Source of the DNA: a virus | Lineage: Duplodnaviria; Caudoviricetes | DNA: 63,908 bases | Direction: 5' to 3' (one strand) | Virus record (IMG/VR): IMGVR_UViG_3300032087_005153 | Location: 1 to 63,908 of that record | Part shown: positions 1 through 63,908 of the stretch, one piece after another | How positions within the stretch are numbered: position 1 is the first letter of the stretch | Layout of the letters: the number at the start of each line of letters is the position of its first letter | The notes under the pieces: model-generated | What the model saw: only the letters and a program-made list of their open reading frames with translations | Databases searched by the model: none | Told to the model about the DNA's origin: nothing | Translations under genes and position numbers: made by a program

Positions 1-91
1 TGATCGGAGCCTAACTATATTATCCAAAATAGTTCGTGTTTACATTGTAAAATACCGAGCACAAAAAGTCAAAAGTTATGTACTTGATACT
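1..91. repeat. 91-bp direct repeat, left copy (circular assembly overlap or terminal repeat)
   Basis: 1-91 is identical to 63818-63908. Confidence 0.95.
17..50 (-). promoter_or_regulatory. Early promoter-like motif (same site as 63834-63867)
   Basis: + strand ATATTATCC-N8-TCGTGTT-N4-TTGTAA; one of six copies. Confidence 0.75.
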
Positions 92-232
92 AAGCACATT
101 AGGGGGGTGGGGTAAAATAATGGATTTTAGTTAAAGCGCTGAGTACCAATTAGTTACGTGTAATACAAAACCTCAACTTATCTAACTTAATTTTTACGAT
201 CCAGGCGGGGCTGCTTTAAAATACCTAAAAAC

Positions 233-280
233 TGTGACAATAGGGTTATAATATTATATATGTAGTAGGCTAATGTCGCA
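233..280 (+). promoter_or_regulatory. Imperfect palindromic operator/origin-like element, copy 1
   Basis: TGTGACAATAG-(AT-rich)-AGGCTAATGTCGCA; near-identical element inverted at 57576-57622. Confidence 0.6.
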
Positions 281-304
281 CTCTCTATGTGAGAATCCTT
301 ATAT

Positions 305-556
305 ATGTGTAATAAAATATTCATGCAAGATTCGTTTATAAAAAACAACTTATCTATAGTTGTATCATTTATTGCAGCTGTATTTGCAGCAGGTGGTATA
401 TTTTCTGAATTCACATCACTTAAAGATGAAATACATCTTGTCCATGATAGGCTAGATGAGAAAATAATACTTATAGAAGAATTAGAGCATCGTATTATAG
501 AGCTTGAAAAGAAAGTCGAATATGAAAGGGGATTATTAGATGCCCGTAATAATTAA
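305..556 (+). CDS. Membrane-anchored coiled-coil protein (holin/i-spanin-like)
   Basis: N-terminal hydrophobic helix followed by heptad-rich tail; start may be Met at 323. Confidence 0.45.
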   Translation: MCNKIFMQDSFIKNNLSIVVSFIAAVFAAGGIFSEFTSLKDEIHLVHDRLDEKIILIEELEHRIIELEKKVEYERGLLDARNN

Positions 557-561
557 ATATA

Positions 562-762
562 ATGGATAAACAAACTGTATATGTGAAGAGTAATGGTCTT
601 CGCAATGAACTAAAAGAGATACGTAAGAGTATCGACAAACTAACTAACGCGCTTATTGAAATACATATCGCACAAACCAACAAACATGAGAACAATACTA
701 ATCAGTGTACTTGTGGCAAGTCTGATGGCGAGCTGCGCAACACAAGCAACATTCTATTCTGA
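562..762 (+). CDS. Hypothetical coiled-coil protein
   Basis: ORF with A-rich leader. Confidence 0.5.
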   Translation: MDKQTVYVKSNGLRNELKEIRKSIDKLTNALIEIHIAQTNKHENNTNQCTCGKSDGELRNTSNILF

Positions 763-862
763 ATACAAAAAATTAACTAAAGATGTGTGTCGTGATAACC
801 CTCACGAAGTAATTTTAGCACAACATTTATATAATAAGATGAAAGAACTTAAATCTAATTAA
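686..862 (+). CDS. Small lipoprotein (possible o-spanin)
   Basis: MRTILISVLVASLMASC signal peptide with lipobox Cys, from the internal ATG at 686. Confidence 0.55.
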   Translation: MRTILISVLVASLMASCATQATFYSEYKKLTKDVCRDNPHEVILAQHLYNKMKELKSN

Positions 863-931
863 TAAAATGTGATATAACAATCTAGAACACATGCATGTTA
901 AAAATATTGATTAATCATTAAAAACACAACC

Positions 932-2086
932 ATGCCAGATAAAAACAAAATAATCTTAGGTACAAATGACGATACTTATATTGCAGCAGATGATGCGGGA
1001 AATATAGTATTGCAACATGAGCAAGGGCAAAGAGTAGCATTAACAGATAGTGCTATAGAACCTGCAACTGATGAAACATTAGATTTAGGATCTGCAACTA
1101 ACAAGTTTAAAGATCTATATCTTTCATCTGATTCTATTTATATAGGAAATACTAAATTGTCATCAGATCCAACTACAGGAGCACTATCAACTGTTGTTGC
1201 TGATGAGCAAGGGCAATTTACAGCACCAGCAGCACCAGTAGGGGATGCTAAATTTTATGATTGGAGAGGCTCAACTAAAAATATTGCTGCCAACGACCCG
1301 ATTAATGTCAATGGTATTAATTCCAAGCTTTCAATGGAATACCTGTATAATGATATGGTTATTGCGGCAAATGCTGCAAACACAGGCCCTCTTGAAGTAA
1401 TTTGGGGAAATTATCTTGGTAACCCGAACACTACCCAATATACTACTTTCGGAGCGGTTGCTATTAACTCAGGAAATTATGATTATACATCTTCATTTAT
1501 AACAGATGAAAATGGGGATGACCTTTCTGCATTTCTAGTAAATAAAATGGACGAAGAAAATTTACCTATTTTAAATTTTGAGTTCAGTTTATCTGCTAAA
1601 CTTCAAATTCAAGACCCTGTAAAAGCAGCGCAAATACCTTATTTTCAGCAAGGCCAATTTAATAATTTAACAAATGTTACTAGTATACCGCTTTGGACAA
1701 TGACACAAGGCTATATGTATGCATTTAAAACGGCCACATCTAATCTTTCAGGGCACACAAGAGGAATTATGATGGGATCAATGGCGGACAGTAATTATGA
1801 CTACAACGACGGCCTTGGTGCAGATAGAGCTGCACTTTGGAACCTAGGAACAAGTTCTAACCCGTTTGGTCAGCCTAATGTTTTCCAATATAATAATATA
1901 CAAGATAACTACGCCCAACTGGGTTCCTCACTTTCTCTTAATATAGATATGCAACTTAATAACCCAAGCGTCAACATGAAGTCTGCCGACCCCACTATAT
2001 CAAGCGCCACATCAATATCTGATATAGCAGGTTACTTTGATTTACAAGACGGAATAGTATTTGATATGTTAGTTAATGTAAAATAA
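932..2086 (+). CDS. Tail fibre / receptor-binding protein A
   Basis: PxxDETLDLGSAxxKFKDLYLS fibre motif; paralogue of 2381-3895; followed by chaperone. Confidence 0.65.
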   Translation: MPDKNKIILGTNDDTYIAADDAGNIVLQHEQGQRVALTDSAIEPATDETLDLGSATNKFKDLYLSSDSIYIGNTKLSSDPTTGALSTVVADEQGQFTAPAAPVGDAKFYDWRGSTKNIAANDPINVNGINSKLSMEYLYNDMVIAANAANTGPLEVIWGNYLGNPNTTQYTTFGAVAINSGNYDYTSSFITDENGDDLSAFLVNKMDEENLPILNFEFSLSAKLQIQDPVKAAQIPYFQQGQFNNLTNVTSIPLWTMTQGYMYAFKTATSNLSGHTRGIMMGSMADSNYDYNDGLGADRAALWNLGTSSNPFGQPNVFQYNNIQDNYAQLGSSLSLNIDMQLNNPSVNMKSADPTISSATSISDIAGYFDLQDGIVFDMLVNVK

Positions 2087-2102
2087 TATAAAAATAAAAA
2101 AA

Positions 2103-2363
2103 ATGAACAAAGAATATTTACAAAAATTGCAAACTTATCAAATAAGTAAAGCAAGATCAATTACATCGAAGAAGTTAGCTGCTACGGATTGGTATGTTAC
2201 AAGAAATGTTGAAAGAGAAATTGAAATTCCTGCAGATATAGCAGCCGAAAGAGCTACTGCTATAGAAAAATTTAATACTTTTGAAACTGCAATTTTAAGT
2301 GCTACAACAGAAAATATTTATACTATAATAAAAAATGCTACTATTGCATTTGAAGGAGAATAA
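2103..2363 (+). CDS. Tail fibre assembly chaperone-like protein A
   Basis: LAATDWYVTR...IP...R motif; directly follows fibre gene. Confidence 0.6.
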   Translation: MNKEYLQKLQTYQISKARSITSKKLAATDWYVTRNVEREIEIPADIAAERATAIEKFNTFETAILSATTENIYTIIKNATIAFEGE

Positions 2364-2380
2364 TAATAAAAACAAAAACC

Positions 2381-3895
2381 ATGCCAGACAAATATGAATT
2401 GTTCTTAGACAAGAACAAAAAAGTAAAGCTTTCTGCAGATGAGCAAGGTAATTTCTTTGCAGAAGCTAATGATAAAAAAATTAAGCTGGGAGCAAGCGGT
2501 CTTGAAAATGTAGATGAAAATGGCGTGGCTTCACCAGTGGGGGCAGATCTAACAGCCCTCTCTCAATCTATTATACCAGATACAAACGAAGTTTATGACC
2601 TAGGTTCAGCAGAGAAAAAATTTAGACACTTATACTTATCTTCTAATTCTTTATTCGTAGGAGATACAAAAATTACATCTGACCCAACAACCGGTGCTTT
2701 AACTACAGCGGTGTCCGATGGCCAAGGCGGATTTGCTGACCCAGCACCAGTAGGAGGGAGCGCAGGCTCTTATGATTGGGAAGCAACAGGGTTTACTCAT
2801 TTTTCTCCTTTTCTTACCACTAATTATCCTAGTGGTTACGACTTTGAAAAAATTAGCCAAATGGGTACTGACACAAAATTTTTAGATCCAATTGCGCTGT
2901 GGAATCATACAAGGGGAGCAAACCCTATTTTACGCCCAGATCAACATATTAATGGTAGCAAATGGGGAACTGCAAATTCAAGTGACTTCAACCCTGCTGC
3001 GGCTCAAAATTTTAGGTGGGCTGAGTTGAGTATACTAAATGATACTAATCCTGATCCAATTTTTTGGCAGTATGGCCCTAACATAGCCGAACACGGATTC
3101 TGGTTAACATCCCCTGATGAATTTGATGTGCATCGATCAGGCCACCAATACCCTGCTACTTTATTTAAAGATGCAAATAATGAATATTTTAAGGACTTTC
3201 TAAGTAAAAAAATGGATGAACATAACTTAATGGATTTAACAGTTCAACTAGAATGTGATGTTGTTTATACTTGTTCAGATGCAGCCACAGCGGCCGCTAC
3301 TCCATTTTTTCAAGATCTTGATGCTGAATCTGATGGGGTATATAGAAGAGTATTTACTTCATGGAGATTTCCAGAAATGCTAATTAGAAGATATTCAAGA
3401 TTGCAAGGAAGACCGAATGCGGATTATAACGATTTCAGTGGCAGAGAATTTCCTAATTCTATAACAGCTTCTGAAAATTATATAATCGACCAAGTGGCTA
3501 ATTCTGGGCTTTTTAATATATCAGGGATGTGGGACGTCGACTACTACGACAGGTATTTAAGAGCGTTTGGATCAACCGGGGGCTACATGCTAGGAGATAA
3601 CTTCCAAAGCGTTAGTATTGCGGACCAAGCACTCACGTACGAGAGTTATCCAGCTATTCAAAGTAGTGGTAAGGGTGCACCCTCTAAAAGACAAGCTTAT
3701 GGAAATGCTTATTTTGATAATATGCGTAATAGATCCCTTGCACAGGCTTATTGGGGAATTGTTGAAGTTAACTGGAGTGGTGATTTTTTTGAAGGAGGAA
3801 TAGTAAATCATAGTGATTATACTCAAGGTCAGGCCACTACTTATGAAAATGCCGGTAGAGGATGTGAAATAAACCTTAGAGTTAAAATAAAATAA
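2381..3895 (+). CDS. Tail fibre / receptor-binding protein B
   Basis: IIPDTNEVYDLGSAEKKFRHLYLS motif; shares SDPTTGAL segment with 932-2086. Confidence 0.65.
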   Translation: MPDKYELFLDKNKKVKLSADEQGNFFAEANDKKIKLGASGLENVDENGVASPVGADLTALSQSIIPDTNEVYDLGSAEKKFRHLYLSSNSLFVGDTKITSDPTTGALTTAVSDGQGGFADPAPVGGSAGSYDWEATGFTHFSPFLTTNYPSGYDFEKISQMGTDTKFLDPIALWNHTRGANPILRPDQHINGSKWGTANSSDFNPAAAQNFRWAELSILNDTNPDPIFWQYGPNIAEHGFWLTSPDEFDVHRSGHQYPATLFKDANNEYFKDFLSKKMDEHNLMDLTVQLECDVVYTCSDAATAAATPFFQDLDAESDGVYRRVFTSWRFPEMLIRRYSRLQGRPNADYNDFSGREFPNSITASENYIIDQVANSGLFNISGMWDVDYYDRYLRAFGSTGGYMLGDNFQSVSIADQALTYESYPAIQSSGKGAPSKRQAYGNAYFDNMRNRSLAQAYWGIVEVNWSGDFFEGGIVNHSDYTQGQATTYENAGRGCEINLRVKIK

Positions 3896-3912
3896 TAAAA
3901 AAGCAAAAAGTA

Positions 3913-4221
3913 ATGGATATTTTAAAAGAACAAGAAGAAATGCAAATTAAGCGTAATGAAGATAAAGTTTCAAATGCGCTTGAGGCAGCTAAAAATTTTA
4001 CATACAATACTTTAGCTAAAACTGATTGGTATATTATAAGAAATACAGATATAGGTGCTGCGATACCAGACGAAATTAAACAATCTAGAGCAGAAATTAG
4101 AGAAAAATTTAATACACTTGAAACTACATTAAACGCAATAGATACTAATAATCTAAAAATCAAAGTACCAAAATTAGTTGCAGAAGCTATGGAAATTTTT
4201 AGCGGAACATCTACTGAATAA
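3913..4221 (+). CDS. Tail fibre assembly chaperone-like protein B
   Basis: LAKTDWYIIR...IPDEIKQSRAEIR; paralogue of 2103-2363. Confidence 0.6.
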   Translation: MDILKEQEEMQIKRNEDKVSNALEAAKNFTYNTLAKTDWYIIRNTDIGAAIPDEIKQSRAEIREKFNTLETTLNAIDTNNLKIKVPKLVAEAMEIFSGTSTE

Positions 4222-4231
4222 TAATAAAAAC

Positions 4232-4265
4232 AACCACACCTGGCAAAAATAAGTTGGGTGTGGTT
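4232..4265 (+). terminator. Intergenic stem-loop (terminator or processing site)
   Basis: AACCACACC...GGTGTGGTT perfect 9-bp stem after chaperone B. Confidence 0.55.
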
Positions 4266-4282
4266 ATTATAAATTAATAACT

Positions 4283-5053
4283 ATGGGATCACCTTTTAAA
4301 ATGAATCCTAAAACTCCTTTAATGAAGGCGTTAGTAGGAAAACAAAAAAACTTACCAGAACATCTAAAGAAAGCTATTCTAGCGGCGCCTGAATCACCAG
4401 CTAAATCATATGGTAAATCACCTATGAAAAAAGAAGGAGATGCAAAAGCTTCTCAAAGAAAAACTTTAGCAGAAGTAGGTAAAGGAGAATATACTAAAAT
4501 TCGTGATTATACGCCAGATGAATTAATTGCTCAAGTTAAAAAAAGAGGTGTATCATCTGCACAAATTAAAAAAGAAATTGCTGACTACAGAGCTAAATCA
4601 CAAAAAGTAAGATCAAGCAGTAAAGCAATTGCTAATTCAGGTACTCAAATGGCAGAAATCTTAACAGAAGGTGGTGCTGGAGGAGAAAGAGGTATTGCGG
4701 AAGCAGCTAAAAAAAGATCTGCGGGTAAATCACCTGCGCAAATGAAAGGTGTAGCTGGTCTTAAAAAGAAAAGTAAAGGCAAAGCCCCCGCTGCTAGTAA
4801 AGGAATGCCTAAAGCTCCTAATGCTAAAATGCAAGCACGTGTTAAAAGAGTAGGTAAACAAGGTTCTCCTGCTAAAATGAAAGGCGACAAAACAAAACAG
4901 GCTAATTCAGGAATTGGGCCAAAAGCAAAGATTGAAAAAGGAAAAAATACAACACCTAAAATGAAACAATCTAAAGCTCAAGCAGGTAAAAATTATAAGA
5001 CAGGCAAATCACCTGCTAAGATGAAAGGTGTAAAAGCGTTAAAGAAAAAATAA
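4283..5053 (+). CDS. Lys/Ala-rich protein with S/T-P-x-K-M repeats (putative DNA-binding internal virion protein)
   Basis: SPFKM, TPLMK, SPAKS, SPMKK, SPAQMK, SPAKMK x2, TPKMK; very basic. Confidence 0.55.
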   Translation: MGSPFKMNPKTPLMKALVGKQKNLPEHLKKAILAAPESPAKSYGKSPMKKEGDAKASQRKTLAEVGKGEYTKIRDYTPDELIAQVKKRGVSSAQIKKEIADYRAKSQKVRSSSKAIANSGTQMAEILTEGGAGGERGIAEAAKKRSAGKSPAQMKGVAGLKKKSKGKAPAASKGMPKAPNAKMQARVKRVGKQGSPAKMKGDKTKQANSGIGPKAKIEKGKNTTPKMKQSKAQAGKNYKTGKSPAKMKGVKALKKK

Positions 5054-5292
5054 TGCAAAAGCTTTCACCTGAGGCACGGCGTCGTAAGAAGGCACGAGAT
5101 AAGGCCGTTGCGATGAGCCCTCGGCGTCGAGCCATGAAAGCGGAAAACCAGCGCAAGCGGAGAGCTGCGAAAAAATCCGGTAAAAATATTGAAGGTATGG
5201 ATTACGATCATACCACCATGTCCTTTGTATCTGCAAAAAGAAATCGCTCTGGTTTTGGTAAAGGGACTAAAATAAACAATACTAAAAATTAA
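5053..5292 (+). CDS. Small basic HNH-like protein
   Basis: Arg/Lys-rich N-terminus then GMDYDH...SAKRNR. Confidence 0.45.
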   Translation: MQKLSPEARRRKKARDKAVAMSPRRRAMKAENQRKRRAAKKSGKNIEGMDYDHTTMSFVSAKRNRSGFGKGTKINNTKN

Positions 5293-5297
5293 AACGA

Positions 5298-8009
5298 ATG
5301 GCAACATTATTCGATAGATCGCCTATAGATAGTATAGTAGAAGATACTGATTATTTAATAGGTATAGATTCAGCTGATAATCGCACAAAAAAATATACAA
5401 TACAAAGTATAGCTGATTATATATCTTTATCAGCAGGTAATACAGCTGATACTAACTATTATCTTGATGGCATATCTTATGATGACCAAACAGGTATAGT
5501 CACTTTTTCTATCAACGGAGCAACTGATCAGACTTTAGATTTAGGTACAGCTGCTTTTTCAGATTCAGATGACTTTGCCCTAGCTACGCACTCTCATACC
5601 TTTGCTGATATTGCTTCAGATAATATTGTTACTTCACAATATTTAAATGTTGATGGTAATGGAACGGCTGGTCAAGTATTAACATCTGATGGTTTAGGTG
5701 GTTTTACTTGGGAAGCAGCAGGGGGTGTTGATACTAATTATTATCTTGATGGGGTAAGTATTTCAGGAAATACATTGGTATTTAGTATTAATGGAACTGC
5801 TGATCAGCAAATACAATTAGGTGAAGCTGCTTTTCTTTCGGTTAATCAAATATTAGATCAAGTTACATTAAATGTAAATGCACAAGATTTAGTTGCTAAT
5901 TTAGGTAATTTAGCTTCATTAGACAAAGTTAACTCAAATGAAATTAATAATGCAGCTGTTACTGCAGCTAAAATAGCAGATGGTGTTATAACTGAAAGTA
6001 AGCTTAATATTTCAAATACACCTTCTTCTGGATATGTTCTTACTTCTGATGGAAGCTCAGGATTTTCATGGGTTCAAAATTCAGCAAGTAATTATTATGT
6101 AAATAATATATCTAATTTAAATAATACTTTAACATTTGAATTAGCTGGAGGTGCCCCTGCAAATACTTTTCCAACCTTTACTTTTGGTGAAGGGGCTTTT
6201 AGAAATGTAGGAAATAGTTTAGGCGAATTAGCTGATGGGGCACATAACCACGATATTGCTACATTATTAAATGCAGGTAGCTTAGCTACTTTAGATACTG
6301 TAGGAACATCCGAAATAGATAACAGTGCAGTTACTCTTGGTAAATTATCAGCAGCTGGGGCAGACGGACAATTTTTAACTATATCTTCTGGTTCGCTAGC
6401 GTGGACCACAATTGCTACAGCGAATATTGATTTTTTATCATTACCTAATACTCCTTCAACATTTACAGGTAACGCTGGTAAAATATTAAAAGTAGATTCT
6501 GGTGAAACATTATTAGAATTTGTTGATTTTTCTGTTCAAACTGATGACATAATATCAACTAATGTTGGTGCACCTGGGAAAGTATTAAGTGTTGATTCAA
6601 ATGGCGATTTAACTTGGATTAATGTAACTGCTGGTGGTACTATAACAATATATCCAGATGATTTAAATGGCATAACAACATACGGAACATCTGGCCAAAC
6701 TATTCAAACAAATGGAAATGGTACATTTAGTTATCATACTCCATTTGATTATGAATTCTCTTCTTTATTAAATACACCAACAACAGTAGCAGGTTATGGA
6801 ATAACTGATGCAATGACAACAGCGCATGATGCAAATGTTATTACTTCAACAGATATTTCAAATTGGAATACTGCATATGGATGGGGTGATCATTCAGCTG
6901 TTGGTTATTTAACTGTAGAAACTGATCCTATATTTACCGCAAGTGCGGCGGGCAGTATAACAGCCACACAAGTTACAAATTGGGATACTGCTTACGGTTG
7001 GGGCGATCATGATGGGCTATATATAGAAGTGGGTAATGAATCAGACCCTATATTCACAGCTTCTGCTGCTAGCGGAATAACAAATACGAATATAACACAA
7101 TGGAACGCCGCTTTTAACTGGGGTGATCATAATGCTCAAAATTATTTAACCTCTGAAACAAATACTTCATTATCACTAGTAGGTAATATACTTACTTATA
7201 CTGATGAAACTGGTGCTCAGACTAATCTTGATCTTTCTTTATATTTAGATGATACAAATTTAGCTAGACTTACCGGTGGTAATTTAAATGCTGTAACAGG
7301 TATTGCAACATTTACAAGGGATGATAATTCTACGTTTGATGTTGACTTTAGTTCTTTATTAGGTTCTGGTAATACATTTGTAAATAGTGCTACGTTTAAT
7401 TCAAGTACAGGGCTTTTAAAACTTATTCAAAATACAGGTACAGAAATAAATGTAGATCTTGACGGTAGATATTTAGAGTCTTATACTGAAACGTCTACTT
7501 TAGATGACGTTATAAGTAGAAATGGCCAAACTACTAATACTGCAGTTATTCCTTTTTATTATGCAGATCAAAATGCATTTCCTAGCCCTACAACATTCCA
7601 CGGCGCAATGGCACATTCCCATGCCGATGGAACTATGTTCTATGCACACCAAAATGCTTGGCAAGAATTAGCTAATGCAGATGCATCTAATTTAACAAAT
7701 GCAATAGGGTATGCCCAAACTGCAAATGAATTTAAAACATCAGCAACATTTACTACAGATGTAGACTTTTCTTCAGCTGCTGTATTCACACAAACACTTT
7801 CCGCAAATTTAACAATGACTTTCTCAAATGCTGGTATAGGTATGACAAAAGTGCTTTTAATTACTGGCGGTAACGGAGGTTATACTGTTACATTCCCGGC
7901 TGGTGCAACAAAATTATCAGGTACTTACGATGATACTGTAGTAAACTTTATACAAGTTACTTGTACAGGATCAGGCGAATACTATTATACAATTTCACAA
8001 CCAGCATAA
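5298..8009 (+). CDS. Long tail fibre protein
   Basis: Repeats NYY(L/V) x3, W(N/D)xA(Y/F)xWGDH x3, GxVLTSDGxxGFxW; Gly/Thr/Asn-rich. Confidence 0.75.
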   Translation: MATLFDRSPIDSIVEDTDYLIGIDSADNRTKKYTIQSIADYISLSAGNTADTNYYLDGISYDDQTGIVTFSINGATDQTLDLGTAAFSDSDDFALATHSHTFADIASDNIVTSQYLNVDGNGTAGQVLTSDGLGGFTWEAAGGVDTNYYLDGVSISGNTLVFSINGTADQQIQLGEAAFLSVNQILDQVTLNVNAQDLVANLGNLASLDKVNSNEINNAAVTAAKIADGVITESKLNISNTPSSGYVLTSDGSSGFSWVQNSASNYYVNNISNLNNTLTFELAGGAPANTFPTFTFGEGAFRNVGNSLGELADGAHNHDIATLLNAGSLATLDTVGTSEIDNSAVTLGKLSAAGADGQFLTISSGSLAWTTIATANIDFLSLPNTPSTFTGNAGKILKVDSGETLLEFVDFSVQTDDIISTNVGAPGKVLSVDSNGDLTWINVTAGGTITIYPDDLNGITTYGTSGQTIQTNGNGTFSYHTPFDYEFSSLLNTPTTVAGYGITDAMTTAHDANVITSTDISNWNTAYGWGDHSAVGYLTVETDPIFTASAAGSITATQVTNWDTAYGWGDHDGLYIEVGNESDPIFTASAASGITNTNITQWNAAFNWGDHNAQNYLTSETNTSLSLVGNILTYTDETGAQTNLDLSLYLDDTNLARLTGGNLNAVTGIATFTRDDNSTFDVDFSSLLGSGNTFVNSATFNSSTGLLKLIQNTGTEINVDLDGRYLESYTETSTLDDVISRNGQTTNTAVIPFYYADQNAFPSPTTFHGAMAHSHADGTMFYAHQNAWQELANADASNLTNAIGYAQTANEFKTSATFTTDVDFSSAAVFTQTLSANLTMTFSNAGIGMTKVLLITGGNGGYTVTFPAGATKLSGTYDDTVVNFIQVTCTGSGEYYYTISQPA

Positions 8010-8010
8010 A

Positions 8011-10509
8011 ATGATTTTTGGACCTCAATTATTACACGAGCTATTAGTCTCAGCCGCCACTTCGCCCCCTCAAACAGCACCCGACCCTTTAGCTCCAACT
8101 GCTGGTAATGAGCTAGGCAATTATACAGCTCATCCTGATTATGTTAATTTTACAAACCCACAAAAATATAAGGCAATATACAATGACCCTGCCACTGGAA
8201 GACTATGGAGAACAGATGCAGGTTTTGGCAAGATATTGACCTCAACAGACGGTGGAAATACTTGGAGTGAAGAACCTTTTAATGGGGTCTCATATCCTTT
8301 AGAATCACTTCCTACATTAAAATGGATTCAGGCTTTAAATATAGAAGACTTAGCAATATATGATATAAATAATGACGGGCAAGATGAATTAATATGGAGT
8401 GATACTAATCGCTGGATATATTACACTTCTTATCCAATAACAACCTCCAGTGTAACTCAAATTGAAATTCAAAGAGATAACAACGGTAATCTTGTTGCTC
8501 TTGGTTGGACATTTAAACTAAATGATAATTGGTATTCTATTAATTACGGTAGCGGATTAAATGGGTCAACGGGTTTATGGAGAAATACGGATTATAAAAA
8601 CACTCCAAATACTTGGAATCACGTAATTGATTATGCAGCATCACAAGGAGGGTCTTTTCCAACAGAAATTTCAAATAGTGCTAGAAGGCACGGTGGTGTT
8701 GCATCAACAAGTGGAACTATAATATTAAATTTAGTACCTGGGTCTCCGTATGATAATACTTATTTTAGGTCAACAGATGACGGGGCTACGTGGACTTTAT
8801 TAGGAAATATAACTGGAACATTAGCCAACTTTGACCTTAAAAGAATAGCAACAGATAATAATGATAATTGGGTATTAGCTGGTGGTGGAAATAAATATTA
8901 TTATTCTACAAATGATGGTGCTACTTGGACACAGGCAACACCCTCATATAATCCTGTAGGAGCTACAAACTGGGTAAGTAATGATGTGCTTTATTTAAAT
9001 GGTAAGTGGCTAATGATTAGAGAAAATGGTTCAGTAGGTGGCAATGATCCATCGGAACTTATTTCTACATCAACGCCATGGATTTCTAGTAGTTGGGTAC
9101 TTGAAGAAAATAATTTTTTCATTGGCAGTGTGGGTACTGGGATTACTACAGAAATTAGGTTAACTGGAATGAAACCTGCTGGGCAAAATTTAATATTAAC
9201 ATCAGGGGAAACAGGATATTTCACATATTATAAAATACCTATAATAGTCAATATTATAAATATATCTTCAAATTATGTAGCCCTTTATGGAGGATATAAA
9301 GATAGCAATGGTAACCATATTCAATCCCAATCTAATGAACATACCACTCCCGCCGAGTCTAAAAGATTAAGAAATTTATTAACAAATGAATTAGCTTTTG
9401 GTTCATCAACTCAAATTGGAATACTTCCTTATATAGATACAACTAATTTAGAGGTTGGTACAAAACTTTATGGATCAGCAAGTCATGGTAATAATCCTGC
9501 TTATTTGTGGTTTAATATGAGTGCATTTGGAGACATAAGAAATACATATGCACATTATACAATTAATTCAGACGCTTCAATGGTGTACGGTACAAATCCT
9601 ACCCCGCATGCTAATGACTATTGGGTAACAGTAAATACAACCACTAGTACTGTAGAGGCTCTTTATACTTATTCTGAAGTAACAGAAAATACATTAAAAG
9701 ATGTAACTTGTCCATTCAGCTCAGGTGGTACGGTAGGTGTTAATGGAGCATTCTTCCTTGATGGTTCAGGATATGGTACATATACAGATGCTCTTAATGC
9801 AAATATATCTACAGGGGCCAATGGAGATACCCTTTATTGTGATGCTGAAAATAAATATCCTAAAGTAGGGGATAGAACTTATCAAACACTAACATCTACA
9901 ACAAGTGATAGTTCAAACGCATATCAAAGAGCGTGGGTGCCATTTTTATTAGAAGGTACTACAAGTTCAGGAAGTGTTCAATATGCTGTTAAATTTGACT
10001 ATGCAAGCTACAATGGAACAAACAGCGATACCGCCCCTTCTCTTACAAATAGTTATTTTATTACTGAAATTAGAGATAGCAATGGTAATAGTATAACAGA
10101 AATTCCAAGTACTGTTCCAATGGGGTGGTTTGCTAATGCAGCAGATGAATATAGCGCATTTTCAACAAGATCAGATGCTTGCTCAGGAGGATTTGCTAAT
10201 TCAACAAGCATAAGAGTACACTTTAAAACTACAACAGGTACAATAGCATATCCAACAACAACCCAAGATATTATTGATGGATCACTTTCAGGTTCAGGTA
10301 CAACTTTAGATATGTACACTGATAGCAATGGCAGCCCAGCTACTAAATTTAGAGGTGGAGCTTTATATGTTGGTTTAGTTTATAAGCCTATAAGTAATCA
10401 AAACACTTCTACTCAACCTCAGCTAACTTTAATTGCTCTTGGAAGTTCAACCGATGTTCCACCTTATAATGCAGAAGGATGGTATGATTACGTGCAGTCA
10501 TGCCCATAA
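8011..10509 (+). CDS. Receptor-binding/tailspike protein with BNR (Asp-box) repeats
   Basis: STDGGNTW, STDDGATW, STNDGATW Asp-boxes; directly after fibre gene. Confidence 0.65.
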   Translation: MIFGPQLLHELLVSAATSPPQTAPDPLAPTAGNELGNYTAHPDYVNFTNPQKYKAIYNDPATGRLWRTDAGFGKILTSTDGGNTWSEEPFNGVSYPLESLPTLKWIQALNIEDLAIYDINNDGQDELIWSDTNRWIYYTSYPITTSSVTQIEIQRDNNGNLVALGWTFKLNDNWYSINYGSGLNGSTGLWRNTDYKNTPNTWNHVIDYAASQGGSFPTEISNSARRHGGVASTSGTIILNLVPGSPYDNTYFRSTDDGATWTLLGNITGTLANFDLKRIATDNNDNWVLAGGGNKYYYSTNDGATWTQATPSYNPVGATNWVSNDVLYLNGKWLMIRENGSVGGNDPSELISTSTPWISSSWVLEENNFFIGSVGTGITTEIRLTGMKPAGQNLILTSGETGYFTYYKIPIIVNIINISSNYVALYGGYKDSNGNHIQSQSNEHTTPAESKRLRNLLTNELAFGSSTQIGILPYIDTTNLEVGTKLYGSASHGNNPAYLWFNMSAFGDIRNTYAHYTINSDASMVYGTNPTPHANDYWVTVNTTTSTVEALYTYSEVTENTLKDVTCPFSSGGTVGVNGAFFLDGSGYGTYTDALNANISTGANGDTLYCDAENKYPKVGDRTYQTLTSTTSDSSNAYQRAWVPFLLEGTTSSGSVQYAVKFDYASYNGTNSDTAPSLTNSYFITEIRDSNGNSITEIPSTVPMGWFANAADEYSAFSTRSDACSGGFANSTSIRVHFKTTTGTIAYPTTTQDIIDGSLSGSGTTLDMYTDSNGSPATKFRGGALYVGLVYKPISNQNTSTQPQLTLIALGSSTDVPPYNAEGWYDYVQSCP

Positions 10510-10605
10510 AACACCATAATAATAAAAACAGTAAAAATATACAATTAAATGTAATATAATATATAACCAAAAACAAATATTTTAACCTTAAAAACCTAAA
10601 AACCT

Positions 10606-10896
10606 ATGACTTATTTTTATTACAAAACCAATTCGTGGTCAAGCGGAGAAAACCAAGTATCCGAAGAAACCAAAAAAATGTGGAAACGCTATGCTAAAAA
10701 GAAAAACTGGCGCATTACACAATTGTCAAATGGTTATTACCAAACTGAATGGAAAGACACTGACGACAAATGGAACAGTGTTACAAGAAGGGAAACTATA
10801 GATGGTGCTGAAAAAGCAATTGATTCTTCTATAGAACATTATGCAAAAAAACTTAAATTAGCAGAAGGCCCAATAGTGGTAAAAACATTTGAATAA
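10606..10896 (+). CDS. Hypothetical protein
   Basis: ORF heading the chaperonin operon. Confidence 0.7.
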   Translation: MTYFYYKTNSWSSGENQVSEETKKMWKRYAKKKNWRITQLSNGYYQTEWKDTDDKWNSVTRRETIDGAEKAIDSSIEHYAKKLKLAEGPIVVKTFE

Positions 10897-10919
10897 AAAA
10901 CAATTTAAAATTTAATTTA

Positions 10920-12476
10920 ATGGAATTTAATCAACCAAGCGAAATTGTTAAAGATTTAACTTTTGGCAATGACGCTCAGAATAGCATTATGACAGGTGTT
11001 GACAAGCTTGCAAAAGCTGTTGCATCTACAATGGGAGCGTCTGGTAAGTGCGTTATTTATGAAGATGGGCTAGGAAAGCCAATAGTTACAAAAGACGGAG
11101 TGACTGTTGCTAATAGCGTGGTTCTTATGGATCCCGTCGAAAACATCGGCGCAACCCTCATAAAAGAGGCAGCTCAAAAAACAGTAAAGGAAGCGGGTGA
11201 CGGTACTACTACAGCTACCGTCCTCGCACACTCCATTTTAAAAGAATATTGGAATATTGAAAATCCAGATATTCGTAAAATAAAAGAAGACATAAATACG
11301 GCTGCTAAAAAAGTAATTAATTACTTAGAGAGTTCAGCAAAAGAAGTTAAAGCAGGCATGCTCGACCATGTGGCAACAATATCAACTAATAACGATAAAG
11401 AATTAGGTAATATTATTGCTGAAGCCTATAATACTGTTGGTAAAGATGGTGTTGTATTAATGGAAGAATCTGAAACTGATAAAACATATGTCGATACAGT
11501 TGAAGGCGTGCAATTTGACTCAGGGCTGAAGTCACAGCACTTAATTACTGATAAAGAGAAAAATAAAGCTATTTTAGAAGAGCCTCTTGTACTTATCGTA
11601 GATTCTGAAATAGAAACTATAAGAAAAATACAAAGTGTCTTAGAATACGCTATAAAGAATAAAAAAGCTATATTGATTATAGGTAATGTTTCACAACAAG
11701 TGATGTCAGCACTTATAATGAATAAAGTTAAAGGAAATATTAAGGTCAATATAATTGACCCACCTGGTTTTTCAACCATTAGACGAGACATGCTGGATGA
11801 CCTCGCACTTATTACAGGAGCTAAAGTAATAAATGAAGAACTAGGTGATGATCTTGATTTAATTGATGAAAGTTGTTTAGGTATTGCTGCAAAAGTTGTA
11901 ACAGATGAAAATAATACAGTTATTGCTACAAATACTGAAACAGATGAAATTAAAAATCGTATATTAGCAATTGAAAAGCAAATTAAGGAAGAAAAAAATC
12001 CTTATGCTTTGAAAAAGCTTGAACAGCGTAAGGCAATGCTTTCAGGGTCTGTAGGTATTATATATGTAGGTGCAGATTCTAAAATAGAGCTTAAAGAAAA
12101 GAAAGATAGGGTTGAAGATGCTATCTATGCTGTAAAAGCAGCTTTAAAAGAAGGTATTGTTCCAGGTGCAGGTATTGCGTTACATAACGCAGCTGAAAAT
12201 ATTTCAACAAACAATACGCCTGGTGGTAATGTTTTAATGAATGCTATAAAAGCACCATACAAAACAATACTAAATAATGCTGGAATTGAATATGACTCTG
12301 ATCTTAAAAAAGGCTGGGGTATAAATGTTATAACAGGTAAAAAATGTAACCTAATCAAAGATGGTATTATTGATCCTGTATTAGTTACAAAAACTGCATT
12401 AAAAAATGCAATTTCTGTAGCAACAACAATAATGTCTGCTGATTGTGTAATATCTAATGTAAGAGAGCAATCATGA
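10920..12476 (+). CDS. groEL: Chaperonin GroEL (phage-encoded)
   Basis: TKDGVTVA, AGDGTTTATVLA, EKKDRVEDA, EGIVPGAG, GIIDP motifs; no C-terminal GGM tail. Confidence 0.97.
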   Translation: MEFNQPSEIVKDLTFGNDAQNSIMTGVDKLAKAVASTMGASGKCVIYEDGLGKPIVTKDGVTVANSVVLMDPVENIGATLIKEAAQKTVKEAGDGTTTATVLAHSILKEYWNIENPDIRKIKEDINTAAKKVINYLESSAKEVKAGMLDHVATISTNNDKELGNIIAEAYNTVGKDGVVLMEESETDKTYVDTVEGVQFDSGLKSQHLITDKEKNKAILEEPLVLIVDSEIETIRKIQSVLEYAIKNKKAILIIGNVSQQVMSALIMNKVKGNIKVNIIDPPGFSTIRRDMLDDLALITGAKVINEELGDDLDLIDESCLGIAAKVVTDENNTVIATNTETDEIKNRILAIEKQIKEEKNPYALKKLEQRKAMLSGSVGIIYVGADSKIELKEKKDRVEDAIYAVKAALKEGIVPGAGIALHNAAENISTNNTPGGNVLMNAIKAPYKTILNNAGIEYDSDLKKGWGINVITGKKCNLIKDGIIDPVLVTKTALKNAISVATTIMSADCVISNVREQS

Positions 12477-12733
12477 GGGCGGTAAATAAGTTTATTATAA
12501 TTAAATCAATTAAGGAAGAAATTAAACCTAATGAGTCTGGTTTAATTCTTACAGAAAAACATCAAGATGAGATACGATACAGAAAAGCTGAAGTACGTTC
12601 TGTTGGTAATTATGTTGAAGGAATTACTGCAGGGGATAGTATATACTACGACAGATTTGCTGGCTACGGTATAGATTATGAAGGAGAATTACTTCATGTA
12701 ATCAAAGAACAAGATGTAGTTGTTGTATTATGA
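12473..12733 (+). CDS. groES: Co-chaperonin GroES
   Basis: SGLIL mobile loop, V.SVG, GD.IYY, adjacent to groEL. Confidence 0.9.
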   Translation: MRAVNKFIIIKSIKEEIKPNESGLILTEKHQDEIRYRKAEVRSVGNYVEGITAGDSIYYDRFAGYGIDYEGELLHVIKEQDVVVVL

Positions 12734-13170
12734 GGTTAGAACCTGATGATATACGCGAAATAGGATTATTTAAATATTATAGGCTTGTTAGAAAATGGGC
12801 TTGTAAAACTTATAATCTAACTGATGCTGAATTAGAATTACTAATACATTTTGATTGCTTAGGTACATTTACGCGCAATGATTACTTAGAAGGCACTTAT
12901 ATATATTCATGGGATAAGCATCGATGGGAAAAGCTTAGAAAAAATAAATGGATAGAAGTATATGCCAAAAGAAACCATACGACTATAAAATATAACGTAT
13001 ATAAGGTTTCAACAAAATGCAAATATTTAATTGCTAGAATTTACAGAGTATTATTAGGTACAGAAGATTTGCCTTATTCAAGACGAAGTGTATTTGAAAA
13101 AGGTAAAACATATACAGATAAAGTATATACTGCTGCAATAGATAAAATGAATAAAGACACAAATAGATAA
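12730..13170 (+). CDS. Putative winged-helix protein
   Basis: LTDAELELL...LRKNKWIEV...YKVSTK pattern resembles MarR-type wHTH. Confidence 0.4.
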   Translation: MRLEPDDIREIGLFKYYRLVRKWACKTYNLTDAELELLIHFDCLGTFTRNDYLEGTYIYSWDKHRWEKLRKNKWIEVYAKRNHTTIKYNVYKVSTKCKYLIARIYRVLLGTEDLPYSRRSVFEKGKTYTDKVYTAAIDKMNKDTNR

Positions 13171-13490
13171 TGGGTTATCAAATGAAAAATAGCGTTGAAG
13201 GATTATTATCTGGAAACAGCCCTATAATTAAAAAAGACTTAGGACCAGATGTTCATGGTGAAACATTGAATGATGGGACTATAGTTATTAATAAACGTCT
13301 ATCACCTGTTCAGCAAAAATTAGCTGTTAAGCATGAGAAAGTACATAGAGATCAAATTAAGCGAGGTGATCTTTCTTATGATGAAAACTTTGTATATTGG
13401 AAGGGTAAAAAATACCCGCGTAAAACTATGAAAGAAGGGGCTAAAAATTTACCCTGGGAAGCAGAAGCATATAAAAAACAAAATAAATAA
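13170..13490 (+). CDS. Small zincin metallopeptidase
   Basis: HEKVH (HExxH) plus downstream PWEAEA. Confidence 0.65.
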   Translation: MGYQMKNSVEGLLSGNSPIIKKDLGPDVHGETLNDGTIVINKRLSPVQQKLAVKHEKVHRDQIKRGDLSYDENFVYWKGKKYPRKTMKEGAKNLPWEAEAYKKQNK

Positions 13491-13495
13491 TAATT

Positions 13496-13633
13496 ATGGA
13501 CTTACCTATTACAAAAAAAGTACACGCTCAGAAAAAAGCACCAGCACCTGTATGCCCAACTTGTATGCAACCAATTGCGCAAGGATGTGGATGTATGATG
13601 AGAGGCGGAAAAAAGATTAAAAAAAGTAATTAA
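13496..13633 (+). CDS. 45-aa basic Cys-rich peptide (not in ORF track)
   Basis: MDLPITKKVHAQKKAPAPVCPTCMQPIAQGCGCMMRGGKKIKKSN; fills the gap in the operon; CxxC/CxC. Confidence 0.65.
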   Translation: MDLPITKKVHAQKKAPAPVCPTCMQPIAQGCGCMMRGGKKIKKSN

Positions 13634-13661
13634 GCTTACCATAATATAATTTAATTTAATC

Positions 13662-14126
13662 ATGAATATTAGTGAACATATAAGCTTAAAAGAAGCAACG
13701 CGTTCAAATACTGCCAAAAGATTAGGTATTGATAATATGCCTGATAATGAAACTTTGGTAACTATGCAGATTACTGCCGAGCATGTGTTTGAACCTCTTA
13801 GAAATAAATTTAACGAACCTATTTATATATCATCATTTTATCGTTGTCCCGAATTAAATACAGCAATTGGTGGATCTACAAGATCACAACACTGTAAAGG
13901 CGAAGCGATTGATATTGATGATGTGTATAGCAAAGCTACAAATGCAGACTTTTTTAATTATATAAAAGAAAGTTTAGAATTTGATCAGCTTATATGGGAA
14001 TTTGGAGACGATGAAAATCCCGACTGGGTTCATGTTAGTTACAATTTAGGTAAAAATAGAATGAGAATACTTAAAGCTGTAAAACAAAACGGTAAAACAC
14101 AATATATAGATATTACAAATGAATGA
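13662..14126 (+). CDS. Endolysin, peptidase M15 family
   Basis: YRCPELN..IGG...SQH..GEAID and WVHVS zinc-ligand motifs. Confidence 0.85.
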   Translation: MNISEHISLKEATRSNTAKRLGIDNMPDNETLVTMQITAEHVFEPLRNKFNEPIYISSFYRCPELNTAIGGSTRSQHCKGEAIDIDDVYSKATNADFFNYIKESLEFDQLIWEFGDDENPDWVHVSYNLGKNRMRILKAVKQNGKTQYIDITNE

Positions 14127-14448
14127 TCCAATTACTTCAAGGGTGATGCGTTCGCCTTTAAAAAAGTCAAAACCACCAGCCCCCTCAAAGAAAAAATCTT
14201 TAGGATACTATAATGAAGCTAAACCTACAGGAACAGGCGCGGCAGCAGGTGGGGGTATGACACAAAAGGGTGTTGATAAATATAAAAGAGATAATCCTGG
14301 AAGTAAATTACAAACTGCAGTTACAACCCCACCTAGTAAATTAAAGCCGGGTAGTAAAGCTGCTAAAAGACGCAAAGCATTTTGCGCAAGATCTAAAAGC
14401 TGGACTTCTGAAAGAGGTAGAGCTGCTAGAAGAAGATGGAATTGTTAA
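14119..14448 (+). CDS. Basic hypothetical protein of a marine-phage type
   Basis: GGMTQKGV..Y.R.NPGSKL.TAVT...RRKAFCAR...RRWNC. Confidence 0.7.
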   Translation: MNDPITSRVMRSPLKKSKPPAPSKKKSLGYYNEAKPTGTGAAAGGGMTQKGVDKYKRDNPGSKLQTAVTTPPSKLKPGSKAAKRRKAFCARSKSWTSERGRAARRRWNC

Positions 14449-14463
14449 CTTAAATTTTATAAT

Positions 14464-14745
14464 ATGAATACGATTACAATTATTTTGGCTGTATTGGCCA
14501 CATTATCAATTTTACTAAACTTTTACCTAATATATCTTTATACTGGTAAAATAAAAGATGCAGATCGTGATATGATTGCGGATGCTGCTGAAGAAGCTGC
14601 GGCTGAAATTAAAGAAAGAGCTAAAACTGTTGTTAAAGAAATTAGCGACGTTGGTGCTGCCGTAAAAGAAGTTGGAAATCAAATAGGTGATCTTCCAAGC
14701 GCAGTTGCTGGAAAAACTAGAGTTGGCCGTAAACCTAAGAAATAA
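14464..14745 (+). CDS. Membrane-anchored helical protein (lysis-associated?)
   Basis: N-terminal TM helix; between endolysin and holin. Confidence 0.5.
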   Translation: MNTITIILAVLATLSILLNFYLIYLYTGKIKDADRDMIADAAEEAAAEIKERAKTVVKEISDVGAAVKEVGNQIGDLPSAVAGKTRVGRKPKK

Positions 14746-15161
14746 TGGCTGATAAGAAAAAATTTAAAGACACTGCTGTCGGACAATTTTTACTTAACAA
14801 AATTCCAAATGTTGTCGGGGCAATAGCGGGGGATACCCCCGTTGGCTCCGTCATAGAAGCTATTATTGGCGGATCTGATATGTCAGACGCTGATAAAGAT
14901 ATTGCTCTTGAAAAATTAAAAATGGAAAGAGCAGAAATAGATGGTGTAACAAAACGTTGGGTAGCAGACGCAAGATCAGGTAGCTGGCTTGCTTCAAATG
15001 TTCGACCATTAATATTAGTTTTTTTAACTATAAGCTATGTTATAGGCTGGTATACCGGATACTCATTAGATAATATAACCTCGTTATTAACAATTGTTAT
15101 TGGAGGCTATTTCGGTTCGCGAGGTGCAGAAAAAGTCTTTGGAAATAGAATGCATAAATAA
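14745..15161 (+). CDS. Holin (3TM/GTA-type)
   Basis: W...VRPL, TM helices, GYFGSRGAEK. Confidence 0.65.
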   Translation: MADKKKFKDTAVGQFLLNKIPNVVGAIAGDTPVGSVIEAIIGGSDMSDADKDIALEKLKMERAEIDGVTKRWVADARSGSWLASNVRPLILVFLTISYVIGWYTGYSLDNITSLLTIVIGGYFGSRGAEKVFGNRMHK

Positions 15162-15170
15162 TAAAATAAA

Positions 15171-15329
15171 ATGGAAATTAAATTAAATGAATCACAATTA
15201 CAGCGAATTAATCAGGTATTAAATGAATTACCTATTCGCGAAATCAATAAAGTAAAAGCTATTCTAGCTATTATTGATGAATCAAATCAAAGCAAAGAAA
15301 TTAAAAATGAATCTAATAAGAAAAATTAG
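15171..15329 (+). CDS. 52-aa hypothetical protein (not in ORF track)
   Basis: MEIKLNESQLQRINQVLNELPIRE..., A-rich leader. Confidence 0.55.
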   Translation: MEIKLNESQLQRINQVLNELPIREINKVKAILAIIDESNQSKEIKNESNKKN

Positions 15330-15525
15330 TATTGGCCGTGATTATAAAAACGACGCAATGCATTATTCTGTAGGCCAAGAAGTATTTGGTGGACATACAA
15401 TACATGAAATAATAGAGGAAGAAAACGAATATAATATTTATATTAAAAAAAATGATGAAGTGCTTCCTTGGAAACATTTTAATAAAAATATGGCGATAGC
15501 CGTAGAATATAATTTAGAGTATTAA
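15307..15525 (+). CDS. Hypothetical protein
   Basis: Likely start MNLIRKISIG at 15307; TAATG coupling to next gene. Confidence 0.7.
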   Translation: MNLIRKISIGRDYKNDAMHYSVGQEVFGGHTIHEIIEEENEYNIYIKKNDEVLPWKHFNKNMAIAVEYNLEY

Positions 15526-16124
15526 TGAGGCATACGCATTGTTATATTGTAGAACCAGTTAATGGAAGATACAATAACAAGAAGAATGTTGATAATAATG
15601 AACTTATATTAAATACATCTATAGAAGATCACAAGTTTGTAAATAGAAATGGATTAATAATAGCGTTGCCTATCATTAATGAAAACGAGTATCTTCAAGT
15701 TGGCGATGAAGTAATTGTACATCATAATGTTTTTAGAAGATATTATGATATGCGCGGGAATGAAAAAAATAGTAAAAGTTATTTTGAAGAAAATAAATAC
15801 TTTTGCTATCACGACCAAATATTCCTTTACAAACGTAATGGTAAATGGCATACGCCTCCAGGTTTTTGTTTTGTAAAGCCAATTCATAGCCTAAATAATT
15901 TAACAGAAGACAAAGAAGAGCCTCTTACGGGTGTTTTAAAGCACATAGGAGACGATTTAAGAAGCTTTAAATTAAATAATGATGATTTAATAGGTTTTAC
16001 GCCAAATAGCGAATATGAGTTTGTTATAGACAACGAAAGACTATATAGAGTGCCAATAAATTCAATTTCAATTAAATATGAACGCAAAGGATCTGAAGTC
16101 GAATATAATACAAGCTGGGTATAA
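15525..16124 (+). CDS. GroES-like fold protein (two tandem GroES-like halves)
   Basis: G.IIALP...LQVGDEVIVHH and G.LKH...DDLIGF beta-rich patterns; upstream of terminase. Confidence 0.45.
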   Translation: MRHTHCYIVEPVNGRYNNKKNVDNNELILNTSIEDHKFVNRNGLIIALPIINENEYLQVGDEVIVHHNVFRRYYDMRGNEKNSKSYFEENKYFCYHDQIFLYKRNGKWHTPPGFCFVKPIHSLNNLTEDKEEPLTGVLKHIGDDLRSFKLNNDDLIGFTPNSEYEFVIDNERLYRVPINSISIKYERKGSEVEYNTSWV

Positions 16125-16353
16125 AGCAGTACACGAGCTTATAAGGGTAGCAGAAGAAGAAATAATTGTGGATGGTGGCGAAGATGAACTTGCCGCGGAT
16201 AGATTAAAGAATGCTGCTGCTACCAAAAAGCTTGCAATATTTGATGCTTTTGAAATTCTTACACGTATTGAAGCTGAAAAGAATTTAATGGACAATAAAC
16301 CTGTTGAATCTAAAGAAAGCTTTAGTGGGTTTGCAGAAAGAAGATCTAAATAA
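16078..16353 (+). CDS. Putative terminase small subunit
   Basis: Helical 91-aa ORF coupled (TAATG) to terL. Confidence 0.5.
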   Translation: MNAKDLKSNIIQAGYKAVHELIRVAEEEIIVDGGEDELAADRLKNAAATKKLAIFDAFEILTRIEAEKNLMDNKPVESKESFSGFAERRSK

Positions 16354-18563
16354 TGTATAAGCAAACTTTAGTTAAAGCCGTTACACCAATAAAGCCTAAC
16401 ATTATTAAAAGAATGAATAGGTATAAAAAATGGGAATACGGTTATAATAAAGAATACGATATTATAATTATCAGTAAAGACGGAACTATTGGTGAAATAC
16501 TTGAAATACAAAATTTGTGTATAGCATTACCATCGGTTCCTAAAGAAGTAGTTAATACTGATAACAAATGGGTTGCTGAGGATTATCCTAAGGAGCTTAA
16601 AAACATTAAAAGTATATTTGATTGGGAAAGTTATCCGGAATCATTTAAATCTGAATGGTACGCATATATTGATAGAGAATTTACTAGACGTGAAGAAGGG
16701 CATTGGTTTAATAATAGAGGTGTTGCTACTTATATTACTGGTACTCATTACATGTACTTGCAGTGGACCAAGATTGATGTGGGGAAACCAGATTATAGGG
16801 AAGCAAACAGATTATTCTTTATATTTTGGGAGGCATGCAAAGCAGATAAAAGAAGTTATGGAATGTGCTACCTCAAAAATAGACGGTCTGGCTTTAGCTT
16901 CATGTCGTCCGCGGAAACTGTTAACCAAGCAACAATTACATCAGATGCTAGATTTGGAATATTATCAAAGTCCGGAGCTGATGCTAAAAAAATGTTTACC
17001 GATAAAGTTGTACCCATATCGGTTAACTATCCATTCTTTTTCAAACCCATACAAGATGGAATGGACAGGCCGAAATCAGAATTGGCATACAGGGTACCAG
17101 CATCAAAGCTTACTAAAAAGTCGATTACAGAAAAGAGTGAAAGACAAATACTCGAGGGGCTTGATACAACAATAGACTGGAAGAATACAGGTGATAATAG
17201 TTATGACGGTGAAAAACTAAAACTATTAGTGCATGATGAATCAGGTAAATGGGAAAGACCTGATAATATATTAAATAACTGGAGAGTTACAAAAACAACA
17301 CTACGACTGGGTAGTAGAATTATTGGTAAATGTATGATGGGGTCAACATCCAATGCATTAGAAAAAGGAGGTGACAACTTTAAAAAACTTTATCATGACT
17401 CAGACGTTACAAAAAGAAATCGCAATGGACAGACTAGCTCGGGATTATATAGTTTGTTCATACCTATGGAATGGAACTACGAAGGATACATTGATTCTTT
17501 TGGATACCCTGTCTTTGATACTACAGAAGAACCCGTCCTTGGAGTGGATGGAGAATACATCGATACAGGTGTCATCAACTTTTGGGAAAATGAAGTTGAG
17601 GGGTTAAAGCATGATAGCGACGGTTTAAATGAATATTATCGGCAGTTTCCAAGAACAGAAGAACACGCTTTTAGAGATGAAGCTAAAAATAGTATATTTA
17701 ATTTAGCTAAAATATACGAGCAAATTGATTTTAATGAAGATGCAACTCGCGATGGTCTTATAACAAAAGGATCATTTAATTGGGAAAATGGTATTAAAGA
17801 TTCAAAAGTAATATTTACACCAAACCCTAACGGAAGGTTTTTAATTTCTTGGGTTCCAGATAAAAATATTCAAAATAATGTAATACTAAAAAATGGTATA
17901 AAATATCCCGGTAATGAGCATATAGGTGCCTTTGGATGTGACTCATATGATATATCCGGCACAACAGATGGAGTTGGTTCAAAAGGAGCGCTTCATGGGC
18001 TTACTACTTTTAGTATGGAAAATGCACCGCCGCATACATTTTTTTTAGAATATGTATCAAGACCGCAAACAGCAGAAATGTTTTTTGAAGATGTTTTAAT
18101 GGCTATTGTATTTTATGGAATGCCAATACTTGCTGAAAATAATAAGCCTAGATTATTGTATCATTTAAGAAGAAGGGGTTATAGAGGATTTTCAATGAAT
18201 CGGCCAGATAAAATTTGGAATAAGCTTTCTGTAACAGAAAAAGAAATAGGTGGTATACCTAATACATCTGAAGATATAAAACAAGCTCATGCCGCAGCTA
18301 TTGAAACATATATAAATAAATATGTGGGATATACAGAAGAAGGTAATAGTGGTAATATATATTTTAATAAAACACTAAATGATTGGGCTAAATTTGATAT
18401 AAATAAAAGAACAAAGTATGACGCTGCTATTAGCTCTGGGCTCGCTATTATGGCTTGCAATAGGCATTTATATCATCCAAAACCAAAAATAGAACGTCAA
18501 GAGCTGGGTATAAAAATAAAAAGATTTAATAATAAAGGAATGCATTCGCAAATAATTAAATAG
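16353..18563 (+). CDS. terL: Terminase large subunit
   Basis: KNRRSGFS Walker A, LLVHDESGK Walker B, GSTSN, nuclease GCD...YD; precedes portal. Confidence 0.92.
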   Translation: MYKQTLVKAVTPIKPNIIKRMNRYKKWEYGYNKEYDIIIISKDGTIGEILEIQNLCIALPSVPKEVVNTDNKWVAEDYPKELKNIKSIFDWESYPESFKSEWYAYIDREFTRREEGHWFNNRGVATYITGTHYMYLQWTKIDVGKPDYREANRLFFIFWEACKADKRSYGMCYLKNRRSGFSFMSSAETVNQATITSDARFGILSKSGADAKKMFTDKVVPISVNYPFFFKPIQDGMDRPKSELAYRVPASKLTKKSITEKSERQILEGLDTTIDWKNTGDNSYDGEKLKLLVHDESGKWERPDNILNNWRVTKTTLRLGSRIIGKCMMGSTSNALEKGGDNFKKLYHDSDVTKRNRNGQTSSGLYSLFIPMEWNYEGYIDSFGYPVFDTTEEPVLGVDGEYIDTGVINFWENEVEGLKHDSDGLNEYYRQFPRTEEHAFRDEAKNSIFNLAKIYEQIDFNEDATRDGLITKGSFNWENGIKDSKVIFTPNPNGRFLISWVPDKNIQNNVILKNGIKYPGNEHIGAFGCDSYDISGTTDGVGSKGALHGLTTFSMENAPPHTFFLEYVSRPQTAEMFFEDVLMAIVFYGMPILAENNKPRLLYHLRRRGYRGFSMNRPDKIWNKLSVTEKEIGGIPNTSEDIKQAHAAAIETYINKYVGYTEEGNSGNIYFNKTLNDWAKFDINKRTKYDAAISSGLAIMACNRHLYHPKPKIERQELGIKIKRFNNKGMHSQIIK

Positions 18564-18564
18564 C

Positions 18565-20988
18565 ATGGCTGAAACAATATTAAAAAGTTCATTTCCAAGT
18601 CAAATAGCAAGTGACGCAGAAAAGGCTAGTGAAGAATACGGGTTAAAGGTTGCCCGTGCTATTGAGCATGAATGGTTTAAAAGAGACAGTGGTGCAACAC
18701 GCTTCTATTCTAATAGAGATGAGTTTCATAGATTACGCTTATATGCTAGAGGTGAACAGTCGGTAAAAAAATATAAAGATGAATTATCTATTAATGGTGA
18801 TTTATCTTATTTAAATTTAGATTGGAAACCCGTACCAATTATTCCTAAGTTTGTAGATATTGTTGTTAATGGAATGTCTGATAGGCTTTATGATATTAAA
18901 GCATTTTCACAAGATCCATCTTCTATAAAAGAAAGAACTAATTATGTAGAGTCTATTTTAGAAGATATGCAATCGCGTGAAATTTCTGATCAAATAATGC
19001 AACAACTTGGAATCAACGTATATAATACGGATCCATCAAAATTACCTGAATCAGAAGAGGAGCTTTCTTTACATATGCAGCTTGAATATAAACAAGCAAT
19101 TGAAATTGCGGAAGAGCAGGCTATTAATTCAATATTTAATAATAATAATATTGATCTTATAAGAAAAAGAGTAAATTACGATTTAACTGTTATTGGTATT
19201 GGTGCTGTTAAAAATGAATTTACAAATTCAGAAGGAATAAAGTTAAAGTACGTTGACCCGGCTGATTTAGTATATTCTTATACAGATTCACCTTACTTTG
19301 ATGATATATATTATGTCGGAGAAGTTAAGTCTGTGACTATCAACGAGTTAAAACAACAATTTCCAAATTTAACAGACGAAGATCTTAAGGAATTATCAAA
19401 ACAAGGCGTTCAGACACCAGCTTCCCATAATAGATATATTAATGAGGATAGCGTTTTAGATGCAAATACTATTCAAGTTTTATATTTTAATTATAAAACA
19501 TATAATAACGAAGTATTTAAAATAAAGAAAACAGCATCTGGTGCTGATAAAGCAATTCCTAAAAATGACCAATTTAACCCGCCTAAAGATGATAGATCAA
19601 GATTTACAAAAGAATCAAGATCTATAGATGTGGTTTATGATGGAGCTTTTGTATTAGGAACAAAACATTTGCTTAAATGGGAAATTGCTAAAAATATGGT
19701 AAGGCCTAAAAGCGATACAACAAAAGTAATGATGAATTATAATATTGTAGCGCCTAGAATATACAAAGGGAGAGTTGAATCTCTTGTTAGCCGTATTACA
19801 GGTTTTGCTGATATGATTCAATTAACTCATTTAAAATTACAGCAAGTAATGTCTAGAATGATTCCAGATGGAGTTTATTTAGATGCAGATGGTCTTGCTG
19901 AAATTGATTTAGGCAATGGAACAAATTATAATCCTCAAGAAGCATTAAATATGTTTTTTCAAACAGGTTCTGTAATTGGTAGATCAATGACTACTGATGG
20001 CGATATGAATCCTGGAAGAGTGCCAATACAAGAATTAACATCTAATGGCGGTAATAATAAAATAAGTTCATTAATAAATACTTATAATTATTATTTACAA
20101 ATGATCCGTGATGTAACCGGATTAAATGAAGCGCGCGATGGTTCTATGCCTGATAAAAATGCTTTAGTAGGCGTTCAAAAATTAGCTGCTGCAAATTCAA
20201 ATACAGCTACAAGACATATATTACAATCAAGTTTATATCTTGTTGCTAAAACAGCTGAAGCAATTAGTTTAAGAATATCTGATGTATTAGAATATTCACC
20301 AACAAGGGACGCTTTTATTTCAAGCATTGGTAGGTTTAATGTAGGGACACTTGAAGATATTAAAAATATGCATTTGCATGACTTTGGTATTTTTATTGAG
20401 TTATCTCCGGATGAAGAAGAAAAACAAATGCTTGAAAATAATATTCAACAAGCATTAGCTAAAGATCAAATATATCTTGAGGATGCAATTGATATTAGAG
20501 AAGTTAAAAACCTTAAGCTGGCTAATCAACTATTAAAAGTACGTAGACGTAAAAAATTAGAATTAGATCAGCAAAGACAGCAAGCTAATATACAAGCTCA
20601 GGCAGACGCAAATTCTCAAAATACTCAAGTTGCTGCGCAAATGGAAATTCAAAAGAATGAAGCCATTACAAACCAAAAAGCTCAACTTGTTCAAATGGAG
20701 GCAGATCTTGAAATGCAAAAAATGCAACAAGAAAAAGAACTTAAGAAAGAACTTATGCGATTCGAGTTCGATCTTAATATTGCATTGAAAGATAAAGAAG
20801 GCGAAGCATATACTAATAGAGAAAAGTATAAAGAAGACCGTAAAGACGAAAGAACTAGAATACAGGCATCCCAACAATCTAAACTTATTGAACAACGTAA
20901 GGATAAAAAAGGGGAGCAAGAATTTGAATCTGCAGGTAATGATACCATGGGTAGCGGATTTAATTTAGAAATGTTTGAACCAAGATAA
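18565..20988 (+). CDS. Portal protein
   Basis: 807 aa after terL; IIPKFVDIVV, RDVTGLNEARDG, Gln-rich C-terminal barrel. Confidence 0.88.
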   Translation: MAETILKSSFPSQIASDAEKASEEYGLKVARAIEHEWFKRDSGATRFYSNRDEFHRLRLYARGEQSVKKYKDELSINGDLSYLNLDWKPVPIIPKFVDIVVNGMSDRLYDIKAFSQDPSSIKERTNYVESILEDMQSREISDQIMQQLGINVYNTDPSKLPESEEELSLHMQLEYKQAIEIAEEQAINSIFNNNNIDLIRKRVNYDLTVIGIGAVKNEFTNSEGIKLKYVDPADLVYSYTDSPYFDDIYYVGEVKSVTINELKQQFPNLTDEDLKELSKQGVQTPASHNRYINEDSVLDANTIQVLYFNYKTYNNEVFKIKKTASGADKAIPKNDQFNPPKDDRSRFTKESRSIDVVYDGAFVLGTKHLLKWEIAKNMVRPKSDTTKVMMNYNIVAPRIYKGRVESLVSRITGFADMIQLTHLKLQQVMSRMIPDGVYLDADGLAEIDLGNGTNYNPQEALNMFFQTGSVIGRSMTTDGDMNPGRVPIQELTSNGGNNKISSLINTYNYYLQMIRDVTGLNEARDGSMPDKNALVGVQKLAAANSNTATRHILQSSLYLVAKTAEAISLRISDVLEYSPTRDAFISSIGRFNVGTLEDIKNMHLHDFGIFIELSPDEEEKQMLENNIQQALAKDQIYLEDAIDIREVKNLKLANQLLKVRRRKKLELDQQRQQANIQAQADANSQNTQVAAQMEIQKNEAITNQKAQLVQMEADLEMQKMQQEKELKKELMRFEFDLNIALKDKEGEAYTNREKYKEDRKDERTRIQASQQSKLIEQRKDKKGEQEFESAGNDTMGSGFNLEMFEPR

Positions 20989-21022
20989 TACCCAATTTTT
21001 TTTAATTTTATAATATTTTATT

Positions 21023-22321
21023 ATGGCAGAAGAAGCAACAAATGTTGAAGAAACTGTTCAAGAAGAAGCACAACAAAATGTGCAAGAAACAGTTGAACAA
21101 CAAGCAAAAGAAAAACAAGCAGAAGATACTGCGGTTATTGAAACAAAAGATGATGATACCAATATCACTACTGATGAAGATGGTACAATCAAAATTGATT
21201 TAAGAAAACAACCTAAAACAAAAGAAGATGCCGTTCAAGAGCAAAGCGCAGATGAGATTTCTGTACGCAACGAATCCGAAACTAGCAGCGGAGTACAAGA
21301 GCAAAACGACGAAGAAGCAAATGAAACAACTGCCGGAGAAAGTAACACCTCTGACAATGAGATGCCAGTCGTCGAACTTGTACAAGATGAAGAAACGGTA
21401 GAAAAAGAACCAAGCTTAGCGGATAAAATAAAAGATATTCCAAATAAGCTTAAAGAAGATACAGAAGATGTAAATAATAATCAAGAAGCCAGTGAGTTAC
21501 CTGAAAACATCAACAAATTAGTTGAGTTTATGAAAGACACTGGCGGAACACTTGAAGATTATGTAAATCTTAATAAAAATTACGACGATATGGAGGATAT
21601 GAGTTTGCTCCGTGAATATTATCGTCAGTCTAAACCTCATTTATCAGAAGATGAAATTTCTTTTTTAATAGAAGATAGTTTTTCGTATGATGAAGAGGTT
21701 GAAGAAGAAAGAGATATTAAACGCAAACAATTAGCGTTAAAAGAAAGCATTGCTGAAGCTAAATCAAATCTTACTAGTTTAAAGAGTAAGTATTACGATG
21801 ATCTTAAGTTAAGTTCAAAGTTAACTCCAGAACAAAGAGAGGCGGTTGAGTTTTACAATACATATAAACAAGAACAAAGTCAATCACAGCAATTAGCACA
21901 ACAACAAAGATCTATATTTCAAGAAAAAACAAATGAATTGTTTTCCGAAAACTTCAAAGGTTTTGAATATAAAGTAGGCGATAAAAAATATAGATTCAAT
22001 GTTAAAGATGTTAATAATGTTAAAGATTCCCAAGCAGATATTAATTCATTAGTTAGCAGGTTTGTTAATGAAAATAATGAAATGTCAGATGCAGCGGGTT
22101 ACCATAAAGCATTATTTACTGCAATGAATGCTGATTCAATTGCTAATCATTTTTATGAGCAAGGTAAAGCCGATGCGATTAAAGATCAAATGGCTAAATC
22201 TAAAAACGTAGATATGAATCCACGTGGTACTCATGAAGCGGTTACAACTGATTCAGGGTTTAAAATACGGGCTATAAGCGGTGAGGACAGTTCTAAATTA
22301 CGTATAAAACTTAGACAATAA
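21023..22321 (+). CDS. Capsid scaffolding protein
   Basis: Very acidic N-half, coiled coil, between portal and capsid. Confidence 0.7.
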   Translation: MAEEATNVEETVQEEAQQNVQETVEQQAKEKQAEDTAVIETKDDDTNITTDEDGTIKIDLRKQPKTKEDAVQEQSADEISVRNESETSSGVQEQNDEEANETTAGESNTSDNEMPVVELVQDEETVEKEPSLADKIKDIPNKLKEDTEDVNNNQEASELPENINKLVEFMKDTGGTLEDYVNLNKNYDDMEDMSLLREYYRQSKPHLSEDEISFLIEDSFSYDEEVEEERDIKRKQLALKESIAEAKSNLTSLKSKYYDDLKLSSKLTPEQREAVEFYNTYKQEQSQSQQLAQQQRSIFQEKTNELFSENFKGFEYKVGDKKYRFNVKDVNNVKDSQADINSLVSRFVNENNEMSDAAGYHKALFTAMNADSIANHFYEQGKADAIKDQMAKSKNVDMNPRGTHEAVTTDSGFKIRAISGEDSSKLRIKLRQ

Positions 22322-22340
22322 CACTTAAAAATAATTTAAA

Positions 22341-23771
22341 ATGGGATTATTTGCAACTGGTGGATCGTTTCCTGCTGGATTAACGCCTACACCAACTAAA
22401 ACACTTTTTGCTGGTAACTATCTTACTTTTGATAGTGCAACTGGCGGCGGAACTTTCGCACAACAATTTTTACCAGACGTATACGAAAAGGAAGTTGAGC
22501 GTTACGGAAATCGCTCTGTTTCTTCTTTCTTACGCATGGTAGGAGCTGAAATTCCTTCTGCTTCAGATCAAGTTATTTGGTCAGAACAAGGAAGATTACA
22601 TATTGCTTATGATGCTGCAACTGTTGTAGCTGCTACTAGCACTATTACTGAAACAGACCACGCTGTACGAGCTGGACAAACAGTAGTTATTTCTCAGGAC
22701 CTTACAACTGTAAAAGCTGTTGTAACTAGCGTTCCTGATGCTGATACTATTGTTGTTGCTCCTTATGCTGGTACTGATCTTGCTGGACTTGGAATTACTG
22801 ACGGAGCTATCAAACTATTTGTTTATGGTTCTGAATTTGGTAAAGGTACAAGCGGTATGGTTGGATCTGTAGATGCTGGTTTTGAGCAATTTAGCAACTC
22901 ACCTATCATTATTAAAGATAAGTATTCAATCTCTGGATCTGATGCTGCACAAATCGGATGGGTTGAAGTTACTACTGAAAACGGTGCTTCTGGATACCTT
23001 TGGTATTTAAAATCAGAGCATGAAACAAGACTTCGTTTTGAAGATTATCTTGAAATGTCTGTAGTTGAAGGAGAACTTGCTTCTGCTACTGGTGCTGGTT
23101 CTGCCGCTAATGCTGGATATAAAGGTACTGAAGGTCTTTTTGCTGCTATTGAAAGCCGCGGAAATATCTACCAAAACTTTAATTCAGGTGAAGCTACTCT
23201 TGCAAACTCAGGAGCTGATAGAACTGCACTACAAGATTTTGATGAAATTCTTAAGAATCTTGACAAGCAAGGGGCAATTGAAGAAAACATGCTTTTCTTA
23301 AACAGGGCTACTGCGCTTGCTTTTGATGATATGCTAGGGGCTGTAAATGCTCACTATAATGGTGGTACTTCTTACGGAGTATTCAACAATAGCGAGGATA
23401 TGGCACTTAACTTAGGATTTAGTGGTTTCCGCAGAGGATCTTATGACTTCTACAAAACTGACTGGAAATACTTAAATGATGCTGCTACACGTGGTCTTAC
23501 TGAAGATATTGATGGTGTACTTGTACCTGCTGGTACTTCAACTGTATACGATCAGCAACTAGGTAAGAACATCAAGCGTCCTTTCTTACACGTACGCTAT
23601 CGTGCTTCTGAAGCTGATGATCGTAAAATGAAATCTTGGATCACTGGATCTGTAGGTGGAGTTTATACTTCTGAAACTGATGAAATGAACGTTAACTTCT
23701 TGTCAGAAAGATGTTTATGTGTTCAAGGTGCTAACAACTTTGTATTATTCAAGTCTGTTGCTCAATCATAA
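22341..23771 (+). CDS. Major capsid protein
   Basis: Position, size, strong codon bias, followed by terminator. Confidence 0.88.
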   Translation: MGLFATGGSFPAGLTPTPTKTLFAGNYLTFDSATGGGTFAQQFLPDVYEKEVERYGNRSVSSFLRMVGAEIPSASDQVIWSEQGRLHIAYDAATVVAATSTITETDHAVRAGQTVVISQDLTTVKAVVTSVPDADTIVVAPYAGTDLAGLGITDGAIKLFVYGSEFGKGTSGMVGSVDAGFEQFSNSPIIIKDKYSISGSDAAQIGWVEVTTENGASGYLWYLKSEHETRLRFEDYLEMSVVEGELASATGAGSAANAGYKGTEGLFAAIESRGNIYQNFNSGEATLANSGADRTALQDFDEILKNLDKQGAIEENMLFLNRATALAFDDMLGAVNAHYNGGTSYGVFNNSEDMALNLGFSGFRRGSYDFYKTDWKYLNDAATRGLTEDIDGVLVPAGTSTVYDQQLGKNIKRPFLHVRYRASEADDRKMKSWITGSVGGVYTSETDEMNVNFLSERCLCVQGANNFVLFKSVAQS

Positions 23772-23779
23772 TTACTAAT

Positions 23780-23822
23780 GTAGAGATGGGGCGTCTTTAA
23801 GGCGCCTCTATCTTTACTTTTT
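23780..23822 (+). terminator. Rho-independent terminator after capsid gene
   Basis: GTAGAGATGGGGCGTCT-TTA-AGGCGCCTCTATCTTTAC followed by T-run. Confidence 0.8.
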
Positions 23823-23844
23823 ATCAATTTTATTATATTATATT

Positions 23845-24618
23845 ATGGCTACAAAAACAAAGCAGCCTGAAGCTTCTAATAGCTCTTGGGCAGTAAAAGA
23901 TAGAACTTATATTTTAAAAGGCAATAAATCGCCTATAACATATACTTTAGCCTCAAAGCATCATAGTAGAAATCCATTAATGTGGTTTGATGAAGAACAA
24001 GGCTATGCAAGAGAATTAAGATATGCTTCAAATCAAAAGTCTCCTTTTGTTGATGAACAATCTGGATTTTCAACATTAAAGCATATTGTATTTAGAAATG
24101 GATCATTATTTGTTCCAAAATCTGATCAAGCTTTACAAAAATTATTATCATTATATCATCCTCAAAAAGATAAAACTTATTATGAGCTTGACAATGTAGC
24201 AGAAGCTACTGATGAACTTGCTGATATAGAAATAGAAATTACAGCGCTAAATTTAGCAAAAGACCTAGACGTTGAGCATGCTGAAGCGGTCTTAAGGGTA
24301 GAGCAGGGCTCTTCTGTTTCTAGAATGACAACAGCAGAAATTAAAAGAGATTTATTATTATTTGCAAAACGTAATCCTGGATTATTTATTGAATTGGTCG
24401 AAGATGACAACGTTCAATTAAGAAATTTTGGAATTAAAGCAACTGAAGCAAATATTATTCGTTTATCACAAGACCAAAGATCTTTTCATTGGGCTAGTAA
24501 TGATAAAAAATTAATGTCAGTACCTTTTGACGAAAATCCGTATTCAGCATTAGCTGCTTACTTTAAAACAGACGAAGGAACTGAAGTATATAAATCAATA
24601 GAAAAGAAATTAAAATAA
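23845..24618 (+). CDS. Conserved-type protein downstream of the capsid gene
   Basis: 257-aa ORF in head-tail module. Confidence 0.6.
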   Translation: MATKTKQPEASNSSWAVKDRTYILKGNKSPITYTLASKHHSRNPLMWFDEEQGYARELRYASNQKSPFVDEQSGFSTLKHIVFRNGSLFVPKSDQALQKLLSLYHPQKDKTYYELDNVAEATDELADIEIEITALNLAKDLDVEHAEAVLRVEQGSSVSRMTTAEIKRDLLLFAKRNPGLFIELVEDDNVQLRNFGIKATEANIIRLSQDQRSFHWASNDKKLMSVPFDENPYSALAAYFKTDEGTEVYKSIEKKLK

Positions 24619-24623
24619 TCATC

Positions 24624-24664
24624 TTATAGTGATGGGATCACTTAAGGTGGTCCCTTCATTATAA
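24624..24664 (+). terminator. Intergenic stem-loop
   Basis: TTATAGTGATGGGATCAC...GTGGTCCCTTCATTATAA. Confidence 0.6.
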
Positions 24665-24677
24665 TAAAAAGAATAGT

Positions 24678-25367
24678 ATGGTTAGTGTAGATACGGTATA
24701 CCAAACAGTATTGGCAATACTTAATAAAGAAAACAGAGGATATATGACTCCACAAGAGTTTAATCTTCTAGCTAATCAAGCTCAAAGTGAAATATTTGAG
24801 CAATATTTTTATGATTTAAATCAATATAATCGCCGAGGCGAAATAAATAATGAATTTGCAAATATAGTTCAAAATATTAAAGAAAAAATTGATTTATTCA
24901 AAATACAAGAGTTTGATTTAATCTATTTCAATGGATCATATGAATTACCCGCTAACTTGTATAGATTAGGTAGCGTACAATATGGCTATACAGAAATAGA
25001 ACAAGTAAATAGCAAAGAATTTCTTTACGTACTTAATTCTCCATTAACTGCCCCCTCTGAATCATTTCCCGTATATATAAGAGTAGATAATACAATACAA
25101 GTATATCCAGCTAGTATTATACAAGAAGTAACTTGTAACTATATAAAAACGCCAACTACTGTAAACTGGACTTACAAAACAGTTAATGGTACCGCTTTGT
25201 ATAATCCTTCTTCAACTGATCATAATAATTTTGAATTACACCCATCAGAGGAAGTAACTTTAGTAAATAAAATATTAACTCTTGCTGGTGTTATTATTAA
25301 ACAACCTGATATAACTCAAATAGGTGAAGCTAAGGATAATAAAAAAATAACACAAGAAAAATCATAA
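24678..25367 (+). CDS. Head-tail adaptor / tail ring protein
   Basis: LNKE.RGY.TPQEFN..AN.AQ N-terminus, YIKTP; podovirus ring-protein pattern. Confidence 0.7.
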   Translation: MVSVDTVYQTVLAILNKENRGYMTPQEFNLLANQAQSEIFEQYFYDLNQYNRRGEINNEFANIVQNIKEKIDLFKIQEFDLIYFNGSYELPANLYRLGSVQYGYTEIEQVNSKEFLYVLNSPLTAPSESFPVYIRVDNTIQVYPASIIQEVTCNYIKTPTTVNWTYKTVNGTALYNPSSTDHNNFELHPSEEVTLVNKILTLAGVIIKQPDITQIGEAKDNKKITQEKS

Positions 25368-25370
25368 TAA

Positions 25371-26261
25371 ATGGCATTAGCAAAATTACCTCCATCGGAA
25401 CATTACGATATTTCTAGCGACCAAGGCGCATATCAGTTTATAACTTTAAAAGATATTATTAATAACTTTATTGTTTCTCAAGTAGGAGATGACAAAATTA
25501 TAAAAAAAGCAAAACGTGCTGAAGTATTATATCATGCGCAGCGCGGGATTGCTGAATTAAATTATGATACACTTGGAAATATAAGAACACAAGAAATTGA
25601 TTTAGGTCCCTCACTTTCAATACCTATTCCTCATGATTATGTAAATTTAGTTGATATAAGCTTCGTGGATAAACATGGTATTTTAAGAACTATTGCTAAA
25701 AATAAATTAACTGATTTACCTGAAATGATATATCAGGATTATGATTATAGTTATTTATTTGGTGGTGAAGGCGAATTATTAACTACGGATGATTCTATAA
25801 CTGCAGAAAACTTTAGAAAAGGTAATGAAAACCAAGCGTCTGCAAGAGATTCTGTAGATTCATTAGAAGAGGGCTATGGCTATAATATAGATTACGGTAA
25901 AAGATATGGCTTAGATACAACTACTGCAACAAAAAATGGTAGCTATATTATAAGCGATAAATTTGGAACAATAAGTTTTTCTAGTGATCTTGCTAATCAA
26001 ACTATAGTATTAAGATATATATCAGACGGATTACATTCTGATGAAGATATGCGAATTCACAAGTTTGCTGAAGAAGCTATATATAAAATAATATCTTATG
26101 GTATAATGTCATCTAAATCAAATATTCCTGAATACCAAATTAATAGAGTTAAAAAAGAAAAAAGAGCCGCTATTAGAAATGCTAAAATAAGATTAGCAAA
26201 ATTAAGCCCAGGCGAGATTATTCAAGAATTAAGAGGTAAATCCAAACAAATTAAACACTAA
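25371..26261 (+). CDS. Second tail ring / structural protein
   Basis: IPHDYVN, LRYISDG; position in tail module. Confidence 0.6.
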   Translation: MALAKLPPSEHYDISSDQGAYQFITLKDIINNFIVSQVGDDKIIKKAKRAEVLYHAQRGIAELNYDTLGNIRTQEIDLGPSLSIPIPHDYVNLVDISFVDKHGILRTIAKNKLTDLPEMIYQDYDYSYLFGGEGELLTTDDSITAENFRKGNENQASARDSVDSLEEGYGYNIDYGKRYGLDTTTATKNGSYIISDKFGTISFSSDLANQTIVLRYISDGLHSDEDMRIHKFAEEAIYKIISYGIMSSKSNIPEYQINRVKKEKRAAIRNAKIRLAKLSPGEIIQELRGKSKQIKH

Positions 26262-26264
26262 TAC

Positions 26265-29200
26265 ATGGCTGAATTAAAACATACATTCATAGCCGGAATG
26301 ATGGATAAAGACCGTGATGAGCGCCTTGTAAAAAATGGTACTTATCGGGATGCTTTAAACATACACATTTCTTCTTCTGAGGGTTCTGATGCAGGAGCAG
26401 TTGAAAATTTATTAGGAAATAAACAATTAACTGATTTAGGGCTTTCTAATGCCCAAACAATTGGATCAATACCTTATGGTCTTAAAGACAAAATATATTG
26501 GATAGTAACTTCTGATAATATTGATGGTATATATGAATACGATCAAATTCAAAAAACAGTTGTACCTATAATTATAGATACAAAAAGAAATAGTTCTGAA
26601 TTAATTAATAGTTTAACAATTCAGTCAAATGAAGATAATGAACTTGTATTAAGTAATATTACCGCAAGTCAATTAAAAACAATATGTGGTAATATACCAG
26701 ATGATACTATAGATGAAGTATTGGTAAATAATAATATTAATTTATCATCACAAGACCCTAAATTAAATATATCAATACCACAAAATACTATATTAAGAAG
26801 AGAAAACAAAAAATATGTTTTCAAAAATATAGAATATAGTGGTCAAGAATATGGGAATATAACAATAACCTTCTCTTTTTCCATAAAAAGTGTATTAAAT
26901 TTTTCTAAAAATAATCTTATAACAGGTATCGATATAATTGACGATATGCTGTTTTTTACAGATGATTTAAATCCACCTAGAAAAATAAATATTTCTAAAT
27001 TTAAAAAATACACAAATACTCCCTACCCTAATACAAACGGTGTTTTTCAAACGCAGACTTTAGTACAATACTCAGAAAAAGATGCTAATGGTAATATTAT
27101 TAATCTTACTAGGGACTTTTCTGAAAATGATTTATCTGTAGCTAAAAAAGCGCCAATGAAAGCGCCTACCTTAGAGTTATATAATTCATTAATAAGTGGT
27201 GTTACTGAAATAGAAAAAATAATTAGTTTTTATATTACTTCTAGTAATGGTGATAAAGAAATTGGTATTGGTGATAACTTAACTATAAGTGGTTTAACAA
27301 CTTTACCAAATTGGAATGAAGGAGATAATTTAGAACTAAGTTCTTATACAGATGATGGTACAGGCGAATATTTAGAAGCAACTGCAATTGTAAAACAAGT
27401 GTTAGAGTCAAGCATTATTATAACTTTAACAAGCAGAAATTATGCCCCTGTAAAAAACATAAATTATAAAGTAAGTATATCTTTAGTTGAAAAAGACCCT
27501 ATACATGAATTATCATTTGTAAGATTTGGTTATAGATGGAAATATTTTGATGGAGAATATTCTACAATGTCTCCATTTTCTGAAACAGCTTTCTTGCCGA
27601 AAAAATATCAATATAATGCCAAAGAAGGATTAAACCTAGGAATGGAAAATGATTTAAGAAAAATTATTTTAAATGATTTTGACTTAGGCGATGATACTGT
27701 AAAAGAAATAGAAATATTATATAAAGAAACTAGAAATCAAAATATATATACTTTAAAATCTTTTAGACGTATTGATTTTGATAATAGTTACGAAATAACA
27801 AAAGAAAGAATACATTCTGTATTACCTAATGATCAATTATTAAGATCATGGGATAATGTACCTAGAAAGGCAAAAGCACAAGCTGTAACCGCTAATAGAA
27901 TTATTTATGGTAATTATACACAAAATTATGATGTATATAATAGCCCTGAATTTGGAATATCATATTTAAAAAGAAGTGCCAATTCAAATAAAAAGACAAT
28001 AAAGTCTAATAGAACATACCAAGTAGGGGTCGCATATATAGATGAATATAATAGACATTCACCTGTACTTTCTGATCAATCTGGGTCTATAACTATAGCA
28101 AAAGACAAAACAAAAGAAACAAAGCAGTTTGAAGTAAGATTAAAAAATAATCCACCTGCTTGGGCTAAATATTTTAAATATTATATTAAAGACAATTCTG
28201 GTGAATATTATAATATTGCAGCAGATAGATTCTATTATGATGAAGAAAATGGCTTTATGTATGTTTCTTTTTCTTCTAATGAAAGAAACAAAATAAATAA
28301 AGATGAGTCTATTTTGCTCAAAAAAGAGCATGGGTCAGATATAGCTGTTATTGATTCTGATAATAGATATAAAGTAATTGAAATATTTAATGAACCTCCA
28401 AATTTTGTTGCAGACAAGAAAAAAGTAGTTAGTTCTCTTGATGATGTATTATTTACTTCTGGATATAATTTAAGTACTGCTGGTGGTACATTAACACAAA
28501 TTAAAACTGAAAATTCAACTCCAGTTGCTAATTATTCAAAAATACAAGTTAAAAGAGCAAACCAAGCAAATGACCCGGATGATAGTAATAATTCAGGTGT
28601 TCCTGGATTTTTAGTAAATGAATTAAAACCCGGTAGATTTATAAGATTTGATTTTAATGGCAAAGAATCACAACCTTATGAAATAAAATCTGTAGGAGTT
28701 GATAGAGAAGATTCTACTGAAATTGAAATTACTATAAAAGATAGTTTTAATGATGATGTAGACATCATTTATGATAGAGATGGCAATGTTGGTAATCCCC
28801 CTGTTCAAGGGCATAGCCATGGATATAGATTAGGTGTTAGAATTACTATATTAGAAAAATTTTCAGATTATAAAAATGAAGAATTTGATGGTAGATTTTT
28901 TGTTAAATTAAAAGCAAATAATTTATTAAAAAATATATTTGAAGGAGACACTGTAGATAATAAAGATTATTCTATATTAGAAAAATTAACATTATTTGGA
29001 GCACCAACATTTTCTGATAGTAAAAAAGACCGAAGAACAAGACCACCTAGAAAAATAGACTTAAATCCAGAATATCCATTATTTTTAAGCCATAGTGGAA
29101 CAGCCTCAAATTATACCTTTAAAGTAGAAGAATTAAATACAAAAGTTGATGATAAATATTTAGATTTATTTATTAATGGCACTAAATTTTATTTTTCTAA

Positions 29201-32200
29201 TGATCCTGATACTATTTATGAAATTGAAAAATCTATTAAAGGCAGTACAGTAATTGAAGTAGGGGGTCGAGGAAATAAGTTTGAAGAAAAAAATGCGGTA
29301 GGAAATAGAGAAGTTTCAATATTTGCTGCGGATGACCCGCTTAGAAAAACATTAACAATTAATGAATTAAAATCTGCAATTCCAAAATATGGAGATAAAA
29401 ATATTTCAGTAGATATTTTATTTGTAGAAGAAAAAACTAATAAAATAGGATTTACTGAAAATCCTGCTATATTTGAAACTGAGCCGAAAGAAAGCAAAAC
29501 AGATTTAGATATTTATTATGAAACAGAAAAAGCATATCCAGTAAGTGAACACGGTAATGCTCAAGTATTAGAATGGTATAATGCATTTTGTTTTGGTAAT
29601 GGTATTGAATCAAATAGGATTAGAGATGATTTTAATGCTCCTTTTATTGATAACGGAGTAAAAGTTTCAGCAACGATTGCGGAAGAAATAAAAGAAGAGC
29701 ATAAATTTAATGGTATAATATGGTCTGGTATTATTAACTCAAAAACAGGTATAAATAAATCAAATGAGTTTAATGTAGCATTTCCAATAACAAAAGATTT
29801 ATTACCTTCATATGGTAGCATACAAAAGTTGCATACATGGGATGATCAAATTGTAATGTTATGTGAAGACAAAATAGTTAGAGCATATGCAGATAAAGAC
29901 GTATTATACAATGCCGATGGCAATACAAATGTAGTATCAAGTAATAAAGTTATAGGCGATGTAATGCCTTATACCGGTGAATATGGTATATCTAAAAATC
30001 CTGAAAGTTTTGCTTATTATGGATTTAGATGTTATTTTGCAGATAAAACAAGAGGTGTTGTATTAAGATTATCAAAAGATGGTATTGAAGTCATTAGTAG
30101 ATATTTAATGACTAATTTCTTTAAAGAAAGATTTTTTGATGATGGTTGCTATCATGCTGAACCCTTAAGTACAAATATAGTGGGTTCTTATGATAATTAT
30201 AATGATTTATATAATATATCATTTGATGGCTTAGACACTGTTTGCTTTGATGAAGTAGCAAATGGATGGGTAACAAGAAAATCATTTATTCCAGAAAATG
30301 GTATATCATTAAATAATATATATTATACTTATAAAAATGGTGAATTATGGGAGCAAGATTCTAAAGATGCTCTATATAATAATTTTTATAATGAACAATA
30401 TACTTCTAAAATAGAATTAGAAATTAACGACAATCCTTCTGTAATTAAAAAATATAGAACATTATCTTATGAAGGAACAAAAGGGTGGACTGCTAATGTT
30501 ATAACCGATCAGCAGAAATCTTCAACTATGTCTTTTAAAGAAAAAGAAAACAAATATTTTTCTTATATAAAAGGAGAAGAAAAAGATGTAGAAAACTTAG
30601 ATACTAAAAACTTTAATTTTCAAGGATTAGGTGTTGCTAGTGATATTTCAGGAATTGGACCCGCAACAAGTACGGAATTAACTTTTGGTATTTTGCCAAT
30701 TGAAACCAATAGCTATTCTTCTAAAATAACAAAAATTAATAATACAGCAGGGACAGCATTAAATAATACTGTCCAAATAATTATTTCACCTAAGGCTGGG
30801 TATACTTTAAATGCTAATAGTTTTACTACTAAAAATATAACTGCAACACAAAGCGGTGACAATATTTTATTAGACTATACTCACGGAATAGCTTTTCAGC
30901 CCACAAAAAATAAACATATTGACATTTCTTTATGTAAAGTAAATTTTGCATCGAAAAAAACAATAACAGTTTCTGGCTTATATGCATTTAAACCTAATAA
31001 ATGGCTTAATACAGATGTAACAAATGATAGCTTTACTGTAACAGGGCCGCCAAATATTTTAAAAGAAATAAAAACCCGCACAGTAACAGCTAAAAAAGGA
31101 TTTCAAATAGATATTGATAATATAAGTAGTAGTAATCCAAATGTTATTTTAGATATTAAAATAAATAATTTAGAAAAAACAAGTGTAACTATTACTGAAA
31201 AAATTATTATGCCAAGCGCTAATAATGATAACTTTAATTACACTATAACTGTAGACGAAATACAAATACAAGAGCCTAAGAAACAATTATTATTTTCTCA
31301 AATTAATACTAACGATGCTATAAATGATATATTAATTAGGCCATTAGAAATAACTGCAGATCCTGGTTCTGTATTTTCATATAAATTACAAGGCCCTAAT
31401 TCTTTTGAAGAAACAGAATTTGATATAATAGTTAATAACACGGGAAAATACATTAAGGAAGTTATATTACCTTCAAATGCCCCTGGAACTTATACAATAA
31501 CATTAACACCCGGTACAGATACTATAAATGGATCTGATTTTGAAGATATTATTACAATACCCTATTCTGCTAAACAGATAAATAAAATATCATTATTTAC
31601 TGAATTTAATAATACAACAAGTACAGTAAATGAATTTCAAGCATTTACTAATGACGGCATATCGTATAGTTTTTCAAATGAAATTATATTACCTAATGCT
31701 ACTTATTTATTAATAGCCCAGCCAAAATCAAGTGATTTTGTTTATGATAATAAAATTGACGATCCTAGGCTTTTAAATTTATCTTTAAACTTAAATTCAC
31801 AGACTAATACAGCAACATTAACTGGTGTAATACAAATTGATAAAGTAAGTACTTCAAATCAAATAGTTTTATTTTTAGATAGTTTTATTAATGAAGAAGT
31901 AACTTTAAGTATAGATTACAGTAATACTATTTTAGGTGGTGGTGCTACAGGTAATTATAGTATAACACCTTCTGTACCTTATCAAATAACCGACGCCGCA
32001 TTAAATATTCCAACTACAGCGGATTATTATCAATTTACAATAACTCCTGCTGGAGGATATGAGTTTATAAATAATATAAGTAGTCAAGATTTTATAGTAT
32101 CTGATTCAACTAGTGATGTTACTTCAACATATGCTGAAAATGGATCATTAAAAGCTTTGATAGTAAATGATAATTTAGAAATAAGACTTTATCCAAGTAA

Positions 32201-35200
32201 TTTTAAATTACCATCTACAAGTCAAACTATTTATATAAGACCAAATAAAATTATAACACAAGCTGTGACTGCAGCCGCTGGAAATTATAGTATAACATAT
32301 AATCCTCTTGATAATGAAGATAGGTTATTTACTAATACTTTAATTTTAGGTACATTAACAGATACATCAAATCAAAATTTCTTATTTCAAAAAACATTTA
32401 CAATAGATAGAACAGGCCCTGATTTTACAAAAATATTTTCTGCAACAGGCCATGTTGTAAATTTATTAGATAATGAATTAAGTTTAGCTACAGCTGGTAC
32501 TTATACAGATATAAATGGTGATTCAATAACTGTTACAGATTTTATAGAAATTAATACAGATAAAACTGAATTAACATTAAATATATTAGCAAATATAAAT
32601 AGTGTACCTGATAAAAAATTAGGTAGAATAGATTTTGATTTTGCTACTGAAGAGTTGTATACTGTAATAAAACTTAAACAAGGTGGATGTAATACTACGC
32701 AACCAACAATAGAATATAGATTGTATAATATTGATCCATATGATCCAACTCCAAAAATAGGTGCTAAAATTACACAAATACAATCAAATAAAATTGGTGC
32801 TTCATCCGGTGTTACATCATTAGAAAATGAATATAAGATTGATGGAACTGATTTCGTACTAACATTGAAAAAAGATTTTATTACGTCTATAGATTATATA
32901 AAAGATATTCAAAATTGTACAACCACAATCCCAACAATAATTACTGCTGATAATATTATTTCTACATATGGCGATGGTACTATTAAAATTGGTGCAGTAG
33001 CTAATAATCAATATTCTCAATTAAGGTATGAGATGGTTTCAGGAACGGGTATTGTTGGATTTACAGAAGGAATATTAAAAAGTAATACAGGTCAAACACC
33101 TCCGGTGGGTGTGCATAAAATAAAAATATTTGCACAAGAAGTATATATAGCTAGTACTAGAACATTATATGAATATGCTGAAAAAACAATTACTATAACT
33201 GTTAAAAAAGCAAATGTATCAATATCTACTTTAAAAGTTCAAATGACAGAGGGTGATACTGATGATCTTAATTTATATGTAACTACAAATAGTGGTGGGA
33301 TACTTTCTTTTAATACTACATATAATAATATTATATCATTAAATGGATCTTCTATTGATGCTATTGGGGATGGAAATGGTACAGTAAGTGTTTCAGTTGC
33401 AGAAACATCAAATTATAATGCTGGTATTGGGGTAGTTAATGTTGAAATTGCAAAATTTATAGTTCCTATAATTGATTCCGATGGGGATGGCATTCCTGAT
33501 GATCAGGACGCATGGCCATTTGTTGATGACAATGTAGCTTGGAGTTTTGGTGTTGACCAAATGGGTTTAACTAATTTTGTTAAAAAATCAAATGGTGAAT
33601 TAAGCACAATGAACCAAGGTGGAGGAAAAGGTTATTTAGCTGTTTATTCTAGGGTAGCTGACAGATTTAATTATGATAAAAGCCAGCTAACCTGGAAAGC
33701 TTATGTAAGCATAGATCCTGATGACCTAGCTGAATATGGACAATTTGTTAAATTAGACAGGACAACGGGTGTTGTTTCTGATGATCATGATGACAAAACA
33801 GCTATATTAACAGGAGGTGATCCTATAAAATTTACTGTATCAAGATGGATTAATCCTGATTCATCAAAAAGAAAAGCAACTATATATGCAGATATATATT
33901 ATAAAGGCAAATTAGTTAAATCTGGTCTTAATGATGGTAGTATGAAACAAACTGATGATGCTAATTCTTCATCAACTGTATCTTCTACCCCAGCACCTAC
34001 TACTGTTACCGCACCACAAGCTGCTTTAACAACGGCATCATCATCTACACCAGCTCAAACATATATAGACTTTACAGCAAGTAGCTCTAAATCTTCAAAA
34101 GCATTAGCAGAAATTGTACCGCTTTCAAATATAAATGTAGACTACTGGCATAATGGTACTTCGCCAACACCAATTGTAGGTAATAAAATATTTACAACAA
34201 GTAGTGGTAAATCATTAGCTAAATCAGGCTACTATAGAATAAGTGCAACAAAAGGTATGGTACTAAACTCTAGAGGTAGCGTATTACAAATATTTGATAT
34301 TACGGCACAAACAATTTCATCAACTACGCCAATTAGCAATGTGTATAGCATAGATTGTAGTACTATCGGATTTAATGTTAATGTTCAAGAATACACGACC
34401 AATACATGGGATATTAATGCAACACTATTAGGAAACTCTGCTAGTGATGTTGAGGTTATTGATTCAAAAGTTGTATCATTCTTTTTGAATGCAACAGCAG
34501 ATAAAACAATATGGACTAAAACAACGTTTAGAGTAATAAATAGTAGTGCACCTAATTACGATACAGTATTTACTTGTAATAAATTTGCTACATCAACTCC
34601 GTCTCTTTCTAACTTAAGTCAAAACGACGCAAATAGATATGAGCAGGAAATGAGTAATATATTTGAAAATAGCAAACCAAATACTCAAGGAACCCCTAAT
34701 CAAACTACTAATCAAACAACTTCACAGCAAGTTGGTACACCTAGTAGTACAAATACAGCAAAAGATACTACTGAACCGCCAATTATTCAATTTGTTACTA
34801 GTAATACTAGAAAACCTTTAACTGGTGTTAATAATGCAAAACTTTATTTAGAATCAAGATTTAGTAATAATCCTGATGAAAACTATAAAGAATATAAAGA
34901 TGTATTATTATATAGAGGGTCCGAAGTTTATACAAATTATTATACAGGTAGTGCTAGAACTAATGAAAAAGTATATGACGGAATTGGTGGCAATAAACAA
35001 TTCCCTGTTGACACAAATGACAAAGGCTACTACTACGTAATAAGTACTGAACGGGATGGTTTATTCAGCGGTAAATATGTAAGAGCCGGTCAATCTAAAT
35101 TATGGGTAAGAACAAATGCTGGAACAGGAGCAATAAATTATAGAGGAGTTGCAAGAGATCCATTTAATATAGTACAAAATGGTTTTGTAAATATAATGGT

Positions 35201-35486
35201 TAATGAAACTGAATATACTAATTTCTTTATTGTTGATCCATTTAAGAATAATGGTAAACCAAGATCTAATACAGATTTCTTGCCGTCGCTTCCAACAAAA
35301 CCAGAAGACAGAGTGGTTGTTTCTAAATTTTTAGGGGGTAAAACTTATCACAATTATATTCCTTTAACTCTTAAAGTACAAAACGGTGTAATTGTTGATG
35401 CTTATCAGCAACAACATACTAAAGAAACTCACGGAACTTATGATGTTTATGCTCCTAATAAATTTAATCCTTCAATAGAACCTTAA
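26265..35486 (+). CDS. Tail stabilisation (nozzle/muzzle) protein with long C-terminal extension
   Basis: GMMDKDRDERL...YRDALNI N-terminus, LFFTDDLNPPRKINI, GEYGISKNPESFA; Thr/Asn-rich tail with DSDGDGIPD motif. Confidence 0.75.
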   Translation: MAELKHTFIAGMMDKDRDERLVKNGTYRDALNIHISSSEGSDAGAVENLLGNKQLTDLGLSNAQTIGSIPYGLKDKIYWIVTSDNIDGIYEYDQIQKTVVPIIIDTKRNSSELINSLTIQSNEDNELVLSNITASQLKTICGNIPDDTIDEVLVNNNINLSSQDPKLNISIPQNTILRRENKKYVFKNIEYSGQEYGNITITFSFSIKSVLNFSKNNLITGIDIIDDMLFFTDDLNPPRKINISKFKKYTNTPYPNTNGVFQTQTLVQYSEKDANGNIINLTRDFSENDLSVAKKAPMKAPTLELYNSLISGVTEIEKIISFYITSSNGDKEIGIGDNLTISGLTTLPNWNEGDNLELSSYTDDGTGEYLEATAIVKQVLESSIIITLTSRNYAPVKNINYKVSISLVEKDPIHELSFVRFGYRWKYFDGEYSTMSPFSETAFLPKKYQYNAKEGLNLGMENDLRKIILNDFDLGDDTVKEIEILYKETRNQNIYTLKSFRRIDFDNSYEITKERIHSVLPNDQLLRSWDNVPRKAKAQAVTANRIIYGNYTQNYDVYNSPEFGISYLKRSANSNKKTIKSNRTYQVGVAYIDEYNRHSPVLSDQSGSITIAKDKTKETKQFEVRLKNNPPAWAKYFKYYIKDNSGEYYNIAADRFYYDEENGFMYVSFSSNERNKINKDESILLKKEHGSDIAVIDSDNRYKVIEIFNEPPNFVADKKKVVSSLDDVLFTSGYNLSTAGGTLTQIKTENSTPVANYSKIQVKRANQANDPDDSNNSGVPGFLVNELKPGRFIRFDFNGKESQPYEIKSVGVDREDSTEIEITIKDSFNDDVDIIYDRDGNVGNPPVQGHSHGYRLGVRITILEKFSDYKNEEFDGRFFVKLKANNLLKNIFEGDTVDNKDYSILEKLTLFGAPTFSDSKKDRRTRPPRKIDLNPEYPLFLSHSGTASNYTFKVEELNTKVDDKYLDLFINGTKFYFSNDPDTIYEIEKSIKGSTVIEVGGRGNKFEEKNAVGNREVSIFAADDPLRKTLTINELKSAIPKYGDKNISVDILFVEEKTNKIGFTENPAIFETEPKESKTDLDIYYETEKAYPVSEHGNAQVLEWYNAFCFGNGIESNRIRDDFNAPFIDNGVKVSATIAEEIKEEHKFNGIIWSGIINSKTGINKSNEFNVAFPITKDLLPSYGSIQKLHTWDDQIVMLCEDKIVRAYADKDVLYNADGNTNVVSSNKVIGDVMPYTGEYGISKNPESFAYYGFRCYFADKTRGVVLRLSKDGIEVISRYLMTNFFKERFFDDGCYHAEPLSTNIVGSYDNYNDLYNISFDGLDTVCFDEVANGWVTRKSFIPENGISLNNIYYTYKNGELWEQDSKDALYNNFYNEQYTSKIELEINDNPSVIKKYRTLSYEGTKGWTANVITDQQKSSTMSFKEKENKYFSYIKGEEKDVENLDTKNFNFQGLGVASDISGIGPATSTELTFGILPIETNSYSSKITKINNTAGTALNNTVQIIISPKAGYTLNANSFTTKNITATQSGDNILLDYTHGIAFQPTKNKHIDISLCKVNFASKKTITVSGLYAFKPNKWLNTDVTNDSFTVTGPPNILKEIKTRTVTAKKGFQIDIDNISSSNPNVILDIKINNLEKTSVTITEKIIMPSANNDNFNYTITVDEIQIQEPKKQLLFSQINTNDAINDILIRPLEITADPGSVFSYKLQGPNSFEETEFDIIVNNTGKYIKEVILPSNAPGTYTITLTPGTDTINGSDFEDIITIPYSAKQINKISLFTEFNNTTSTVNEFQAFTNDGISYSFSNEIILPNATYLLIAQPKSSDFVYDNKIDDPRLLNLSLNLNSQTNTATLTGVIQIDKVSTSNQIVLFLDSFINEEVTLSIDYSNTILGGGATGNYSITPSVPYQITDAALNIPTTADYYQFTITPAGGYEFINNISSQDFIVSDSTSDVTSTYAENGSLKALIVNDNLEIRLYPSNFKLPSTSQTIYIRPNKIITQAVTAAAGNYSITYNPLDNEDRLFTNTLILGTLTDTSNQNFLFQKTFTIDRTGPDFTKIFSATGHVVNLLDNELSLATAGTYTDINGDSITVTDFIEINTDKTELTLNILANINSVPDKKLGRIDFDFATEELYTVIKLKQGGCNTTQPTIEYRLYNIDPYDPTPKIGAKITQIQSNKIGASSGVTSLENEYKIDGTDFVLTLKKDFITSIDYIKDIQNCTTTIPTIITADNIISTYGDGTIKIGAVANNQYSQLRYEMVSGTGIVGFTEGILKSNTGQTPPVGVHKIKIFAQEVYIASTRTLYEYAEKTITITVKKANVSISTLKVQMTEGDTDDLNLYVTTNSGGILSFNTTYNNIISLNGSSIDAIGDGNGTVSVSVAETSNYNAGIGVVNVEIAKFIVPIIDSDGDGIPDDQDAWPFVDDNVAWSFGVDQMGLTNFVKKSNGELSTMNQGGGKGYLAVYSRVADRFNYDKSQLTWKAYVSIDPDDLAEYGQFVKLDRTTGVVSDDHDDKTAILTGGDPIKFTVSRWINPDSSKRKATIYADIYYKGKLVKSGLNDGSMKQTDDANSSSTVSSTPAPTTVTAPQAALTTASSSTPAQTYIDFTASSSKSSKALAEIVPLSNINVDYWHNGTSPTPIVGNKIFTTSSGKSLAKSGYYRISATKGMVLNSRGSVLQIFDITAQTISSTTPISNVYSIDCSTIGFNVNVQEYTTNTWDINATLLGNSASDVEVIDSKVVSFFLNATADKTIWTKTTFRVINSSAPNYDTVFTCNKFATSTPSLSNLSQNDANRYEQEMSNIFENSKPNTQGTPNQTTNQTTSQQVGTPSSTNTAKDTTEPPIIQFVTSNTRKPLTGVNNAKLYLESRFSNNPDENYKEYKDVLLYRGSEVYTNYYTGSARTNEKVYDGIGGNKQFPVDTNDKGYYYVISTERDGLFSGKYVRAGQSKLWVRTNAGTGAINYRGVARDPFNIVQNGFVNIMVNETEYTNFFIVDPFKNNGKPRSNTDFLPSLPTKPEDRVVVSKFLGGKTYHNYIPLTLKVQNGVIVDAYQQQHTKETHGTYDVYAPNKFNPSIEP

Positions 35487-35490
35487 TAAA

Positions 35491-35814
35491 ATGGCATATA
35501 TAACAATATCTTTTAATAATAAACTTAATGATTCTCTACAAACAGGGGATATAGTTTACTTTGAAAATAATAACAGCATTGCTGAATTAGGCGAATGCAT
35601 TGATATAGCAGAGGACAGAAAGTCTTTAGTTGCAGATATTCCTGATACTAACATTAGACCGACTGCTGATAGTTTTTTTATGTTTGCTAAAAATAATGTA
35701 ATAAATACTAGTGGATTGCTTGGTTATCATGCAACTGTAGCATTAGAAAACAAATCAACAGATTTTACAGAATTATTTGCTGTAAATTCTGAAATAAATA
35801 TAAGTAGTAATTAA
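35491..35814 (+). CDS. Structural-module hypothetical protein
   Basis: SGLLGY...ELFAVNSE C-terminus; follows stabilisation gene. Confidence 0.6.
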   Translation: MAYITISFNNKLNDSLQTGDIVYFENNNSIAELGECIDIAEDRKSLVADIPDTNIRPTADSFFMFAKNNVINTSGLLGYHATVALENKSTDFTELFAVNSEINISSN

Positions 35815-35826
35815 AAATAAAATATT

Positions 35827-36510
35827 ATGGGCTACGAAGTAGAAAGAGCTAAAAAATCAACCTCAACACTTCCTACATTTGGACAAAAATTAGGGCAAGT
35901 AGCTAAAACAGATGCTGGAGCTTTTGGGCAAGTTGCAGAAGGATTAGCTGGTATTGCTGGTGGTATTGTAGGTGGTAGAGCTAGAAGACAAGAGCAAAGA
36001 GCGGCTCGTGCTGAATTACAACAGCAGCGATCTGCATATGAGTCATTTGAATTTCAAAATCCATATGCTAATATGAGTAATGCTTATGAAGATTTAACTG
36101 TGAATAAACAAGCGGCTGATTTTGCAGCTCAACAACAGCAACAAGCATTAGCTGGAACTATGGGACAATTGCAACAAGCGGCGGGTTCATCAGGCATTGG
36201 AGCATTGGCACAAGCCTTAGCACAACAACAATCACAAAACCTGCAAGCTGCATCCGCTAGTATTGGTCAGCAAGAAGCCGCTAATCAAATGGCTAGAGCA
36301 AGAGGACAACAAATGCTAGAACAACAGAGAGCGGCAGGCGCACAATATGTACAAGAAAAAGAATTTGGTAGAACAGAAGATTTATTTAATATAGCTGCAA
36401 CAAGAAAAGCAGCAGCTGATGAAGCAAGAAGACAGGCAACTGAAGGGCTAGTTGGTGGTATAGCTAATGTAGCCGTTGGAGCAGGAAGAGTAGTTGCTGG
36501 CGGAATATAA
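35827..36510 (+). CDS. Putative ejection (internal virion) protein 1
   Basis: Gln/Ala/Gly-rich helical protein with Gly-rich hydrophobic ends. Confidence 0.6.
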   Translation: MGYEVERAKKSTSTLPTFGQKLGQVAKTDAGAFGQVAEGLAGIAGGIVGGRARRQEQRAARAELQQQRSAYESFEFQNPYANMSNAYEDLTVNKQAADFAAQQQQQALAGTMGQLQQAAGSSGIGALAQALAQQQSQNLQAASASIGQQEAANQMARARGQQMLEQQRAAGAQYVQEKEFGRTEDLFNIAATRKAAADEARRQATEGLVGGIANVAVGAGRVVAGGI

Positions 36511-36521
36511 AATAAAATATT

Positions 36522-37994
36522 ATGGCATTAGATACAAGATTAATTGGACAAGCAATCGGTGGTGGTAGACCTTTAGATTTAGCAGGAGCAGTAAGGCCGG
36601 CAATAGCTCGCGGCGAACAAGCTATACTTAGGCGTCGCGCTGTAGAAAATAGACAACAAGAACTACAAGCTCAAGCTATTGCACAATTACCAATGCTCGA
36701 TGAATCACAAGTTCCAGAACAAATGCGTGAATATGCAATGACTGAAGCTATGAATATTCGCAATGAGGCTATTGCTGCTATCCAAGATAAAAATATAACT
36801 CCTATTGAAAGACAATTAGCTATTAGTAAAGCTATGGGTAAAATCAATAAGATAGCTACGCGGGCTGGTGACTTTAAACAATGGATTGCTAACCTAGCCG
36901 AAATGGGACGAGATGATTTAAGTAGATTAAATAGCAAAGAGTTGATGGACAAAGTTGATAGTATATATAAAGGTAACTTTGTTGTAGAAAATGGTGAGTT
37001 TATTTTTAATAAAGGAGAAGCAAATGAGGAGCGCAAAGATTTTAATTCTTTAGTTAATACAAGACCCATATCAAGAAGATCAGATGCTTTTTTAAGTCAA
37101 TTAAAAGCCGTAGGCCAAGAATATGAAAAATATGGCTCTATAGATGAAGAAGATTTCAAAGCTAAAGTTAAAGAAGAAGTATCGAACATGAAATACACTG
37201 ATGCGGATTTAGCTAGTATATTGGTTGACGAAATGGATGAACAAATTCCAGACGGCTTAATAGATATAATAAAAGATGATTTTGAAGATAATGGTCAAAT
37301 TGATAGTGATTACAAAATTCCTGATGTTGAAGGAGATACCTTTAAGGATCAATTAATTAAATTAGTTTCTGATAAATATGAAAATGCCGCTAGAGTTGCA
37401 TATGATAGAGCTAAAAAAGCATATAATAAAAAAGTTTCTGCTGAAGCAGCAGCTCGAAATGCAAATGATGGGGGCATGACTGCTTCATTAAGACAAGAAA
37501 TACAATTATTTGGGCCAACCGTAATGCCGTATAGCAAATTTAGTGAGACTATATCTAACATTACAGAAATGCAAGGTCCTATGCAAAATGTAGGGGTTGA
37601 CCTGCCTACTAAAATACCTGTAAGTGATGAAATGAAATCACAAACTATAGTTGATCAGCTTCGTTCAATAAATAAACAAAATCAAGGAGACTTTGCAACT
37701 AGATCAGAACAATTAGATATATTTAAAGCTAACGCTCAAACAATAGATAGTTTAAAAAATCTGTCCTCTCAACAACTTACGGATATGTTTAATACTATGA
37801 ATGGTGATGCTTTAGCTTTTTATAAAGGACAGCCATTGCAAATAGATTATAATAATCCTGATGATATTTATGATTTAATACTTAAGAATACACCGGGGTT
37901 AAGCCCAGAAGGTCAAAAATATTTTTTCAATAAATACATGGCAGATAAATATGCTAATGTAGATACATCCGGTATGCCTATAAATAAAAAATAA
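36522..37994 (+). CDS. Putative ejection protein 2
   Basis: Helical 490 aa, middle of the small/medium/large triplet typical of podoviruses. Confidence 0.5.
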   Translation: MALDTRLIGQAIGGGRPLDLAGAVRPAIARGEQAILRRRAVENRQQELQAQAIAQLPMLDESQVPEQMREYAMTEAMNIRNEAIAAIQDKNITPIERQLAISKAMGKINKIATRAGDFKQWIANLAEMGRDDLSRLNSKELMDKVDSIYKGNFVVENGEFIFNKGEANEERKDFNSLVNTRPISRRSDAFLSQLKAVGQEYEKYGSIDEEDFKAKVKEEVSNMKYTDADLASILVDEMDEQIPDGLIDIIKDDFEDNGQIDSDYKIPDVEGDTFKDQLIKLVSDKYENAARVAYDRAKKAYNKKVSAEAAARNANDGGMTASLRQEIQLFGPTVMPYSKFSETISNITEMQGPMQNVGVDLPTKIPVSDEMKSQTIVDQLRSINKQNQGDFATRSEQLDIFKANAQTIDSLKNLSSQQLTDMFNTMNGDALAFYKGQPLQIDYNNPDDIYDLILKNTPGLSPEGQKYFFNKYMADKYANVDTSGMPINKK

Positions 37995-38000
37995 TATAAT

Positions 38001-41000
38001 ATGTTCGAATTAGACGGAAACCAATATACGTTAGAACAAGTTCAAGCTGCGGCTTATAAGTCGGGTATGATGTTCGATGATTATGTCCAAAAATATAAAT
38101 TTAAAGAATTGGGAAAGACAACTCCCACATCACCGGGTGCGGATGTGGAGGAAACTGCAGCACCCGAGTTGACCGTTACGGAATCACCATCGGTAGATAT
38201 TTCTTTGGAATCACCTCAAACAGGAACAACTGATTCTACATTAATAACACCTCCTCGCAAAAAAACTCCATCTGAATTAAGGATAGATGCTACAAGGAAG
38301 TCAATGGCAATGGCTAATCCTATAGCTAGTATTATGCCTGACTTTATGATACCCGTATTAGCCGATTGGACAGCTATGACAACCGAATTAGGGGCAGGGG
38401 TTGTAGATACTGCTGAAATATTATATGAATTAGGATTGTCTGGAATAAGTAATGAAACTTTTGATAGAATATCTCGGGAACAAAGAATAGACATGTCAGA
38501 GGTTTATGAGGGAGTTGATGCTCTTAGAAATATTCGAGAAAAAAAATATGATGAGCAAGGAAATGAATTAGACGCTATAGGCTTATGGCAAGCCGGTAGA
38601 AAAAGTGAATCAGCCCAACAATTTATTAGTGAAGCAATAGGTTCTTTGCCTTCTACGGTTTTATCATATATAATACCCGGTGGTGGTTCAGCTATAATAG
38701 GTATTGGAACATTTGGATCAGAATTTGAAAGAAATTTAAAAGAAAGACCAGAAGAAACTGGAATGGCAATGTTGAAAAATGCTTTTATAAAAGGTAGTGC
38801 TGAAGCTGTATTTGAATTGCTTGGTGGTAAAACTTTTAAAACATTAACAAAGGCTGCTTCAAAAGGAATGACAGAAAAAGCTGTTAAAGAAATGACACGC
38901 ACTGGAATTCCTTATGCTCTTCGCAAAATATTAGGAATAACCGGGCAAGCGGCAATAGAGGCTGGCACAGAAGCATTGACAGGGGTTACACAATTAGCAG
39001 CTGATGAAATGTTTTTTGACGACGAAATAGAAGCTGCACAATATTGGCGAACAATTATTCATAGCGGAGTAGTTGGAGGATTAATGGGTGGTGGTATTAC
39101 GGCTGGAACGGTTGGTACTCAAGTAGCATTAACTGGTGACAGAAAAAAAGCAGCAATGGCTATAATTGCACCTAAAGAATGGAGAGCTGAACAAAAAGAA
39201 ATTAGTAGAAATATTGATCGTGCAGCAAGAGACTATCAAAACGCGCCTGATAATAAAAAAGCATATTTTAAAAATAAAATAGAAGTATTAGAACAACGTT
39301 TAAATGGTAGAGCAGAAAGGTTAGCTAAAGTTTGGGATGGTTTAACTAGAGCAGAAAAAATAGAATATGCAAGATTAGTAGATGAAACTAATTCTCAATT
39401 AGATATTATAGGTAATGCTAAATATACTAATCAAGCCCAAAAAGAAGCACAAATACTTTTAGACGGTGCTTATTCTGAAATGCAGGCCATATTAGGTAAA
39501 GATAATATAAATATAGAAGATGAGCAAGCTCTTTCAAGAATAATTAAAAGCGGAGTTAGTATAGCAGAAGCAGTTGGAGTTGCTAAAAAAGTTTTAAAAA
39601 ACATAAATATACAAAATATTTCTAATGAAGTATTTCAGCAAGTATCAAAAGCGGTAACTGGTAAAAAAAGTGCATCCGACGCTATATTTTTTGATGGAAA
39701 TAATATATTTATAAATAAAGATATTTCAGCAGCTACAGAACAAACAAATGTATTAGGCCACGAACTATTACATTATGTCATGGCTAAACGGTTTAATGTT
39801 AGCGATGAATCTTTAGGTCCACTAGTAAACAGCTTTAAAGATTATTTAAAACAAACTCAGCCAGAAATACTAGAAAGAATAGAGCAAAGACTTGAAAAAG
39901 CTTATGAAGGTGAAGCGCCTTTAGAAGAATATTTAAATCTTTTTTCAGATATTATAGCTAGAGAAAAAATAATAGTTGATGAAAGTATTACTGATAAAAT
40001 AAAAAATTCAGCAACTCGTCTTTTAAATAGTTTTGGATTTGGTTCGGTTAAATTAGAAACAGGGAAAGATGTTTTTGATTTTTTAAGAAATTATACTAAA
40101 AATGTTAATAATCTAAAGTTTAAACAGCTTGGTATTGATATTACATCTGATAAAATAGGAAAAGCTATTCAAAAAGATGTTAGAGAATCAAAGTCGGTAG
40201 CTTCAGAAAAAGTACAGGAAATATACGAAGCGCAAGGGGCGGCTAATGCTATGGATATTATAGATGAGTTTAGGCCTATAACAAATAAAATAGTAAACAG
40301 ATATAAAGATGTTCCTGGATTTGAATTTCAATTATTAAGAGATGAAATAGAAACTGGTAAGCGGGGTATACTTGATATGATCATGAGCTACACACCTGAA
40401 AAAGCTAAAGGTGCACCACTAGCTGGATTTATAAATAAATTTTTACCAGCAAGAGCTATTGAAGCTGCAAACCGTATATTAAATACAGAATTTACATTAG
40501 ATGTAACCGAAGCTAAGGGAATAACAGATACTGCTACTGAAGAAACTATAGAAGCTGCTGATGAAGCCAAAATAGCTGATGAAATAAAAAGCTTGCGAAA
40601 AGAAATTGGACTTCCTGAAGAGCTTGTAAATGCCGTTAAAAACGCTGTAATAAAAACATTTGGGACTAAACTTCCAAATCCACAAGATCCTAAGTTTAGA
40701 TTAGAATTACAAAGAAGATTTAGAATTGAGCTTAAAAAGCCATTAGCTAAGTTTGTTGGTAAGCAAGCTGACTATGAATCTTTTTTACGTAATAATTTTC
40801 AGTCTATATATAATAAATTACCCCAGTCTTTAATTAATAGAAGATTTAAAGATTTTCAGGAGCCGGTACTTGATAAGAATGGTAAGCATGTAAGAGAAAA
40901 AACCGCTGAAGGTAATAAAGTATATACTAAAAAGAAAATTACTCCAGCAGAATGGGTTAAATACTTTTTAGGTACAGATGTTGGAAGATCAACTCAAGGC

Positions 41001-44000
41001 ACTAGAAAAACAGCAATAGTTGAAGCAGTTGCAGAAGAAATTGCATTTGATGCTACAATGGAAATTTTGCAAAGTCCTGATGTAATAAATAAATATCAAG
41101 ACATAGCTGGTATAACAGGTGAAGTATTACCTGAAAACTTTAAAGCTATTATAGCTAAACAAATAGATAGAGCTGAAGACTTTAAATTTTCTAAAAGTTT
41201 GCCCAATATAGCTAAAGAAGAATATAATTTAGAACAACAAGAATTAGCTAAGATACTAGATAAAAATAATTTAAATAGTTTATCTAATAAATATTCTTTA
41301 TTATCTGATAATATAATTTATGAAGCAGATCCTGCTAATATTAGATTTAGTTTAACAACTAAAGCAGATGGCAAATGGACGGCAGATCAATTAAACCCGC
41401 TTGATGAGAGCAGAGGAATATATAAATTTAAAGTAGGTGAAATAGATTATGAAATAAACGCATTTAAAGATCCTTTAAATTATAATTACGACATATTTGA
41501 GCAAACAGAAGGCATTGAAGATGGAGCCATTAATAATGATCCAAAATCATGGGGTATGACTTTTGCGTCCGCAACTACGCAAAGGGTTAATATAACAGGA
41601 TATGCATTAAAAGGCCTTACTAATCAGTTTAAAGTATTGGGGACTGTAGCTAATGCTACTATAGATTTAATTAAAAAAGAAAAATTAAATTCTATAACAT
41701 TTACTGCTAAAGAAGAAAGTAGAAAAAGATTATATAGATCTTTAAATCAAAAGTTTGCTAATGAATTAGGATGGAAAACATATGATTATCAAGCCACCGT
41801 ACCAGATGGTTCAGAAACAATATTTATAGCTTATAACCCTAAAGCTTTTAATGTTGAGCCACAAATTACAACACCTCCCCCAATAAGATTTTCAAATTCA
41901 AATTCAAAATTTAATGTTACTGCCAAAAAATTATTAACTCCTCAGGGATGGGCGGAATGGAGTAATGCTAATTATGAAGGGGCAAAGGTTTTACAAGATA
42001 AAATTGGTAATATTAAAACTAAATTAGGATCTCAAAGACCATCTTATATAATAAGTGAAAAAAGAATTAAAGGCTTTGATAAATTAACAAATAAAGAAAA
42101 ACAAATATTAAGAGAAAAAATAAATAACCTTAAAGAATCAATAATAGCTTATGAAGCAAAAACTGATTTTAATATATTAAAGCCCAAAGAGTCATTTGGA
42201 AATCCAGCTAAAAAATTCGGGCGTAATGCTACGGAAATTTTTAATAATATAAAAAACGGCAATATATTTAAATTACAAAATACATATTCAAGAATATATG
42301 ATAATATGTGGGAAAAATATTATGATATATTAGAAGAAGACTCTAATATGTTTGATTTTCTTGAATCAACTTTGCAAACTTCTAATGATGATGTTTCTCA
42401 TTGGCATAGATTAGGCGCTACATTTTTAGGTTTTGATCCTACTGCTTTAGAAGATTTTTTAACAGATAAAAATGGAAATAAAATATTAAAAACTATTTAT
42501 ACAAAACAAGGCAAAAAACAAATTCCAATAGTAAGAACTTTTGAATATGAGCATGCTGTACAAAATCATATTCAATGGAAAAGAGTATTAGATGCCGCTA
42601 AGCGCTTTGCTAAAAATAAAAATAAAAAAGGTTTTTTAGATTATCTTAAAAAGTCTAAAGAAAATTATGTTTTAATAGCAATGTCTATTACTGACTCCAA
42701 AAAAATTAATGAAGCAGGCTATGCCCATGTAATGCCAAAAAATTGGAAAAAATGGGTTGATAGGTATATTGCTTCTAATATTGATTTAAATAAAATAGTA
42801 TATATAAATTATTCAAATAATAATGCCACTATTGATGGTAATATTGCTTCTAATTTTGTAACAAGAGAATCTAAATCATTAAATAGAGATTTTAATAAAA
42901 TATTAGAGCAGTCAACAGGTATAGATTGGAAAACACGTTTTTCACCTGTTCAAGCTCGTATAATGGGTAAAGGTAAAGGTAAAAAGTTTTTTATACCTTA
43001 TTCTGCCGATGATTTTGTTGGATTATTATACACAACTTTAGCTGATAAAAAAGTTGGTGAACAGCAAATGGAATGGTATAAAGAAAACTTACTTAGACCA
43101 TTTTCTCGCGGTATTCAACAATATGAAGCTGCAAAACAAAAAGCTTTACGCGAATGGCAAATCCTTAAAAAAGAAGCTAAAAAAGATGTGCCTGGTGGTT
43201 TGGATAAAAAGAATGCTACTGGACTTACTAATCAAGATGCTGTTAGGTTATATATATGGAGAACACAAGGTATGGAAATACCAGGTGTAAAAGGCGGTGC
43301 AGCATTTGTAAATGAAAATTTAAAAATAGTTAGAAAAAATCCTGAACTAAAAGCATTTGCCGAAAGACTAATGGCTTTAAACCCAGAAGGTTATCCAGAG
43401 CCGGCTACGAATTGGGATTCAGGTGACATTACTACAGACATTGTATCATATATAAACAATGTTAAACGTAGTGAATTTTTAACTGAATGGAAAGAAAATG
43501 TTGATGAAATATTTTCTGATCAAAACAAAGAAAAGCTAAGAGCTTTATATGGAGATAATTATATTGAAGCATTAGAAGATATACTTTATAGAATGCGTAC
43601 GGGTACAAACCGTAAGTTTGGTATAAGTAAAGTTGAAAGACAATTTATGGATTGGACTAATAATTCTGTTGGTGCAATAATGTTCTTTAATGCTAGATCT
43701 GCAGTACTTCAAACATTATCGGCTGTTAACTTTATAAACTTTACAGATAATAATCCAATCAATGCTGGTGTTGCATTTTTCAATCAAAAACAATATTGGA
43801 ATGATTTTTCTGAATTATTTAATTCTGACTTTTTAAAGCAAAGAAGATCTGGATTACAAACCGATGTTAACGCTGATGAAATTGCTAGAGCGGCTAAAGG
43901 CGCTAAAAATACAGCAAGGGCAGTATTAAGTGCTTTATTAAAATTTGGATTTACACCAACGCAAATAGCTGATTCATTTGCAATTGCATCTGGTGGAGCA

Positions 44001-44909
44001 ACATTCTATCGCAATAGAATAAAAACATATTTAAAAGAAGGGATGTCAGAACAAGATGCTAAAGCTAAAGCATTTACTGATTTTCAAGAAATTGCAGAAG
44101 AAACACAGCAGTCTGCACGACCTGATCGTATATCATTACAACAAGCAAGCTCACTAGGACGTCTTATATTAGCTTTTGGTAACACACCTATGCAATATGC
44201 CCGCTTAACTAAAAAAGCCACATTAGATTTAATTAATGGGCGCGGAGATTGGAAGACAAATATGAGTAAGATTATGTATTATAGTGTAATACAGAATATT
44301 ATATTCTCTGCTTTACAGCAAGGATTATTTGCTTTATTATTTGATGATGAAGATGATGATAAACAAAAATCAAGATTATTTAGAATAGGTAATAGTAGTT
44401 TAGATACTTTATTACGCGGGGTTGGTGTTTACGGGGCAGCGGCGGCTACTTTAAAAAATATGGTCCTTGAAATTATAGATCAACAAAAATCTGGTAGACC
44501 TGATTATAGTAAAATAGCTATTGAAGCAACAGCAATATCACCTCCGATAAATTCTAAATTAAGAAAACTTGAATCTGCCGGTAAAACTTTTACGTATAAG
44601 CAATCAAAAGAAAAAGTATTTACTGAAGGATTTAGTTTAGAAAATCCTGCATTTTTAGCCGGTGGTAAAGTTATATCAGCTTTAACAAATTTACCTGCTG
44701 ATCGTGTTGTACAAAAAGCAGATCATATTTATACAGCAATGCAACCTGAAACAGAATTATGGCAATCAATTGCATTATCACTCGGGTGGAGTGAATGGGA
44801 TCTTAATATGATTGAAAACAAAACTCCTCAAAAAAATTTAACTACAAAGCAGTTACAAAATTTAATGAAAAGAAATAACAATCTTAAAAAATTAATGAAA
44901 AGGAAATGA
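38001..44909 (+). CDS. Giant polyvalent ejection protein with zincin and sigma-region-2-like domains
   Basis: 2302 aa; Gly-rich hydrophobic segments, HELLH at 39759-39773, sigma-like segment about 40263-40480. Confidence 0.65.
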   Translation: MFELDGNQYTLEQVQAAAYKSGMMFDDYVQKYKFKELGKTTPTSPGADVEETAAPELTVTESPSVDISLESPQTGTTDSTLITPPRKKTPSELRIDATRKSMAMANPIASIMPDFMIPVLADWTAMTTELGAGVVDTAEILYELGLSGISNETFDRISREQRIDMSEVYEGVDALRNIREKKYDEQGNELDAIGLWQAGRKSESAQQFISEAIGSLPSTVLSYIIPGGGSAIIGIGTFGSEFERNLKERPEETGMAMLKNAFIKGSAEAVFELLGGKTFKTLTKAASKGMTEKAVKEMTRTGIPYALRKILGITGQAAIEAGTEALTGVTQLAADEMFFDDEIEAAQYWRTIIHSGVVGGLMGGGITAGTVGTQVALTGDRKKAAMAIIAPKEWRAEQKEISRNIDRAARDYQNAPDNKKAYFKNKIEVLEQRLNGRAERLAKVWDGLTRAEKIEYARLVDETNSQLDIIGNAKYTNQAQKEAQILLDGAYSEMQAILGKDNINIEDEQALSRIIKSGVSIAEAVGVAKKVLKNINIQNISNEVFQQVSKAVTGKKSASDAIFFDGNNIFINKDISAATEQTNVLGHELLHYVMAKRFNVSDESLGPLVNSFKDYLKQTQPEILERIEQRLEKAYEGEAPLEEYLNLFSDIIAREKIIVDESITDKIKNSATRLLNSFGFGSVKLETGKDVFDFLRNYTKNVNNLKFKQLGIDITSDKIGKAIQKDVRESKSVASEKVQEIYEAQGAANAMDIIDEFRPITNKIVNRYKDVPGFEFQLLRDEIETGKRGILDMIMSYTPEKAKGAPLAGFINKFLPARAIEAANRILNTEFTLDVTEAKGITDTATEETIEAADEAKIADEIKSLRKEIGLPEELVNAVKNAVIKTFGTKLPNPQDPKFRLELQRRFRIELKKPLAKFVGKQADYESFLRNNFQSIYNKLPQSLINRRFKDFQEPVLDKNGKHVREKTAEGNKVYTKKKITPAEWVKYFLGTDVGRSTQGTRKTAIVEAVAEEIAFDATMEILQSPDVINKYQDIAGITGEVLPENFKAIIAKQIDRAEDFKFSKSLPNIAKEEYNLEQQELAKILDKNNLNSLSNKYSLLSDNIIYEADPANIRFSLTTKADGKWTADQLNPLDESRGIYKFKVGEIDYEINAFKDPLNYNYDIFEQTEGIEDGAINNDPKSWGMTFASATTQRVNITGYALKGLTNQFKVLGTVANATIDLIKKEKLNSITFTAKEESRKRLYRSLNQKFANELGWKTYDYQATVPDGSETIFIAYNPKAFNVEPQITTPPPIRFSNSNSKFNVTAKKLLTPQGWAEWSNANYEGAKVLQDKIGNIKTKLGSQRPSYIISEKRIKGFDKLTNKEKQILREKINNLKESIIAYEAKTDFNILKPKESFGNPAKKFGRNATEIFNNIKNGNIFKLQNTYSRIYDNMWEKYYDILEEDSNMFDFLESTLQTSNDDVSHWHRLGATFLGFDPTALEDFLTDKNGNKILKTIYTKQGKKQIPIVRTFEYEHAVQNHIQWKRVLDAAKRFAKNKNKKGFLDYLKKSKENYVLIAMSITDSKKINEAGYAHVMPKNWKKWVDRYIASNIDLNKIVYINYSNNNATIDGNIASNFVTRESKSLNRDFNKILEQSTGIDWKTRFSPVQARIMGKGKGKKFFIPYSADDFVGLLYTTLADKKVGEQQMEWYKENLLRPFSRGIQQYEAAKQKALREWQILKKEAKKDVPGGLDKKNATGLTNQDAVRLYIWRTQGMEIPGVKGGAAFVNENLKIVRKNPELKAFAERLMALNPEGYPEPATNWDSGDITTDIVSYINNVKRSEFLTEWKENVDEIFSDQNKEKLRALYGDNYIEALEDILYRMRTGTNRKFGISKVERQFMDWTNNSVGAIMFFNARSAVLQTLSAVNFINFTDNNPINAGVAFFNQKQYWNDFSELFNSDFLKQRRSGLQTDVNADEIARAAKGAKNTARAVLSALLKFGFTPTQIADSFAIASGGATFYRNRIKTYLKEGMSEQDAKAKAFTDFQEIAEETQQSARPDRISLQQASSLGRLILAFGNTPMQYARLTKKATLDLINGRGDWKTNMSKIMYYSVIQNIIFSALQQGLFALLFDDEDDDKQKSRLFRIGNSSLDTLLRGVGVYGAAAATLKNMVLEIIDQQKSGRPDYSKIAIEATAISPPINSKLRKLESAGKTFTYKQSKEKVFTEGFSLENPAFLAGGKVISALTNLPADRVVQKADHIYTAMQPETELWQSIALSLGWSEWDLNMIENKTPQKNLTTKQLQNLMKRNNNLKKLMKRK

Positions 44910-45055
44910 AACCTATAACAAGTAAAACATCAACACCTTTAAAACTTAAGGATGCATGTTACAGAAAAGCAAAAGCTAAATATAGAGTATTTCCATCAGC
45001 TTATGCATCGGGTTATATTGCAAAATGTAGAAAAAGAAAAGGTAATATAAGATAA
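44906..45055 (+). CDS. 49-aa basic peptide (not in ORF track)
   Basis: MKPITSKTSTPLKLKDACYRKAKAKYRVFPSAYASGYIAKCRK...; ATGA and TAATG overlaps on both sides. Confidence 0.75.
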   Translation: MKPITSKTSTPLKLKDACYRKAKAKYRVFPSAYASGYIAKCRKRKGNIR

Positions 45056-45342
45056 TGGCTGTACGTAAAACCGAAAAAGGAGCGTCACTTAAACGTTGGT
45101 TTAAAGAAGAATGGACAGATGTACGTACAGGTAAACCATGCGGTAGAAGTAAAGGTGAAGATCGTGGAGTGCCATATTGCAGACCCAAAAAAAGAATATC
45201 AAGTAAAACACCTAAGACTGCTAGTGAAATGACAGCTGCAGAAAAAAGAAGTAAAATAAGAGAAAAAACAAATTTAGGGCAGCCACCTGGCAAACCAAAA
45301 AGAGTTAGCCCACTAACAATGAAAGCATCTTGCAAATACTAA
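45055..45342 (+). CDS. Basic Cys-containing hypothetical protein
   Basis: LKRWFKEEW.DV.TGKPCGR...PYCRP. Confidence 0.7.
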   Translation: MAVRKTEKGASLKRWFKEEWTDVRTGKPCGRSKGEDRGVPYCRPKKRISSKTPKTASEMTAAEKRSKIREKTNLGQPPGKPKRVSPLTMKASCKY

Positions 45343-45343
45343 A

Positions 45344-45499
45344 ATGGTTGAAGATTTGAAAATATATGGAATAAGTATCTCGGCATTAACCGGAGGAATG
45401 ATTAGTGAAATTAATCCAATTTTATCTACTTTAGTTTTAACAGCAACACTCGTATATACTCTTATACAGATAACAGAAAAACTAAAAAAGAAAAAATAA
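45344..45499 (+). CDS. Small membrane protein, holin-like (not in ORF track)
   Basis: 51 aa, hydrophobic segments, KLKKKK tail. Confidence 0.5.
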   Translation: MVEDLKIYGISISALTGGMISEINPILSTLVLTATLVYTLIQITEKLKKKK

Positions 45500-45502
45500 A
45501 TT

Positions 45503-45922
45503 ATGGCATTACCTAAGAACGGCGTTGCGCGCGAAATAAGACATTATGTAGGAAGTTTATTTATATTTTTATTTGTTATAGGAATTATTGTAGCACTTAT
45601 ACAATTTCCTGTATTAGATACAAATAAAGAAGTGGTTATGATGCTTATTGGTACAATCAGTGCAAGTATTGGTCTTGTAGTGAGTACCATTACTGGAGCT
45701 AAACCAGATGATATAAATGCACTTAAAAATGAAGTCGAAAAGAAAAATAACCAAATTGATATGCTTGTAAAAGCAAAAGACAATTTAGAAGCTATGGTTA
45801 TTAATCTTCAAAAACAAATGCTAGACAATCAAGATAATGTTATGGATAAGATTATTTTGAAAGCGGCTCTTGAACATGATGATCGATACATGGCTAAAAA
45901 AGCTATGGAAAATAAAAAGTAA
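45503..45922 (+). CDS. Two-TM coiled-coil membrane protein
   Basis: Two hydrophobic helices followed by coiled coil. Confidence 0.6.
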   Translation: MALPKNGVAREIRHYVGSLFIFLFVIGIIVALIQFPVLDTNKEVVMMLIGTISASIGLVVSTITGAKPDDINALKNEVEKKNNQIDMLVKAKDNLEAMVINLQKQMLDNQDNVMDKIILKAALEHDDRYMAKKAMENKK

Positions 45923-45924
45923 AT

Positions 45925-45958
45925 AAAAAGGGGATTGCCAAAAGCTTTCCCCTTAATT
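45925..45958. terminator. Terminator between the convergent genome arms
   Basis: AAAAAGGGGA...TCCCCTT stem between + and - gene blocks. Confidence 0.65.
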
Positions 45959-45959
45959 A

Positions 45960-47702
45960 TTACCCATCACAACTAATACAATCAGGGTCCATTGCCTTGG
46001 CTGCAATATCGCCACGCAATACTGATTCCGTTCTCATATAGTATAGTGTTTTAATACCACGCTTCCATGCCTCTAAGTGAACTTTGTTTATCCACTTAGG
46101 ATCTGCAACAGAAGGAAACGCAAGGTTTAAACTCACTGCTTGATCTATATAATCTTGACGTATACCAGCTTGACTAACTAATTCTAGTTGATTGATTTCT
46201 TTAAAAGTTTTAAATACATTTTTTACAGGCTCACCTTCTTCTTGATTTAATCTTCCAAGGTGGTCGTAAAACCATCCATCGAGTTCCTTAATTCCTTGAA
46301 TGGATCCACCATCTTCCAAAACTTTATCCCAAGTTTCTTTAGTTTCAATACCAACTTTTCTAAATACTTTTTTAAGTTCATTATTTTTTCTAATAAATGT
46401 TCCTTTAGCACTTTGTTCTGTAAATACGTTAGCAGCCCAAGGTTCAATTCCAGGAGATACGTTACCACTAAGCTTACTATTAGAGACTGTAGGGGCCACA
46501 GCCCGAAGATGAGTGTTGCGCATGCCAGTACCCGCACACCATAAGGGCTCCCCATATACCTCTGCAAGTTTTCGCGATGCTCTTTCAGACTCAATCTTAA
46601 TTTTGCTAAAAATTTCACGTGTTTTAAATTGTGCTAATAATCCTTCGAAAGCAATACCATTTTGTTGTAATAAAGTATGCCAGCCTAATACACCTAAACC
46701 TAATGCTCTGCCTTTTTCAGCTGATCTAACAGCATTATCAAAGCCTCGCATATTTTTTGCTTTTTGTATAAACTCCTCCAATACTCCATCTAAAAACCAA
46801 ATAGCATCATATACTAAATTAGTATTTTTCCATTCATTATATTTAGCTAAATTTAATGAAGATAAACAACAAACAAAACTATGCGATTCATCCGTATGCA
46901 ATGTAATTTCACTGCATATATTTGTCATATGAACTTTGAGCCCATTTGATTTGTATGCATCTGGGTTTGCTTTGTTTGTATTTCCCTTAAATAAAATATA
47001 AGGTTCTCCAGTTGCTTTACGTTTTTGTAATAGTTTTCCCCATTTACGTCTAGCATCCGTATCTCCTTGTTCAAGTCTTCGCATAAACTTGTCACCGACC
47101 ACAACGCACTGGTGTAAATTAAGGGACTGCCTGTTGACATCTCCTTTGGGTTCTCTGATCTCCAGCCATTCTTCAAAGTCGGCATGATCAATATTGATAT
47201 TAACTGACGCAGCTCCTCTGCGGACAGATCCTTGATTAGTGGCAAGTATTGTTGAATCGTATATCTTGCAAAATGGCACCACTCCATCAGATGTTCCATT
47301 ACCTGTAATTTTAGATCCAGCGGGTCTGATCATATTAACTCCAATACCAACACCGCCGCCATGCTTGGCTAAGAGCATCATTTCTAAATTCTTTTGTCCT
47401 ATATCATGAATACTATCGCCAACATCAATACCAAAACAACTAATAGGTAAACCTCTATCTGTACCTGTATTAGAAAGCACTGGTGAGGCTAAACATAGCC
47501 AACCATCCCAAATATACTGGAAAAACTTTTCTGCAAGTTCTGGCTTGTATAAACGCTTTGCAACTGCATTAGCTACACGCCAATATGCATCTTTAGGTGT
47601 TTCATATGGTAATAAATAACCGCCTGATATAGTTTTCTTATATACATCAGTATCACCCCAAGAAGGATAGTCTTCACCTTTTTTCCAGTCGTTATTCCAC
47701 AT
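45960..47702 (-). CDS. nrdA: Ribonucleotide reductase class I alpha subunit
   Basis: PISCF, NICSEI, APTVS, TLYY, C-terminal CISC; short form, apparently without ATP cone. Confidence 0.95.
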   Translation of the reverse strand: MWNNDWKKGEDYPSWGDTDVYKKTISGGYLLPYETPKDAYWRVANAVAKRLYKPELAEKFFQYIWDGWLCLASPVLSNTGTDRGLPISCFGIDVGDSIHDIGQKNLEMMLLAKHGGGVGIGVNMIRPAGSKITGNGTSDGVVPFCKIYDSTILATNQGSVRRGAASVNINIDHADFEEWLEIREPKGDVNRQSLNLHQCVVVGDKFMRRLEQGDTDARRKWGKLLQKRKATGEPYILFKGNTNKANPDAYKSNGLKVHMTNICSEITLHTDESHSFVCCLSSLNLAKYNEWKNTNLVYDAIWFLDGVLEEFIQKAKNMRGFDNAVRSAEKGRALGLGVLGWHTLLQQNGIAFEGLLAQFKTREIFSKIKIESERASRKLAEVYGEPLWCAGTGMRNTHLRAVAPTVSNSKLSGNVSPGIEPWAANVFTEQSAKGTFIRKNNELKKVFRKVGIETKETWDKVLEDGGSIQGIKELDGWFYDHLGRLNQEEGEPVKNVFKTFKEINQLELVSQAGIRQDYIDQAVSLNLAFPSVADPKWINKVHLEAWKRGIKTLYYMRTESVLRGDIAAKAMDPDCISCDG

Positions 47703-47898
47703 CTTTATTTTCTTTTTCTTTTTTAAGATCTTCTGTTAAAGCTTCTATTGCTTTATCATAATCAGGAAGTTTTTTTATCAGGCCCATCGTCCCAATAGAT
47801 AAATCTTTGAGATTGTGCATCTCTTGAGTTATTTGCTGTACTACGGAACCAAGGGTCTCTATCCTGTTCCACATCTCTATTAATTTGCTTTCTTTCAT
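47692..47898 (-). CDS. Hypothetical protein
   Basis: ORF overlapping neighbours in operon. Confidence 0.65.
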   Translation of the reverse strand: MKESKLIEMWNRIETLGSVVQQITQEMHNLKDLSIGTMGLIKKLPDYDKAIEALTEDLKKEKENKDVE

Positions 47899-48260
47899 TA
47901 TACATTATATAAATAAATTAAATATCCTATTGTTACATTTAAATTAACAGCTACTAAATTCCATTGCTTAGCAACCCATACTTGAGGCATTGATAATACA
48001 CCACCAATAACGTATGTTACACCGCCTATATAGCCATAATTAAGTAAGTATGGTGACATCATTATAAAAGCAGTTCCCATATAACCCAATCTATTAGCTA
48101 TTCTTTCAGTAGCTGATAATCTTCTATCTTGTACTAATGTACGTAAAAATCTTTGTTTAAATCTATATTCACATTTTTTACAAGTGCGTTTGCCATATCT
48201 AAATTTAGAGGTATCTTTTTCTTTATGACACTTATTACATTTTCTCATATTTTTCATCAT
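47898..48260 (-). CDS. Zn-finger plus membrane domain protein
   Basis: CNKC...CKKC followed by three hydrophobic segments. Confidence 0.55.
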   Translation of the reverse strand: MMKNMRKCNKCHKEKDTSKFRYGKRTCKKCEYRFKQRFLRTLVQDRRLSATERIANRLGYMGTAFIMMSPYLLNYGYIGGVTYVIGGVLSMPQVWVAKQWNLVAVNLNVTIGYLIYLYNV

Positions 48261-48367
48261 ATAATCCTAATTTTTCTGCGTGTCTTATCATTTTAATTAG
48301 GATTTTTGTTCTTCTGTTTGGTATTAACCAATTTAAAAATTTATTCCAATACCTTTTCATATTTTTT

Positions 48368-49336
48368 TTACCAAATATCTTCAAAATCTTCTCCCTCATT
48401 TGCTTTGGAATAATCAGTTGGGCGAATAGCAAAAAAATCAGTATGAGTGTGCCCCCCGGTAAGATGATAGAACCAGTCAAGATTTGCTGCTCCTTTTTCG
48501 TTAAACGTAAAGTATTGCCCGAGGTCCAAGTAACCAAGTTCTTGCAATTTTTCATTAAGTCTTTTTCTAATAAATTGTTTGAGATCGTTGGCTTTAAGGT
48601 TTTCAATATCTCCTTGTTCAAACATTTTGTCAATATATCGCTCTTCTGCGGTGAGCATTGTTTCTGCTGCTTTAATAACATCTTCTCTGCAATCTTCTAA
48701 TAGTGTTGGAATTTCTTCACACATATGTCTAAATAATTGACAACCCATTTTACTATGAAGTGATTCATCGCGTACACTCCATTTCATTTGTTGACCAATT
48801 CCTTTCAAAAGATTACGCATTTGAAAGCTATATAAAACAGCAAACGCAGAATATAAACTTACACCTTCTGCAAATGCACTAAATATTGCTAGCGAACGGC
48901 CAATCCCAACAGGATCATTACCACTATAGCTAATAAGATTCTCAAACCGTTCCGCAGTTGCGGGTTCATGTAAAAATGCTTCAAAATTTTCAAGTCCTAA
49001 TGTTTCATTTAAATAACTATATGCTACAGCATGAATGGTTTCTTGCGAACCAAACATCATAGCCATTTGCTGTATCTCATGTTTTGGAAACCACGACACA
49101 ACTTTTTGTGTCCAGTAATCAGAAACGGCACACTCCGTCTGCGCAAAACCCAATAAGATATTTCCAACCAAGTTCTTTTCTGATTCTGTAAGTTTTTCGT
49201 TCCAATCCTTGACGTCACCTGACATCGGGATTTCGGTATGTAACCAGAATGCTTGAGCTTGTTTAAGCCATCCCTCAGTATAGTACTCTGGATATTCGAA
49301 CGGCTTGTACGGTATTCTTTCATCAAATAATCCCAT
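48368..49336 (-). CDS. nrdB: Ribonucleotide reductase class I beta subunit
   Basis: FW..E, ETIHAVAY, AEGVSLY, RDESLH ferritin-like motifs. Confidence 0.95.
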   Translation of the reverse strand: MGLFDERIPYKPFEYPEYYTEGWLKQAQAFWLHTEIPMSGDVKDWNEKLTESEKNLVGNILLGFAQTECAVSDYWTQKVVSWFPKHEIQQMAMMFGSQETIHAVAYSYLNETLGLENFEAFLHEPATAERFENLISYSGNDPVGIGRSLAIFSAFAEGVSLYSAFAVLYSFQMRNLLKGIGQQMKWSVRDESLHSKMGCQLFRHMCEEIPTLLEDCREDVIKAAETMLTAEERYIDKMFEQGDIENLKANDLKQFIRKRLNEKLQELGYLDLGQYFTFNEKGAANLDWFYHLTGGHTHTDFFAIRPTDYSKANEGEDFEDIW

Positions 49337-49337
49337 A

Positions 49338-49481
49338 TTAATTTCTATCTACTTCTAAACATATATCTATTAATGGTAAATATAACACATGCTGAACATA
49401 ATCTTGCTCAACATAAGATCTAATTCCTAACAAAATGCCAGGATAAAAACCAATACTAAGTTCCCAGTTTGGTATATTCAT
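49338..49481 (-). CDS. 47-aa hypothetical protein (not in ORF track)
   Basis: MNIPNWELSIGFYPGILLGIRSY... Confidence 0.55.
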   Translation of the reverse strand: MNIPNWELSIGFYPGILLGIRSYVEQDYVQHVLYLPLIDICLEVDRN

Positions 49482-49612
49482 TTTCCTTGTCCTCTGTAAA
49501 GTTTAACATAATTTTTAGAAGACTTTAAGCCGGATGTTTTGCTTTTAGCATGTACTCCGGGTCTTCTTACTTTTGGTTTTTTTAAATAATTTCCACTTAT
49601 TATTTTAGCCAT
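49478..49612 (-). CDS. 44-aa basic peptide ending YRGQGK (not in ORF track)
   Basis: MAKIISGNYLKKPKVRRPGVHAKSKTSGLKSSKNYVKLYRGQGK. Confidence 0.65.
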   Translation of the reverse strand: MAKIISGNYLKKPKVRRPGVHAKSKTSGLKSSKNYVKLYRGQGK

Positions 49613-49732
49613 AACATTTTATATTATATTGTTCCTGTATCTCTACAAGTTCTTTGTATTTTATATATCCTCTATTATTAATAGACCACTTAATCCACTT
49701 TTCAATTTGGCGTTCAGCGTATTTTATGCGGG

Positions 49733-50179
49733 CTATTTTTTTTGCTTGTTGAGGATTAATTCTATTACCCTGTCGCATTCTTTTTGATTTTGTGGTTTAT
49801 ATAAAGTATATTCAGGAAATTGCTCTGTAACTAATTTTTTAAATAGTTTCCATCTAATTGGAAAAGATTCATTAGCTCTACCTTTAGTTTCTATTATAAA
49901 ATTTTCACCTATAAAGTCTGGTGTATATTTAATTGGTAATATTCTTTTTTTCCCTCTATTTACCATTTCACCTTTACCATTAGCTTGTCTTTCATAAGCT
50001 TCATTTTCAAAATGAAAACCGTTTACAAGAACAAATGTTTCCCCTTCATATTTAGCTTTAATTTTTGCTTTCTTTAAGCCCATATACATATATCGTTCTA
50101 AGCCTGAAGCAAAATTATGCCCGTCATAACTAATTTTTTTAGCTCTAACGGGCCCTCTTTTTCTAATCTTCTTTCGCAT
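49733..50179 (-). CDS. T7 endonuclease I-like Holliday junction resolvase
   Basis: FASGLE...YE...YTPDF...IIETKG PD-(D/E)XK motif. Confidence 0.8.
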   Translation of the reverse strand: MRKKIRKRGPVRAKKISYDGHNFASGLERYMYMGLKKAKIKAKYEGETFVLVNGFHFENEAYERQANGKGEMVNRGKKRILPIKYTPDFIGENFIIETKGRANESFPIRWKLFKKLVTEQFPEYTLYKPQNQKECDRVIELILNKQKK

Positions 50180-50390
50180 CTCTTATATAACATTCTTCAA
50201 TCTCATCTCTTAATACCATACGTGCTTTTTCAAGATAGTTAACAGCATCCATTAATTCTTCTTGTAGGTGTTGTAACCATGTATCAAGAGGTTGATCATC
50301 ATCAGCTAAAGTAACTTTATACTTTTTAAATCCAACATCTGATCTGGATTTAATTTTATTTATTACTTGTTCAATTATTTTATCTCGCAT
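50163..50390 (-). CDS. Small all-alpha NTP pyrophosphatase-like protein
   Basis: G..KY...WLQHLQEELMDAVNY. Confidence 0.45.
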   Translation of the reverse strand: MRDKIIEQVINKIKSRSDVGFKKYKVTLADDDQPLDTWLQHLQEELMDAVNYLEKARMVLRDEIEECYIRDAKED

Positions 50391-51175
50391 TATAATGTGT
50401 CTTTTTGAAATGTACCATTTACCATTTTGCCAGTTCTATTAGATATTTCATCATAAGCAGACTGAATACAGCTTTCAATGTCGGTACCGACCAAGTTTGC
50501 GAGATTAGTAAGAACAACAACACTATCACCAATAGCGTCAATAATACCATCTCTATCATTTTTAAGTAACGCCTGGGCGAGTTCTCCTGATTCTTCATAT
50601 AATTTAATTAATTGCGTTTTAGGATCTCCTTTATCATAGATGCCACGCTTGTCTGCCCAGTCTCTAATGAGTCCAAATATGTTTTCTTTGTTGTACGTTG
50701 GCTGGGCCAAAAAAGCTTCATAAAAAGCTTTATTATAAATGAAGGAACGTTCATTGTTGTACATTGATTTTTTAGCATTACGTACAATCCATAATATAGA
50801 CTCTGAATTTAATTCAAATTCGCCTAAAGACGTATTCCATTTTAATCCTCTGTTCTTATTTAAAACAGCAGGTAACTCTGATTCCGGAAATGGAAATGTA
50901 GTTGTTTGCTCTGTTATATTTAATTTCATTTTTGATTTAAATAAATTTTTATACAATTGTCTATCTATCTTATATCCATAAGACTTTTGAAGTTCTATTT
51001 CCTTTTGAGATATATAATCTATATCATCAGAAGAATCAAGAACTTCATATTCATCAGGCTTATAGCCCTGCACCTGCGTAACTCTTTTATTAAGATTACG
51101 TGCAACGCCAATTTTTTTACCAGGAATATGATAAATATAATACATATTATTTATATAATTTATCGTACTTAGCAA
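50390..51175 (-). CDS. GIY-YIG-like N-terminus fused to MazG-like pyrophosphohydrolase
   Basis: YYIYHI..KIGV...R...E; C-terminal KLYEESGELA...DAIGD. Confidence 0.7.
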   Translation of the reverse strand: MLSTINYINNMYYIYHIPGKKIGVARNLNKRVTQVQGYKPDEYEVLDSSDDIDYISQKEIELQKSYGYKIDRQLYKNLFKSKMKLNITEQTTTFPFPESELPAVLNKNRGLKWNTSLGEFELNSESILWIVRNAKKSMYNNERSFIYNKAFYEAFLAQPTYNKENIFGLIRDWADKRGIYDKGDPKTQLIKLYEESGELAQALLKNDRDGIIDAIGDSVVVLTNLANLVGTDIESCIQSAYDEISNRTGKMVNGTFQKDTL

Positions 51176-51572
51176 CTACATAAATATATTCATCGCTTTC
51201 TGATATTCCAAAGCCTATATTAGTTGCTTCAGGATACATTATTTGATAATATGTTGAAAGATCATCTGTTGGTTCTAACATCCAATTTAAAGATGCCTCT
51301 AAAAGAACATCTTTATTTTTTTCTAATATATAATTTTTTGCAATTGAAAATATATTTTCTCCATATGTATCAGTACTTACTTTAAAAGTATCTGTTTCTG
51401 CCATATAATCTGCCCATTGTTGTGCATGTATTGCTAAATTATTATTATACGATAACGGTTGTAAATCATAATATGATCTTAACGTATTTTGAAATGATAA
51501 TGCATTATTATATTGCATTTGAGCAAAAGATAGTGTAGGTGCTAATAAAAGCGTAAAAATTAAATTTTTCAT
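51147..51572 (-). CDS. Secreted CAP (SCP) domain protein
   Basis: Signal peptide MKNLIFTLLLAPTLSFAQ; N..R...L.PL.Y...L...AQ.WA, GENI, IGFG; likely start 51572. Confidence 0.75.
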   Translation of the reverse strand: MKNLIFTLLLAPTLSFAQMQYNNALSFQNTLRSYYDLQPLSYNNNLAIHAQQWADYMAETDTFKVSTDTYGENIFSIAKNYILEKNKDVLLEASLNWMLEPTDDLSTYYQIMYPEATNIGFGISESDEYIYVVAKYDKLYK

Positions 51573-51657
51573 ATTTTTTTTATTTATTTGATTTATTATT
51601 TTATTACTTTCTTTACTTAAAAATTTTCCCATATAATTTGATTTTTGAAACCAAAGT

Positions 51658-52482
51658 TTAGACCGCGAGGGGTGCTTTGATTTGTCCGTGTGGCTCATAG
51701 TTATTTAATTTAAACATATTATTTGCTGGTATAAAGATAAAGTTTCCTGCCCCCTTTTCAACCTTTAAACCAAATTTTATTTCTAAAGTTGGTAACTTTT
51801 TAGGTTCTCTTGCTAATTGCAAGCTTGCTTGATCTAAATGATTATTATATAAATGACAATCACCTAATTGCCCAATCAATTGTCCAGCTTTATATCCATT
51901 GCCCTTAGCAAGCATTTCTAATAACAATCCGTACATAGCTATATCATAAGGCAAACCTAAAAATACATCAACAGATCTTTGTTGCCACATAAGATCCATA
52001 ATACCATTATTTATATATACTTGAAAACCATAATGACAAGGAGGCAATGCCATATCATTGAGATCAGCAGGATTCCAGGCATTAACCATAAGTCTTCTCG
52101 AAGACGGATTATCTTGAATGTCCAATAATAAAGATAACAATTGATCAGTCCCATTGAAATTTCTCCATTGATAACCGTATACTTTACCAAGAGTTCCATC
52201 AGTTCTGCCTGATGCTTCATAGTTGGGAGTCCAATAATTAACCCCATTGTCAGTAAGATATTTAATATCAGTCCTGCCCTGCAATATCCATAAAATCTCC
52301 GTAAGGGCAGCATTGAAATTGATTTTTTTGGTTGTAATAAGAGGAAAACCCAAAGCCATATCGTGACGGATTGTACGGCCAAATACAGATTTTGTACCAA
52401 CGCCCGTACGATCTTCTTTATCTTTACCGCTATGCCAGACTCCTGACAATAACCCTCTATATTCTTCATCTATATTTATCAT
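51658..52482 (-). CDS. thyA: Thymidylate synthase
   Basis: DRTGVGT, YGYQWR, MALPPCH, QRSVD, HLY.NH. Confidence 0.96.
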   Translation of the reverse strand: MINIDEEYRGLLSGVWHSGKDKEDRTGVGTKSVFGRTIRHDMALGFPLITTKKINFNAALTEILWILQGRTDIKYLTDNGVNYWTPNYEASGRTDGTLGKVYGYQWRNFNGTDQLLSLLLDIQDNPSSRRLMVNAWNPADLNDMALPPCHYGFQVYINNGIMDLMWQQRSVDVFLGLPYDIAMYGLLLEMLAKGNGYKAGQLIGQLGDCHLYNNHLDQASLQLAREPKKLPTLEIKFGLKVEKGAGNFIFIPANNMFKLNNYEPHGQIKAPLAV

Positions 52483-52729
52483 AATAATATTTACAAAAGT
52501 TATAATATTCTATCCAAATAGTATCTTTATCATATATACTTGGTGCTACATTTGGTTTTTCACCTTTTTTATAAGGTCCAATACTAATACCAATTCTCCA
52601 TTTATTAGGTTCATTTTTAATACCCAATGGTGAAATTCTTATATTATTTTTAATACAAAAGTCTCTTGCCTTTACTTCATCAGCATTAGGATTATAATAA
52701 GGCATCCAAGTTTCTTTTTTCTTTGCCAT
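52466..52729 (-). CDS. Hypothetical protein
   Basis: ORF coupled to primase-helicase. Confidence 0.65.
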   Translation of the reverse strand: MAKKKETWMPYYNPNADEVKARDFCIKNNIRISPLGIKNEPNKWRIGISIGPYKKGEKPNVAPSIYDKDTIWIEYYNFCKYYYDKYR

Positions 52730-54444
52730 TAATCCCAGGGCATTTTTTCTTCTTCACTTACTAAAGGTTCGTGCGGAATAAAACAGCCTGACTTTGGCTC
52801 CCATTTAAAATGAGCTTCAGCTCCGTTCTCACCTAAATTTTGAAATTTAACTTTAAGAACTTTTGCTTTAACTGTTTTATTATCGTAATCCCTGTGAACA
52901 AGAAGACCATGATAAGAAGCATCATACCACTCACCACCTCCTTTAATATTATACATAGTTGGTTCTTCAATTTTTCCATTTGAATCTTTATACATTTTTG
53001 TTGGATGTGCAACTACAATAACAAGGACATCAAATTTTTTAGCAAATATTTCAATTTTAGTAAGATATTCCATTGTATACCTATTAACATCCTCTGTTTT
53101 AGCATCAATGTCTCTAATCTTATTAAATGGATCTATTACTAAACATTTAATTCCTTTTCTTTTTACAAGCTCCGCTCCTTTCTTTAATACAGCTTCAAGC
53201 GTATATCGCTCCATATCTATAAAAAAGAAGTTGTCATTTACATGATTAGCTACTTGTTCCCACTTTTGACTACCTATTTCATGTTTGCCTGGCATTCCTT
53301 GCCATACTTTTCGCATGAGTTTATGAGCATGCAAATATGTTGGCGCATTTTCCGGTGAAGCAAAAGCCGTTTTCCAGCCGTAGTTAGCATTATATCCCAC
53401 AACCATTTGATCCACAAAGTCACTTTTACCGGAAGACGGAATACCAGTGACTGTAATAAACTGACCAGTGTAAGTTGAAAATATATTATCAAAATTTGAT
53501 AAACCCACTTGGTAGCCTTTTTTAAACCCATTTTGTACAAAATCTGTAATTTCTGCTTCAATGTCTTTGAATGTAGTGACATTTTCAAGTGGCACGGGTT
53601 TCGCTTTGGTAATACACTGTGCCAGTCTTTCTTTTCCATATTTTAATAAATATTCGTTTGCGTCTTTACAGTCTTCAAAGTTTGCTAAATAACAAACCTC
53701 AGCACCTAATCTTCTTATTAATTCTTGTTGTAAAGCTTGACCAGGTTCATCTTGATCAACAGCTAAAATTATTTTTTCTTTATCATTAAAATAATCTATA
53801 CAATTGTCAAGGTATTCTAAATTATTTGAATTTAATGTAGCTCCATTGGGGACAGATACTGCATTAGGTATACCAGCTTCATAAAAGCTAAGAACATCAA
53901 TCTCGCCTTCCACAATAATACAATATTCATAACCAATAATATTATTAATATTATAAAATATTTTTTCGGCCCCCTTATATAATTTAAAATTCTTTCTAGC
54001 ATCTCGGTATTTTACATTTATAAGATCATTACCTATGTAGTAATTAAAATGTATAGCATTTTCAGCTTTGCCAGTCTGCGGCATAAACTCAGGACCCTCA
54101 GTAACTTTTAAATCACTAAGGGTTTTTTGAGTTATTCCACGATCTTTAAACCATTCCTGAATTTTAGTTCCAGGTAATTCAACCTGTTTTGGTTCAGGCA
54201 TAACATAAACTTTACGAGCATCATTTTTACGTTGGTAAGTATGAAGCTGAAAAGTACTGTTACAATTGTGGCAAGTACCGAGACCCCGTTCCCAATCATA
54301 AGAAGCACACTTTTGTTTCTTATTTTCAGGTTTTCTATCAAATGAACACAGGGGACAAATCCCCTGCGTTTTTCCCACCTGTAGATCATACTGATTGAAT
54401 GTATCAATCAAGAATCCATTGATCTCCGTATTGTTTACTTGCAT
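52729..54444 (-). CDS. T7 gp4/Twinkle-like primase-helicase
   Basis: CPLC...CHNC zinc finger, TOPRIM EGEID and D.D..G, KDANE, GIPSSGKS, VIDP, VAHP. Confidence 0.93.
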   Translation of the reverse strand: MQVNNTEINGFLIDTFNQYDLQVGKTQGICPLCSFDRKPENKKQKCASYDWERGLGTCHNCNSTFQLHTYQRKNDARKVYVMPEPKQVELPGTKIQEWFKDRGITQKTLSDLKVTEGPEFMPQTGKAENAIHFNYYIGNDLINVKYRDARKNFKLYKGAEKIFYNINNIIGYEYCIIVEGEIDVLSFYEAGIPNAVSVPNGATLNSNNLEYLDNCIDYFNDKEKIILAVDQDEPGQALQQELIRRLGAEVCYLANFEDCKDANEYLLKYGKERLAQCITKAKPVPLENVTTFKDIEAEITDFVQNGFKKGYQVGLSNFDNIFSTYTGQFITVTGIPSSGKSDFVDQMVVGYNANYGWKTAFASPENAPTYLHAHKLMRKVWQGMPGKHEIGSQKWEQVANHVNDNFFFIDMERYTLEAVLKKGAELVKRKGIKCLVIDPFNKIRDIDAKTEDVNRYTMEYLTKIEIFAKKFDVLVIVVAHPTKMYKDSNGKIEEPTMYNIKGGGEWYDASYHGLLVHRDYDNKTVKAKVLKVKFQNLGENGAEAHFKWEPKSGCFIPHEPLVSEEEKMPWD

Positions 54445-54447
54445 ATT

Positions 54448-54768
54448 TTAAAATGGTAAGTCGTCCTCTTGTGCTACTGATTGAGCTTGCATTGATGCTT
54501 GCTGAGGTGCTTGGCCATCACGAGGTGGTGGAGATGGAAATTGTCCATTAGTCCAAACAACTTGAGCATTACCTAAATAAACTTTTTCTGTTTTAGCATC
54601 GCGTTCTTCTTTAGATTGCGATACAATAACAGGCCCTTGATTACCAAACTGATCAAGTTCATCATTTACAGTTATAGTAATAGGTAAGTATTTACCCTTT
54701 TTACCTTCGATAATTTTATCTTTAGGTATGTTACTTAAATTAATACTTGTTTTGATTATTCCAGCCAT
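54448..54768 (-). CDS. Putative single-stranded DNA-binding protein
   Basis: Beta-rich core, flexible tail ending EDDLPF. Confidence 0.7.
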   Translation of the reverse strand: MAGIIKTSINLSNIPKDKIIEGKKGKYLPITITVNDELDQFGNQGPVIVSQSKEERDAKTEKVYLGNAQVVWTNGQFPSPPPRDGQAPQQASMQAQSVAQEDDLPF

Positions 54769-54769
54769 T

Positions 54770-54937
54770 TTAATATGTAGCTAATTGATTAAACATTCTG
54801 CGTAACTGATCTTTATTTGCACCAGTCATGCGGCGTAGATTATCTACTGCTTTTACGTGGCTATGCCCATTGTAAAAATTGTTTTCACTTGTTGTAATTC
54901 CTGTTACATTGCAGGTTCTTTTTTTAGTACGTGCCAT
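54770..54937 (-). CDS. 55-aa hypothetical protein (not in ORF track)
   Basis: MARTKKRTCNVTG...; fills operon gap. Confidence 0.55.
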   Translation of the reverse strand: MARTKKRTCNVTGITTSENNFYNGHSHVKAVDNLRRMTGANKDQLRRMFNQLATY

Positions 54938-54948
54938 AATAAATAAAA

Positions 54949-55680
54949 TTAAAGTGTTTTAGTTAAAAAATATTGTGATGGATCGAATCCATCTGTCTTA
55001 TAGAATAACTCATAAACTTCAGTTGCTCTCTTTACTTTATCCAAACCAGTTTCATAAAACCTATCTGAACAATCAAAGATACCAATTTGATGCGTATTTT
55101 TATCTATAGCTATGAATAAAAAATCGTAATCAAACATTTTTCTATATATATATGCTTGACTATCATAATTATAACGATAAGCACTTGATTTAAATTTTGT
55201 AATATCATTAGTTGTTTTTAAATCAATTATTAGCTTTTCGCTATGGTTTATTATATCAGCTTTACCTTTCCACATATTGCCTTCTAATTCTACAATACCA
55301 GGTTGCTCATAATCATTATTTTCATTTTGAATAAATTCTTTACAAATAGAATTTGCAAATAATTTGTCTCGCATTACTTCTATCATATCAACTTCATGCT
55401 GTAATAAACAAAGCTCACCACCGGATAATTCTTTGTATACTTTTGTATTACGTGTTGAAGATTCTATAACCTTATATTTTTTTAATTTATCAGGCTCTAA
55501 AATGCATGTATGAAAATAACCCCCTATTAAAAAAGCTGAGCTAGATGGCGAAGGCCTTTTAAAATTTAACGGATTACTTAATAATACGGAAATGTCTGAA
55601 TTACTTAAATATTGACGACCAAATTTACCATAATAATTTTCGTCATCTTTAAGCTGTTCAATTATTTCACTTTGGTTCAT
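54949..55680 (-). CDS. PD-(D/E)XK exonuclease (RecE/exo VIII-like)
   Basis: LSNS, G..FH..ILEP, KGKAD, IDLKTT, YDSQAYIY. Confidence 0.85.
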   Translation of the reverse strand: MNQSEIIEQLKDDENYYGKFGRQYLSNSDISVLLSNPLNFKRPSPSSSAFLIGGYFHTCILEPDKLKKYKVIESSTRNTKVYKELSGGELCLLQHEVDMIEVMRDKLFANSICKEFIQNENNDYEQPGIVELEGNMWKGKADIINHSEKLIIDLKTTNDITKFKSSAYRYNYDSQAYIYRKMFDYDFLFIAIDKNTHQIGIFDCSDRFYETGLDKVKRATEVYELFYKTDGFDPSQYFLTKTL

Positions 55681-56206
55681 GTACTTTTAGTGTTAGTATG
55701 TCATCTGAGGACACATCATATTTACTCATTATTGCTTTTAATGCTCCCCCTGATTCCATAAAGCTAATTGCTTTTGTCCAATTATCCGTGCCTTTTATTA
55801 ATCTAGGTTTTGATTGCTTGCCATGCGTATTAGTTGCATCAGCATCAGCTGTATCATCTATTAACAATAAATTACCTAATGCATATTTTTTACCATAAGA
55901 AGATGCTGAACCAAATTGCTGAGGTACTTGCATTCCTTTTTGATTAAAATCTACACCAACTAAAGCTTTAGCTTCAATAAAGTTTGCACCCTCTATATCA
56001 AATATAGTAGCTACAGACTCTATAACGCCATCGCCTAGCCATGTCTCATTAACAGTAAAGTATACTTTATACTTTTTGTTAAATGGTTTAAGTGCTTCAA
56101 GGATGTCTTCGGCAGATCGGAAGTTATATTTGCCGAACGAGTTATATCGTGACTTTTTAGACTTAAACTCTTGTTGAATTAAACTTAATTTTTCGTGAAT
56201 TGTCAT
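55667..56206 (-). CDS. erf: ERF-family single-strand annealing protein
   Basis: NSFGKYNFRSAEDILEALKP, GSASSYGKKYAL.NLLLIDD. Confidence 0.85.
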   Translation of the reverse strand: MTIHEKLSLIQQEFKSKKSRYNSFGKYNFRSAEDILEALKPFNKKYKVYFTVNETWLGDGVIESVATIFDIEGANFIEAKALVGVDFNQKGMQVPQQFGSASSYGKKYALGNLLLIDDTADADATNTHGKQSKPRLIKGTDNWTKAISFMESGGALKAIMSKYDVSSDDILTLKVHEPK

Positions 56207-56247
56207 ACTATATATATTACGTGATTTGATTAAAATTTACTTGTAAC

Positions 56248-56979
56248 TTACATAAAATCAACTACTTGCGCTGGATCTACATTATCTATTAACTTATTAA
56301 TAGCATCACGTTTTATTTGTGATATGCGTACGTAAGCAGCTGTTCCTTCTATTTTTAATTTATCTGCAATTTCTTTGGCTGACATTTTATTACAATCTAA
56401 ACCGTAGCTCATTCTAAGTACATCATACTCCTTTATATTCAAGTGGGCTTCCATTATACCAAGAAGATATTTATTCATAATATCAATATTATATTCTTTT
56501 GTTTTATCTTCTATTTGTATAAACTTATCTTCATCATTATCAATACTTGAAAATATACTATTAAAAAATAATTCAATAGTTTTCTTCTCCTGCTCAGAAT
56601 TTTTTCGCATATCATTTAATTTATGTTCTGGTATACGAATATTGCCACGGTTTATATCGATTGCTCTGCGTATTGCACCTTTAATACGTTTAGATAAAAA
56701 GGATTTTAATGTCCGCTCAGGATCAGTTGAATCTGTAATAGTATCCCAGTCAATCCGATCAACAGCGTATATTAATCCTATTGAACCCTCTTGTATTAAA
56801 TCATTTATACTTAACACTCCTGATGCTTGATCAGATGTTGAAAATTTTCTTGCTATTGTTTCTACGAGTGGTAAGTTTTCTATTATTGTTTTTTCTCTTT
56901 CGTTCTGAATGTCTCTTGCTAGTGATTTGTCAAGGTCGTTTTTATATCTTACATAGTTTTGTATATTATATTTCTTCAT
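56248..56979 (-). CDS. Phage RNA polymerase sigma factor (sigma70 family)
   Basis: Region 2 ENLPLVETIARKF...DLIQEGSIGLIYAVD; region 4 VLRMSYGL...KEIA..L...VRISQIKRDAINKL. Confidence 0.9.
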   Translation of the reverse strand: MKKYNIQNYVRYKNDLDKSLARDIQNEREKTIIENLPLVETIARKFSTSDQASGVLSINDLIQEGSIGLIYAVDRIDWDTITDSTDPERTLKSFLSKRIKGAIRRAIDINRGNIRIPEHKLNDMRKNSEQEKKTIELFFNSIFSSIDNDEDKFIQIEDKTKEYNIDIMNKYLLGIMEAHLNIKEYDVLRMSYGLDCNKMSAKEIADKLKIEGTAAYVRISQIKRDAINKLIDNVDPAQVVDFM

Positions 56980-57583
56980 TTAATAATATCTTTTCATTCT
57001 TAATCTCATCTGTTATATTTCTATATACAGTACGAGTGGACACATTTAATACTTTAGCCACTTTAGCAATAGTTATTTTTTTATTACTTTCGTGGATATG
57101 GAGCATGGCCTCATAAATATCTGGTGCATCGGCTTTCTTTTTCTTACCGATCATTTTACCAACTATACTTAATTTTTCATGCGTCTGTAATCCTGAATGT
57201 TCTTTAAATATTATTTTTCTTATTTTGTTTTTGGGCGGCTCTTCAAGATCCATTTCAAAAACTTCATCTACCAGATTTTTAATTGACGCTTTAGATAAAG
57301 ATATAGTTATAAAACCATTTTCTTTATCTGCAAGATAATACGACAATTCCAATATATCATCATAAGTAAGAGAAAAATTTAAATACCATAATACAAGTAC
57401 ATGCCACTTAAATGATTTGTAAGACGTTATTTTAGCCTTACTTCTGAAGAGCTCATAACATTCGTACGTACCATCTTGATAAAAATCGCCCCAACTGAAT
57501 GATTCAGAAGGAGCGTCAGTAATTGGTCCGCGTCGATATATGATGCGTCTTCGATTTAAATAATCAAGTTTTCTATGCGACAT
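56966..57583 (-). CDS. DNA-binding protein with C-terminal HTH (regulator or replication initiator)
   Basis: ITIAKVAKVLNVSTRTVYR helix-turn-helix. Confidence 0.7.
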   Translation of the reverse strand: MSHRKLDYLNRRRIIYRRGPITDAPSESFSWGDFYQDGTYECYELFRSKAKITSYKSFKWHVLVLWYLNFSLTYDDILELSYYLADKENGFITISLSKASIKNLVDEVFEMDLEEPPKNKIRKIIFKEHSGLQTHEKLSIVGKMIGKKKKADAPDIYEAMLHIHESNKKITIAKVAKVLNVSTRTVYRNITDEIKNEKILLNEEI

Positions 57584-57622
57584 TAGCCTGTTACTTATAT
57601 TATTTTATTTGCTATCGTCACA
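57576..57622 (-). promoter_or_regulatory. Imperfect palindromic operator/origin-like element, copy 2
   Basis: - strand TGTGACGATAG-(AT-rich)-AGGCTAATGTCGCA, overlapping the ATG of the HTH gene. Confidence 0.6.
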
Positions 57623-57708
57623 CTCTGGTCCGATGATTTCATAAAGGATCTCTAAATCCTCTAATTCAGCTGGTGTGATATGGTTTAATAAATTTTTTGT
57701 TTTACCCA

Positions 57709-57909
57709 TTATAATAAAACTAATTTTAAATATTTTTGGTATTCTTTCATGCGACTACTAATACTTTGTAGTTCTTTAACTTTTTTATTTAATTCTTTAC
57801 CTTTAAGTTCATCAATATTTTTTGCTTTTTGAGTTAATCTCATATGCAATGTAAATATATGACTTTGAATTTTGCTTACGTGTTTACTTTTTCGGCGTTT
57901 TAGAATCAT
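57709..57909 (-). CDS. Hypothetical protein
   Basis: Basic helical ORF. Confidence 0.55.
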   Translation of the reverse strand: MILKRRKSKHVSKIQSHIFTLHMRLTQKAKNIDELKGKELNKKVKELQSISSRMKEYQKYLKLVLL

Positions 57910-58158
57910 AATTTTTTGGTTTAGTTAAACTTTTTATATTCTCTGCTATGCCCCTATAGTTAGAAGTTTGCAGGTGTTTATATAGTTTATAGCTCATTTA
58001 ATATAATTCTTTAAATTCAATTGGTACATCTGGTGGATAATATTTAAGTATATCCGCTATTGTTTTATCTTGTACGTGATCAGGCACCTCAAGATTAATT
58101 AAATAATCAAATTTAGTGTCCTTATAAAATATATTGAGTACGCCCATTGATGGCTTTT

Positions 58159-58434
58159 TCATAATCTTTCTATTTTTGCTCTGATTATACGAATCTTATT
58201 TTTAAGTATATTTGCTTTTTCATATTGTTCTTCTTTTACATAAATGTTAAGAAGTTCTTCAAGCTTTATAAGTTCAAAATGTAAGTATTCAGATTCGTCT
58301 ACTGTTTTTGAATTGCCAAACTCATCGCTAACAATATAAGTATGATTTTCTTTTTCAAACTTTTCTTGTTGCTTCATTAGTCTTTCAAATAATGCGTCAG
58401 CAATTTTATTTATATCTTCGTCAGATAAATTCAT
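58159..58434 (-). CDS. Protein with C-terminal UVR-like coiled coil
   Basis: VKEEQYEKANILKNKI resembles UvrB/UvrC motif. Confidence 0.5.
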   Translation of the reverse strand: MNLSDEDINKIADALFERLMKQQEKFEKENHTYIVSDEFGNSKTVDESEYLHFELIKLEELLNIYVKEEQYEKANILKNKIRIIRAKIERL

Positions 58435-58461
58435 GCGGTTCTTATTATATTACTATTAATT

Positions 58462-58644
58462 TTACTTATTTAACAATTCGTAGATTTCTGTTTTAGTATT
58501 AACTATTTCAGAAGCGGCTTGTATAATTTCGTGTATAGCAACACATTCGTCATCTGATAATGGGCGGTTTTCAAAGTTAGTTGTCTGTAAACCATGCACA
58601 AAGTGCCATATATCTTCAGCTGTTTCAACTATATTATTTATCAT
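58462..58644 (-). CDS. Hypothetical protein
   Basis: ORF in operon. Confidence 0.55.
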   Translation of the reverse strand: MINNIVETAEDIWHFVHGLQTTNFENRPLSDDECVAIHEIIQAASEIVNTKTEIYELLNK

Positions 58645-58861
58645 GTGTAAAGCTATAATTCCTTAATATATATTTATTTATAAAACTACCAACAGATTCA
58701 GAATATTTCATACTTAAAAATGTTTCTGGTGAAACTTTATGGTAATTATATTTTGCTCCGTTGTCAAAGGTAAGCTTTAATATCCTATTGTCATAATTAT
58801 AATTAGCTTTTTTTATAGCTTTTGAATTTACGTGTACTGTTTCTTTTGTTAATTTAATCAT
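58634..58861 (-). CDS. KTSC-domain protein
   Basis: V.S.AI....Y...L.LTF.NG..Y.Y..V.......SES.GSFIN.YI. Confidence 0.85.
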   Translation of the reverse strand: MIKLTKETVHVNSKAIKKANYNYDNRILKLTFDNGAKYNYHKVSPETFLSMKYSESVGSFINKYILRNYSFTHDK

Positions 58862-59258
58862 TTTTATTAATATTTAGTTTATCTTCTATTACACTTATTC
58901 TTTCTAAAACTTTATCAAAAGTCATATCTATATTTTCTTCACGGCCCGGTTTGATATAATATATATCTAAATGTTTAGATATTTTATCATATACGTCATA
59001 CATATATGGGTCATATCTAGCTTCAGTCTCAAATTTTTTAAGACCATTGATAACTGTAGCGTGGTCACGATTAACAACATTGCCTATACGAGCTAAGCTT
59101 GCATATCTACAATATTTTCTAGCTAATTTAAAGTATATAAAACGAGCTTGTGACATATGCCGTGTACGATCTTTAACTGATATATCTTTTAAATCTAATT
59201 CTTTTTGAACCATATTTAAAATCTTTTCAGGTCTTGCTAATTTTTCTGGTGTTTCCAT
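58854..59258 (-). CDS. DnaA domain IV-like (C-terminal HTH) protein
   Basis: R......AR.IY..LAR......SLARIG..V.RDHATVING. Confidence 0.8.
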   Translation of the reverse strand: METPEKLARPEKILNMVQKELDLKDISVKDRTRHMSQARFIYFKLARKYCRYASLARIGNVVNRDHATVINGLKKFETEARYDPYMYDVYDKISKHLDIYYIKPGREENIDMTFDKVLERISVIEDKLNINKND

Positions 59259-59260
59259 AT

Positions 59261-59461
59261 TTATTTAAATTTATAAAGTGAATTATGAGTGAATTTAGTT
59301 TTATGTAGTTTTTTACCAGTGAATATTATATCACGATTTTTACGATAGTCATTATCAGTAAATGGCTTACAATAGCCGTGTACTTCAGTTTCAGCTTTCC
59401 ATTTAGCTGCATTAGTTTTCTTTTTATTTTCCATATATTGTTTTAATTCTTGTATTGTCAT
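59261..59461 (-). CDS. Hypothetical protein
   Basis: ORF in operon. Confidence 0.55.
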   Translation of the reverse strand: MTIQELKQYMENKKKTNAAKWKAETEVHGYCKPFTDNDYRKNRDIIFTGKKLHKTKFTHNSLYKFK

Positions 59462-59588
59462 TATGATATTTGTTTTATATAGTTTAGTGCTGCTTTTTCT
59501 GTATTAAAATCTTTATACCCAGTATATATGTCATTCTTTTTCCAAAACACTCGATATTGATTATTAATTGTCATTTTAATTTTTGTTT

Positions 59589-59831
59589 TCATTGTGTTAA
59601 TTCTTTAGCCATATATGTTGTATACGGCAGATTTGTTTTCATGGGTTCAATTAATTCTGCCATACGTAGCCATACTCTTAGATTGCTAATGTCACCCATA
59701 ACTAATTTATAAGATAGCTCGGGCCAGGCAGCGTGGTGTCTGTTTCTGAAATGAGTACGTACACTTAATCTGTAATGTGCTATTTTAGATATTAGCTTAG
59801 CCTCAATTCGATCGTCGATTGGATTTGTCAT
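59589..59831 (-). CDS. Hypothetical protein
   Basis: ORF directly downstream of tRNA-like RNA. Confidence 0.55.
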   Translation of the reverse strand: MTNPIDDRIEAKLISKIAHYRLSVRTHFRNRHHAAWPELSYKLVMGDISNLRVWLRMAELIEPMKTNLPYTTYMAKELTQ

Positions 59832-59850
59832 AGTATTTAATTTAATTTAG

Positions 59851-59937
59851 TGGATGTGGGAGGAATCGAACCTCCGTTTAGAAGACTTGACAACAATGCT
59901 TTCGCTTGACAACAATGTCTATCTGCCTATCACACCC
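59851..59937 (-). ncRNA. tRNA-like RNA resembling an isolated tmRNA tRNA-like domain (Ala identity, no anticodon)
   Basis: Acceptor GGGUGUG/CACAUCC+A with G3.U70; T-arm GGAGG-UUCGAUU-CCUCC; no D-stem; long arm capped by GAAA. Confidence 0.75.
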
Positions 59938-59942
59938 AATAG

Positions 59943-60006
59943 CCGAGGGCACAGCTCATGACCTGTATTTCTAACTAGTATGTATCGCTCGTCAGCAATC
60001 CCTCGG
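59943..60006 (-). ncRNA. Putative structured RNA element
   Basis: CCGAGGG/CCCUCGG closing stem and inner UGAC/GUCA stem; GC-rich intergenic island. Confidence 0.4.
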
Positions 60007-60017
60007 TGCCGTTAATA

Positions 60018-60088
60018 TTGTTAGCTAAGCAAAGCCGCCCCAGAAAATGTCTGGTATTTGTTCAAGGCTGCTCTACTTAACTTAACAA
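60018..60088 (-). ncRNA. Putative long-hairpin small RNA
   Basis: About 21-bp stem whose mismatches become G.U pairs on the - strand; 11-nt bulge; CCAGA/UCUGG apical hairpin. Confidence 0.5.
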
Positions 60089-60260
60089 ACACACAAATGA
60101 ATGAAAGGTATATTATAGTTGCTGGTTTAATATGTAGTTTATAACTTGACTAGGCGTACCAGTCATTATACGTTCTTCGTCGTATAGATCTTTGAACGTT
60201 AGTGTATAAAACTTTGGTTTGTGTATAGCAAATTGTGTGTTAAATTTATTTCCAGCCATT

Positions 60261-60491
60261 TTATTTTGTGTTTGTTGTTATAATTTCTTTTTCTTTTTCA
60301 AGCTTATCAATTACTTCATGCAGCTTAACTGTTATGTAGTCAACAATGTCTTGCACGTCAAAGCCGTCATTCCATACTGTAGGTACAAACTTTTCAAGCA
60401 TATAGCGTGTATCCCAGTCAGCATTTGTTAATTGTTCAATTCGATTGATTTTGTTTTGTAAATCTAAATAGTTTTGTAATTGTGTGTTCAT
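60261..60491 (-). CDS. Early hypothetical protein
   Basis: Starts 34 nt downstream of promoter motif. Confidence 0.65.
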   Translation of the reverse strand: MNTQLQNYLDLQNKINRIEQLTNADWDTRYMLEKFVPTVWNDGFDVQDIVDYITVKLHEVIDKLEKEKEIITTNTK

Positions 60492-60524
60492 AATATTTAA
60501 TTTTAATTTGTTTGTTATTCGTTA

Positions 60525-60558
60525 TTATTATCCGTTATCCTCCGTGTTAGGGTTGTAA
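60525..60558 (-). promoter_or_regulatory. Early promoter-like motif
   Basis: + strand TTATTATCC-N8-CCGTGTT-N4-TTGTAA. Confidence 0.75.
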
Positions 60559-60678
60559 TCTTCTTCAGGTCGGTATTCATTTTTATTTCTAGGTGGTGTA
60601 TGCTTTGTTATTGGTTCATACTTATAGCCTAAGATCGGATTAATACCGTGGTTCCAAAAATCGTAAGGCATTTCTTTT

Positions 60679-61023
60679 TTAGTTGTCATAATTTTTTACA
60701 TTTAATTGTTCTAATAAATCTAATTCTTTTTCTTCAATATAAGCACTGACTTCGTCTTCAGGTAAATATGTTTCAAAATCAGATACCCATACTACTGCCC
60801 AGTCATCAAGTTCTTTAATACGATCAATTATGTCTTCAAATGAAGGCTGATAGTAATATACATCAGATTCCCAGTTTAAAGTGTCGTTTTCGTTAGTTAT
60901 TACATGCACATCATAATTGTCTGCTGTCATGTATTCGCTTATGCTTAAATCGGCGTGAGATACATATTTATCTGTTATTTGTTCAACGCCTAATAGTTTT
61001 GCTAATTTTTGTATGTCTGTCAT
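60679..61023 (-). CDS. Acidic early hypothetical protein
   Basis: 114 aa, Asp/Glu-rich. Confidence 0.65.
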   Translation of the reverse strand: MTDIQKLAKLLGVEQITDKYVSHADLSISEYMTADNYDVHVITNENDTLNWESDVYYYQPSFEDIIDRIKELDDWAVVWVSDFETYLPEDEVSAYIEEKELDLLEQLNVKNYDN

Positions 61024-61214
61024 TTTGTTACTTTTTTAATTAATGAAAATAATAGTTGTTGTTTGATTTGTAGCTCAAGTGGATATAGGTCATCAAATTC
61101 AGTTAAACCAAATTCAGATGAGTCAAGCTGCCAGTGTATTGTATTGTCAATGTGCTCATCAACTTCTTCAATAATTTTGTCAGCTAAGTTTGATATTAAT
61201 TCTTTATTGTACAT
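61020..61214 (-). CDS. Acidic early hypothetical protein
   Basis: Starts 18 nt downstream of promoter motif. Confidence 0.65.
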   Translation of the reverse strand: MYNKELISNLADKIIEEVDEHIDNTIHWQLDSSEFGLTEFDDLYPLELQIKQQLLFSLIKKVTK

Positions 61215-61231
61215 GTGTTTGTTATTTGTTA

Positions 61232-61265
61232 ATATTATCCGTGTTTGTTCGTGTTAGGTTTGTAA
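61232..61265 (-). promoter_or_regulatory. Early promoter-like motif
   Basis: + strand ATATTATCC-N8-TCGTGTT-N4-TTGTAA. Confidence 0.8.
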
Positions 61266-61279
61266 AAGTGTATAGCAAA

Positions 61280-61480
61280 TTATACAATTTCAAGGTTTAA
61301 TTCTTGTGCGACGTAGTTGATATGCTTTGTCGTTGTTATTGATGATGAGCCAACACCTTTTACATTCCATTTAAGTTTGTATAGTTTACCGTCTTTAATT
61401 TCTGCAACGTGTGTATCATATGATATAATGTCGTTGCCAATTCTTTTTAAATTTTGTTTGTATCTGTTAAATGTTTTCAT
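61280..61480 (-). CDS. Early hypothetical protein
   Basis: IISYDTHVA...S.TTTKHINY. Confidence 0.65.
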   Translation of the reverse strand: MKTFNRYKQNLKRIGNDIISYDTHVAEIKDGKLYKLKWNVKGVGSSSITTTKHINYVAQELNLEIV

Positions 61481-61658
61481 AGTTATGTGTTTTAGGTTCG
61501 TCTGTGTGTATTATCCATTTACAATTTGTTGATATGTGACCAAAGCCAAGCAATGCTTCAATTATATCTTTGTTTTCTATATCCCATAATTCAATTGGGT
61601 ATGTATTTACATTGCCTTGCTTATAGTCTATTACTGTTATATATTTTGCATGTGTCAT
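61467..61658 (-). CDS. Early hypothetical protein
   Basis: ORF in operon. Confidence 0.6.
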   Translation of the reverse strand: MTHAKYITVIDYKQGNVNTYPIELWDIENKDIIEALLGFGHISTNCKWIIHTDEPKTHNYENI

Positions 61659-61908
61659 TATCCAATATATTCTAATAGTTTCTTAATCTTTTTTAAATTC
61701 TTGTGTGCTATTTGTGCATTCATAAAATGTGCGTAGTCAGGACCGATCGCTACAAGGTCATCAATTGTTTGGCGTAATTCATATAGTTTATCTTTTGTTG
61801 TCATGATAATTCAGTTAAGATTAATGTAACGCCAGTTAATAATATTCCTAATAGGAAGCCTGTGTCGAGGTTTTGTAATTCAAATAGTGTTTGCATAGTT
61901 ATTTAGTT

Positions 61909-62220
61909 TTAAGTTCCAGAATATGTCCAAGGATTAGCGACGCAATACTCATCGATCGCTTTGCCTTGTTCAATTATTTTATCAAGGTTTAATAATGTTT
62001 GTTGTATTTCAAATGCAGCATCAGCAACGTTGTCGTCTGTTAATTTGATGATACGCTCACCCATTTCAGTTCGAAGCTTTAGTACTTTGCCACCATACAG
62101 TGGTATATTTTTTAGTGAGAAGTACCATTCGCCGTTGAATTTTGCATTGTATCCAGTTATGTCATCACTTAAAAATTGTTTGATGATGTACTCATTCATT
62201 GTTGTTCGTCTTGTTCTCAT
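61909..62220 (-). CDS. Early hypothetical protein
   Basis: 103-aa ORF. Confidence 0.6.
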   Translation of the reverse strand: MRTRRTTMNEYIIKQFLSDDITGYNAKFNGEWYFSLKNIPLYGGKVLKLRTEMGERIIKLTDDNVADAAFEIQQTLLNLDKIIEQGKAIDEYCVANPWTYSGT

Positions 62221-62875
62221 ATTATTTATAGTTTATAATTCCTCTTATATCTTTTTCGTCAAAGTCCCAGCGATTTAATATACGCTTGACCATTTCATCT
62301 TCAGAGACGCCTTGGCGTTCCCATTTGTCTATTAATTCTACAATGTATTCTACTAACATATATATTCTTTTTTAATTCTATTTAGTTCGTCATAACGCTG
62401 GTTGATTAACCGGCTGTGTATAGCAAGAAGCTTTTCTTGTTGGTCAAGTGTTAATCCTAGACCTTCAATTTTTAGGTCTTGTATCATATCTATTTTACCT
62501 TCTATATTGTGTAGTCTTTCAAATATCATAGCTTACTAAATTTTTTAATTAATTCTAATTCTATTTTAAATAATTCTTGTTGTGTTTGTGTTAGCTCTGT
62601 TAGTCTATCAACGTCAGCCAGTGTTTTGACATAATCTTTAAGGTTGAAATAAAGTCTGTCGATTTGTTGTTGTGTTAATTCTACTTTCATTTTATATCTT
62701 TTATTAAATTGTGTATTTCTTTTGTGTTTGTTAGATGATAGTTGGAGTGATATTTGTCATTGACTTTTATTACTGTGTCAATTAGATAATCAAATTCTTT
62801 GTCAGTGTAGTAAAGCTCAATTGTTATTTTTTTAGTGTGTACTTTTTTCATTGTGTATTTGTTTGTTGTTCGTTT

Positions 62876-62909
62876 ATATTATCCGATTATGATCGTGTTA
62901 AGCTTGTAA
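62876..62909 (-). promoter_or_regulatory. Early promoter-like motif
   Basis: + strand ATATTATCC-N8-TCGTGTT-N4-TTGTAA; - strand ATG at 62851. Confidence 0.8.
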
Positions 62910-63470
62910 TCTGGTATGGGCATAGTAGACTTTAGTTGTGTCAATATGATTCCAGTGGGCATTTCTTGCAAAGGTTACTCTTGTTACACCTTTAGAACCA
63001 AGGCCATAGAAAGTCATTTGCTTTTCAGTTTGTTTGGCTTGTCTATCCAGTTTCTTTTGTAATTTAGATTTCATAGTGTGTGTGTTTTATTTGTTAATGT
63101 TTTTAGTTAGAATGGTATAATACGTTGCTTGTGTGTATGTTAAAAGCTTTTTTAGTTAAAGTTATTAATCATTTTATCAATTTTGCTTAATATTCCCCAG
63201 CACTGATCGATGGCTGTTGGATCGTTGTCTGAATTAGCATAGTCTTGTAATGCTTGAGTCAGTATAGTTAGTTCAGTTTGTGTGAATTTCATATTATTAT
63301 CTATTTACTTCTCTTTGGTATTGTAATTCTTTTAAGTATATTTTATTTAGCTTGTCCAGTACATGCTCTATTGAGTCTATGTAGTTATAGTGATTTTTGT
63401 CAGATACTTTGTAAATTATTTTTTTAAGTTGTTTAGTAGTAGACATATTATTTAATTTTTAAATTCTTAT

Positions 63471-63504
63471 ATATTATCCAGTTGAGGTCGTGTTTACTTT
63501 GTAA
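63471..63504 (-). promoter_or_regulatory. Early promoter-like motif
   Basis: + strand ATATTATCC-N8-TCGTGTT-N4-TTGTAA; - strand ATG at 63446. Confidence 0.8.
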
Positions 63505-63727
63505 AATCATAGATTCTTAAATACCATTCTTCTATACTTTCATTATATTTCATTTCACAATTTTCTTTTACAATTACGTTTTCCATTATTACTTTTTCAT
63601 TAAAGATTTGTTCTTTAGTTCCATAGTAATCTGTTTTAAAAATCTTATTTAATTCTTCTTCTACTAGTTTATTTAATATTAATTTGTTTTGTTTACTTAC
63701 TTCTTTTAAATGTGTTTGTAAATTCAT
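63494..63727 (-). CDS. First early hypothetical protein
   Basis: Starts 28 nt downstream of promoter motif. Confidence 0.65.
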   Translation of the reverse strand: MNLQTHLKEVSKQNKLILNKLVEEELNKIFKTDYYGTKEQIFNEKVIMENVIVKENCEMKYNESIEEWYLRIYDFTK

Positions 63728-63754
63728 TTTATTATTATTTTATTTGTTACATAT

Positions 63755-63788
63755 ATATTATCCATTTGTGTTCGTGTTTAGTTTGTAA
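63755..63788 (-). promoter_or_regulatory. Early promoter-like motif
   Basis: + strand ATATTATCC-N8-TCGTGTT-N4-TTGTAA. Confidence 0.8.
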
Positions 63789-63817
63789 AACTTAAATAAT
63801 TAAAATATTAAAATCTG

Positions 63818-63908
63818 TGATCGGAGCCTAACTATATTATCCAAAATAGTTCGTGTTTACATTGTAAAATACCGAGCACAAAAAGTCAAAAGTTATGTAC
63901 TTGATACT
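63818..63908. repeat. 91-bp direct repeat, right copy
   Basis: Identical to 1-91. Confidence 0.95.

Follow-up and report, generated by a model that had tools for sequence, protein, structure and literature searches.

The window analyzed here is the full 63,908-nucleotide sequence of the IMG/VR record IMGVR_UViG_3300032087_005153 (Duplodnaviria; Caudoviricetes), and the features discussed below are collected in Table 1. It contains an open reading frame for a 2302-aa protein with the module order N, zincin (Z), sigma2-like domain A, domain B, variable middle, and C. This protein has more than 700 long homologues, among which modules are shuffled and the commonest architecture is N-Z-A-B-C (107 of 250 homologues); Pfam entries for Zeta_toxin and an AAA_33 kinase also occur in some of them (P0111 and P0122). 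Judged from its sequence, the giant ORF encodes what appears to be a modular protein of the cargo or ejection type.

Table 1. Coordinates of the features discussed in the text (numbering of the window; aa, residues of the 2302-aa protein)
Feature	Coordinates	Strand	Basis or remark
Muzzle-like tail protein, 3073 aa	26265..35486	+	Upstream of giant ORF
Giant ORF, 2302 aa	38001..44909	+	Translation
N module, aa 200-470	38598..39410	+	Also in cultured Flavobacteriia podophages (giant "structural proteins")
Zincin-like metallopeptidase module, aa 560-700	39678..40100	+	HELLH and weak Pfam match
HELLH zincin motif, aa 587-591	39759..39773	+	Motif search
Border motif RESKS, aa 728-732, before domain A	40182..40196	+	Weakly conserved
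Domain A, aa 733-837, predicted divergent sigma70-family domain 2, regions 1.2 to 2.4	40197..40511	+	Fold and weak sequence homology
Acidic linker, aa 838-858	40512..40574	+	Predicted disordered
Domain B, aa 859-1061	40575..41183	+	Basic helical domain, one beta-hairpin
Border motif KFSKS, aa 1062-1066, after domain B	41184..41198	+	Strict motif in 31/36 homologues
Border motif RFSNS, aa 1296-1300	41886..41900	+	Strict 3/34, loose 12/34
Border motif RESKS, aa 1622-1626, before module C	42864..42878	+	Consensus KFSK[ST]; strict 28/36
Module C, aa 1626-2275	42876..44825	+	Second highly conserved block
Free-standing phage sigma factor, 243 aa	56248..56979	-	Pfam, phrog_351
Motif copy 6	60526..60558	-	Motif search
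Motif copy 5	61233..61265	-	Motif search
Motif copy 4	62877..62909	-	Motif search
Motif copy 3	63472..63504	-	Motif search
Motif copy 2	63756..63788	-	GGATAATA end about 30 nt upstream of ATG of ORF 63494-63727
Motif copy 1	63835..63867	-	Inside 91-bp terminal repeat; duplicated at 18-50

Position and architecture of the giant protein

The 3073-aa product of the upstream gene scores 37.1 bits against Pfam crAss_MUZ_C (cut-off of 27) and matches phrog_14478, "virion structural protein," with an E value of 9.6e-139, so that the giant ORF occupies the position of the crassvirus cargo genes. According to the available text of PMC10172136, the cargo proteins of PhiCrAss001, detected by mass spectrometry, and its virion polymerase are likewise encoded 3' of the muzzle gene. 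The family HMM of the N module recovers elemo gp18 (E value of 3.7e-29) and phi38:1 gp101 (E value of 3.5e-15), whose genes have the same location, 3' of a muzzle-like gene, in synteny with the giant ORF. Both are annotated as structural proteins. From synteny and GenBank product names, we consider the giant protein a probable virion cargo; the literature yielded no proteomic statement on these giants.

The zincin module, whose HExxH is retained in 36 of 36 aligned homologues, matches elemo gp18 (E value of 3.6e-11) and, weakly and under the Pfam cut-off, Peptidase_M78 (E value of 0.014). Its invariable place in homologue architectures is directly N-terminal to domain A, an order that a first-pass annotation of this DNA had noted for the present protein. 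Two blocks, aa 726 to 1075 and module C, stand out for much stronger conservation than the remainder: over 36 homologues, the former shows 45 to 74% identity per 25-aa window, against 10 to 30% for most of the protein. Module C, carried by most homologues at the C end, has no matches in Pfam, PHROG, or PDB sequences, and, like the N module, it looks structural and falls in no known family.

Fold and sequence of domain A

The first-pass annotation had proposed a sigma-factor-like domain, resembling region 2, at positions 40197 to 41183. This stretch of the plus strand is stop-free and encodes 329 aa (residues 733 to 1061), and the quoted string FRPITNKIVNRY...PARAI does start at residue 757. 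Its first 105 residues, domain A, are acidic (pI 4.9), and in the AF2 model (mean pLDDT of 87.7), the domain A blocks reach 93 to 97. When the model was compared with 48,161 PDB representatives by VIA-align, sigma domain 2 filled essentially all of the top 25 rows, with Z scores of 5.5 to 7.7, a range (Z < 8) that is frequent for helical models, and with rmsd values of 2.7 to 4.5 over 74 to 95 aligned residues. A sigma factor is named in the title of 16 of these rows; seven more are chains that we take to be sigma factors (AlgU, BldN, CnrH, WhiG, T4 gp55, and chain F of two open complexes), the remaining two were not assigned to sigma, and TFIIB and cyclins rank below the sigma rows. The closest structures are the SigE N-terminal domain (8b3z), pro-sigmaK (8vjl), RpoS, FliA/sigma28, and SigB, with which domain A has a helical fold in common over about 75 to 95 residues. 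Foldseek, named as a check in the first-pass annotation, also placed sigma rows top by probability (0.2 to 0.44; E values of 0.36 to 1.3).

Sequence comparisons point in the same direction, each of them below threshold when taken singly. A domain-only profile of 12 sequences (A3) matched sigma factors in 12 of 13 PDB hits at E values of ≤10 (best, 0.013), in the register of regions 2.1 to 2.3: D-x-I-E-x-G-x-x-G aligns against DLIxxGxxGL, and the conserved tyrosine of domain A faces the region 2.3 tyrosine of sigma. Of the 12 NCBIfam families with matches at E values of ≤1, 11 are sigma factors, and hhalign of domain A to the phage's own sigma family returned a register identical to that of the HMM alignments. 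With ESM-Atlas features, Sigma70_r2 clusters accounted for 26 of 30 named matches (score of 0.93), in a search where one third of shuffled proteins gain ten matches to the same family. Individual sequence scores are all subthreshold (best E values of 0.0074 to 0.013). For the window's own sequence, Pfam, PHROGs, and NCBIfam report no match, and only 2 of 12 relatives match Sigma70_r2 (E value of 0.16). A broader profile (A1) found no sigma factor in the PDB, and no sigma family occurs among the 25 listed of the 34 families matched by its members.

Could these signals be noise around a generic four- or five-helix bundle? Individually significant sequence matches are lacking, Pfam misses the domain, helical models reach Z scores of 7 to 8 easily, and shuffled proteins acquire coherent Atlas matches at the rate given above. 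Against chance stand the convergence of four independent methods (PDB profile, NCBIfam, VIA-align, and Atlas) on one family among thousands and the single register shared by the HMM and hhalign alignments, and we regard a coincidental resemblance as very improbable. Domain A shares with sigma70-family domain 2 the register of regions 2.1 to 2.3, the D/G/G signature, the region 2.3 tyrosine, and acidity, and differs from it in lying below curated thresholds, in being embedded in a 2302-aa ORF, and in being followed by a basic domain instead of region 3/4. Fold and consistent weak sequence signals together make it very likely that residues 733 to 837 are a true, very divergent homologue of this domain.

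Domain A is internal to giant ORFs at 78 of 80 loci and was never seen as a separate gene; it reappears in otherwise different giants at 55 to 65% identity. A sigma2 fold that is never free-standing, scores only moderately (Z < 8; E ≥ 0.007), and sits in one protein with modules N and C, structural in appearance, might have been exapted for work unrelated to RNA polymerase, such as a helical adaptor of the capsid or ejection channel, a DNA-end binder, or a chaperone-like part for packing or refolding. Retention of the region 2.2-like D-x-I-E-x-G-x-x-G signature and of the region 2.3-like tyrosine at 90 to 100% among relatives 44 to 59% identical overall would be surprising in a structural adaptor, and so would the restriction of domain A to the clade that also has a sigma and a promoter motif of its own; such an exaptation seems improbable to us. 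Where sigma70 region 2.3 has its paired tryptophans, domain A has K and Y/F in the alignment of A3 to PDB sequences, which means that the melting set is kept only in part. The conserved tyrosine and the strongly conserved helix that follows it suggest that a putative DNA-facing side has also been under selection.

Linker, domain B, and border motifs

The linker (model residues 112 to 133) has a pLDDT below 50 and a pI of 4.1, and domain B is modeled with a pLDDT of 89.4 and a pTM of 0.83 and is basic (pI 9.4; net charge of +7). The best VIA match of domain B is EMSY (Z score of 5.1), Foldseek returned nothing at E values of ≤1e-3, the Atlas returned nothing, and hhalign to the phage's own sigma family gave P = 0.29 over 12 columns. 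No sigma region 3 or 4 was therefore found C-terminal to domain A by these four methods, as the first-pass annotation, which saw no region 4 helix-turn-helix, had anticipated. Domain B is absent from 53 of 233 homologues that carry domain A, indicating that A can work without B.

The RESKS and KFSKS motifs said to bracket the segment are both present (residues 728 and 1062), but the bracket is uneven: KFSKS is well conserved, whereas the front motif keeps the strict form [KQR][FY]S[KR] in 5 of 36 homologues and a loose form in 21. With a poorly conserved front border, and with no separate gene for domain A, release of the module stays a candidate step. SigE and SigK are made as proproteins and freed by proteolysis, a parallel to the proposed phage module in function only. 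The late sigma of T4, gp55, which we take to be chain F of 7d7d (Z score of 6.3 in the VIA alignment of domain A), likewise comes from a phage and consists of a sigma2-like domain only, with sigma4 absent. The element that it recognizes, TATAAATA, is A/T-rich, of the extended -10 type, and comparable with the GGATAATAT element described below; gp55 itself is free, late-expressed, dependent on gp33 and the sliding clamp, and no part of the virion.

Free sigma factor, early motif, and a tentative reading

The phage's own sigma factor, also recognized in the first-pass annotation, scores 29.4 bits against Sigma70_r2, which exceeds the cut-off, and 21.3 bits against Sigma70_r4, slightly short of it, and is the sole PF04542 match of the genome. 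Its gene lies downstream of a cluster of promoter-like motifs of the form TTACAA-N19-GGATAATA, in full TTACAA-N4-AACACG-N9-GGATAATA (also given as TTACAA-N19-GGATAATAT). The six noncanonical early copies reported earlier are indeed there, on the minus strand between 60.5 and 63.9 kb, with a seventh in the 91-bp terminal repeat; these six or seven copies, all on one strand, stand 18 to 35 nt upstream of early ATGs. The sequence TAnnTTTG, the consensus of the host-type -7 element, occurs upstream of 0 of 73 genes here (reverse-complement control, 8), whereas in a cultured relative without domain A it precedes 16 of 76 genes (control, 8). The conserved early-gene motif is non-host-type, and this, together with the count of 0 in 73, calls for a factor that acts at time zero.

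At ≤1 mismatch, the genomes G000, G001, G004, G012, G015, G016, and G020 carry 7 or 8 copies on one strand, and 9 of 31 records contain the exact AACACG form. In the near-complete relatives examined from the uncultured clade, domain A, the free sigma gene, and the motif occur all together and are never separated in the sample, and the cultured phages elemo and phi38:1 have zero copies of the motif, no PF04542 match, and no domain A. The motif tracks the free sigma exactly as it tracks domain A, so the free sigma could be its reader, if made first by another route or itself packaged; of the earlier proposal, the sigma-like domain and the non-host-type motif stand, and the assignment of the one as reader of the other is not separated from this alternative.

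As in the first-pass annotation, no RNA polymerase is recognizable in the genome: Pfam, PDB, and PHROG-type searches gave no polymerase match, and the motif search gave no DxDxD-type catalytic motif. An injected sigma-like module that engages the host RNA polymerase is plausible, and we found none reported in the literature searched. The 2302-aa polyvalent protein of this Flavobacteriia podophage would ride in the virion and be expelled into the cell with the DNA, where domain A, the acidic linker, and basic domain B would form a module of about 330 aa, an injected pro-sigma, possibly cleaved by the neighboring zincin, after entry, at its KFSK-type borders. Domain A would then dock on the beta-prime clamp helices of the host core polymerase, a step to which we give slightly better than even chances. 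The module may further direct the polymerase to the TTACAA-N19-GGATAATAT promoters at the genome end before any phage protein is made, which we propose with less than even confidence; the free-standing sigma would be one of the early products and take over later genes. Taken whole, this promoter-specific reading is tentative.

The same fold and sequence evidence would also suit a docking module without promoter specificity, in which the sigma2-like domain holds the ejected protein or a fragment of it on the clamp helices and recognition of the early motif falls to a different factor, e.g., the phage's free sigma or one from the host. Such docking might compete with host sigma and shut off host transcription, might recruit polymerase to the incoming end of the DNA, with transcription then helping to draw the genome into the cell, or might target the zincin or some other effector module to the polymerase. 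It is in keeping with the homologues in which A, always directly after the zincin, lacks B, with the negative searches for a sigma4-like part, with the partial retention of the melting residues (as judged against the tryptophan pair), and with the effector-type domains Zeta_toxin and AAA_33 in homologues. The idea that polyvalent proteins "jump-start transcription" or modify host polymerase, as put forward in the available text of PMC5512222, fits as well. It leaves the time-zero reader of a non-host-type motif unexplained where the host -7 element precedes none of the genes, and the region 2.3-type tyrosine with its conserved neighboring helix suggests selection on a DNA-facing side; we consider docking alone somewhat unlikely.

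As described in the available text of PMC5512222 (Iyer et al. 2017), the polyvalent proteins of phages and conjugative elements are giants that combine many domains, a zincin-like peptidase and swappable modules among them; they are predicted to accompany the DNA and to undergo processing by this peptidase, and "jump-start transcription" is named as one of their themes; neither "sigma" nor its Greek letter occurs in that text. If the injected sigma-like module is real, a marine Flavobacteriia phage may bring it in with its DNA and so start its own transcription, and polyvalent proteins would acquire a new payload type in the sigma-type module. The window's own giant protein has no match to a Pfam LPD family, and 1 of 38 A1 members shows a weak match to LPD38 (E value of 0.012).

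Virion polymerases of crassviruses, which the available portion of PMC10172136 places among the cargo genes after the muzzle or tail genes, and of N4-like phages solve the same problem of expressing early genes before any phage protein exists; here, the genome shows no polymerase and encodes a sigma for that of the host, and the virion would deliver a specificity subunit rather than an enzyme. T4 Alt, an injected ADP-ribosyltransferase that acts on host polymerase and favors phage early promoters (PMC5512222 and PMC7824862, in the parts available), is a virion-carried bias on host polymerase of the kind proposed here, with the difference that Alt modifies the alpha subunit enzymatically and the module described here would be a noncatalytic sigma mimic.

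Genome organization and the late operon

The record is complete (63,908 bp, 32% G+C, with a 91-bp direct terminal repeat), with late and structural genes on the + strand from position 1 to ~45.9 kb and early and replication genes on the - strand between 63.9 and 46 kb. Its large terminase matches 87 phage records (Flavobacterium, 68; Cellulophaga, 15; Tenacibaculum, 2; Maribacter, 1; uncultured, 1), and because all of these phages either have Flavobacteriia hosts or are uncultured, the host is likely to belong to the Flavobacteriia. The phage encodes a primase-helicase, ribonucleotide reductase, thymidylate synthase, a MazG-like protein, GroEL, and one free-standing sigma factor; the cultured relatives elemo (Flavobacterium) and phi38:1 (Cellulophaga) encode a GroEL-type chaperonin too.

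Late genes are ordered terminase, portal, capsid proteins, a 3073-aa tail protein, three small open reading frames (ORFs), and the 2302-aa giant ORF. The tail protein scores 37.1 bits against a cutoff of 27 for the Pfam crAss muzzle C-terminal domain. That domain's occurrence in a 64-kb phage otherwise akin to Flavobacterium elemo/Cellulophaga phi38:1-type podophages suggests that the crassvirus "muzzle" is common to phages well outside Crassvirales. No RNA or DNA polymerase was found among the 21 largest ORFs scanned. The giant ORF was considered as a polymerase and set aside on that family scan together with the absence of the crAss-type virion RNA polymerase DxDxD motif (its sole D.D.D lies in an acidic run at aa 2116), which bears out the first-pass annotation, where no polymerase motif had been visible. 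A phmmer search of the whole giant protein against all PDB sequences returned two unrelated matches only (E values of 0.41 and 0.88) and thus no similarity to the solved phi14:2 enzyme, a crAss-type virion polymerase with two double-psi beta-barrels.

Coordinates of features discussed in the text
Feature	Position (nt)	Strand	Basis or remark
Direct terminal repeat, 91 bp, exact	1-91 and 63818-63908		Full early promoter-like motif at each genome end
TGTGACAATAG...GGCTAATGTC element	~233-283	+	5' of first + strand ORF
GroEL-type chaperonin	10920-12476	+	phrog_5725, E 4.6e-134
Muzzle-like tail protein, 3073 aa	26265-35486	+	Pfam crAss muzzle C-terminal domain
Giant ORF, 2302 aa	38001-44909	+	
Module C of giant protein, aa 1626-2275	42876-44825	+	
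Free-standing sigma factor, 243 aa	56248-56979	-	Sole PF04542 match in genome
Early motif, six copies	60.5-63.9 kb	-	
Early motif, weaker copy	63295-63326		

The giant ORF sits in the late operon 3' of the crAss-type muzzle gene, and a giant gene occupies the same place in elemoF (gp18, 3694 aa) and phi38:1 (gp101, 1691 aa), both of which carry the GenBank product name "structural protein." The N module of the window's protein matches elemo gp18 (E value of 3.7e-29) and phi38:1 gp101 (3.5e-15), and its zincin-like module matches elemo gp18 (3.6e-11). In PhiCrAss001, the genes after the muzzle encode cargo proteins and giants associated with the polymerase, and mass spectrometry of virions detected all of them (PMC10172136). 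A search of published main texts found no proteomic statement on the phi38:1 or elemo giants. Gene position and these matches make the giant protein a probable virion cargo.

Modules of the giant protein

The sequence features of the giant protein and the free-standing sigma factor quoted in the first-pass annotation are all present where it placed them, and the 329-aa interval that it had flagged (aa 733 to 1061) is a real evolutionary unit: when conservation is profiled over 36 full-length homologues, two stretches, aa 726 to 1075 and aa 1626 to 2275, stand out by far as the best conserved. Searched against 1.84 billion representatives, the interval retrieves 469 proteins at an E value of ≤1e-3, nearly all of them 1,000 to 3,400 aa long. 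Many align only to the first ~120 to 150 residues of the query, at 44 to 65% identity, so that the N-terminal part, domain A (aa 733 to 837), is a separately mobile unit. As a family, the giants amount to 469 representative clusters (50% identity), with over 700 long homologues and, in IMG/VR, 255 confirmed loci.

Hidden Markov models of five modules (N, zincin [Z], A, B, and C) were run against 250 homologues, which resolve into 22 distinct module strings, N-Z-A-B-C being the commonest (n = 107). Domain A occurs in 233 of the 250, a detectable domain B (aa 859 to 1061) is missing from 53 of those 233, and the zincin lies directly N-terminal to domain A wherever both occur. The zincin-like HExxH is conserved in all 36 aligned homologues; the only Pfam signal of this module is Peptidase_M78 (E value of 0.014, 15.7 bits against a cutoff of 22). 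Module C, found at the C end of most homologues and always C-terminal, surpasses every other block of the family in conservation (identity of up to 83% per 25-aa window). Pfam, PHROGs, and the PDB sequences offer no match to it, and the giants of the cultured relatives lack it.

In two giant homologues (P0111 and P0122), the precomputed Pfam annotation includes Zeta_toxin, CPT, and AAA_33 domains of the kinase type, and a BFVD relative is named UDP-N-acetylglucosamine kinase; the occurrence of kinase- and toxin-type domains in some homologues implies that the giants swap effector-type modules. With 22 strings and these kinase-type entries, the family consists of large polypeptides that combine several unrelated domains in a varying set, as do polyvalent proteins, and a putative zincin beside modules that vary among relatives also fits that description (Iyer et al., PMC5512222). 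For polyvalent proteins, that paper proposes codelivery with DNA, processing by the peptidase, and a "jump-starting" of transcription; the word "sigma" occurs 0 times in it (PMC5512222).

Short motifs of the K-F-S-K-S/T type mark module borders. The first-pass annotation had the sigma-like segment bracketed by such linkers, which holds on the far side of domain B, where 31 of 36 homologues have the strict form (28 of 36 before module C), but not ahead of domain A, where 5 of 36 keep it (3 of 34 at aa 1296). The reading frame is open for 2 kb on either side of domain A in 78 of 80 IMG/VR loci, and in the remaining two the first stop upstream lies more than 1.6 kb off. Domain A was never found as a gene of its own in these 80 loci and, therefore, must be cut out if it acts as a separate protein.

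Relationship of domain A to sigma region 2

None of the sigma models of Pfam, PHROGs, and NCBIfam matched the giant's own sequence; searched as P0001 and P0002, it had no match to Pfam Sigma70_r2 (PF04542) at an E value of ≤1, the sole signals in Pfam and PHROGs being weak ones to DUF6934 and Peptidase_M78, and neither query yielded a tblastn match in 50,697 phage records. Searching all six frames of the genome with PF04542 (E value of ≤10) recovered the free-standing sigma factor only. The profile of a broad alignment (38 mostly long sequences) matched no sigma factor in the PDB, only a dipeptidase (E value of 0.12), and a Pfam scan of its members included no sigma family among the best 25 of 34 families.

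The sigma signal emerged only once the alignment was trimmed to domain A. With 12 sequences that are 44 to 59% identical to the window, the domain A profile matched 13 distinct PDB sequences at an E value of ≤10, of which 12 are sigma factors and the thirteenth is NifD (E values of 0.013 for the SigE N-terminal domain, 0.036 for sigmaK, 0.1 to 0.48 for RpoS, and 0.3 to 1.5 for FliA). All printed alignments share one register, from region 2.1 through region 2.3: the nearly invariant D-E-I-E-T-G-K-R-G of the domain A family falls on D-L-I-x-x-G-x-x-G-L, the P of "Y-x-P" on that of the sigma "F-D/N-P," and the conserved Y of "L-A-A-Y-I-N-K" on the tyrosine of "S-T-Y-A." We take the aligned positions to be D403, G408, and Y430 in sigma70 numbering; where sigma70 presumably has tryptophans 433 and 434, domain A has K and Y/F.

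Other comparisons returned the same family. An NCBIfam scan of the 12 members at an E value of ≤1 gave 12 families, 11 of them sigma families (SigK, SigI, RpoH, FliA/WhiG, RpoS, SigH, and sigma-70 among them; best E value of 0.0074), and two of the 12 members matched Pfam Sigma70_r2 (E value of 0.16). Aligned by hhalign with the family of the phage's own sigma factor, 223 domain A sequences matched over 44 columns in the same register (P of 0.097). In an ESM Atlas feature search, Sigma70_r2 clusters made up 26 of 30 named matches (score of 0.93), with low recognition and shared-feature counts, such as a distant relative or chance would give.

The predicted structure points the same way. An AlphaFold2 model of aa 726 to 1080, built on the 38-sequence alignment (mean pLDDT of 87.7; 93 to 97 in domain A), has two well-defined domains (model residues 5 to 110 and 134 to 341) separated by a disordered stretch. 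Foldseek found no PDB match at an E value of ≤1e-3, the rows of highest probability (0.2 to 0.44) being sigma factors. The best 25 VIA-align rows from 48,161 PDB representatives (Z of 7.7 to 5.5, rmsd of 2.7 to 4.5, 74 to 95 aligned residues) all align inside model residues 3 to 118, and 16 of them are titled as sigma factors (SigB, ShbA, sigma28, SigE, pro-sigmaK, sigma32, SigA domain 2, RpoS, sigma70, SigR, sigmaS, SigI6, sigmaE region 2, RpoE, and SigC). Seven more are, as we take them, sigma chains (AlgU, BldN, CnrH, WhiG, T4 gp55 [7d7d], and chain F of two open complexes). The other two have no assignment from their titles: 9n9q_C and the epitope scaffold 3les_A, whose aligned range, 105 to 271, is identical to that of the sigmaA domain 2 entry 3ugo_A. 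TFIIB, Brf, and cyclins, which have the same helical arrangement, rank below these 25 rows. Because Z values under 8 are common for helical models, the weight of this comparison lies in a single family filling the list. The sigma2 similarity that the first-pass annotation had proposed by eye thus stands, as a domain 2 fold (regions 1.2 to 2.4) in the AlphaFold2 model and the VIA-align rows, with Foldseek below threshold.

What these comparisons yield is a remote region 2 homology in a consistent register, each score being subthreshold taken singly. A resemblance arising by chance would leave single scores this low; with 12 of 13 PDB sequences and 11 of 12 NCBIfam families pointing to sigma factors, we regard chance as a very improbable explanation. 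As four methods pick the same family from thousands, in one register, domain A is in all likelihood homologous to sigma region 2. Within a known fold it forms a new and very divergent branch, placed in an architectural setting that is new as well.

Domain B resembles nothing so clearly. Folded alone (pLDDT of 89.4, pTM of 0.83), it gives no Foldseek match at an E value of ≤1e-3, no sigma row in the VIA-align or Foldseek lists, and no ESM Atlas match; its best VIA-align row is the EMSY ENT domain (Z of 5.1), and hhalign against the phage's own sigma family aligns 12 columns (P of 0.29). A winged helix was considered and set aside, the rows concerned (DpnI, cullin WHB, and T138 eWH) being too weak at Z of 3.3 to 4.4. 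No Pfam region 4 match was obtained, and the earlier failure to see a region 4 helix-turn-helix is upheld within the reach of Pfam, VIA-align, Foldseek, and hhalign, searches that a divergent version could escape. Domain B is basic (pI of 9.4, net charge of +7), and domain A (pI of 4.9) and the linker are acidic, a layout of acidic sigma2, flexible linker, and basic domain whose likeness to a small sigma factor does not go beyond the outline.

The nearest alternative to an injected sigma function is that the module binds core polymerase with no promoter specificity and serves as a competitor, a tether, or an aiming device for other modules. The K and Y/F at the two tryptophan positions and the lack of a recognizable region 4 are compatible with it. 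We consider this alternative only slightly less probable than the injected pro-sigma proposed below.

Early motif and initiation of transcription

The early region carries six copies of TTACAA-N4-AACACG-N9-GGATAATA(T), one of them within the terminal repeat and, hence, duplicated at the left end. From the end of GGATAATA to the ATG of the small early ORFs are 18 to 35 nt, a spacing that would suit a -10-type element with a short leader. Nine of 31 related records contain the exact AACACG motif, in each case on a single strand, and a control pattern (the motif read backwards) has no match in them. Relatives with a domain A ~62 to 64% identical keep the outer blocks and the 19-nt spacing and have a changed middle block, AATACG in three genomes (G012, G015, and G020; 7 to 9 copies) and AAATAA-like in a fourth (G016); with at most one mismatch, the bipartite pattern has 7 to 8 one-strand copies each in these four and in G000, G001, and G004. 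Across loci L094 to L111 of the four genomes, the middle block thus varies by subclade, with TTACAA, GGATAATAT, and the 19-nt spacing fixed, and it may mark a coevolving contact with a phage protein.

Of 30 records with domain A, 18 encode the free-standing sigma factor (PF04542), as do 8 of the 9 that are at least 90% complete; the misses are mostly fragments. The exception among the latter, G010, begins inside the primase gene, so that its early region is absent, and it was rejected as a genome that has domain A and lacks the free sigma or the motif; no genome separating domain A from either was found among the related records. Two cultured relatives have 0 motif copies, no PF04542 match at an E value of ≤1, and no domain A by tblastn. 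Domain A, free sigma, and motif thus come and go together, which supports a linked system. The co-occurrence is compatible with either sigma-type protein as the reader of the motif, and shared ancestry alone could give the pattern.

In a further alternative, the sigma2 fold has been exapted for a task unrelated to polymerase. The joint occurrence of domain A with a phage sigma and a promoter-like motif would not be expected on that reading, and we judge exaptation to be improbable.

Host-type promoters were sought as TAnnTTTG, which we take to be the Bacteroidetes -7 consensus, over the 85 nt preceding each crudely called gene, with the reverse complement as a control. By this consensus, the window has the element upstream of 0 of 73 genes (8 in the control), and elemoF has it upstream of 16 of 76 (8 in the control); over the whole genomes, counts of 46 and 52 sites against ~43 in shuffles show no enrichment, and almost none of the sites are intergenic. 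The depletion upstream of the window's genes, 0 against 8 on the opposite strand, hints at an avoidance of host-type promoters. If this consensus applies to the host, the phage would have given up such promoters, and transcription must then be started by a factor other than the host sigmaA holoenzyme. On the same strand, the nearest motif copy is ~3.5 kb upstream of the free sigma gene, whose product, hence, cannot act first unless it is packaged too. Phages are known to solve transcription at time zero by two routes, host-type early promoters or the injection of a whole RNA polymerase, as in N4, crassviruses, and phiKZ-like phages.

As the most likely mechanism we favor, tentatively and at less than even odds, an injected pro-sigma. 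The sigma2-type module would be made within a giant virion polyprotein, carried as cargo in the particle, and ejected before or together with the DNA. Free or tethered, the A-linker-B module would dock on the beta-prime clamp helices through its region 2.2-like helix, and the region 2.3-like helix, perhaps helped by the basic domain B, would open the GGATAATAT element of the early promoters. Host core polymerase would thereby be loaded onto TTACAA-N19-GGATAATAT promoters at the leading genome end, making the phage independent of the host sigma from time zero. Parallels for such a module are T4 gp55, a phage sigma that has sigma2 only and reads an extended A/T-rich -10 element, and pro-sigmaE and pro-sigmaK, sigmas freed by proteolysis; T4 Alt and the virion polymerases are parallels for a virion-borne takeover of early transcription.

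A full-text search of a collection of open-access papers retrieved no account of a virion or ejected protein with a sigma-type domain. On the injected pro-sigma reading, a large clade of marine Flavobacteriia podophages possibly starts infection by injecting a sigma factor in place of an RNA polymerase, which, if true, would be a new strategy, the third at time zero beside host-type early promoters and virion polymerases. A sigma-type specificity domain inside a virion protein would be cheaper than an injected polymerase and would explain a phage with neither host-type promoters nor a polymerase of its own. It would also be a new payload type for polyvalent proteins. The domain A family belongs to phages of a major group of marine heterotrophs and represents a compact, 105-aa sigma2 variant missed by current Pfam models.

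As a late promoter motif, ATAATAT was considered and rejected, since its excess upstream of genes (11 versus 5 in the control) is too weak. The TGTGACAATAG...GGCTAATGTC element near the left end of the window has a similar pair in the relative G016 (locus L104, 581 to 631 and 8584 to 8629) and may function as a late promoter or as a signal for packaging.

What the first reader, a model, noticed from the sequence alone, without database searches (positions are those of the whole stretch)
39600..42950. Self-cleaving polyprotein architecture: zincin protease plus recurrent R/K-F/E-S linker motifs
Seen: HELLH (39759-39773, residue 587) with downstream EE, then motifs VRESKS (40182), FKFSKS (41184), IRFSLT (41343), IRFSNS (41886), TRESKS (42864) and possibly TRFSPV (42936). 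They fall at apparent domain boundaries, two after Pro-containing linkers. Known: large polyvalent phage/plasmid proteins carry zincin-like metallopeptidases proposed to release effector domains. Inference: these motifs are the cleavage sites, releasing cargo modules of about 330, 50, 180 and 325 aa after injection, and the cargo may be exchangeable between conserved N- and C-terminal scaffolds.
Basis: partly seen in the sequence, partly recalled or inferred. Interest (0 to 1): 0.78.

Follow-up and report, generated by a model that had tools for sequence, protein, structure and literature searches.

The report
Self-cleaving phage cargo polyprotein candidate
A 2302-residue protein of a marine phage joins a zinc-protease-like domain to a chain of swappable modules separated by a short conserved K-F-S-K-S-type linker, which fits a self-cutting delivery protein, though no cutting has been shown.

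Summary
ORF 38001-44909 (2302 aa) has one HELLH and five [KR]-[FE]-S-x-[ST] motifs at residues 727, 1061, 1114, 1295 and 1621. The strict pattern occurs in none of the 34 other ORFs checked.

Comparative data link motif and protease:
- In 120 family members the core [KR][FY]S[KLN][ST] occurs 1.52 times per protein against 0.04 in shuffles.
- It is in 72 of 91 HExxH-bearing members but 1 of 29 without HExxH, that one a fragment.
- 258 of 260 copies lie downstream of HExxH.
- 160 of 308 internal homology breakpoints fall at the five sites.
- Four sites lie in low-confidence coil between folded units.
- Single proteins carry the same variant at all sites, for example QFS five times.

The modules include a sigma-factor region-2-like fold and a GNAT-like fold. 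The gene follows a crAss-type muzzle gene.

Limits: cleavage itself, its timing and virion packaging are inferred. The protease-less forms are a single clade. The window's two RES sites are degenerate, and TRFSPV is not a site.

This is a new variant of zincin-bearing polyvalent phage proteins, now with a testable site motif.

The parts
38001..44909 (+). ORF of the 2302-aa mosaic polyprotein (P0001), last gene of the rightward virion-gene block
   Evidence: 878 homologues at E<=0.001 among 7995 scored candidates, all from metagenome or viral contigs. No match in 50,697 GenBank phage records even at E<=0.05.
38001..38252 (+). N-terminal ~84 residues, conserved in about 50-73 of 119 homologues; function unknown (a packaging or docking element is an inference)
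   Evidence: HSP coverage (many separate HSPs 1-84).
38253..39557 (+). Variable N-terminal region with a Gly-rich hydrophobic stretch (residues 220-238) and coiled-coil-like helices
   Evidence: Hydropathy scan. Weak SseC-like Pfam hit, E 0.0045, below cutoff. Coverage about 47-64 of 119.
39558..40145 (+). Zincin-like metallopeptidase domain (residues ~520-715): HELLH 587-591 (nt 39759-39773) and putative third metal ligand E643 (nt 39927-39929)
   Evidence: HExxH in 87 of 87 aligned homologues. H587, E588, L590, H591, E643 and Y698 invariant in 38 diverse sequences. AF2 pLDDT 74-93, strands followed by the HExxH helix and a second helix. Anthrax lethal factor catalytic domain Z 4.9, rmsd 4.2, 131 aligned; YbeY Z 5.0. 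Peptidase_M78 19.6 bits, below the cutoff of 22; 2 of 27 relatives hit M78, best E 3.8e-6.
40179..40196 (+). Site 1, VRESKS (727-732): degenerate copy (E for F) of the first linker motif, between the protease and the sigma-like module
   Evidence: Relatives have RFSKS or KFSKS here, e.g. P0004 at 729 and P0006 at 732. 24 internal HSP boundaries fall here. Model pLDDT about 45-67 with a disordered stretch just upstream.
40197..41180 (+). Module A (733-1060), conserved in 115 of 119 homologues; residues ~733-829 (nt 40197-40487) have a sigma-70 region-2-like fold, the rest is helical and unassigned
   Evidence: VIA-align: 27 of the top 28 rows are sigma factors, the other a scaffold aligned at the same range (SigB 8x6g_H Z 8.3, rmsd 2.8, 87 aligned, model 216-309). 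ESM Atlas: 27 of 30 named hits are Sigma70_r2, score 0.93, with recognition below the tool's mark. Weak profile hits to sigma-K region 2, E 0.35, and to the phage's own sigma region 2, E 0.35. No Pfam hit at E<=10.
41181..41198 (+). Site 2, FKFSKS (1061-1066): canonical linker motif
   Evidence: Of 87 aligned homologues: K 82, F 76, S 80, K 70, S 53. 45 internal HSP boundaries. Model 1 low-confidence coil at 554-562.
41199..41339 (+). 53-aa helical mini-module (with its leading motif: 1061-1113); almost always followed by the GNAT-like cassette
   Evidence: Segment family 3: 19 members, all exactly 53 aa. The 3-4 pairing recurs in most listed architectures that hold family 3. Four short helices in model 1.
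41340..41357 (+). Site 3, IRFSLT (1114-1119): linker motif of the K-F-S-L-T subtype
   Evidence: Of 31 aligned homologues: K 30, F 31, S 31, L 28. Coil between a helix and the first strand of the next domain.
41355..41852 (+). GNAT-fold (acyl-CoA N-acyltransferase-like) cassette, residues ~1119-1284
   Evidence: VIA-align: GNATs fill 47 of the 50 rows listed, best 9nij_A Z 8.8, rmsd 3.8, 133 aligned, model 616-777. Foldseek prob 1.00, E about 0.03. Pfam DUF6934 24.3 bits, below the cutoff of 27.
41883..41900 (+). Site 4, IRFSNS (1295-1300) after a TTPPP linker
   Evidence: Of 26 aligned homologues: K 22, F 19, S 25. Model 1 low-confidence coil at 780-802.
41901..42860 (+). Cassette C (1301-1620), confidently folded alpha+beta unit of unknown function
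   Evidence: pLDDT mostly 84-95. Present in only about 16-27 of 119 homologues. No Pfam family above cutoff.
42861..42878 (+). Site 5, TRESKS (1621-1626): degenerate copy of the motif in front of the C-terminal domain
   Evidence: Of 79 aligned homologues: K 55, S 63, K 62, S 49, L 62; second position F 23, Y 13, E 7. 63 internal HSP boundaries. Model 1 low-confidence coil at 1117-1128.
42879..44906 (+). Conserved C-terminal domain (1627-2302) with one strongly hydrophobic stretch (2096-2114); recombines freely with either N-terminal type
   Evidence: Present in 113-118 of 119 homologues. 1665 shorter proteins carry it. On the tree of this domain the protease-less proteins are scattered. ESM Atlas nearest clusters are viral hypothetical proteins; the nearest with a Pfam family are LPD39 and LPD38, a lead only.
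26265..35486 (+). Context: 3073-aa muzzle-like virion protein two genes upstream
   Evidence: Pfam crAss_MUZ_C, E 4.3e-9, 37.1 bits, above the cutoff of 27. PHROG virion structural protein, E 9.6e-139.

Best explanation
P0001 is most likely a virion cargo or ejection polyprotein of a 63.9-kb phage related to Flavobacteriia phages. A zincin-type metallopeptidase domain (residues ~520-715, HELLH plus E643) is followed by a string of unrelated folded modules. These are a sigma region-2-like module, a 53-aa helical unit, a GNAT-like unit, an unknown alpha/beta unit and a conserved C-terminal domain. Each junction is a short flexible linker with the consensus hydrophobic-K-F/Y-S-K/L/N-S/T.

The best-supported mechanism is that the protein's own protease recognises these linkers and cuts there, freeing the modules. 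Fusion would let arbitrary cargo be packaged through shared terminal parts, and cutting would follow packaging or ejection.

Shown here: the motif, its conservation, its link to the protease domain, its place at cassette boundaries and in predicted linkers, cassette shuffling, and the folds of three modules.

Inferred: catalysis, the scissile bond, the timing, packaging into virions, and any effect of the modules on the host. In this particular protein sites 727 and 1621 carry E instead of F/Y, so only sites 1061, 1114 and 1295 are canonical.
For: 1. Motif enrichment. 1.52 copies per protein against 0.04 in shuffles over 120 members. 80 observed against 2.8 expected in 143 further proteins whose protease domain is only 26-54% identical to the query.
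2. Link to the protease. The strict motif is in 72 of 91 HExxH-bearing proteins but 1 of 29 without HExxH, and that one is a truncated fragment. The looser motif is in 85 of 91 against 4 of 29. The 29 have no detectable protease domain, 0 of 29 against 87 of 90 by hmmsearch, yet they keep module A and the C-terminal domain.
3. Polarity. 258 motifs lie downstream and 2 upstream of HExxH, although 30% of residues are upstream, over 233 proteins.
4. Boundaries. 160 of 308 internal BLAST breakpoints lie within -10 to +15 residues of the five sites, where 6% is expected. Motif-delimited segments form families of tight length (53; 175-182; 300-323; 326-390; 664-801 aa) that occur in many combinations. 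3810 segment pairs are homologous over at least 80% of both partners.
5. Predicted linkers. Sites 1061, 1114, 1295 and 1621 fall in low-confidence coil between folded units.
6. Concerted variants within one protein. P0017 has QFS at all 5 sites where 30 of 31 and 22 of 26 homologues have K. P0079 and P0099 have SKASKGL at two or more aligned sites, and P0100 and P0101 carry KASKG twice. P0004 has RFSKS 3 of 3. One locus clade uses mainly QFSK[TS].
7. Conservation is at the amino-acid level. The invariant Ser uses TCA, TCT or AGT.
8. The strict motif is absent from the other 34 ORFs checked in this phage.
9. Zincin signature. HExxH and E643 are invariant, with a lethal-factor-like structural match at Z 4.9.
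10. Context. The gene lies two genes after a crAss-type muzzle gene. In crAss001 cargo proteins gp45-gp50, numbered just after the muzzle protein, were found in virions by mass spectrometry (PMC10172136, passages read).
Against: - No experimental cleavage data exist for any member.
- On the module-A tree the protease-less proteins are one clade (1 change). The co-loss of protease and motifs is therefore essentially one evolutionary event. The many 'independent pairs' on the C-terminal tree reflect recombination, not independent losses.
- 19 of 91 HExxH proteins lack the strict motif, 6 of 91 lack the looser one, and five distant loci with HExxH show none by my pattern.
- The zincin fold match is weak (Z 4.9) and no curated peptidase family is reached.
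- Site 727 lies at a helix junction of moderate confidence rather than in a clear linker.
- Two of the window's five sites have E at the enriched aromatic position.
- All enrichment tests use related sequences, so the p-values are not phylogenetically corrected.
- Packaging is inferred from synteny only, and no isolated phage in the GenBank set carries a homologue.
Confidence: 0.6

Rival explanations
1. The motif is a linker or signal that is not cut. It could be a flexible spacer read during packaging or translocation through the tail, or a docking strand for the protease domain acting as a tether. In this reading the HExxH domain acts on something else, such as host proteins or cell-wall peptides.
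For: - No cleavage data exist.
- N4 vRNAP and the plasmid proteins ArdC and TraC1 carry a zincin domain yet are transferred uncut (PMC5512222, passages read).
- The Drobysheva preprint raises peptidoglycan digestion as one option for the crAss zincin domain (10.1101/2020.03.07.982082, passages read).
- Model 2 predicts VRES (727-730) as a short strand, at low confidence.
Against: - A pure spacer would not keep K, F and S at 94%, 86% and by definition 100% over proteins whose flanks are unrelated, nor change in concert at all sites of one protein.
- The same junctions exist without any motif in the protease-less clade. The motif is therefore not needed for folding, packaging or ejection of that architecture.
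Confidence: 0.2
2. The motifs are cleavage sites, but for another protease, either a phage maturation protease or a host enzyme, and not for the in-cis zincin.
For: - Phage internal proteins are classically trimmed by the prohead protease, as in T4 gp21 (recalled, not checked here).
- A 432-aa gene of unknown function lies between the portal and capsid genes, with no PHROG or Pfam family.
Against: - The strict motif is absent from the other 34 ORFs checked, including portal, capsid and muzzle proteins.
- No prohead-protease family was found among the ORFs scanned.
- The motif tracks presence of the HExxH domain and lies only downstream of it.
- Motif variants differ between closely related phages, which a conserved host protease would not explain.
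Confidence: 0.1
3. The motif is a footprint of module shuffling, a junction sequence favoured by recombination, with no role in the protein.
For: - Homology breakpoints pile up at the motif.
- The phage encodes an Erf-like annealing protein and an exonuclease.
Against: - Codons at the motif differ, including both serine codon families, and the element is only 15-18 nt long.
- Conservation is at the amino-acid level.
- The protease-less clade shuffles C-terminal domains at the same junction without the motif.
Confidence: 0.05

Closest known systems
Polyvalent proteins of phages and conjugative elements with zincin-like MPTase domains (Iyer et al. 2017, PMC5512222; abstract and passages read, supplements not seen)
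   Same: - A large multidomain protein in a phage virion-gene context.
- One HExxH-plus-Glu zincin-like domain combined with unrelated modules.
- Autoproteolytic release of modules was proposed there. That paper matched its N4-type MPTase to anthrax lethal factor by HHpred, and my model matches the same catalytic domain at Z 4.9.
- BFVD fold hits include proteins named 'large polyvalent protein associated domain', and the Atlas lead points to LPD38/39.
   Different: - The passages I read define no cleavage-site motif, and 'sigma' does not occur in the main text.
- Here a specific linker motif recurs at every junction and co-varies with the protease.
- No Pfam polyvalent-MPTase or LPD model is matched by HMMER.
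- Whether this family is one of that paper's 12 MPTase clades sits in supplements I could not open.
crAss-like phage virion block gp65-gp66-gp67 of phi14:2, and cargo proteins gp45-gp50 of crAss001 (10.1101/2020.03.07.982082 and PMC10172136; passages read)
   Same: - The gene lies just downstream of a muzzle-type gene.
- It is a giant protein with a zincin-like domain.
[quoted passage not shown]
   Different: - No RNA polymerase module was recognised in this protein by the searches run.
- The conserved module is sigma region-2-like instead.
- There is no sequence match to any GenBank phage record.
- The genome is 63.9 kb with a P22-like portal and is not a crassvirus by size. The crass fold itself was not tested.
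MARTX-type multi-effector toxins with an internal processing protease
   Same: It works alike in outline: exchangeable effector modules are strung between conserved terminal regions and released by a protease domain in the same chain, cutting in inter-module linkers after delivery.
   Different: The protease class is unrelated (cysteine, not zincin), and the delivery route and organisms differ. There is no homology. This is an analogy only.
T4 internal head proteins and Alt, trimmed by the prohead protease (recalled; BFVD lists an Alt homologue as a weak fold hit, E 3.5e-3)
   Same: These are packaged, injected effectors that act on host transcription and are processed at short consensus sites.
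   Different: They are cut in trans by a separate maturation protease that also cuts capsid proteins. Here the motif is confined to one protein, which carries its own protease.
Sigma-70 family factors, including single-domain phage forms such as T4 gp55
   Same: Residues ~733-829 superpose on region 2 of many sigma factors (Z 5.4-8.3, rmsd about 2.8-3.4, 70-90 aligned). The T4 late-transcription complex chain 7d7d_F is among them (Z 7.5).
   Different: - There is no Pfam Sigma70_r2 hit and no region 4 was detected.
- By eye, the tandem aromatic residues of region 2.3 in sigma-70 (recalled) are not matched in the family consensus.
- The module is embedded in a polyprotein rather than encoded as a free factor.

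Membership tests
Zincin (gluzincin-type) metallopeptidases | HExxH motif in a helix | tested here: met
   HELLH at 587-591. H, E and H are invariant in 87 of 87 aligned homologues and 38 of 38 diverse sequences. The motif lies in a predicted helix (model 2 H64-78).
Zincin (gluzincin-type) metallopeptidases | Third metal ligand (Glu) in the following helix | tested here: met
   E643, 52 residues after H591, is invariant in 38 of 38 sequences and lies in predicted helix H122-135 of model 2. Its ligand role is inferred.
Zincin (gluzincin-type) metallopeptidases | Mixed beta-sheet next to the active-site helix (zincin fold) | tested here: inconclusive
   Model 2 has three strands before the HExxH helix at pLDDT 74-93. 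Best zincin matches are YbeY Z 5.0 and anthrax lethal factor Z 4.9, 131 aligned, at ranks 41 and 43 in a list filled by the sigma-like domain.
Zincin (gluzincin-type) metallopeptidases | Peptidase activity | not testable with these tools
   Needs expression and assay.
Pfam Peptidase_M78 (IrrE/ImmA-like) | Score at or above the curated cutoff | tested here: not met
   19.6 bits against a cutoff of 22 for the domain alone. 2 of 27 relatives match at E<=0.01, best 3.8e-6. Not filed as M78.
Polyvalent proteins (Iyer et al. 2017) | Many unrelated domains in one phage or plasmid polypeptide, commonly with a zincin MPTase | tested here: met
   Protease-like, sigma-like, GNAT-like and at least three unassigned units in one ORF, in a phage virion-gene block.
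Polyvalent proteins (Iyer et al. 2017) | Match to the published MPTase or LPD domain models | tested here: inconclusive
   No such Pfam family is listed even at E<=10. The Atlas lead to LPD39 (28% of cluster members) and LPD38 (88%) scores 0.93-0.95. BFVD hits to 'large polyvalent protein associated domain' proteins have E 5e-3 to 8e-3 and low probability.
Sigma-70 family | Region 2 fold | tested here: met
   Rank 1 SigB Z 8.3, rmsd 2.8, 87 aligned. 27 of the top 28 rows are sigma factors. The tool warns that Z under about 13 for helical bundles can be a common arrangement, but the list is almost purely sigma factors. Atlas: 27 of 30 named hits are Sigma70_r2.
Sigma-70 family | Sequence-profile membership (Pfam Sigma70_r2) | tested here: not met
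   No Pfam hit for residues 727-1061 at E<=10. Profile hits to sigma-K and to the phage's own sigma have E 0.35 only. Described as sigma-like, not filed as a sigma factor.
Sigma-70 family | Region 4 (-35 recognition) and promoter-directed transcription | tested here: inconclusive
   No region-4 match appears among the listed rows, and the search list is filled by region 2. Function is not testable here.
GNAT acyltransferases | GNAT fold | tested here: met
   47 of the 50 rows listed are GNATs, best Z 8.8, rmsd 3.8, 133 aligned, covering model 615-778. Foldseek probability 1.00.
GNAT acyltransferases | Acyl-CoA binding motif and activity | not tested
   Only DUF6934 at 24.3 bits, below the cutoff of 27.
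Crassvirus-type virion cargo proteins | Encoded just downstream of the muzzle gene and present in virions | tested here: inconclusive
   The position is met: crAss_MUZ_C at 37.1 bits, above the cutoff of 27, two genes upstream. Presence in virions is not testable here, and there is no sequence match to crassvirus records.

The most novel reading that the evidence does not exclude
A widespread group of uncultured marine phages injects, in place of a virion RNA polymerase, a self-processing polyprotein. Its in-cis zincin cuts at K-F-S-K-S-type linkers and releases a sigma region-2-like RNA-polymerase-binding module together with swappable effector cassettes, GNAT-like among others. Host transcription would then be redirected by a delivered sigma-like factor from the first moments of infection. 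The linker motif and the protease specificity co-evolve (K-, R-, Q- and 'KASKG'-type lineages), giving a plug-and-play cargo system.
Probability: 0.25. Interest if true: 0.85.

Novelty: new variant of a known kind. Interest (0 to 1): 0.74.

Why it matters
In 2017 zincin domains were proposed to process phage and plasmid polyvalent proteins. The passages I read of that paper (PMC5512222) give no site motif. My three text searches found no phage paper that gives one: zincin, phage, virion, polyprotein, cleavage; KFSKS, 8 papers, 7 listed, none of them on phages by title and abstract opening.

This family offers a concrete, conserved candidate site. It also offers natural controls: a protease-less, motif-less sister clade and lineages with concerted site variants. 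That makes the proposal directly testable with one construct and one point mutant.

If true, it explains how phages package arbitrary effector cassettes, fused to shared ends and then cut apart. It gives a rule for reading cassette boundaries in more than a thousand uncharacterised metagenomic giant proteins. A delivered sigma-like module would be a route to early host takeover that I did not find described (5 papers hold the terms, 4 listed, none on this by title and abstract opening).

Tried and rejected
- Complex prediction of the protease domain (520-719) with a 41-residue stretch around site 1061 gave 'no answer' (best score 0.23, mark 0.32). This is no evidence either way.
- Stand-alone C-terminal proteins. 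Several 670-700-aa database proteins start exactly at the motif position, for example sequences beginning MQFSR or MASKIL. The one I could place (P0346) is 100% identical to an internal part of a 2435-aa ORF in locus L006. The short forms may be gene-calling or fragment artefacts, so I dropped them as evidence.
- Stand-alone module A. The 28 short homologues are mostly fragments with arbitrary ends. There is no clear free form.
- Specificity-pocket covariation. The column that best separates K/R-type from Q-type proteases is E642, next to the putative ligand E643. It is acidic in 78 of 78 K-type and 3 of 3 R-type proteins and non-acidic in 17 of 18 Q-type. On a correctly aligned tree the Q-type needs only 2 changes and the non-acidic state 1, and the second Q lineage (P0017) keeps D. 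This is a clade difference and suggestive only. One search used unaligned rows by mistake and is void.
- Sequence searches that gave nothing useful: PHROGs, 0 families; PDB by sequence; PDB profile, only E 0.35 for sigma-K; GenBank phages at E 1e-5 and 0.05.
- Pfam on 21 diverse family members found only DUF6934, in 3 of 21.
- Foldseek against PDB gave no match at E<=0.001 for either model.
- TRFSPV 1645, KES 1378 and KES 1396 were rejected as sites.
- A DNA-level recombination signal was rejected on codon variation.
- The phage's own canonical sigma is not a paralogue of module A by BLASTP, E 24.
- An 86-sequence alignment failed and was rerun with 28.

Full report
**What is there**

The window is the whole assembly, one contig of 63,908 bp. 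It is a tailed-phage genome. A rightward block holds tail-fibre genes, GroEL/GroES-like genes, lysis genes, the large terminase, the portal, a capsid-type protein and other virion proteins. A leftward block holds replication and nucleotide-metabolism genes and a canonical sigma factor.

The portal is 42-53% identical to portals of Flavobacterium, Maribacter, Cellulophaga and Tenacibaculum phages. The 3073-aa protein at 26265-35486 carries the crassvirus muzzle C-terminal domain above Pfam's cutoff. Two genes further on, and last in the block, lies ORF 38001-44909, 2302 aa.

**The observation**

- [RK][FE]S occurs 8 times against 2.26 in shuffles.
- A stricter pattern occurs 5 times here and in none of the other 34 ORFs checked.
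- HELLH is the only HExxH in the protein.

**The motif is a family feature**

A database search found 878 homologues among 7995 scored candidates, and I took the best 120. BLAST coverage shows two conserved blocks and two variable stretches:
- Conserved: 727-1060 in 115 of 119 homologues, and 1626-2275 in 113-118 of 119.
- Variable: 1061-1620, present in only about 16-35 of 119 across 1101-1575, and a patchy N-terminal third.

Breakpoints pile up at the motifs. Of 308 internal HSP ends, 160 lie within -10 to +15 residues of the five sites, where 6% is expected.

At the aligned sites the core is strongly conserved:
- Site 1062: K 82, F 76, S 80 of 87.
- Site 1115: K 30, F 31, S 31 of 31.
- Site 1296: K 22, F 19, S 25 of 26.
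- Site 1622: K 55, S 63, K 62 of 79.

[KR][FY]S[KLN][ST] occurs 1.52 times per protein against 0.04 in shuffles. The flank consensus is hydrophobic-K(94%)-F(86%)/Y-S-K(73%)/L/N-S(73%)/T-L.

A separate HMMER search with the protease domain alone found 449 cluster representatives at E<=0.001 among 1.84 billion. The 143 new ones among the 150 listed are 26-54% identical in that domain. They carry 80 strict motifs against 2.8 expected.

**Link to the protease**

- Of 91 members with HExxH, 72 have the strict motif and 85 a looser one.
- Of 29 without HExxH, 1 has the strict motif, and that one is a truncated fragment; 4 have the looser one.
- The 29 have no detectable protease domain at all, 0 of 29 against 87 of 90 by hmmsearch. 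They keep module A and the C-terminal domain, joined without the motif.
- Over 233 HExxH proteins, 258 motifs lie downstream of HExxH and 2 upstream, although 30% of residues are upstream.

This co-variation needs an honest caveat. On the tree of the C-terminal domain the protease-less forms are scattered, with at least 16 changes, and the motif follows HExxH in about 13 of 16 pairs. On the tree of module A they are a single clade. So there are two versions of the N-terminal two-thirds. One has protease and motifs and the other has neither, and both recombine freely with C-terminal domains. That is one evolutionary contrast, not many.

**Concerted variants**

Proteins that seemed to lack the motif carry a variant, and the same variant at several or all of their sites:
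- P0017 has QFS at all five sites, where 30 of 31 and 22 of 26 homologues have K.
- P0079 and P0099 have SKASKGL at two or more aligned sites, and P0100 and P0101 carry KASKG twice.
- P0004 has RFSKS three times.
- The window protein has R at four of five sites.
- A whole clade of viral loci uses mainly QFSK[TS].

Parallel changes at separate sites in one chain point to a single shared reader of the motif.

The serine codon differs between sites and loci (TCA, TCT, AGT). Selection is therefore on the peptide, not the DNA.

**Structure**

Model 1 covers residues 505-1690 at mean pLDDT 68.6. It places sites 1061, 1114, 1295 and 1621 in low-confidence coil between folded units. Site 727 lies at a helix junction of moderate confidence, just after a disordered stretch.

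Model 2 covers 520-1066, was built from 38 diverse rows, and has pLDDT 72.6. The protease domain scores 74-93, with three strands, then the HExxH helix, then a helix bearing E643.

Fold searches:
- Residues ~735-828 match sigma-factor region 2. Twenty-seven of the top 28 rows are sigma factors; the other is a designed scaffold aligned at the same range. The best is Z 8.3, rmsd 2.8, 87 aligned. This is backed by an Atlas feature search, 27 of 30 named hits Sigma70_r2, and by weak profile alignments in the same register.
- Residues 1119-1282 have a GNAT fold (Z 8.8).
- The protease domain gives weak zincin matches, lethal factor Z 4.9 and YbeY Z 5.0.

**Cassettes**

I cut 102 proteins at their motifs, which gave 304 segments. 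They cluster into families with tight lengths: 53 aa exactly, 175-182, 300-323, 326-390 and 664-801. These occur in many orders and combinations, written as 1-2-0, 1-7-0, 1-11-0, 3-4-6-0, 19-5-0 and so on. In total 3810 segment pairs are homologous over at least 80% of both partners.

Pfam recognises almost none of this cargo; DUF6934 appears in 3 of 21 proteins scanned.

**Details of this protein**

Sites 727 and 1621 read RES. E at that position is not enriched in the family (14 observed, 13.8 expected), whereas F is 249 against 9.0. Only 1061, 1114 and 1295 are canonical here.

If the aromatic residue is needed, the products would be 1-1060 (protease plus sigma-like module), the 53-aa unit, the GNAT-like unit, and 1295-2302. 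This is inference.

TRFSPV belongs to the C-terminal domain and also occurs in protease-less proteins.

**Comparison with what is known**

Iyer et al. (PMC5512222; abstract and passages read) described polyvalent proteins and proposed that their zincin MPTase domains process them. They noted that N4 vRNAP, ArdC and TraC1 are nevertheless delivered uncut. The passages I read give no site motif, and the text does not mention sigma.

The phi14:2 preprint (passages read) says that crAss-like virions hold gp65, gp66 and gp67. It says gp65 has a zincin-like protease domain, and that in some phages the three are fused into a polyprotein 'likely cleaved'.

The crAss001 atlas (passages read) found cargo proteins gp45-gp50 in virions by mass spectrometry.

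The present protein fits that class by position and logic. It has no sequence match to any GenBank phage record. No polymerase module was recognised by the searches run. It brings a sigma-like module and a defined linker motif.

**Verdict**

It needed correction on which parts are variable, on two weak sites and on one false site. This is a new variant of a known kind, and its main value is that it turns an old prediction into a simple experiment.

Noticed in passing
window 26265-35486 (+): A 3073-aa virion protein carries the crassvirus muzzle C-terminal domain (37.1 bits, cutoff 27), in a 63.9-kb genome whose portal is annotated P22-like in its best phage match. Crass-type tail parts may extend well outside Crassvirales.
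   Followed up: partly
window 10920-12476 (+) and 15525-16124 (+): The phage encodes GroEL-like (E 4.6e-134) and GroES-like (E 6.1e-14) proteins next to the lysis genes.
   Followed up: no
window 56248-56979 (-): A canonical phage sigma factor with Sigma70_r2 and Sigma70_r4 hits (r4 below Pfam's cutoff) is encoded in the leftward block. It is unrelated in sequence to the sigma-like module of the polyprotein (BLASTP E 24). No RNA polymerase gene was seen among the ORFs scanned.
   Followed up: partly
whole window: The polyprotein has over a thousand metagenomic relatives but no tblastn match in 50,697 GenBank phage records even at E 0.05.
   Followed up: partly
loci L006-L041, upstream of the polyprotein gene; window 36522-37994: A 439-500-aa ORF of unknown function directly precedes the polyprotein gene in 29 of the 36 loci examined, and an ORF of 554-638 aa does so in three more, often ending in ...GGGSLDNL or ...SMSKYNK. 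The window has a 490-aa counterpart with no Pfam or PHROG family.
   Followed up: no
window 41181-41852; segment families 3 and 4: In most architectures that hold it (12 of 15 listed), the exactly 53-aa helical unit is followed directly by the GNAT-like cassette, joined by the K-F-S-L-T subtype of the motif. The pair may be one functional unit, for example a pro-piece or partner.
   Followed up: no
window 42933-42950 (TRFSPV) and homologues: A [KRE]-F-S-P-V-x-A-R element is conserved inside the C-terminal domain (F 86, S 102, P 98 of 118), also in protease-less proteins. It resembles the linker motif but has Pro at the fourth place. Its meaning is unknown.
   Followed up: partly
loci L034, L036, L037, L040, L042: More distant relatives (40-52% identity in the C-terminal domain) have HExxH but no motif by my patterns. 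They may use a different linker motif.
   Followed up: no
window 57700-63750 (-): A run of about 20 small leftward ORFs (50-134 aa) fills the right end of the genome and looks like an early region. No promoters were analysed.
   Followed up: no

Follow-up and report, generated by a model that had tools for sequence, protein, structure and literature searches.

A predicted TLD-only, tag-less tmRNA in a marine podophage and a large family of relatives with hypervariable hairpins

An 87-nt RNA gene in the genome of a marine phage is, as judged from sequence and homology, a tag-less tmRNA reduced to its tRNA-like domain (TLD). The acceptor/T-arm half-tRNA and a stemless D-loop are kept, and a short hairpin, as predicted by folding, takes the place of the pseudoknots and the tag reading frame. 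TLD-only tmRNAs are a known but rare kind of RNA, to which a large family in a new lineage is added here. New are the phage lineage, the size of the family and the hypervariable, exchangeable hairpin. The family is conserved, abundant, large and previously undescribed, and the group that carries it consists of widespread marine podophages of Flavobacteriia. Searches of the literature gave no description of this mini-tmRNA family.

The window, that is the whole stretch of DNA analyzed (63,908 bp, ~32% G+C), is a complete phage record with direct terminal repeats. It encodes a large terminase, GroEL, a ribonucleotide reductase, a primase/helicase and two giant proteins. The terminase is nearest to those of podophages of Flavobacterium, Cellulophaga, Tenacibaculum and Maribacter (33–62% identity), and hence the host is probably a marine member of the Flavobacteriaceae. 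Genes for SmpB, an integrase or a reverse transcriptase were not found in the phage genome, and a link of the 87-nt RNA to retroelements was dismissed because the phage has no reverse transcriptase. The parts of the RNA gene, in window coordinates, are the following:

59851..59937, minus strand: TLD-only tmRNA-like RNA of 87 nt, from G1 to the discriminator A (sequence, RF00023 and family model R1)
59931..59937, minus strand: 5' strand of the acceptor stem, GGGTGTG, G1 to G7, with G3 at 59935 (7/7 pairs with 59852–59858)
59921..59930, minus strand: D-loop analogue, stemless, 10 unpaired nt containing GG (sequence; GG counterpart in 39/41 family matches)
59883..59920, minus strand: hairpin of 38 nt with a GAAA loop, in place of the anticodon arm (helix 2 stub; computed folds)
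59905..59917, minus strand: direct repeat copy 1, 13 nt, CATTGTTGTCAAG (exact match)
59886..59898, minus strand: direct repeat copy 2, 13 nt, CATTGTTGTCAAG (exact match)
59876..59882, minus strand: 3' linker from hairpin to T-arm, 7 nt, mostly 3 nt in homologues (fold comparison)
59859..59875, minus strand: T-arm with a 5-bp stem and the 7-nt loop TTCGATT (sequence; the sole part matched by RF00005)
59852..59858, minus strand: 3' strand of the acceptor stem, CACATCC, with U70 at 59854 (pairing with 59931–59937)
59848..59850, minus strand: CTA trailer (not CCA) after the discriminator A at 59851 (CTA in 38/41 family matches)

A preliminary description of the window had proposed an alanine-identity tmRNA TLD with neither anticodon nor tag frame. 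The parts it named are borne out by the minus-strand sequence, in which the 7-bp acceptor stem, the G3.U70 pair (followed by U4-A69), the discriminator A and the T-arm are all present. The D-region, described as unpaired, indeed comprises 10 nt with GG (59930–59921), and the 13-nt direct repeat is exact at both coordinates. A repeat of this length arises in 0/200 shuffles of the inner region of the 87-nt RNA, and CATTGTTGTCAAG has no further site in the phage genome at 0–1 mismatch. The fold drawn there, with the two repeats in a symmetric hairpin, is the best one (−25.3 kcal/mol) when nt 8–17 are held single-stranded, whereas the unconstrained minimum free energy fold (−27.4 kcal/mol) pairs part of the D-region instead. 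Folding of the whole RNA gives z = −3.08 relative to shuffles, and the hairpin on its own is of modest stability (−7.8 kcal/mol, with equally stable folds in 35/500 shuffles). The preliminary description had also remarked that CCA is not encoded. This is correct as CTA follows the discriminator, but it is not a defect, since CTA is the norm in the family and also stands behind the tRNA-Met genes of these phages, the tmRNA of Cellulophaga phage phi38:1 and the TLD-only RNA of Mycobacterium phage DS6A. The recurrence of this trailer points to CCA being added after trimming.

Model scores separate the 87-nt RNA from tRNAs. The tmRNA model of Rfam (RF00023) covers the RNA over its full length with 38.3 bits and an E value of 2e-15 per genome; this alignment (cmscan, permissive thresholds) spans model positions 1–374 with 274 internal positions deleted. 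This score is below the gathering score of 47 bits, and no Rfam family reaches its gathering score in the phage genome. The tRNA model (RF00005), in contrast, matches the T-arm alone (59859–59879; 13.7 bits vs. a cut-off of 29), and ARAGORN detects neither an ordinary tRNA nor a tagged tmRNA in the whole 63,908-bp phage, which thus has no tRNA genes by this program. The mitochondrial tmRNA model (RF02544) gives no match in the phage at E ≤ 10, and matches to RT-6, snoRNA, plastid and permuted-tmRNA families of Rfam (E 0.24–3.6) were judged to be chance. Two controls put the scores into perspective: ordinary tRNA-Ala genes obtain 27–28 bits under RF00023, and a genuine tRNA caught by one of our sequence patterns obtains 49.6 bits with the tRNA model. 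The family model R1, which we built ourselves, gives the 87-nt RNA 62.1 bits. The canonical mRNA-like domain (pseudoknots and a tag frame with its resume and stop codons) is absent; the D-region is separated from the 3' linker by just 38 nt. An alanine-type acceptor and a T-arm, together with the lack of both D-stem and anticodon arm, define a TLD-only tmRNA and are all found in the 87-nt RNA. The consensus of the family, moreover, is similar to that of the Rfam tmRNA model. The higher score with the tmRNA model, the empty ARAGORN result and a family that grades into full-length phage tmRNAs therefore uphold the TLD proposed at the outset. Taken with the covariation among homologues, the shuffle z and the RF00023 alignment establish that the feature is more than chance.

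Relatives of the phage were collected by a primase/helicase search, which returned 339 viral contigs, and the best 80 of these 339 were searched for the mini-tmRNA. RF00023, applied to whole records, finds an end-to-end mini match of 72–178 nt in 25/80, a count that leaves out three tRNA-Met matches, matches to the T-arm only and a 3' remnant in locus L118. Among near-complete relatives (at least 90%), 13/30 carry a mini-tmRNA by RF00023 and two more by R1. R1 was built from 26 sequences, with the duplicate L111, the remnant and tRNAs left out. It yields 42 matches in the phage and the 80 loci, all on the early-gene strand, and scores at least 40 bits in 29/80 loci. A second, weaker copy lies ~1.5 kb away in five loci, one record holds a tandem pair of mini-tmRNAs, four loci contain hairpin-less forms of ~43 nt and a fifth contains a 56-nt relative. 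Outside the 80 kept relatives, TLD-only forms occur in the viral contigs L157 and L162 (47.2 bits each) and L159 (40.4 bits). Weak partial tmRNA matches in L105, L108 and L119–L121 were dropped as ARAGORN finds nothing there, and a possible short tag frame, seen by eye only in homologues of 146 and 178 nt (the longest two), was rejected because ARAGORN calls no tmRNA.

Searches with the 3' half extend the family further. One exact 25-letter 3' half is present in 85 stretches of viral contigs; 81 copies were read in the 80 loci listed for this search, and each of them (81/81) has a pairing 5' strand within 260 nt, which yields 73 unique RNAs of 71–188 nt. In related viral contigs, ~90 distinct homologues of 68–188 nt occur. 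The exact 3' end of the 87-nt RNA itself has 0 matches in viral contigs, and the search of prokaryote genomes used the main 3' end of the family. The stretch of the window was found in full in 14 DNA metagenome runs from at least eight studies. Among cultured phages, the 1.1-kb region around the gene has no blastn match, and a main-type member compared with 794 matching phage records gave T-arm pieces only and nothing covering at least 80%. Five cultured or published relatives that were tested hold 0 mini forms and one full tmRNA, and a cultured phage that carries the family did not turn up.

The relatives permit the pairing of the TLD to be checked. In an alignment of 26 sequences, 312/312 cells of the acceptor and T stems are paired, compared to 45–55% when the alignment is slid as a control. 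Compensatory changes are found in 4/12 pairs (two of seven in the acceptor, two of five in the T-stem), and the observed covariation score is reached by 0/500 shuffles. Pair 4:69, for example, is C-G in 22 sequences, A-U in two, G-C in one and U-A in one. Pair 3:70, in contrast, is G.U in 25/26 aligned homologues. Among 34 strong matches of R1 (at least 40 bits and a good acceptor stem; 41/42 matches were tabulated and one cut by a contig end was dropped), it is G.U in 30, A-U in three and G-C in one. In the 73-RNA set the 3' strand is fixed by the search pattern, and the free 5' base at position 3 is G in 71. G3.U70 is an established identity element for alanyl-tRNA synthetase (AlaRS). Selection appears to act on this alanine identity pair because a single transition would give a Watson-Crick pair, yet G.U is retained. 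That G3.U70 is kept while neighboring pairs vary suggests that charging with alanine matters, and hence that the RNA may enter the ribosome rather than merely act as a sponge for SmpB. Charging is not required of every copy, since A3-U70 (three), G3-C70 (one) and other acceptors occur.

Two non-functional origins can be weighed against these data. It is scarcely credible that the gene represents an ordinary tRNA in decay or an attP site copied from the 3' end of a host ssrA gene. Acceptor and T-arm are tRNA-like, and tmRNA genes are named as common phage integration sites in PMC11915505. However, the tRNA model stops at the T-arm, ARAGORN finds nothing and no homologue has an anticodon arm, so that the decay of an ordinary tRNA, which the preliminary description had held open, does not apply. 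A copied 3' end is at odds with a 5' acceptor strand that is present and covarying, with a genome that has direct terminal repeats and no integrase, and with the observation that no bacterial tmRNA has the family's main 3' end, which was matched six times in prokaryote genomes, each time in a mini form on a MAG contig. These six are probably binned phage DNA; the MAGs that hold them also have normal tmRNAs with different ends. Both versions are contradicted already by the RF00005, ARAGORN, covariation and integrase results. It is very improbable, too, that the gene is a functionless relic, left over when the middle of a full-length phage tmRNA was lost. The copies in L002 (G3-C70, no GG) and L118 (3' half only) are decayed and the gene is missing in about half of the relatives, as a relic would predict. 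Yet all 12 stem pairs are intact, with compensatory changes, across ~90 distinct copies, and the DNA around the TLD is far less conserved than the TLD itself. The evidence for purifying selection is already strong.

The origin of the tag-less form is suggested by an 80-nt member, L082, which scores 65 bits with RF00023 and thus exceeds the gathering score, as L157 and L162 do narrowly. L082 is closely similar to the phi38:1 tmRNA in acceptor, D-region, T-arm and CTA trailer, and it also resembles tmRNAs in Bacteroidetes MAGs. The phi38:1 tmRNA spans 362 nt, scores 87.6 bits with RF00023 and carries a 22-residue tag predicted by ARAGORN; it is not annotated in the phi38:1 record. PMC8776804 reports one tmRNA for the sister Calle phages. 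Continuity with bona fide tmRNAs therefore runs via L082, and the 87-nt copy itself is more diverged. A full-length tmRNA of the phi38:1 type is likely the ancestral state, and the simplest history would be that a phage-borne, Bacteroidota-type tmRNA lost its middle and then diverged.

The hairpin follows a common plan but not a common sequence. With nt 8–15 held open, a single hairpin closes in 26/26 aligned RNAs and starts 9–17 nt past the acceptor stem. It ends 1–4 nt before the T-stem in 25/26, the exception being the 87-nt RNA with 7 nt. A closing helix of at least five contiguous pairs is found in 67/85 unique RNAs vs. 26% of shuffles, in 56 different helix sequences. Length and sequence are hypervariable: on clustering, 91 unique RNAs fall into 31 groups, a rough lower bound because single linkage is permissive and one cluster has 29 members, and hairpin types number dozens. 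The hairpin sequence of the 87-nt RNA was found in no other record examined. L086 and L112 have one common hairpin on different acceptors, D-regions and T-stems, and L096, L098 and L110 keep the loop sequence while the stem covaries. Exact repeats of 10–13 nt occur in 6/85 RNAs (0/200 shuffles each) that belong to three unrelated hairpin types including that of the 87-nt RNA; its direct repeat of a quasi-palindrome, pairing into a two-fold symmetric helix, thus recurs in two other types. The hairpins behave as modules. Bigger hairpins resemble insertions into the tips of smaller ones.

The most serious rival explanation treats the hairpin as a functional payload on a tRNA-like chassis. The RNA would then be a natural tRNA-type scaffold, the TLD serving processing, stability or delivery and the variable hairpin being the working part with a protein-binding or antisense payload. 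In this phage, the two-fold symmetric helix could seat a dimeric protein. A nearly invariant TLD around wholly different inner hairpins (the 31 groups of the permissive clustering), one hairpin on different TLD alleles, loops kept in covarying stems and the repeated quasi-palindromes would all agree with such a scaffold. Nevertheless, we consider it unlikely. A scaffold requires neither G3.U70 nor a tmRNA-type D-region, and both are conserved. Proteins of the clade are just 77–92% identical, and at that distance a hairpin free of constraint would no longer be recognizable in any case. Furthermore, no target was found, the 13-nt repeat having no significant match elsewhere in the genome, the hairpin of the 87-nt RNA is only marginally more stable than shuffles, and the ~43-nt forms have no hairpin at all. 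Conceivable, though doubtful, is a chassis in which the constant TLD docks on the host's machinery for tRNA and tmRNA and carries the hairpin as a functional cassette that can be exchanged, which would make the RNA more than a tag-less tmRNA. If this were true, marine phages would run a natural tRNA-scaffold platform that delivers or stabilizes protein traps, dimeric-protein sites or guides.

The 87-nt RNA gene lies in a 281-nt gap flanked by two small early ORFs (60113–60259 and 59589–59831), in which no informative domain was found. Neighboring small proteins have generic domains only (HTH, DnaA C-terminal domain, KTSC, ERF), none of them RNA-linked. The gap is a mosaic with other conserved structured elements, two of which directly precede the 87-nt RNA. 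Among the seven closest relatives that share both flanks, the same gap holds a mini-tmRNA in three, three others with identical flanking genes are without it, and the decayed copy of L002, whose primase is the most similar of all (92% identity), sits there. Because relatives with the same flanking genes lack the gene or hold a decayed copy, the mini-tmRNA gene is accessory. In other relatives, it adjoins tRNA-Met and tRNA-Gln genes.

Sites of the sigma-70 type around the gene are no more frequent than in shuffles; promoters of this host group differ from the sigma-70 type. The motif TTGTGTGTTTGTT upstream of the gene is enriched (13 matches vs. 3.55 expected) and was not called a promoter given its single exact copy on the gene strand. 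Four metatranscriptome runs, available as contigs only and from libraries that may hold DNA, cover parts of 59300–60500: none of their contigs spans 59833–59951, and one contig of one run, whose library may hold DNA as well, spans 59952–60114.

This neighborhood bears on a further alternative, processing punctuation, in which the tRNA-like fold would provide an RNase P/RNase Z cleavage site or an exonuclease block in an early polycistronic transcript. A position between two small early ORFs and right after two other structured elements, the tRNA genes next to the gene in relatives and a CTA trailer in common with phage tRNAs are what such a role would lead one to expect. An acceptor/T minihelix would suffice for it, however, and it leaves G3.U70, the tmRNA-type D-region, descent from a full tmRNA and the tandem copies unexplained. 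We therefore regard punctuation as distinctly improbable.

The explanation that we favor, as somewhat more probable than its negation, is that the tag-less tmRNA engages AlaRS and SmpB of the host and rivals the host tmRNA, so that stalled ribosomes go untagged. The TLD of tmRNA is charged by AlaRS and binds EF-Tu and SmpB, as outlined in a review (PMC8012679), and the steps of maturation, alanylation, SmpB binding and EF-Tu delivery to stalled ribosomes are modeled on this established biology. The 87-nt RNA would be transcribed together with the early genes and trimmed by host tRNA enzymes, with RNase P cutting at G1, 3' trimming past the discriminator and addition of CCA. Host alanyl-tRNA synthetase would charge it through G3.U70 and A73, and host SmpB might bind at the site of the missing anticodon arm. 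The RNA could then vie for SmpB, EF-Tu and stalled ribosomes with the tmRNA of the host. As a resume codon is missing, tagging of stalled proteins would be blocked or bypassed during infection. Either trans-translation would be inhibited in a dominant-negative manner, or rescue would proceed without a tag, as a dead end. As the phage lacks its own SmpB, the proposed mechanism would depend wholly on the host. About half of the near-complete relatives do without the gene, and the RNA stays under the gathering score of Rfam; both count against this explanation. That blocked tagging benefits a lytic phage is conjecture.

The patchy, accessory distribution and the rapid turnover of hairpins would also fit an arms race. 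By analogy, the RNA might be a decoy or trigger for host defense proteins that recognize tRNA- or tmRNA-shaped RNA, soaking them up instead of acting on the ribosome. Candidates are defense helicases with SmpB-like domains, RNase R and tRNA-directed nucleases. CoCoNuT restriction systems have predicted SmpB-like OB folds (PMC10542128), and a phage anti-CRISPR is described as working with t(m)RNA fragments (PMC11662646). These literature links are analogies, anticodon nucleases would have no anticodon loop to cut, and the conservation of G3.U70 points to AlaRS and not to a nuclease. Hence, we consider a decoy quite unlikely.

If the tag-less tmRNA blocks or bypasses tagging, it would represent a phage tactic against bacterial ribosome rescue. 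Moreover, the natural variation of the family bears on whether tag-less tmRNAs need charging, and the retention of G3.U70 argues for charging with alanine. The reduction series, which begins with a full tmRNA, passes through a TLD with a hairpin and ends at ~43 nt, makes the minimal requirements of SmpB and the ribosome testable.

Several known systems can be set beside the 87-nt RNA. Standard bacterial tmRNA (RF00023) has the TLD features in common with the 87-nt RNA, which is without resume codon, tag frame and pseudoknot. Full-length phage tmRNAs include those of phi38:1, the Calle phages and the mycobacteriophage Bxz1 group. The phi38:1 tmRNA comes from a podophage of Flavobacteriia that is only remotely related (37% identity in TerL) and is similar in acceptor, D-region, T-arm and CTA trailer; it differs in its 362 nt with pseudoknot regions and a 22-residue predicted tag, where the 87-nt RNA has 38 nt. 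The engineered tRNA scaffolds used to express recombinant RNA in bacteria carry an arbitrary hairpin at the anticodon position. They resemble the phage RNAs in the combination of a constant tRNA-like chassis and a hairpin and are man-made; the phage hairpin is a putative payload.

tmRNAs without a CDS are also listed for mitochondria and plastids (PMC11915505). Those of jakobid mitochondria (RF02544) and of some plastids have likewise lost the mRNA-like domain and kept an alanine-type TLD, and according to the same source the organellar forms are thought still to act with SmpB. They differ in being organellar and encoded mostly by permuted two-piece genes, and RF02544 matches nothing here. The 2025 tmRNA database counts nine "standard, no CDS" entries among 97,179 sequences, 79 of the sequences being from phages (PMC11915505).

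The closest likeness is with Mycobacterium phage DS6A, listed as "TLD only" by Hudson et al. (2014; PMC4131195). Its RNA of ~83 nt has a 7-bp acceptor with G3.U70, a stemless D-region with GG, one hairpin, a T-arm and CTA after the discriminator A, and no tag frame. With RF00023 it obtains 43.2 bits, also below 47, vs. 38.3 for the 87-nt RNA. A molecule similar to the DS6A RNA is reported to inhibit tmRNA, perhaps via SmpB titration (Mao et al., 2009, as cited in Hudson et al., 2014; PMC4131195); titration of SmpB, the first functional idea of the preliminary description, is thus the published reading of the DS6A example. DS6A is an unrelated, GC-rich actinophage, and its RNA is of independent origin. 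It is the one phage example that we found named in PMC4131195 and PMC11915505, whereas the family described here comprises ~90 distinct sequences. Unlike that single case, the family has a hairpin that is hypervariable, occurs in places as second or tandem copies and extends to forms of ~43 nt in which the hairpin is missing. TLD-only tmRNAs have appeared in print as curiosities; in these marine podophages they form a family.

Upstream of the mini-tmRNA, an 87-nt RNA gene that corresponds to the tRNA-like domain (TLD) of tmRNA without a tag frame, the same intergenic gap harbors further structured elements, and a third conserved element is found in loci of related viruses:

Window 59943-60006, - strand: element 'C', directly upstream of the mini-tmRNA
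Window 60018-60088, - strand: element 'B-prime', the second strongly folding element
L014 4493-4572, L005 4121-4199 and L004 2370-2428 (loci searched for homologs): element 'A', the third conserved element, about 75 nt

Element 'C' folds into two inner hairpins within an outer stem, and 7 of its 15 predicted pairs exhibit compensatory changes (n = 6 sequences). It is also present in relatives that lack the mini-tmRNA and has no match among Rfam families. 'B-prime' is common to the window and L005, while its place is occupied by a different element, 'B', in relatives. The entire 175-nt gap has a z-score of -3.4 relative to shuffled sequences. Element 'A' occupies the same intergenic spot in close relatives and is absent from the window. 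One metatranscriptome contig covers window positions 59952-60114, although such libraries may hold DNA. The loose end of this contig at 60114 resembles the reverse complement of element 'A', which suggests that a related strain was present in that RNA-library run.

The early region is further marked by a short motif:

Window 60084-60096 (- strand) and 62580-63141 (+ strand): TTGTGTGTTTGTT and near copies

With up to two mismatches allowed, 13 matches were found versus 3.55 expected, and these are concentrated in the early region. The exact copy, located upstream of the RNA island, is kept in relatives. Elsewhere, this 64-kb podophage encodes two giant ORFs plus a GroEL:

Window 26265-35486, + strand: giant ORF, 3073 residues
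Window 38001-44909, + strand: giant ORF, 2302 residues
Window 10920-12476: phage GroEL

Some homologous loci carry smaller members of the mini-tmRNA family:

L064 3984-4078, L074 3694-3800, L077 4187-4284 and L078 3526-3632: further reduced form
L026 2851-2906: 56-nt relative, the sole match in this locus
L118 1501-1595, - strand: 3' part of a mini-tmRNA (T-arm and 3' acceptor strand)

The reduced form (about 43 nt) comprises a 6-bp acceptor stem with A3-U70, a GG loop and the T-arm, and lacks the hairpin; in all four loci, the main copy is located some 1.5 kb upstream of it. The piece in L118, for whose 3' acceptor strand no 5' partner occurs within 900 nt, is a decayed remnant of a mini-tmRNA; a tRNA-Met gene follows immediately.

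Full-length and TLD-only tmRNAs were also detected in other phage and viral sequences, together with an odd viral tRNA:

NC_021796.1 26803-27164, - strand (locus L146 1503-1862): full-length tmRNA of Cellulophaga phage phi38:1, 87.6 bits
L157 3667-3743, L162 1041-1117 (47.2 bits each) and L159 7092-7163 (40.4 bits): TLD-only tmRNAs, 72-77 nt long, from further viral contigs, of which one is GC-rich
L158 1923-2003: viral tRNA that the tRNA model scores at 49.6 bits

The L158 tRNA combines G3.U70 and a normal D-arm with an odd, unusually long anticodon region. The phi38:1 tmRNA is not annotated in its record, where gp041 ('hypothetical protein') is called across it on the opposite strand; ARAGORN assigns it a 22-residue tag whose end differs from the usual Ala-Ala. 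Phage-type mini-tmRNAs also occur on contigs of prokaryote MAGs, one labeled Aliivibrio (L123-L126) and others Bacteroidetes (L122 and L127), including two copies about 70 nt apart on one 56-kb contig. These MAGs have normal tmRNAs of their own, and the contigs are probably phage contigs binned into them. Because L157, L162 and L159 lie in other viral contigs, the TLD-only form may be more common across phages than the literature suggests.
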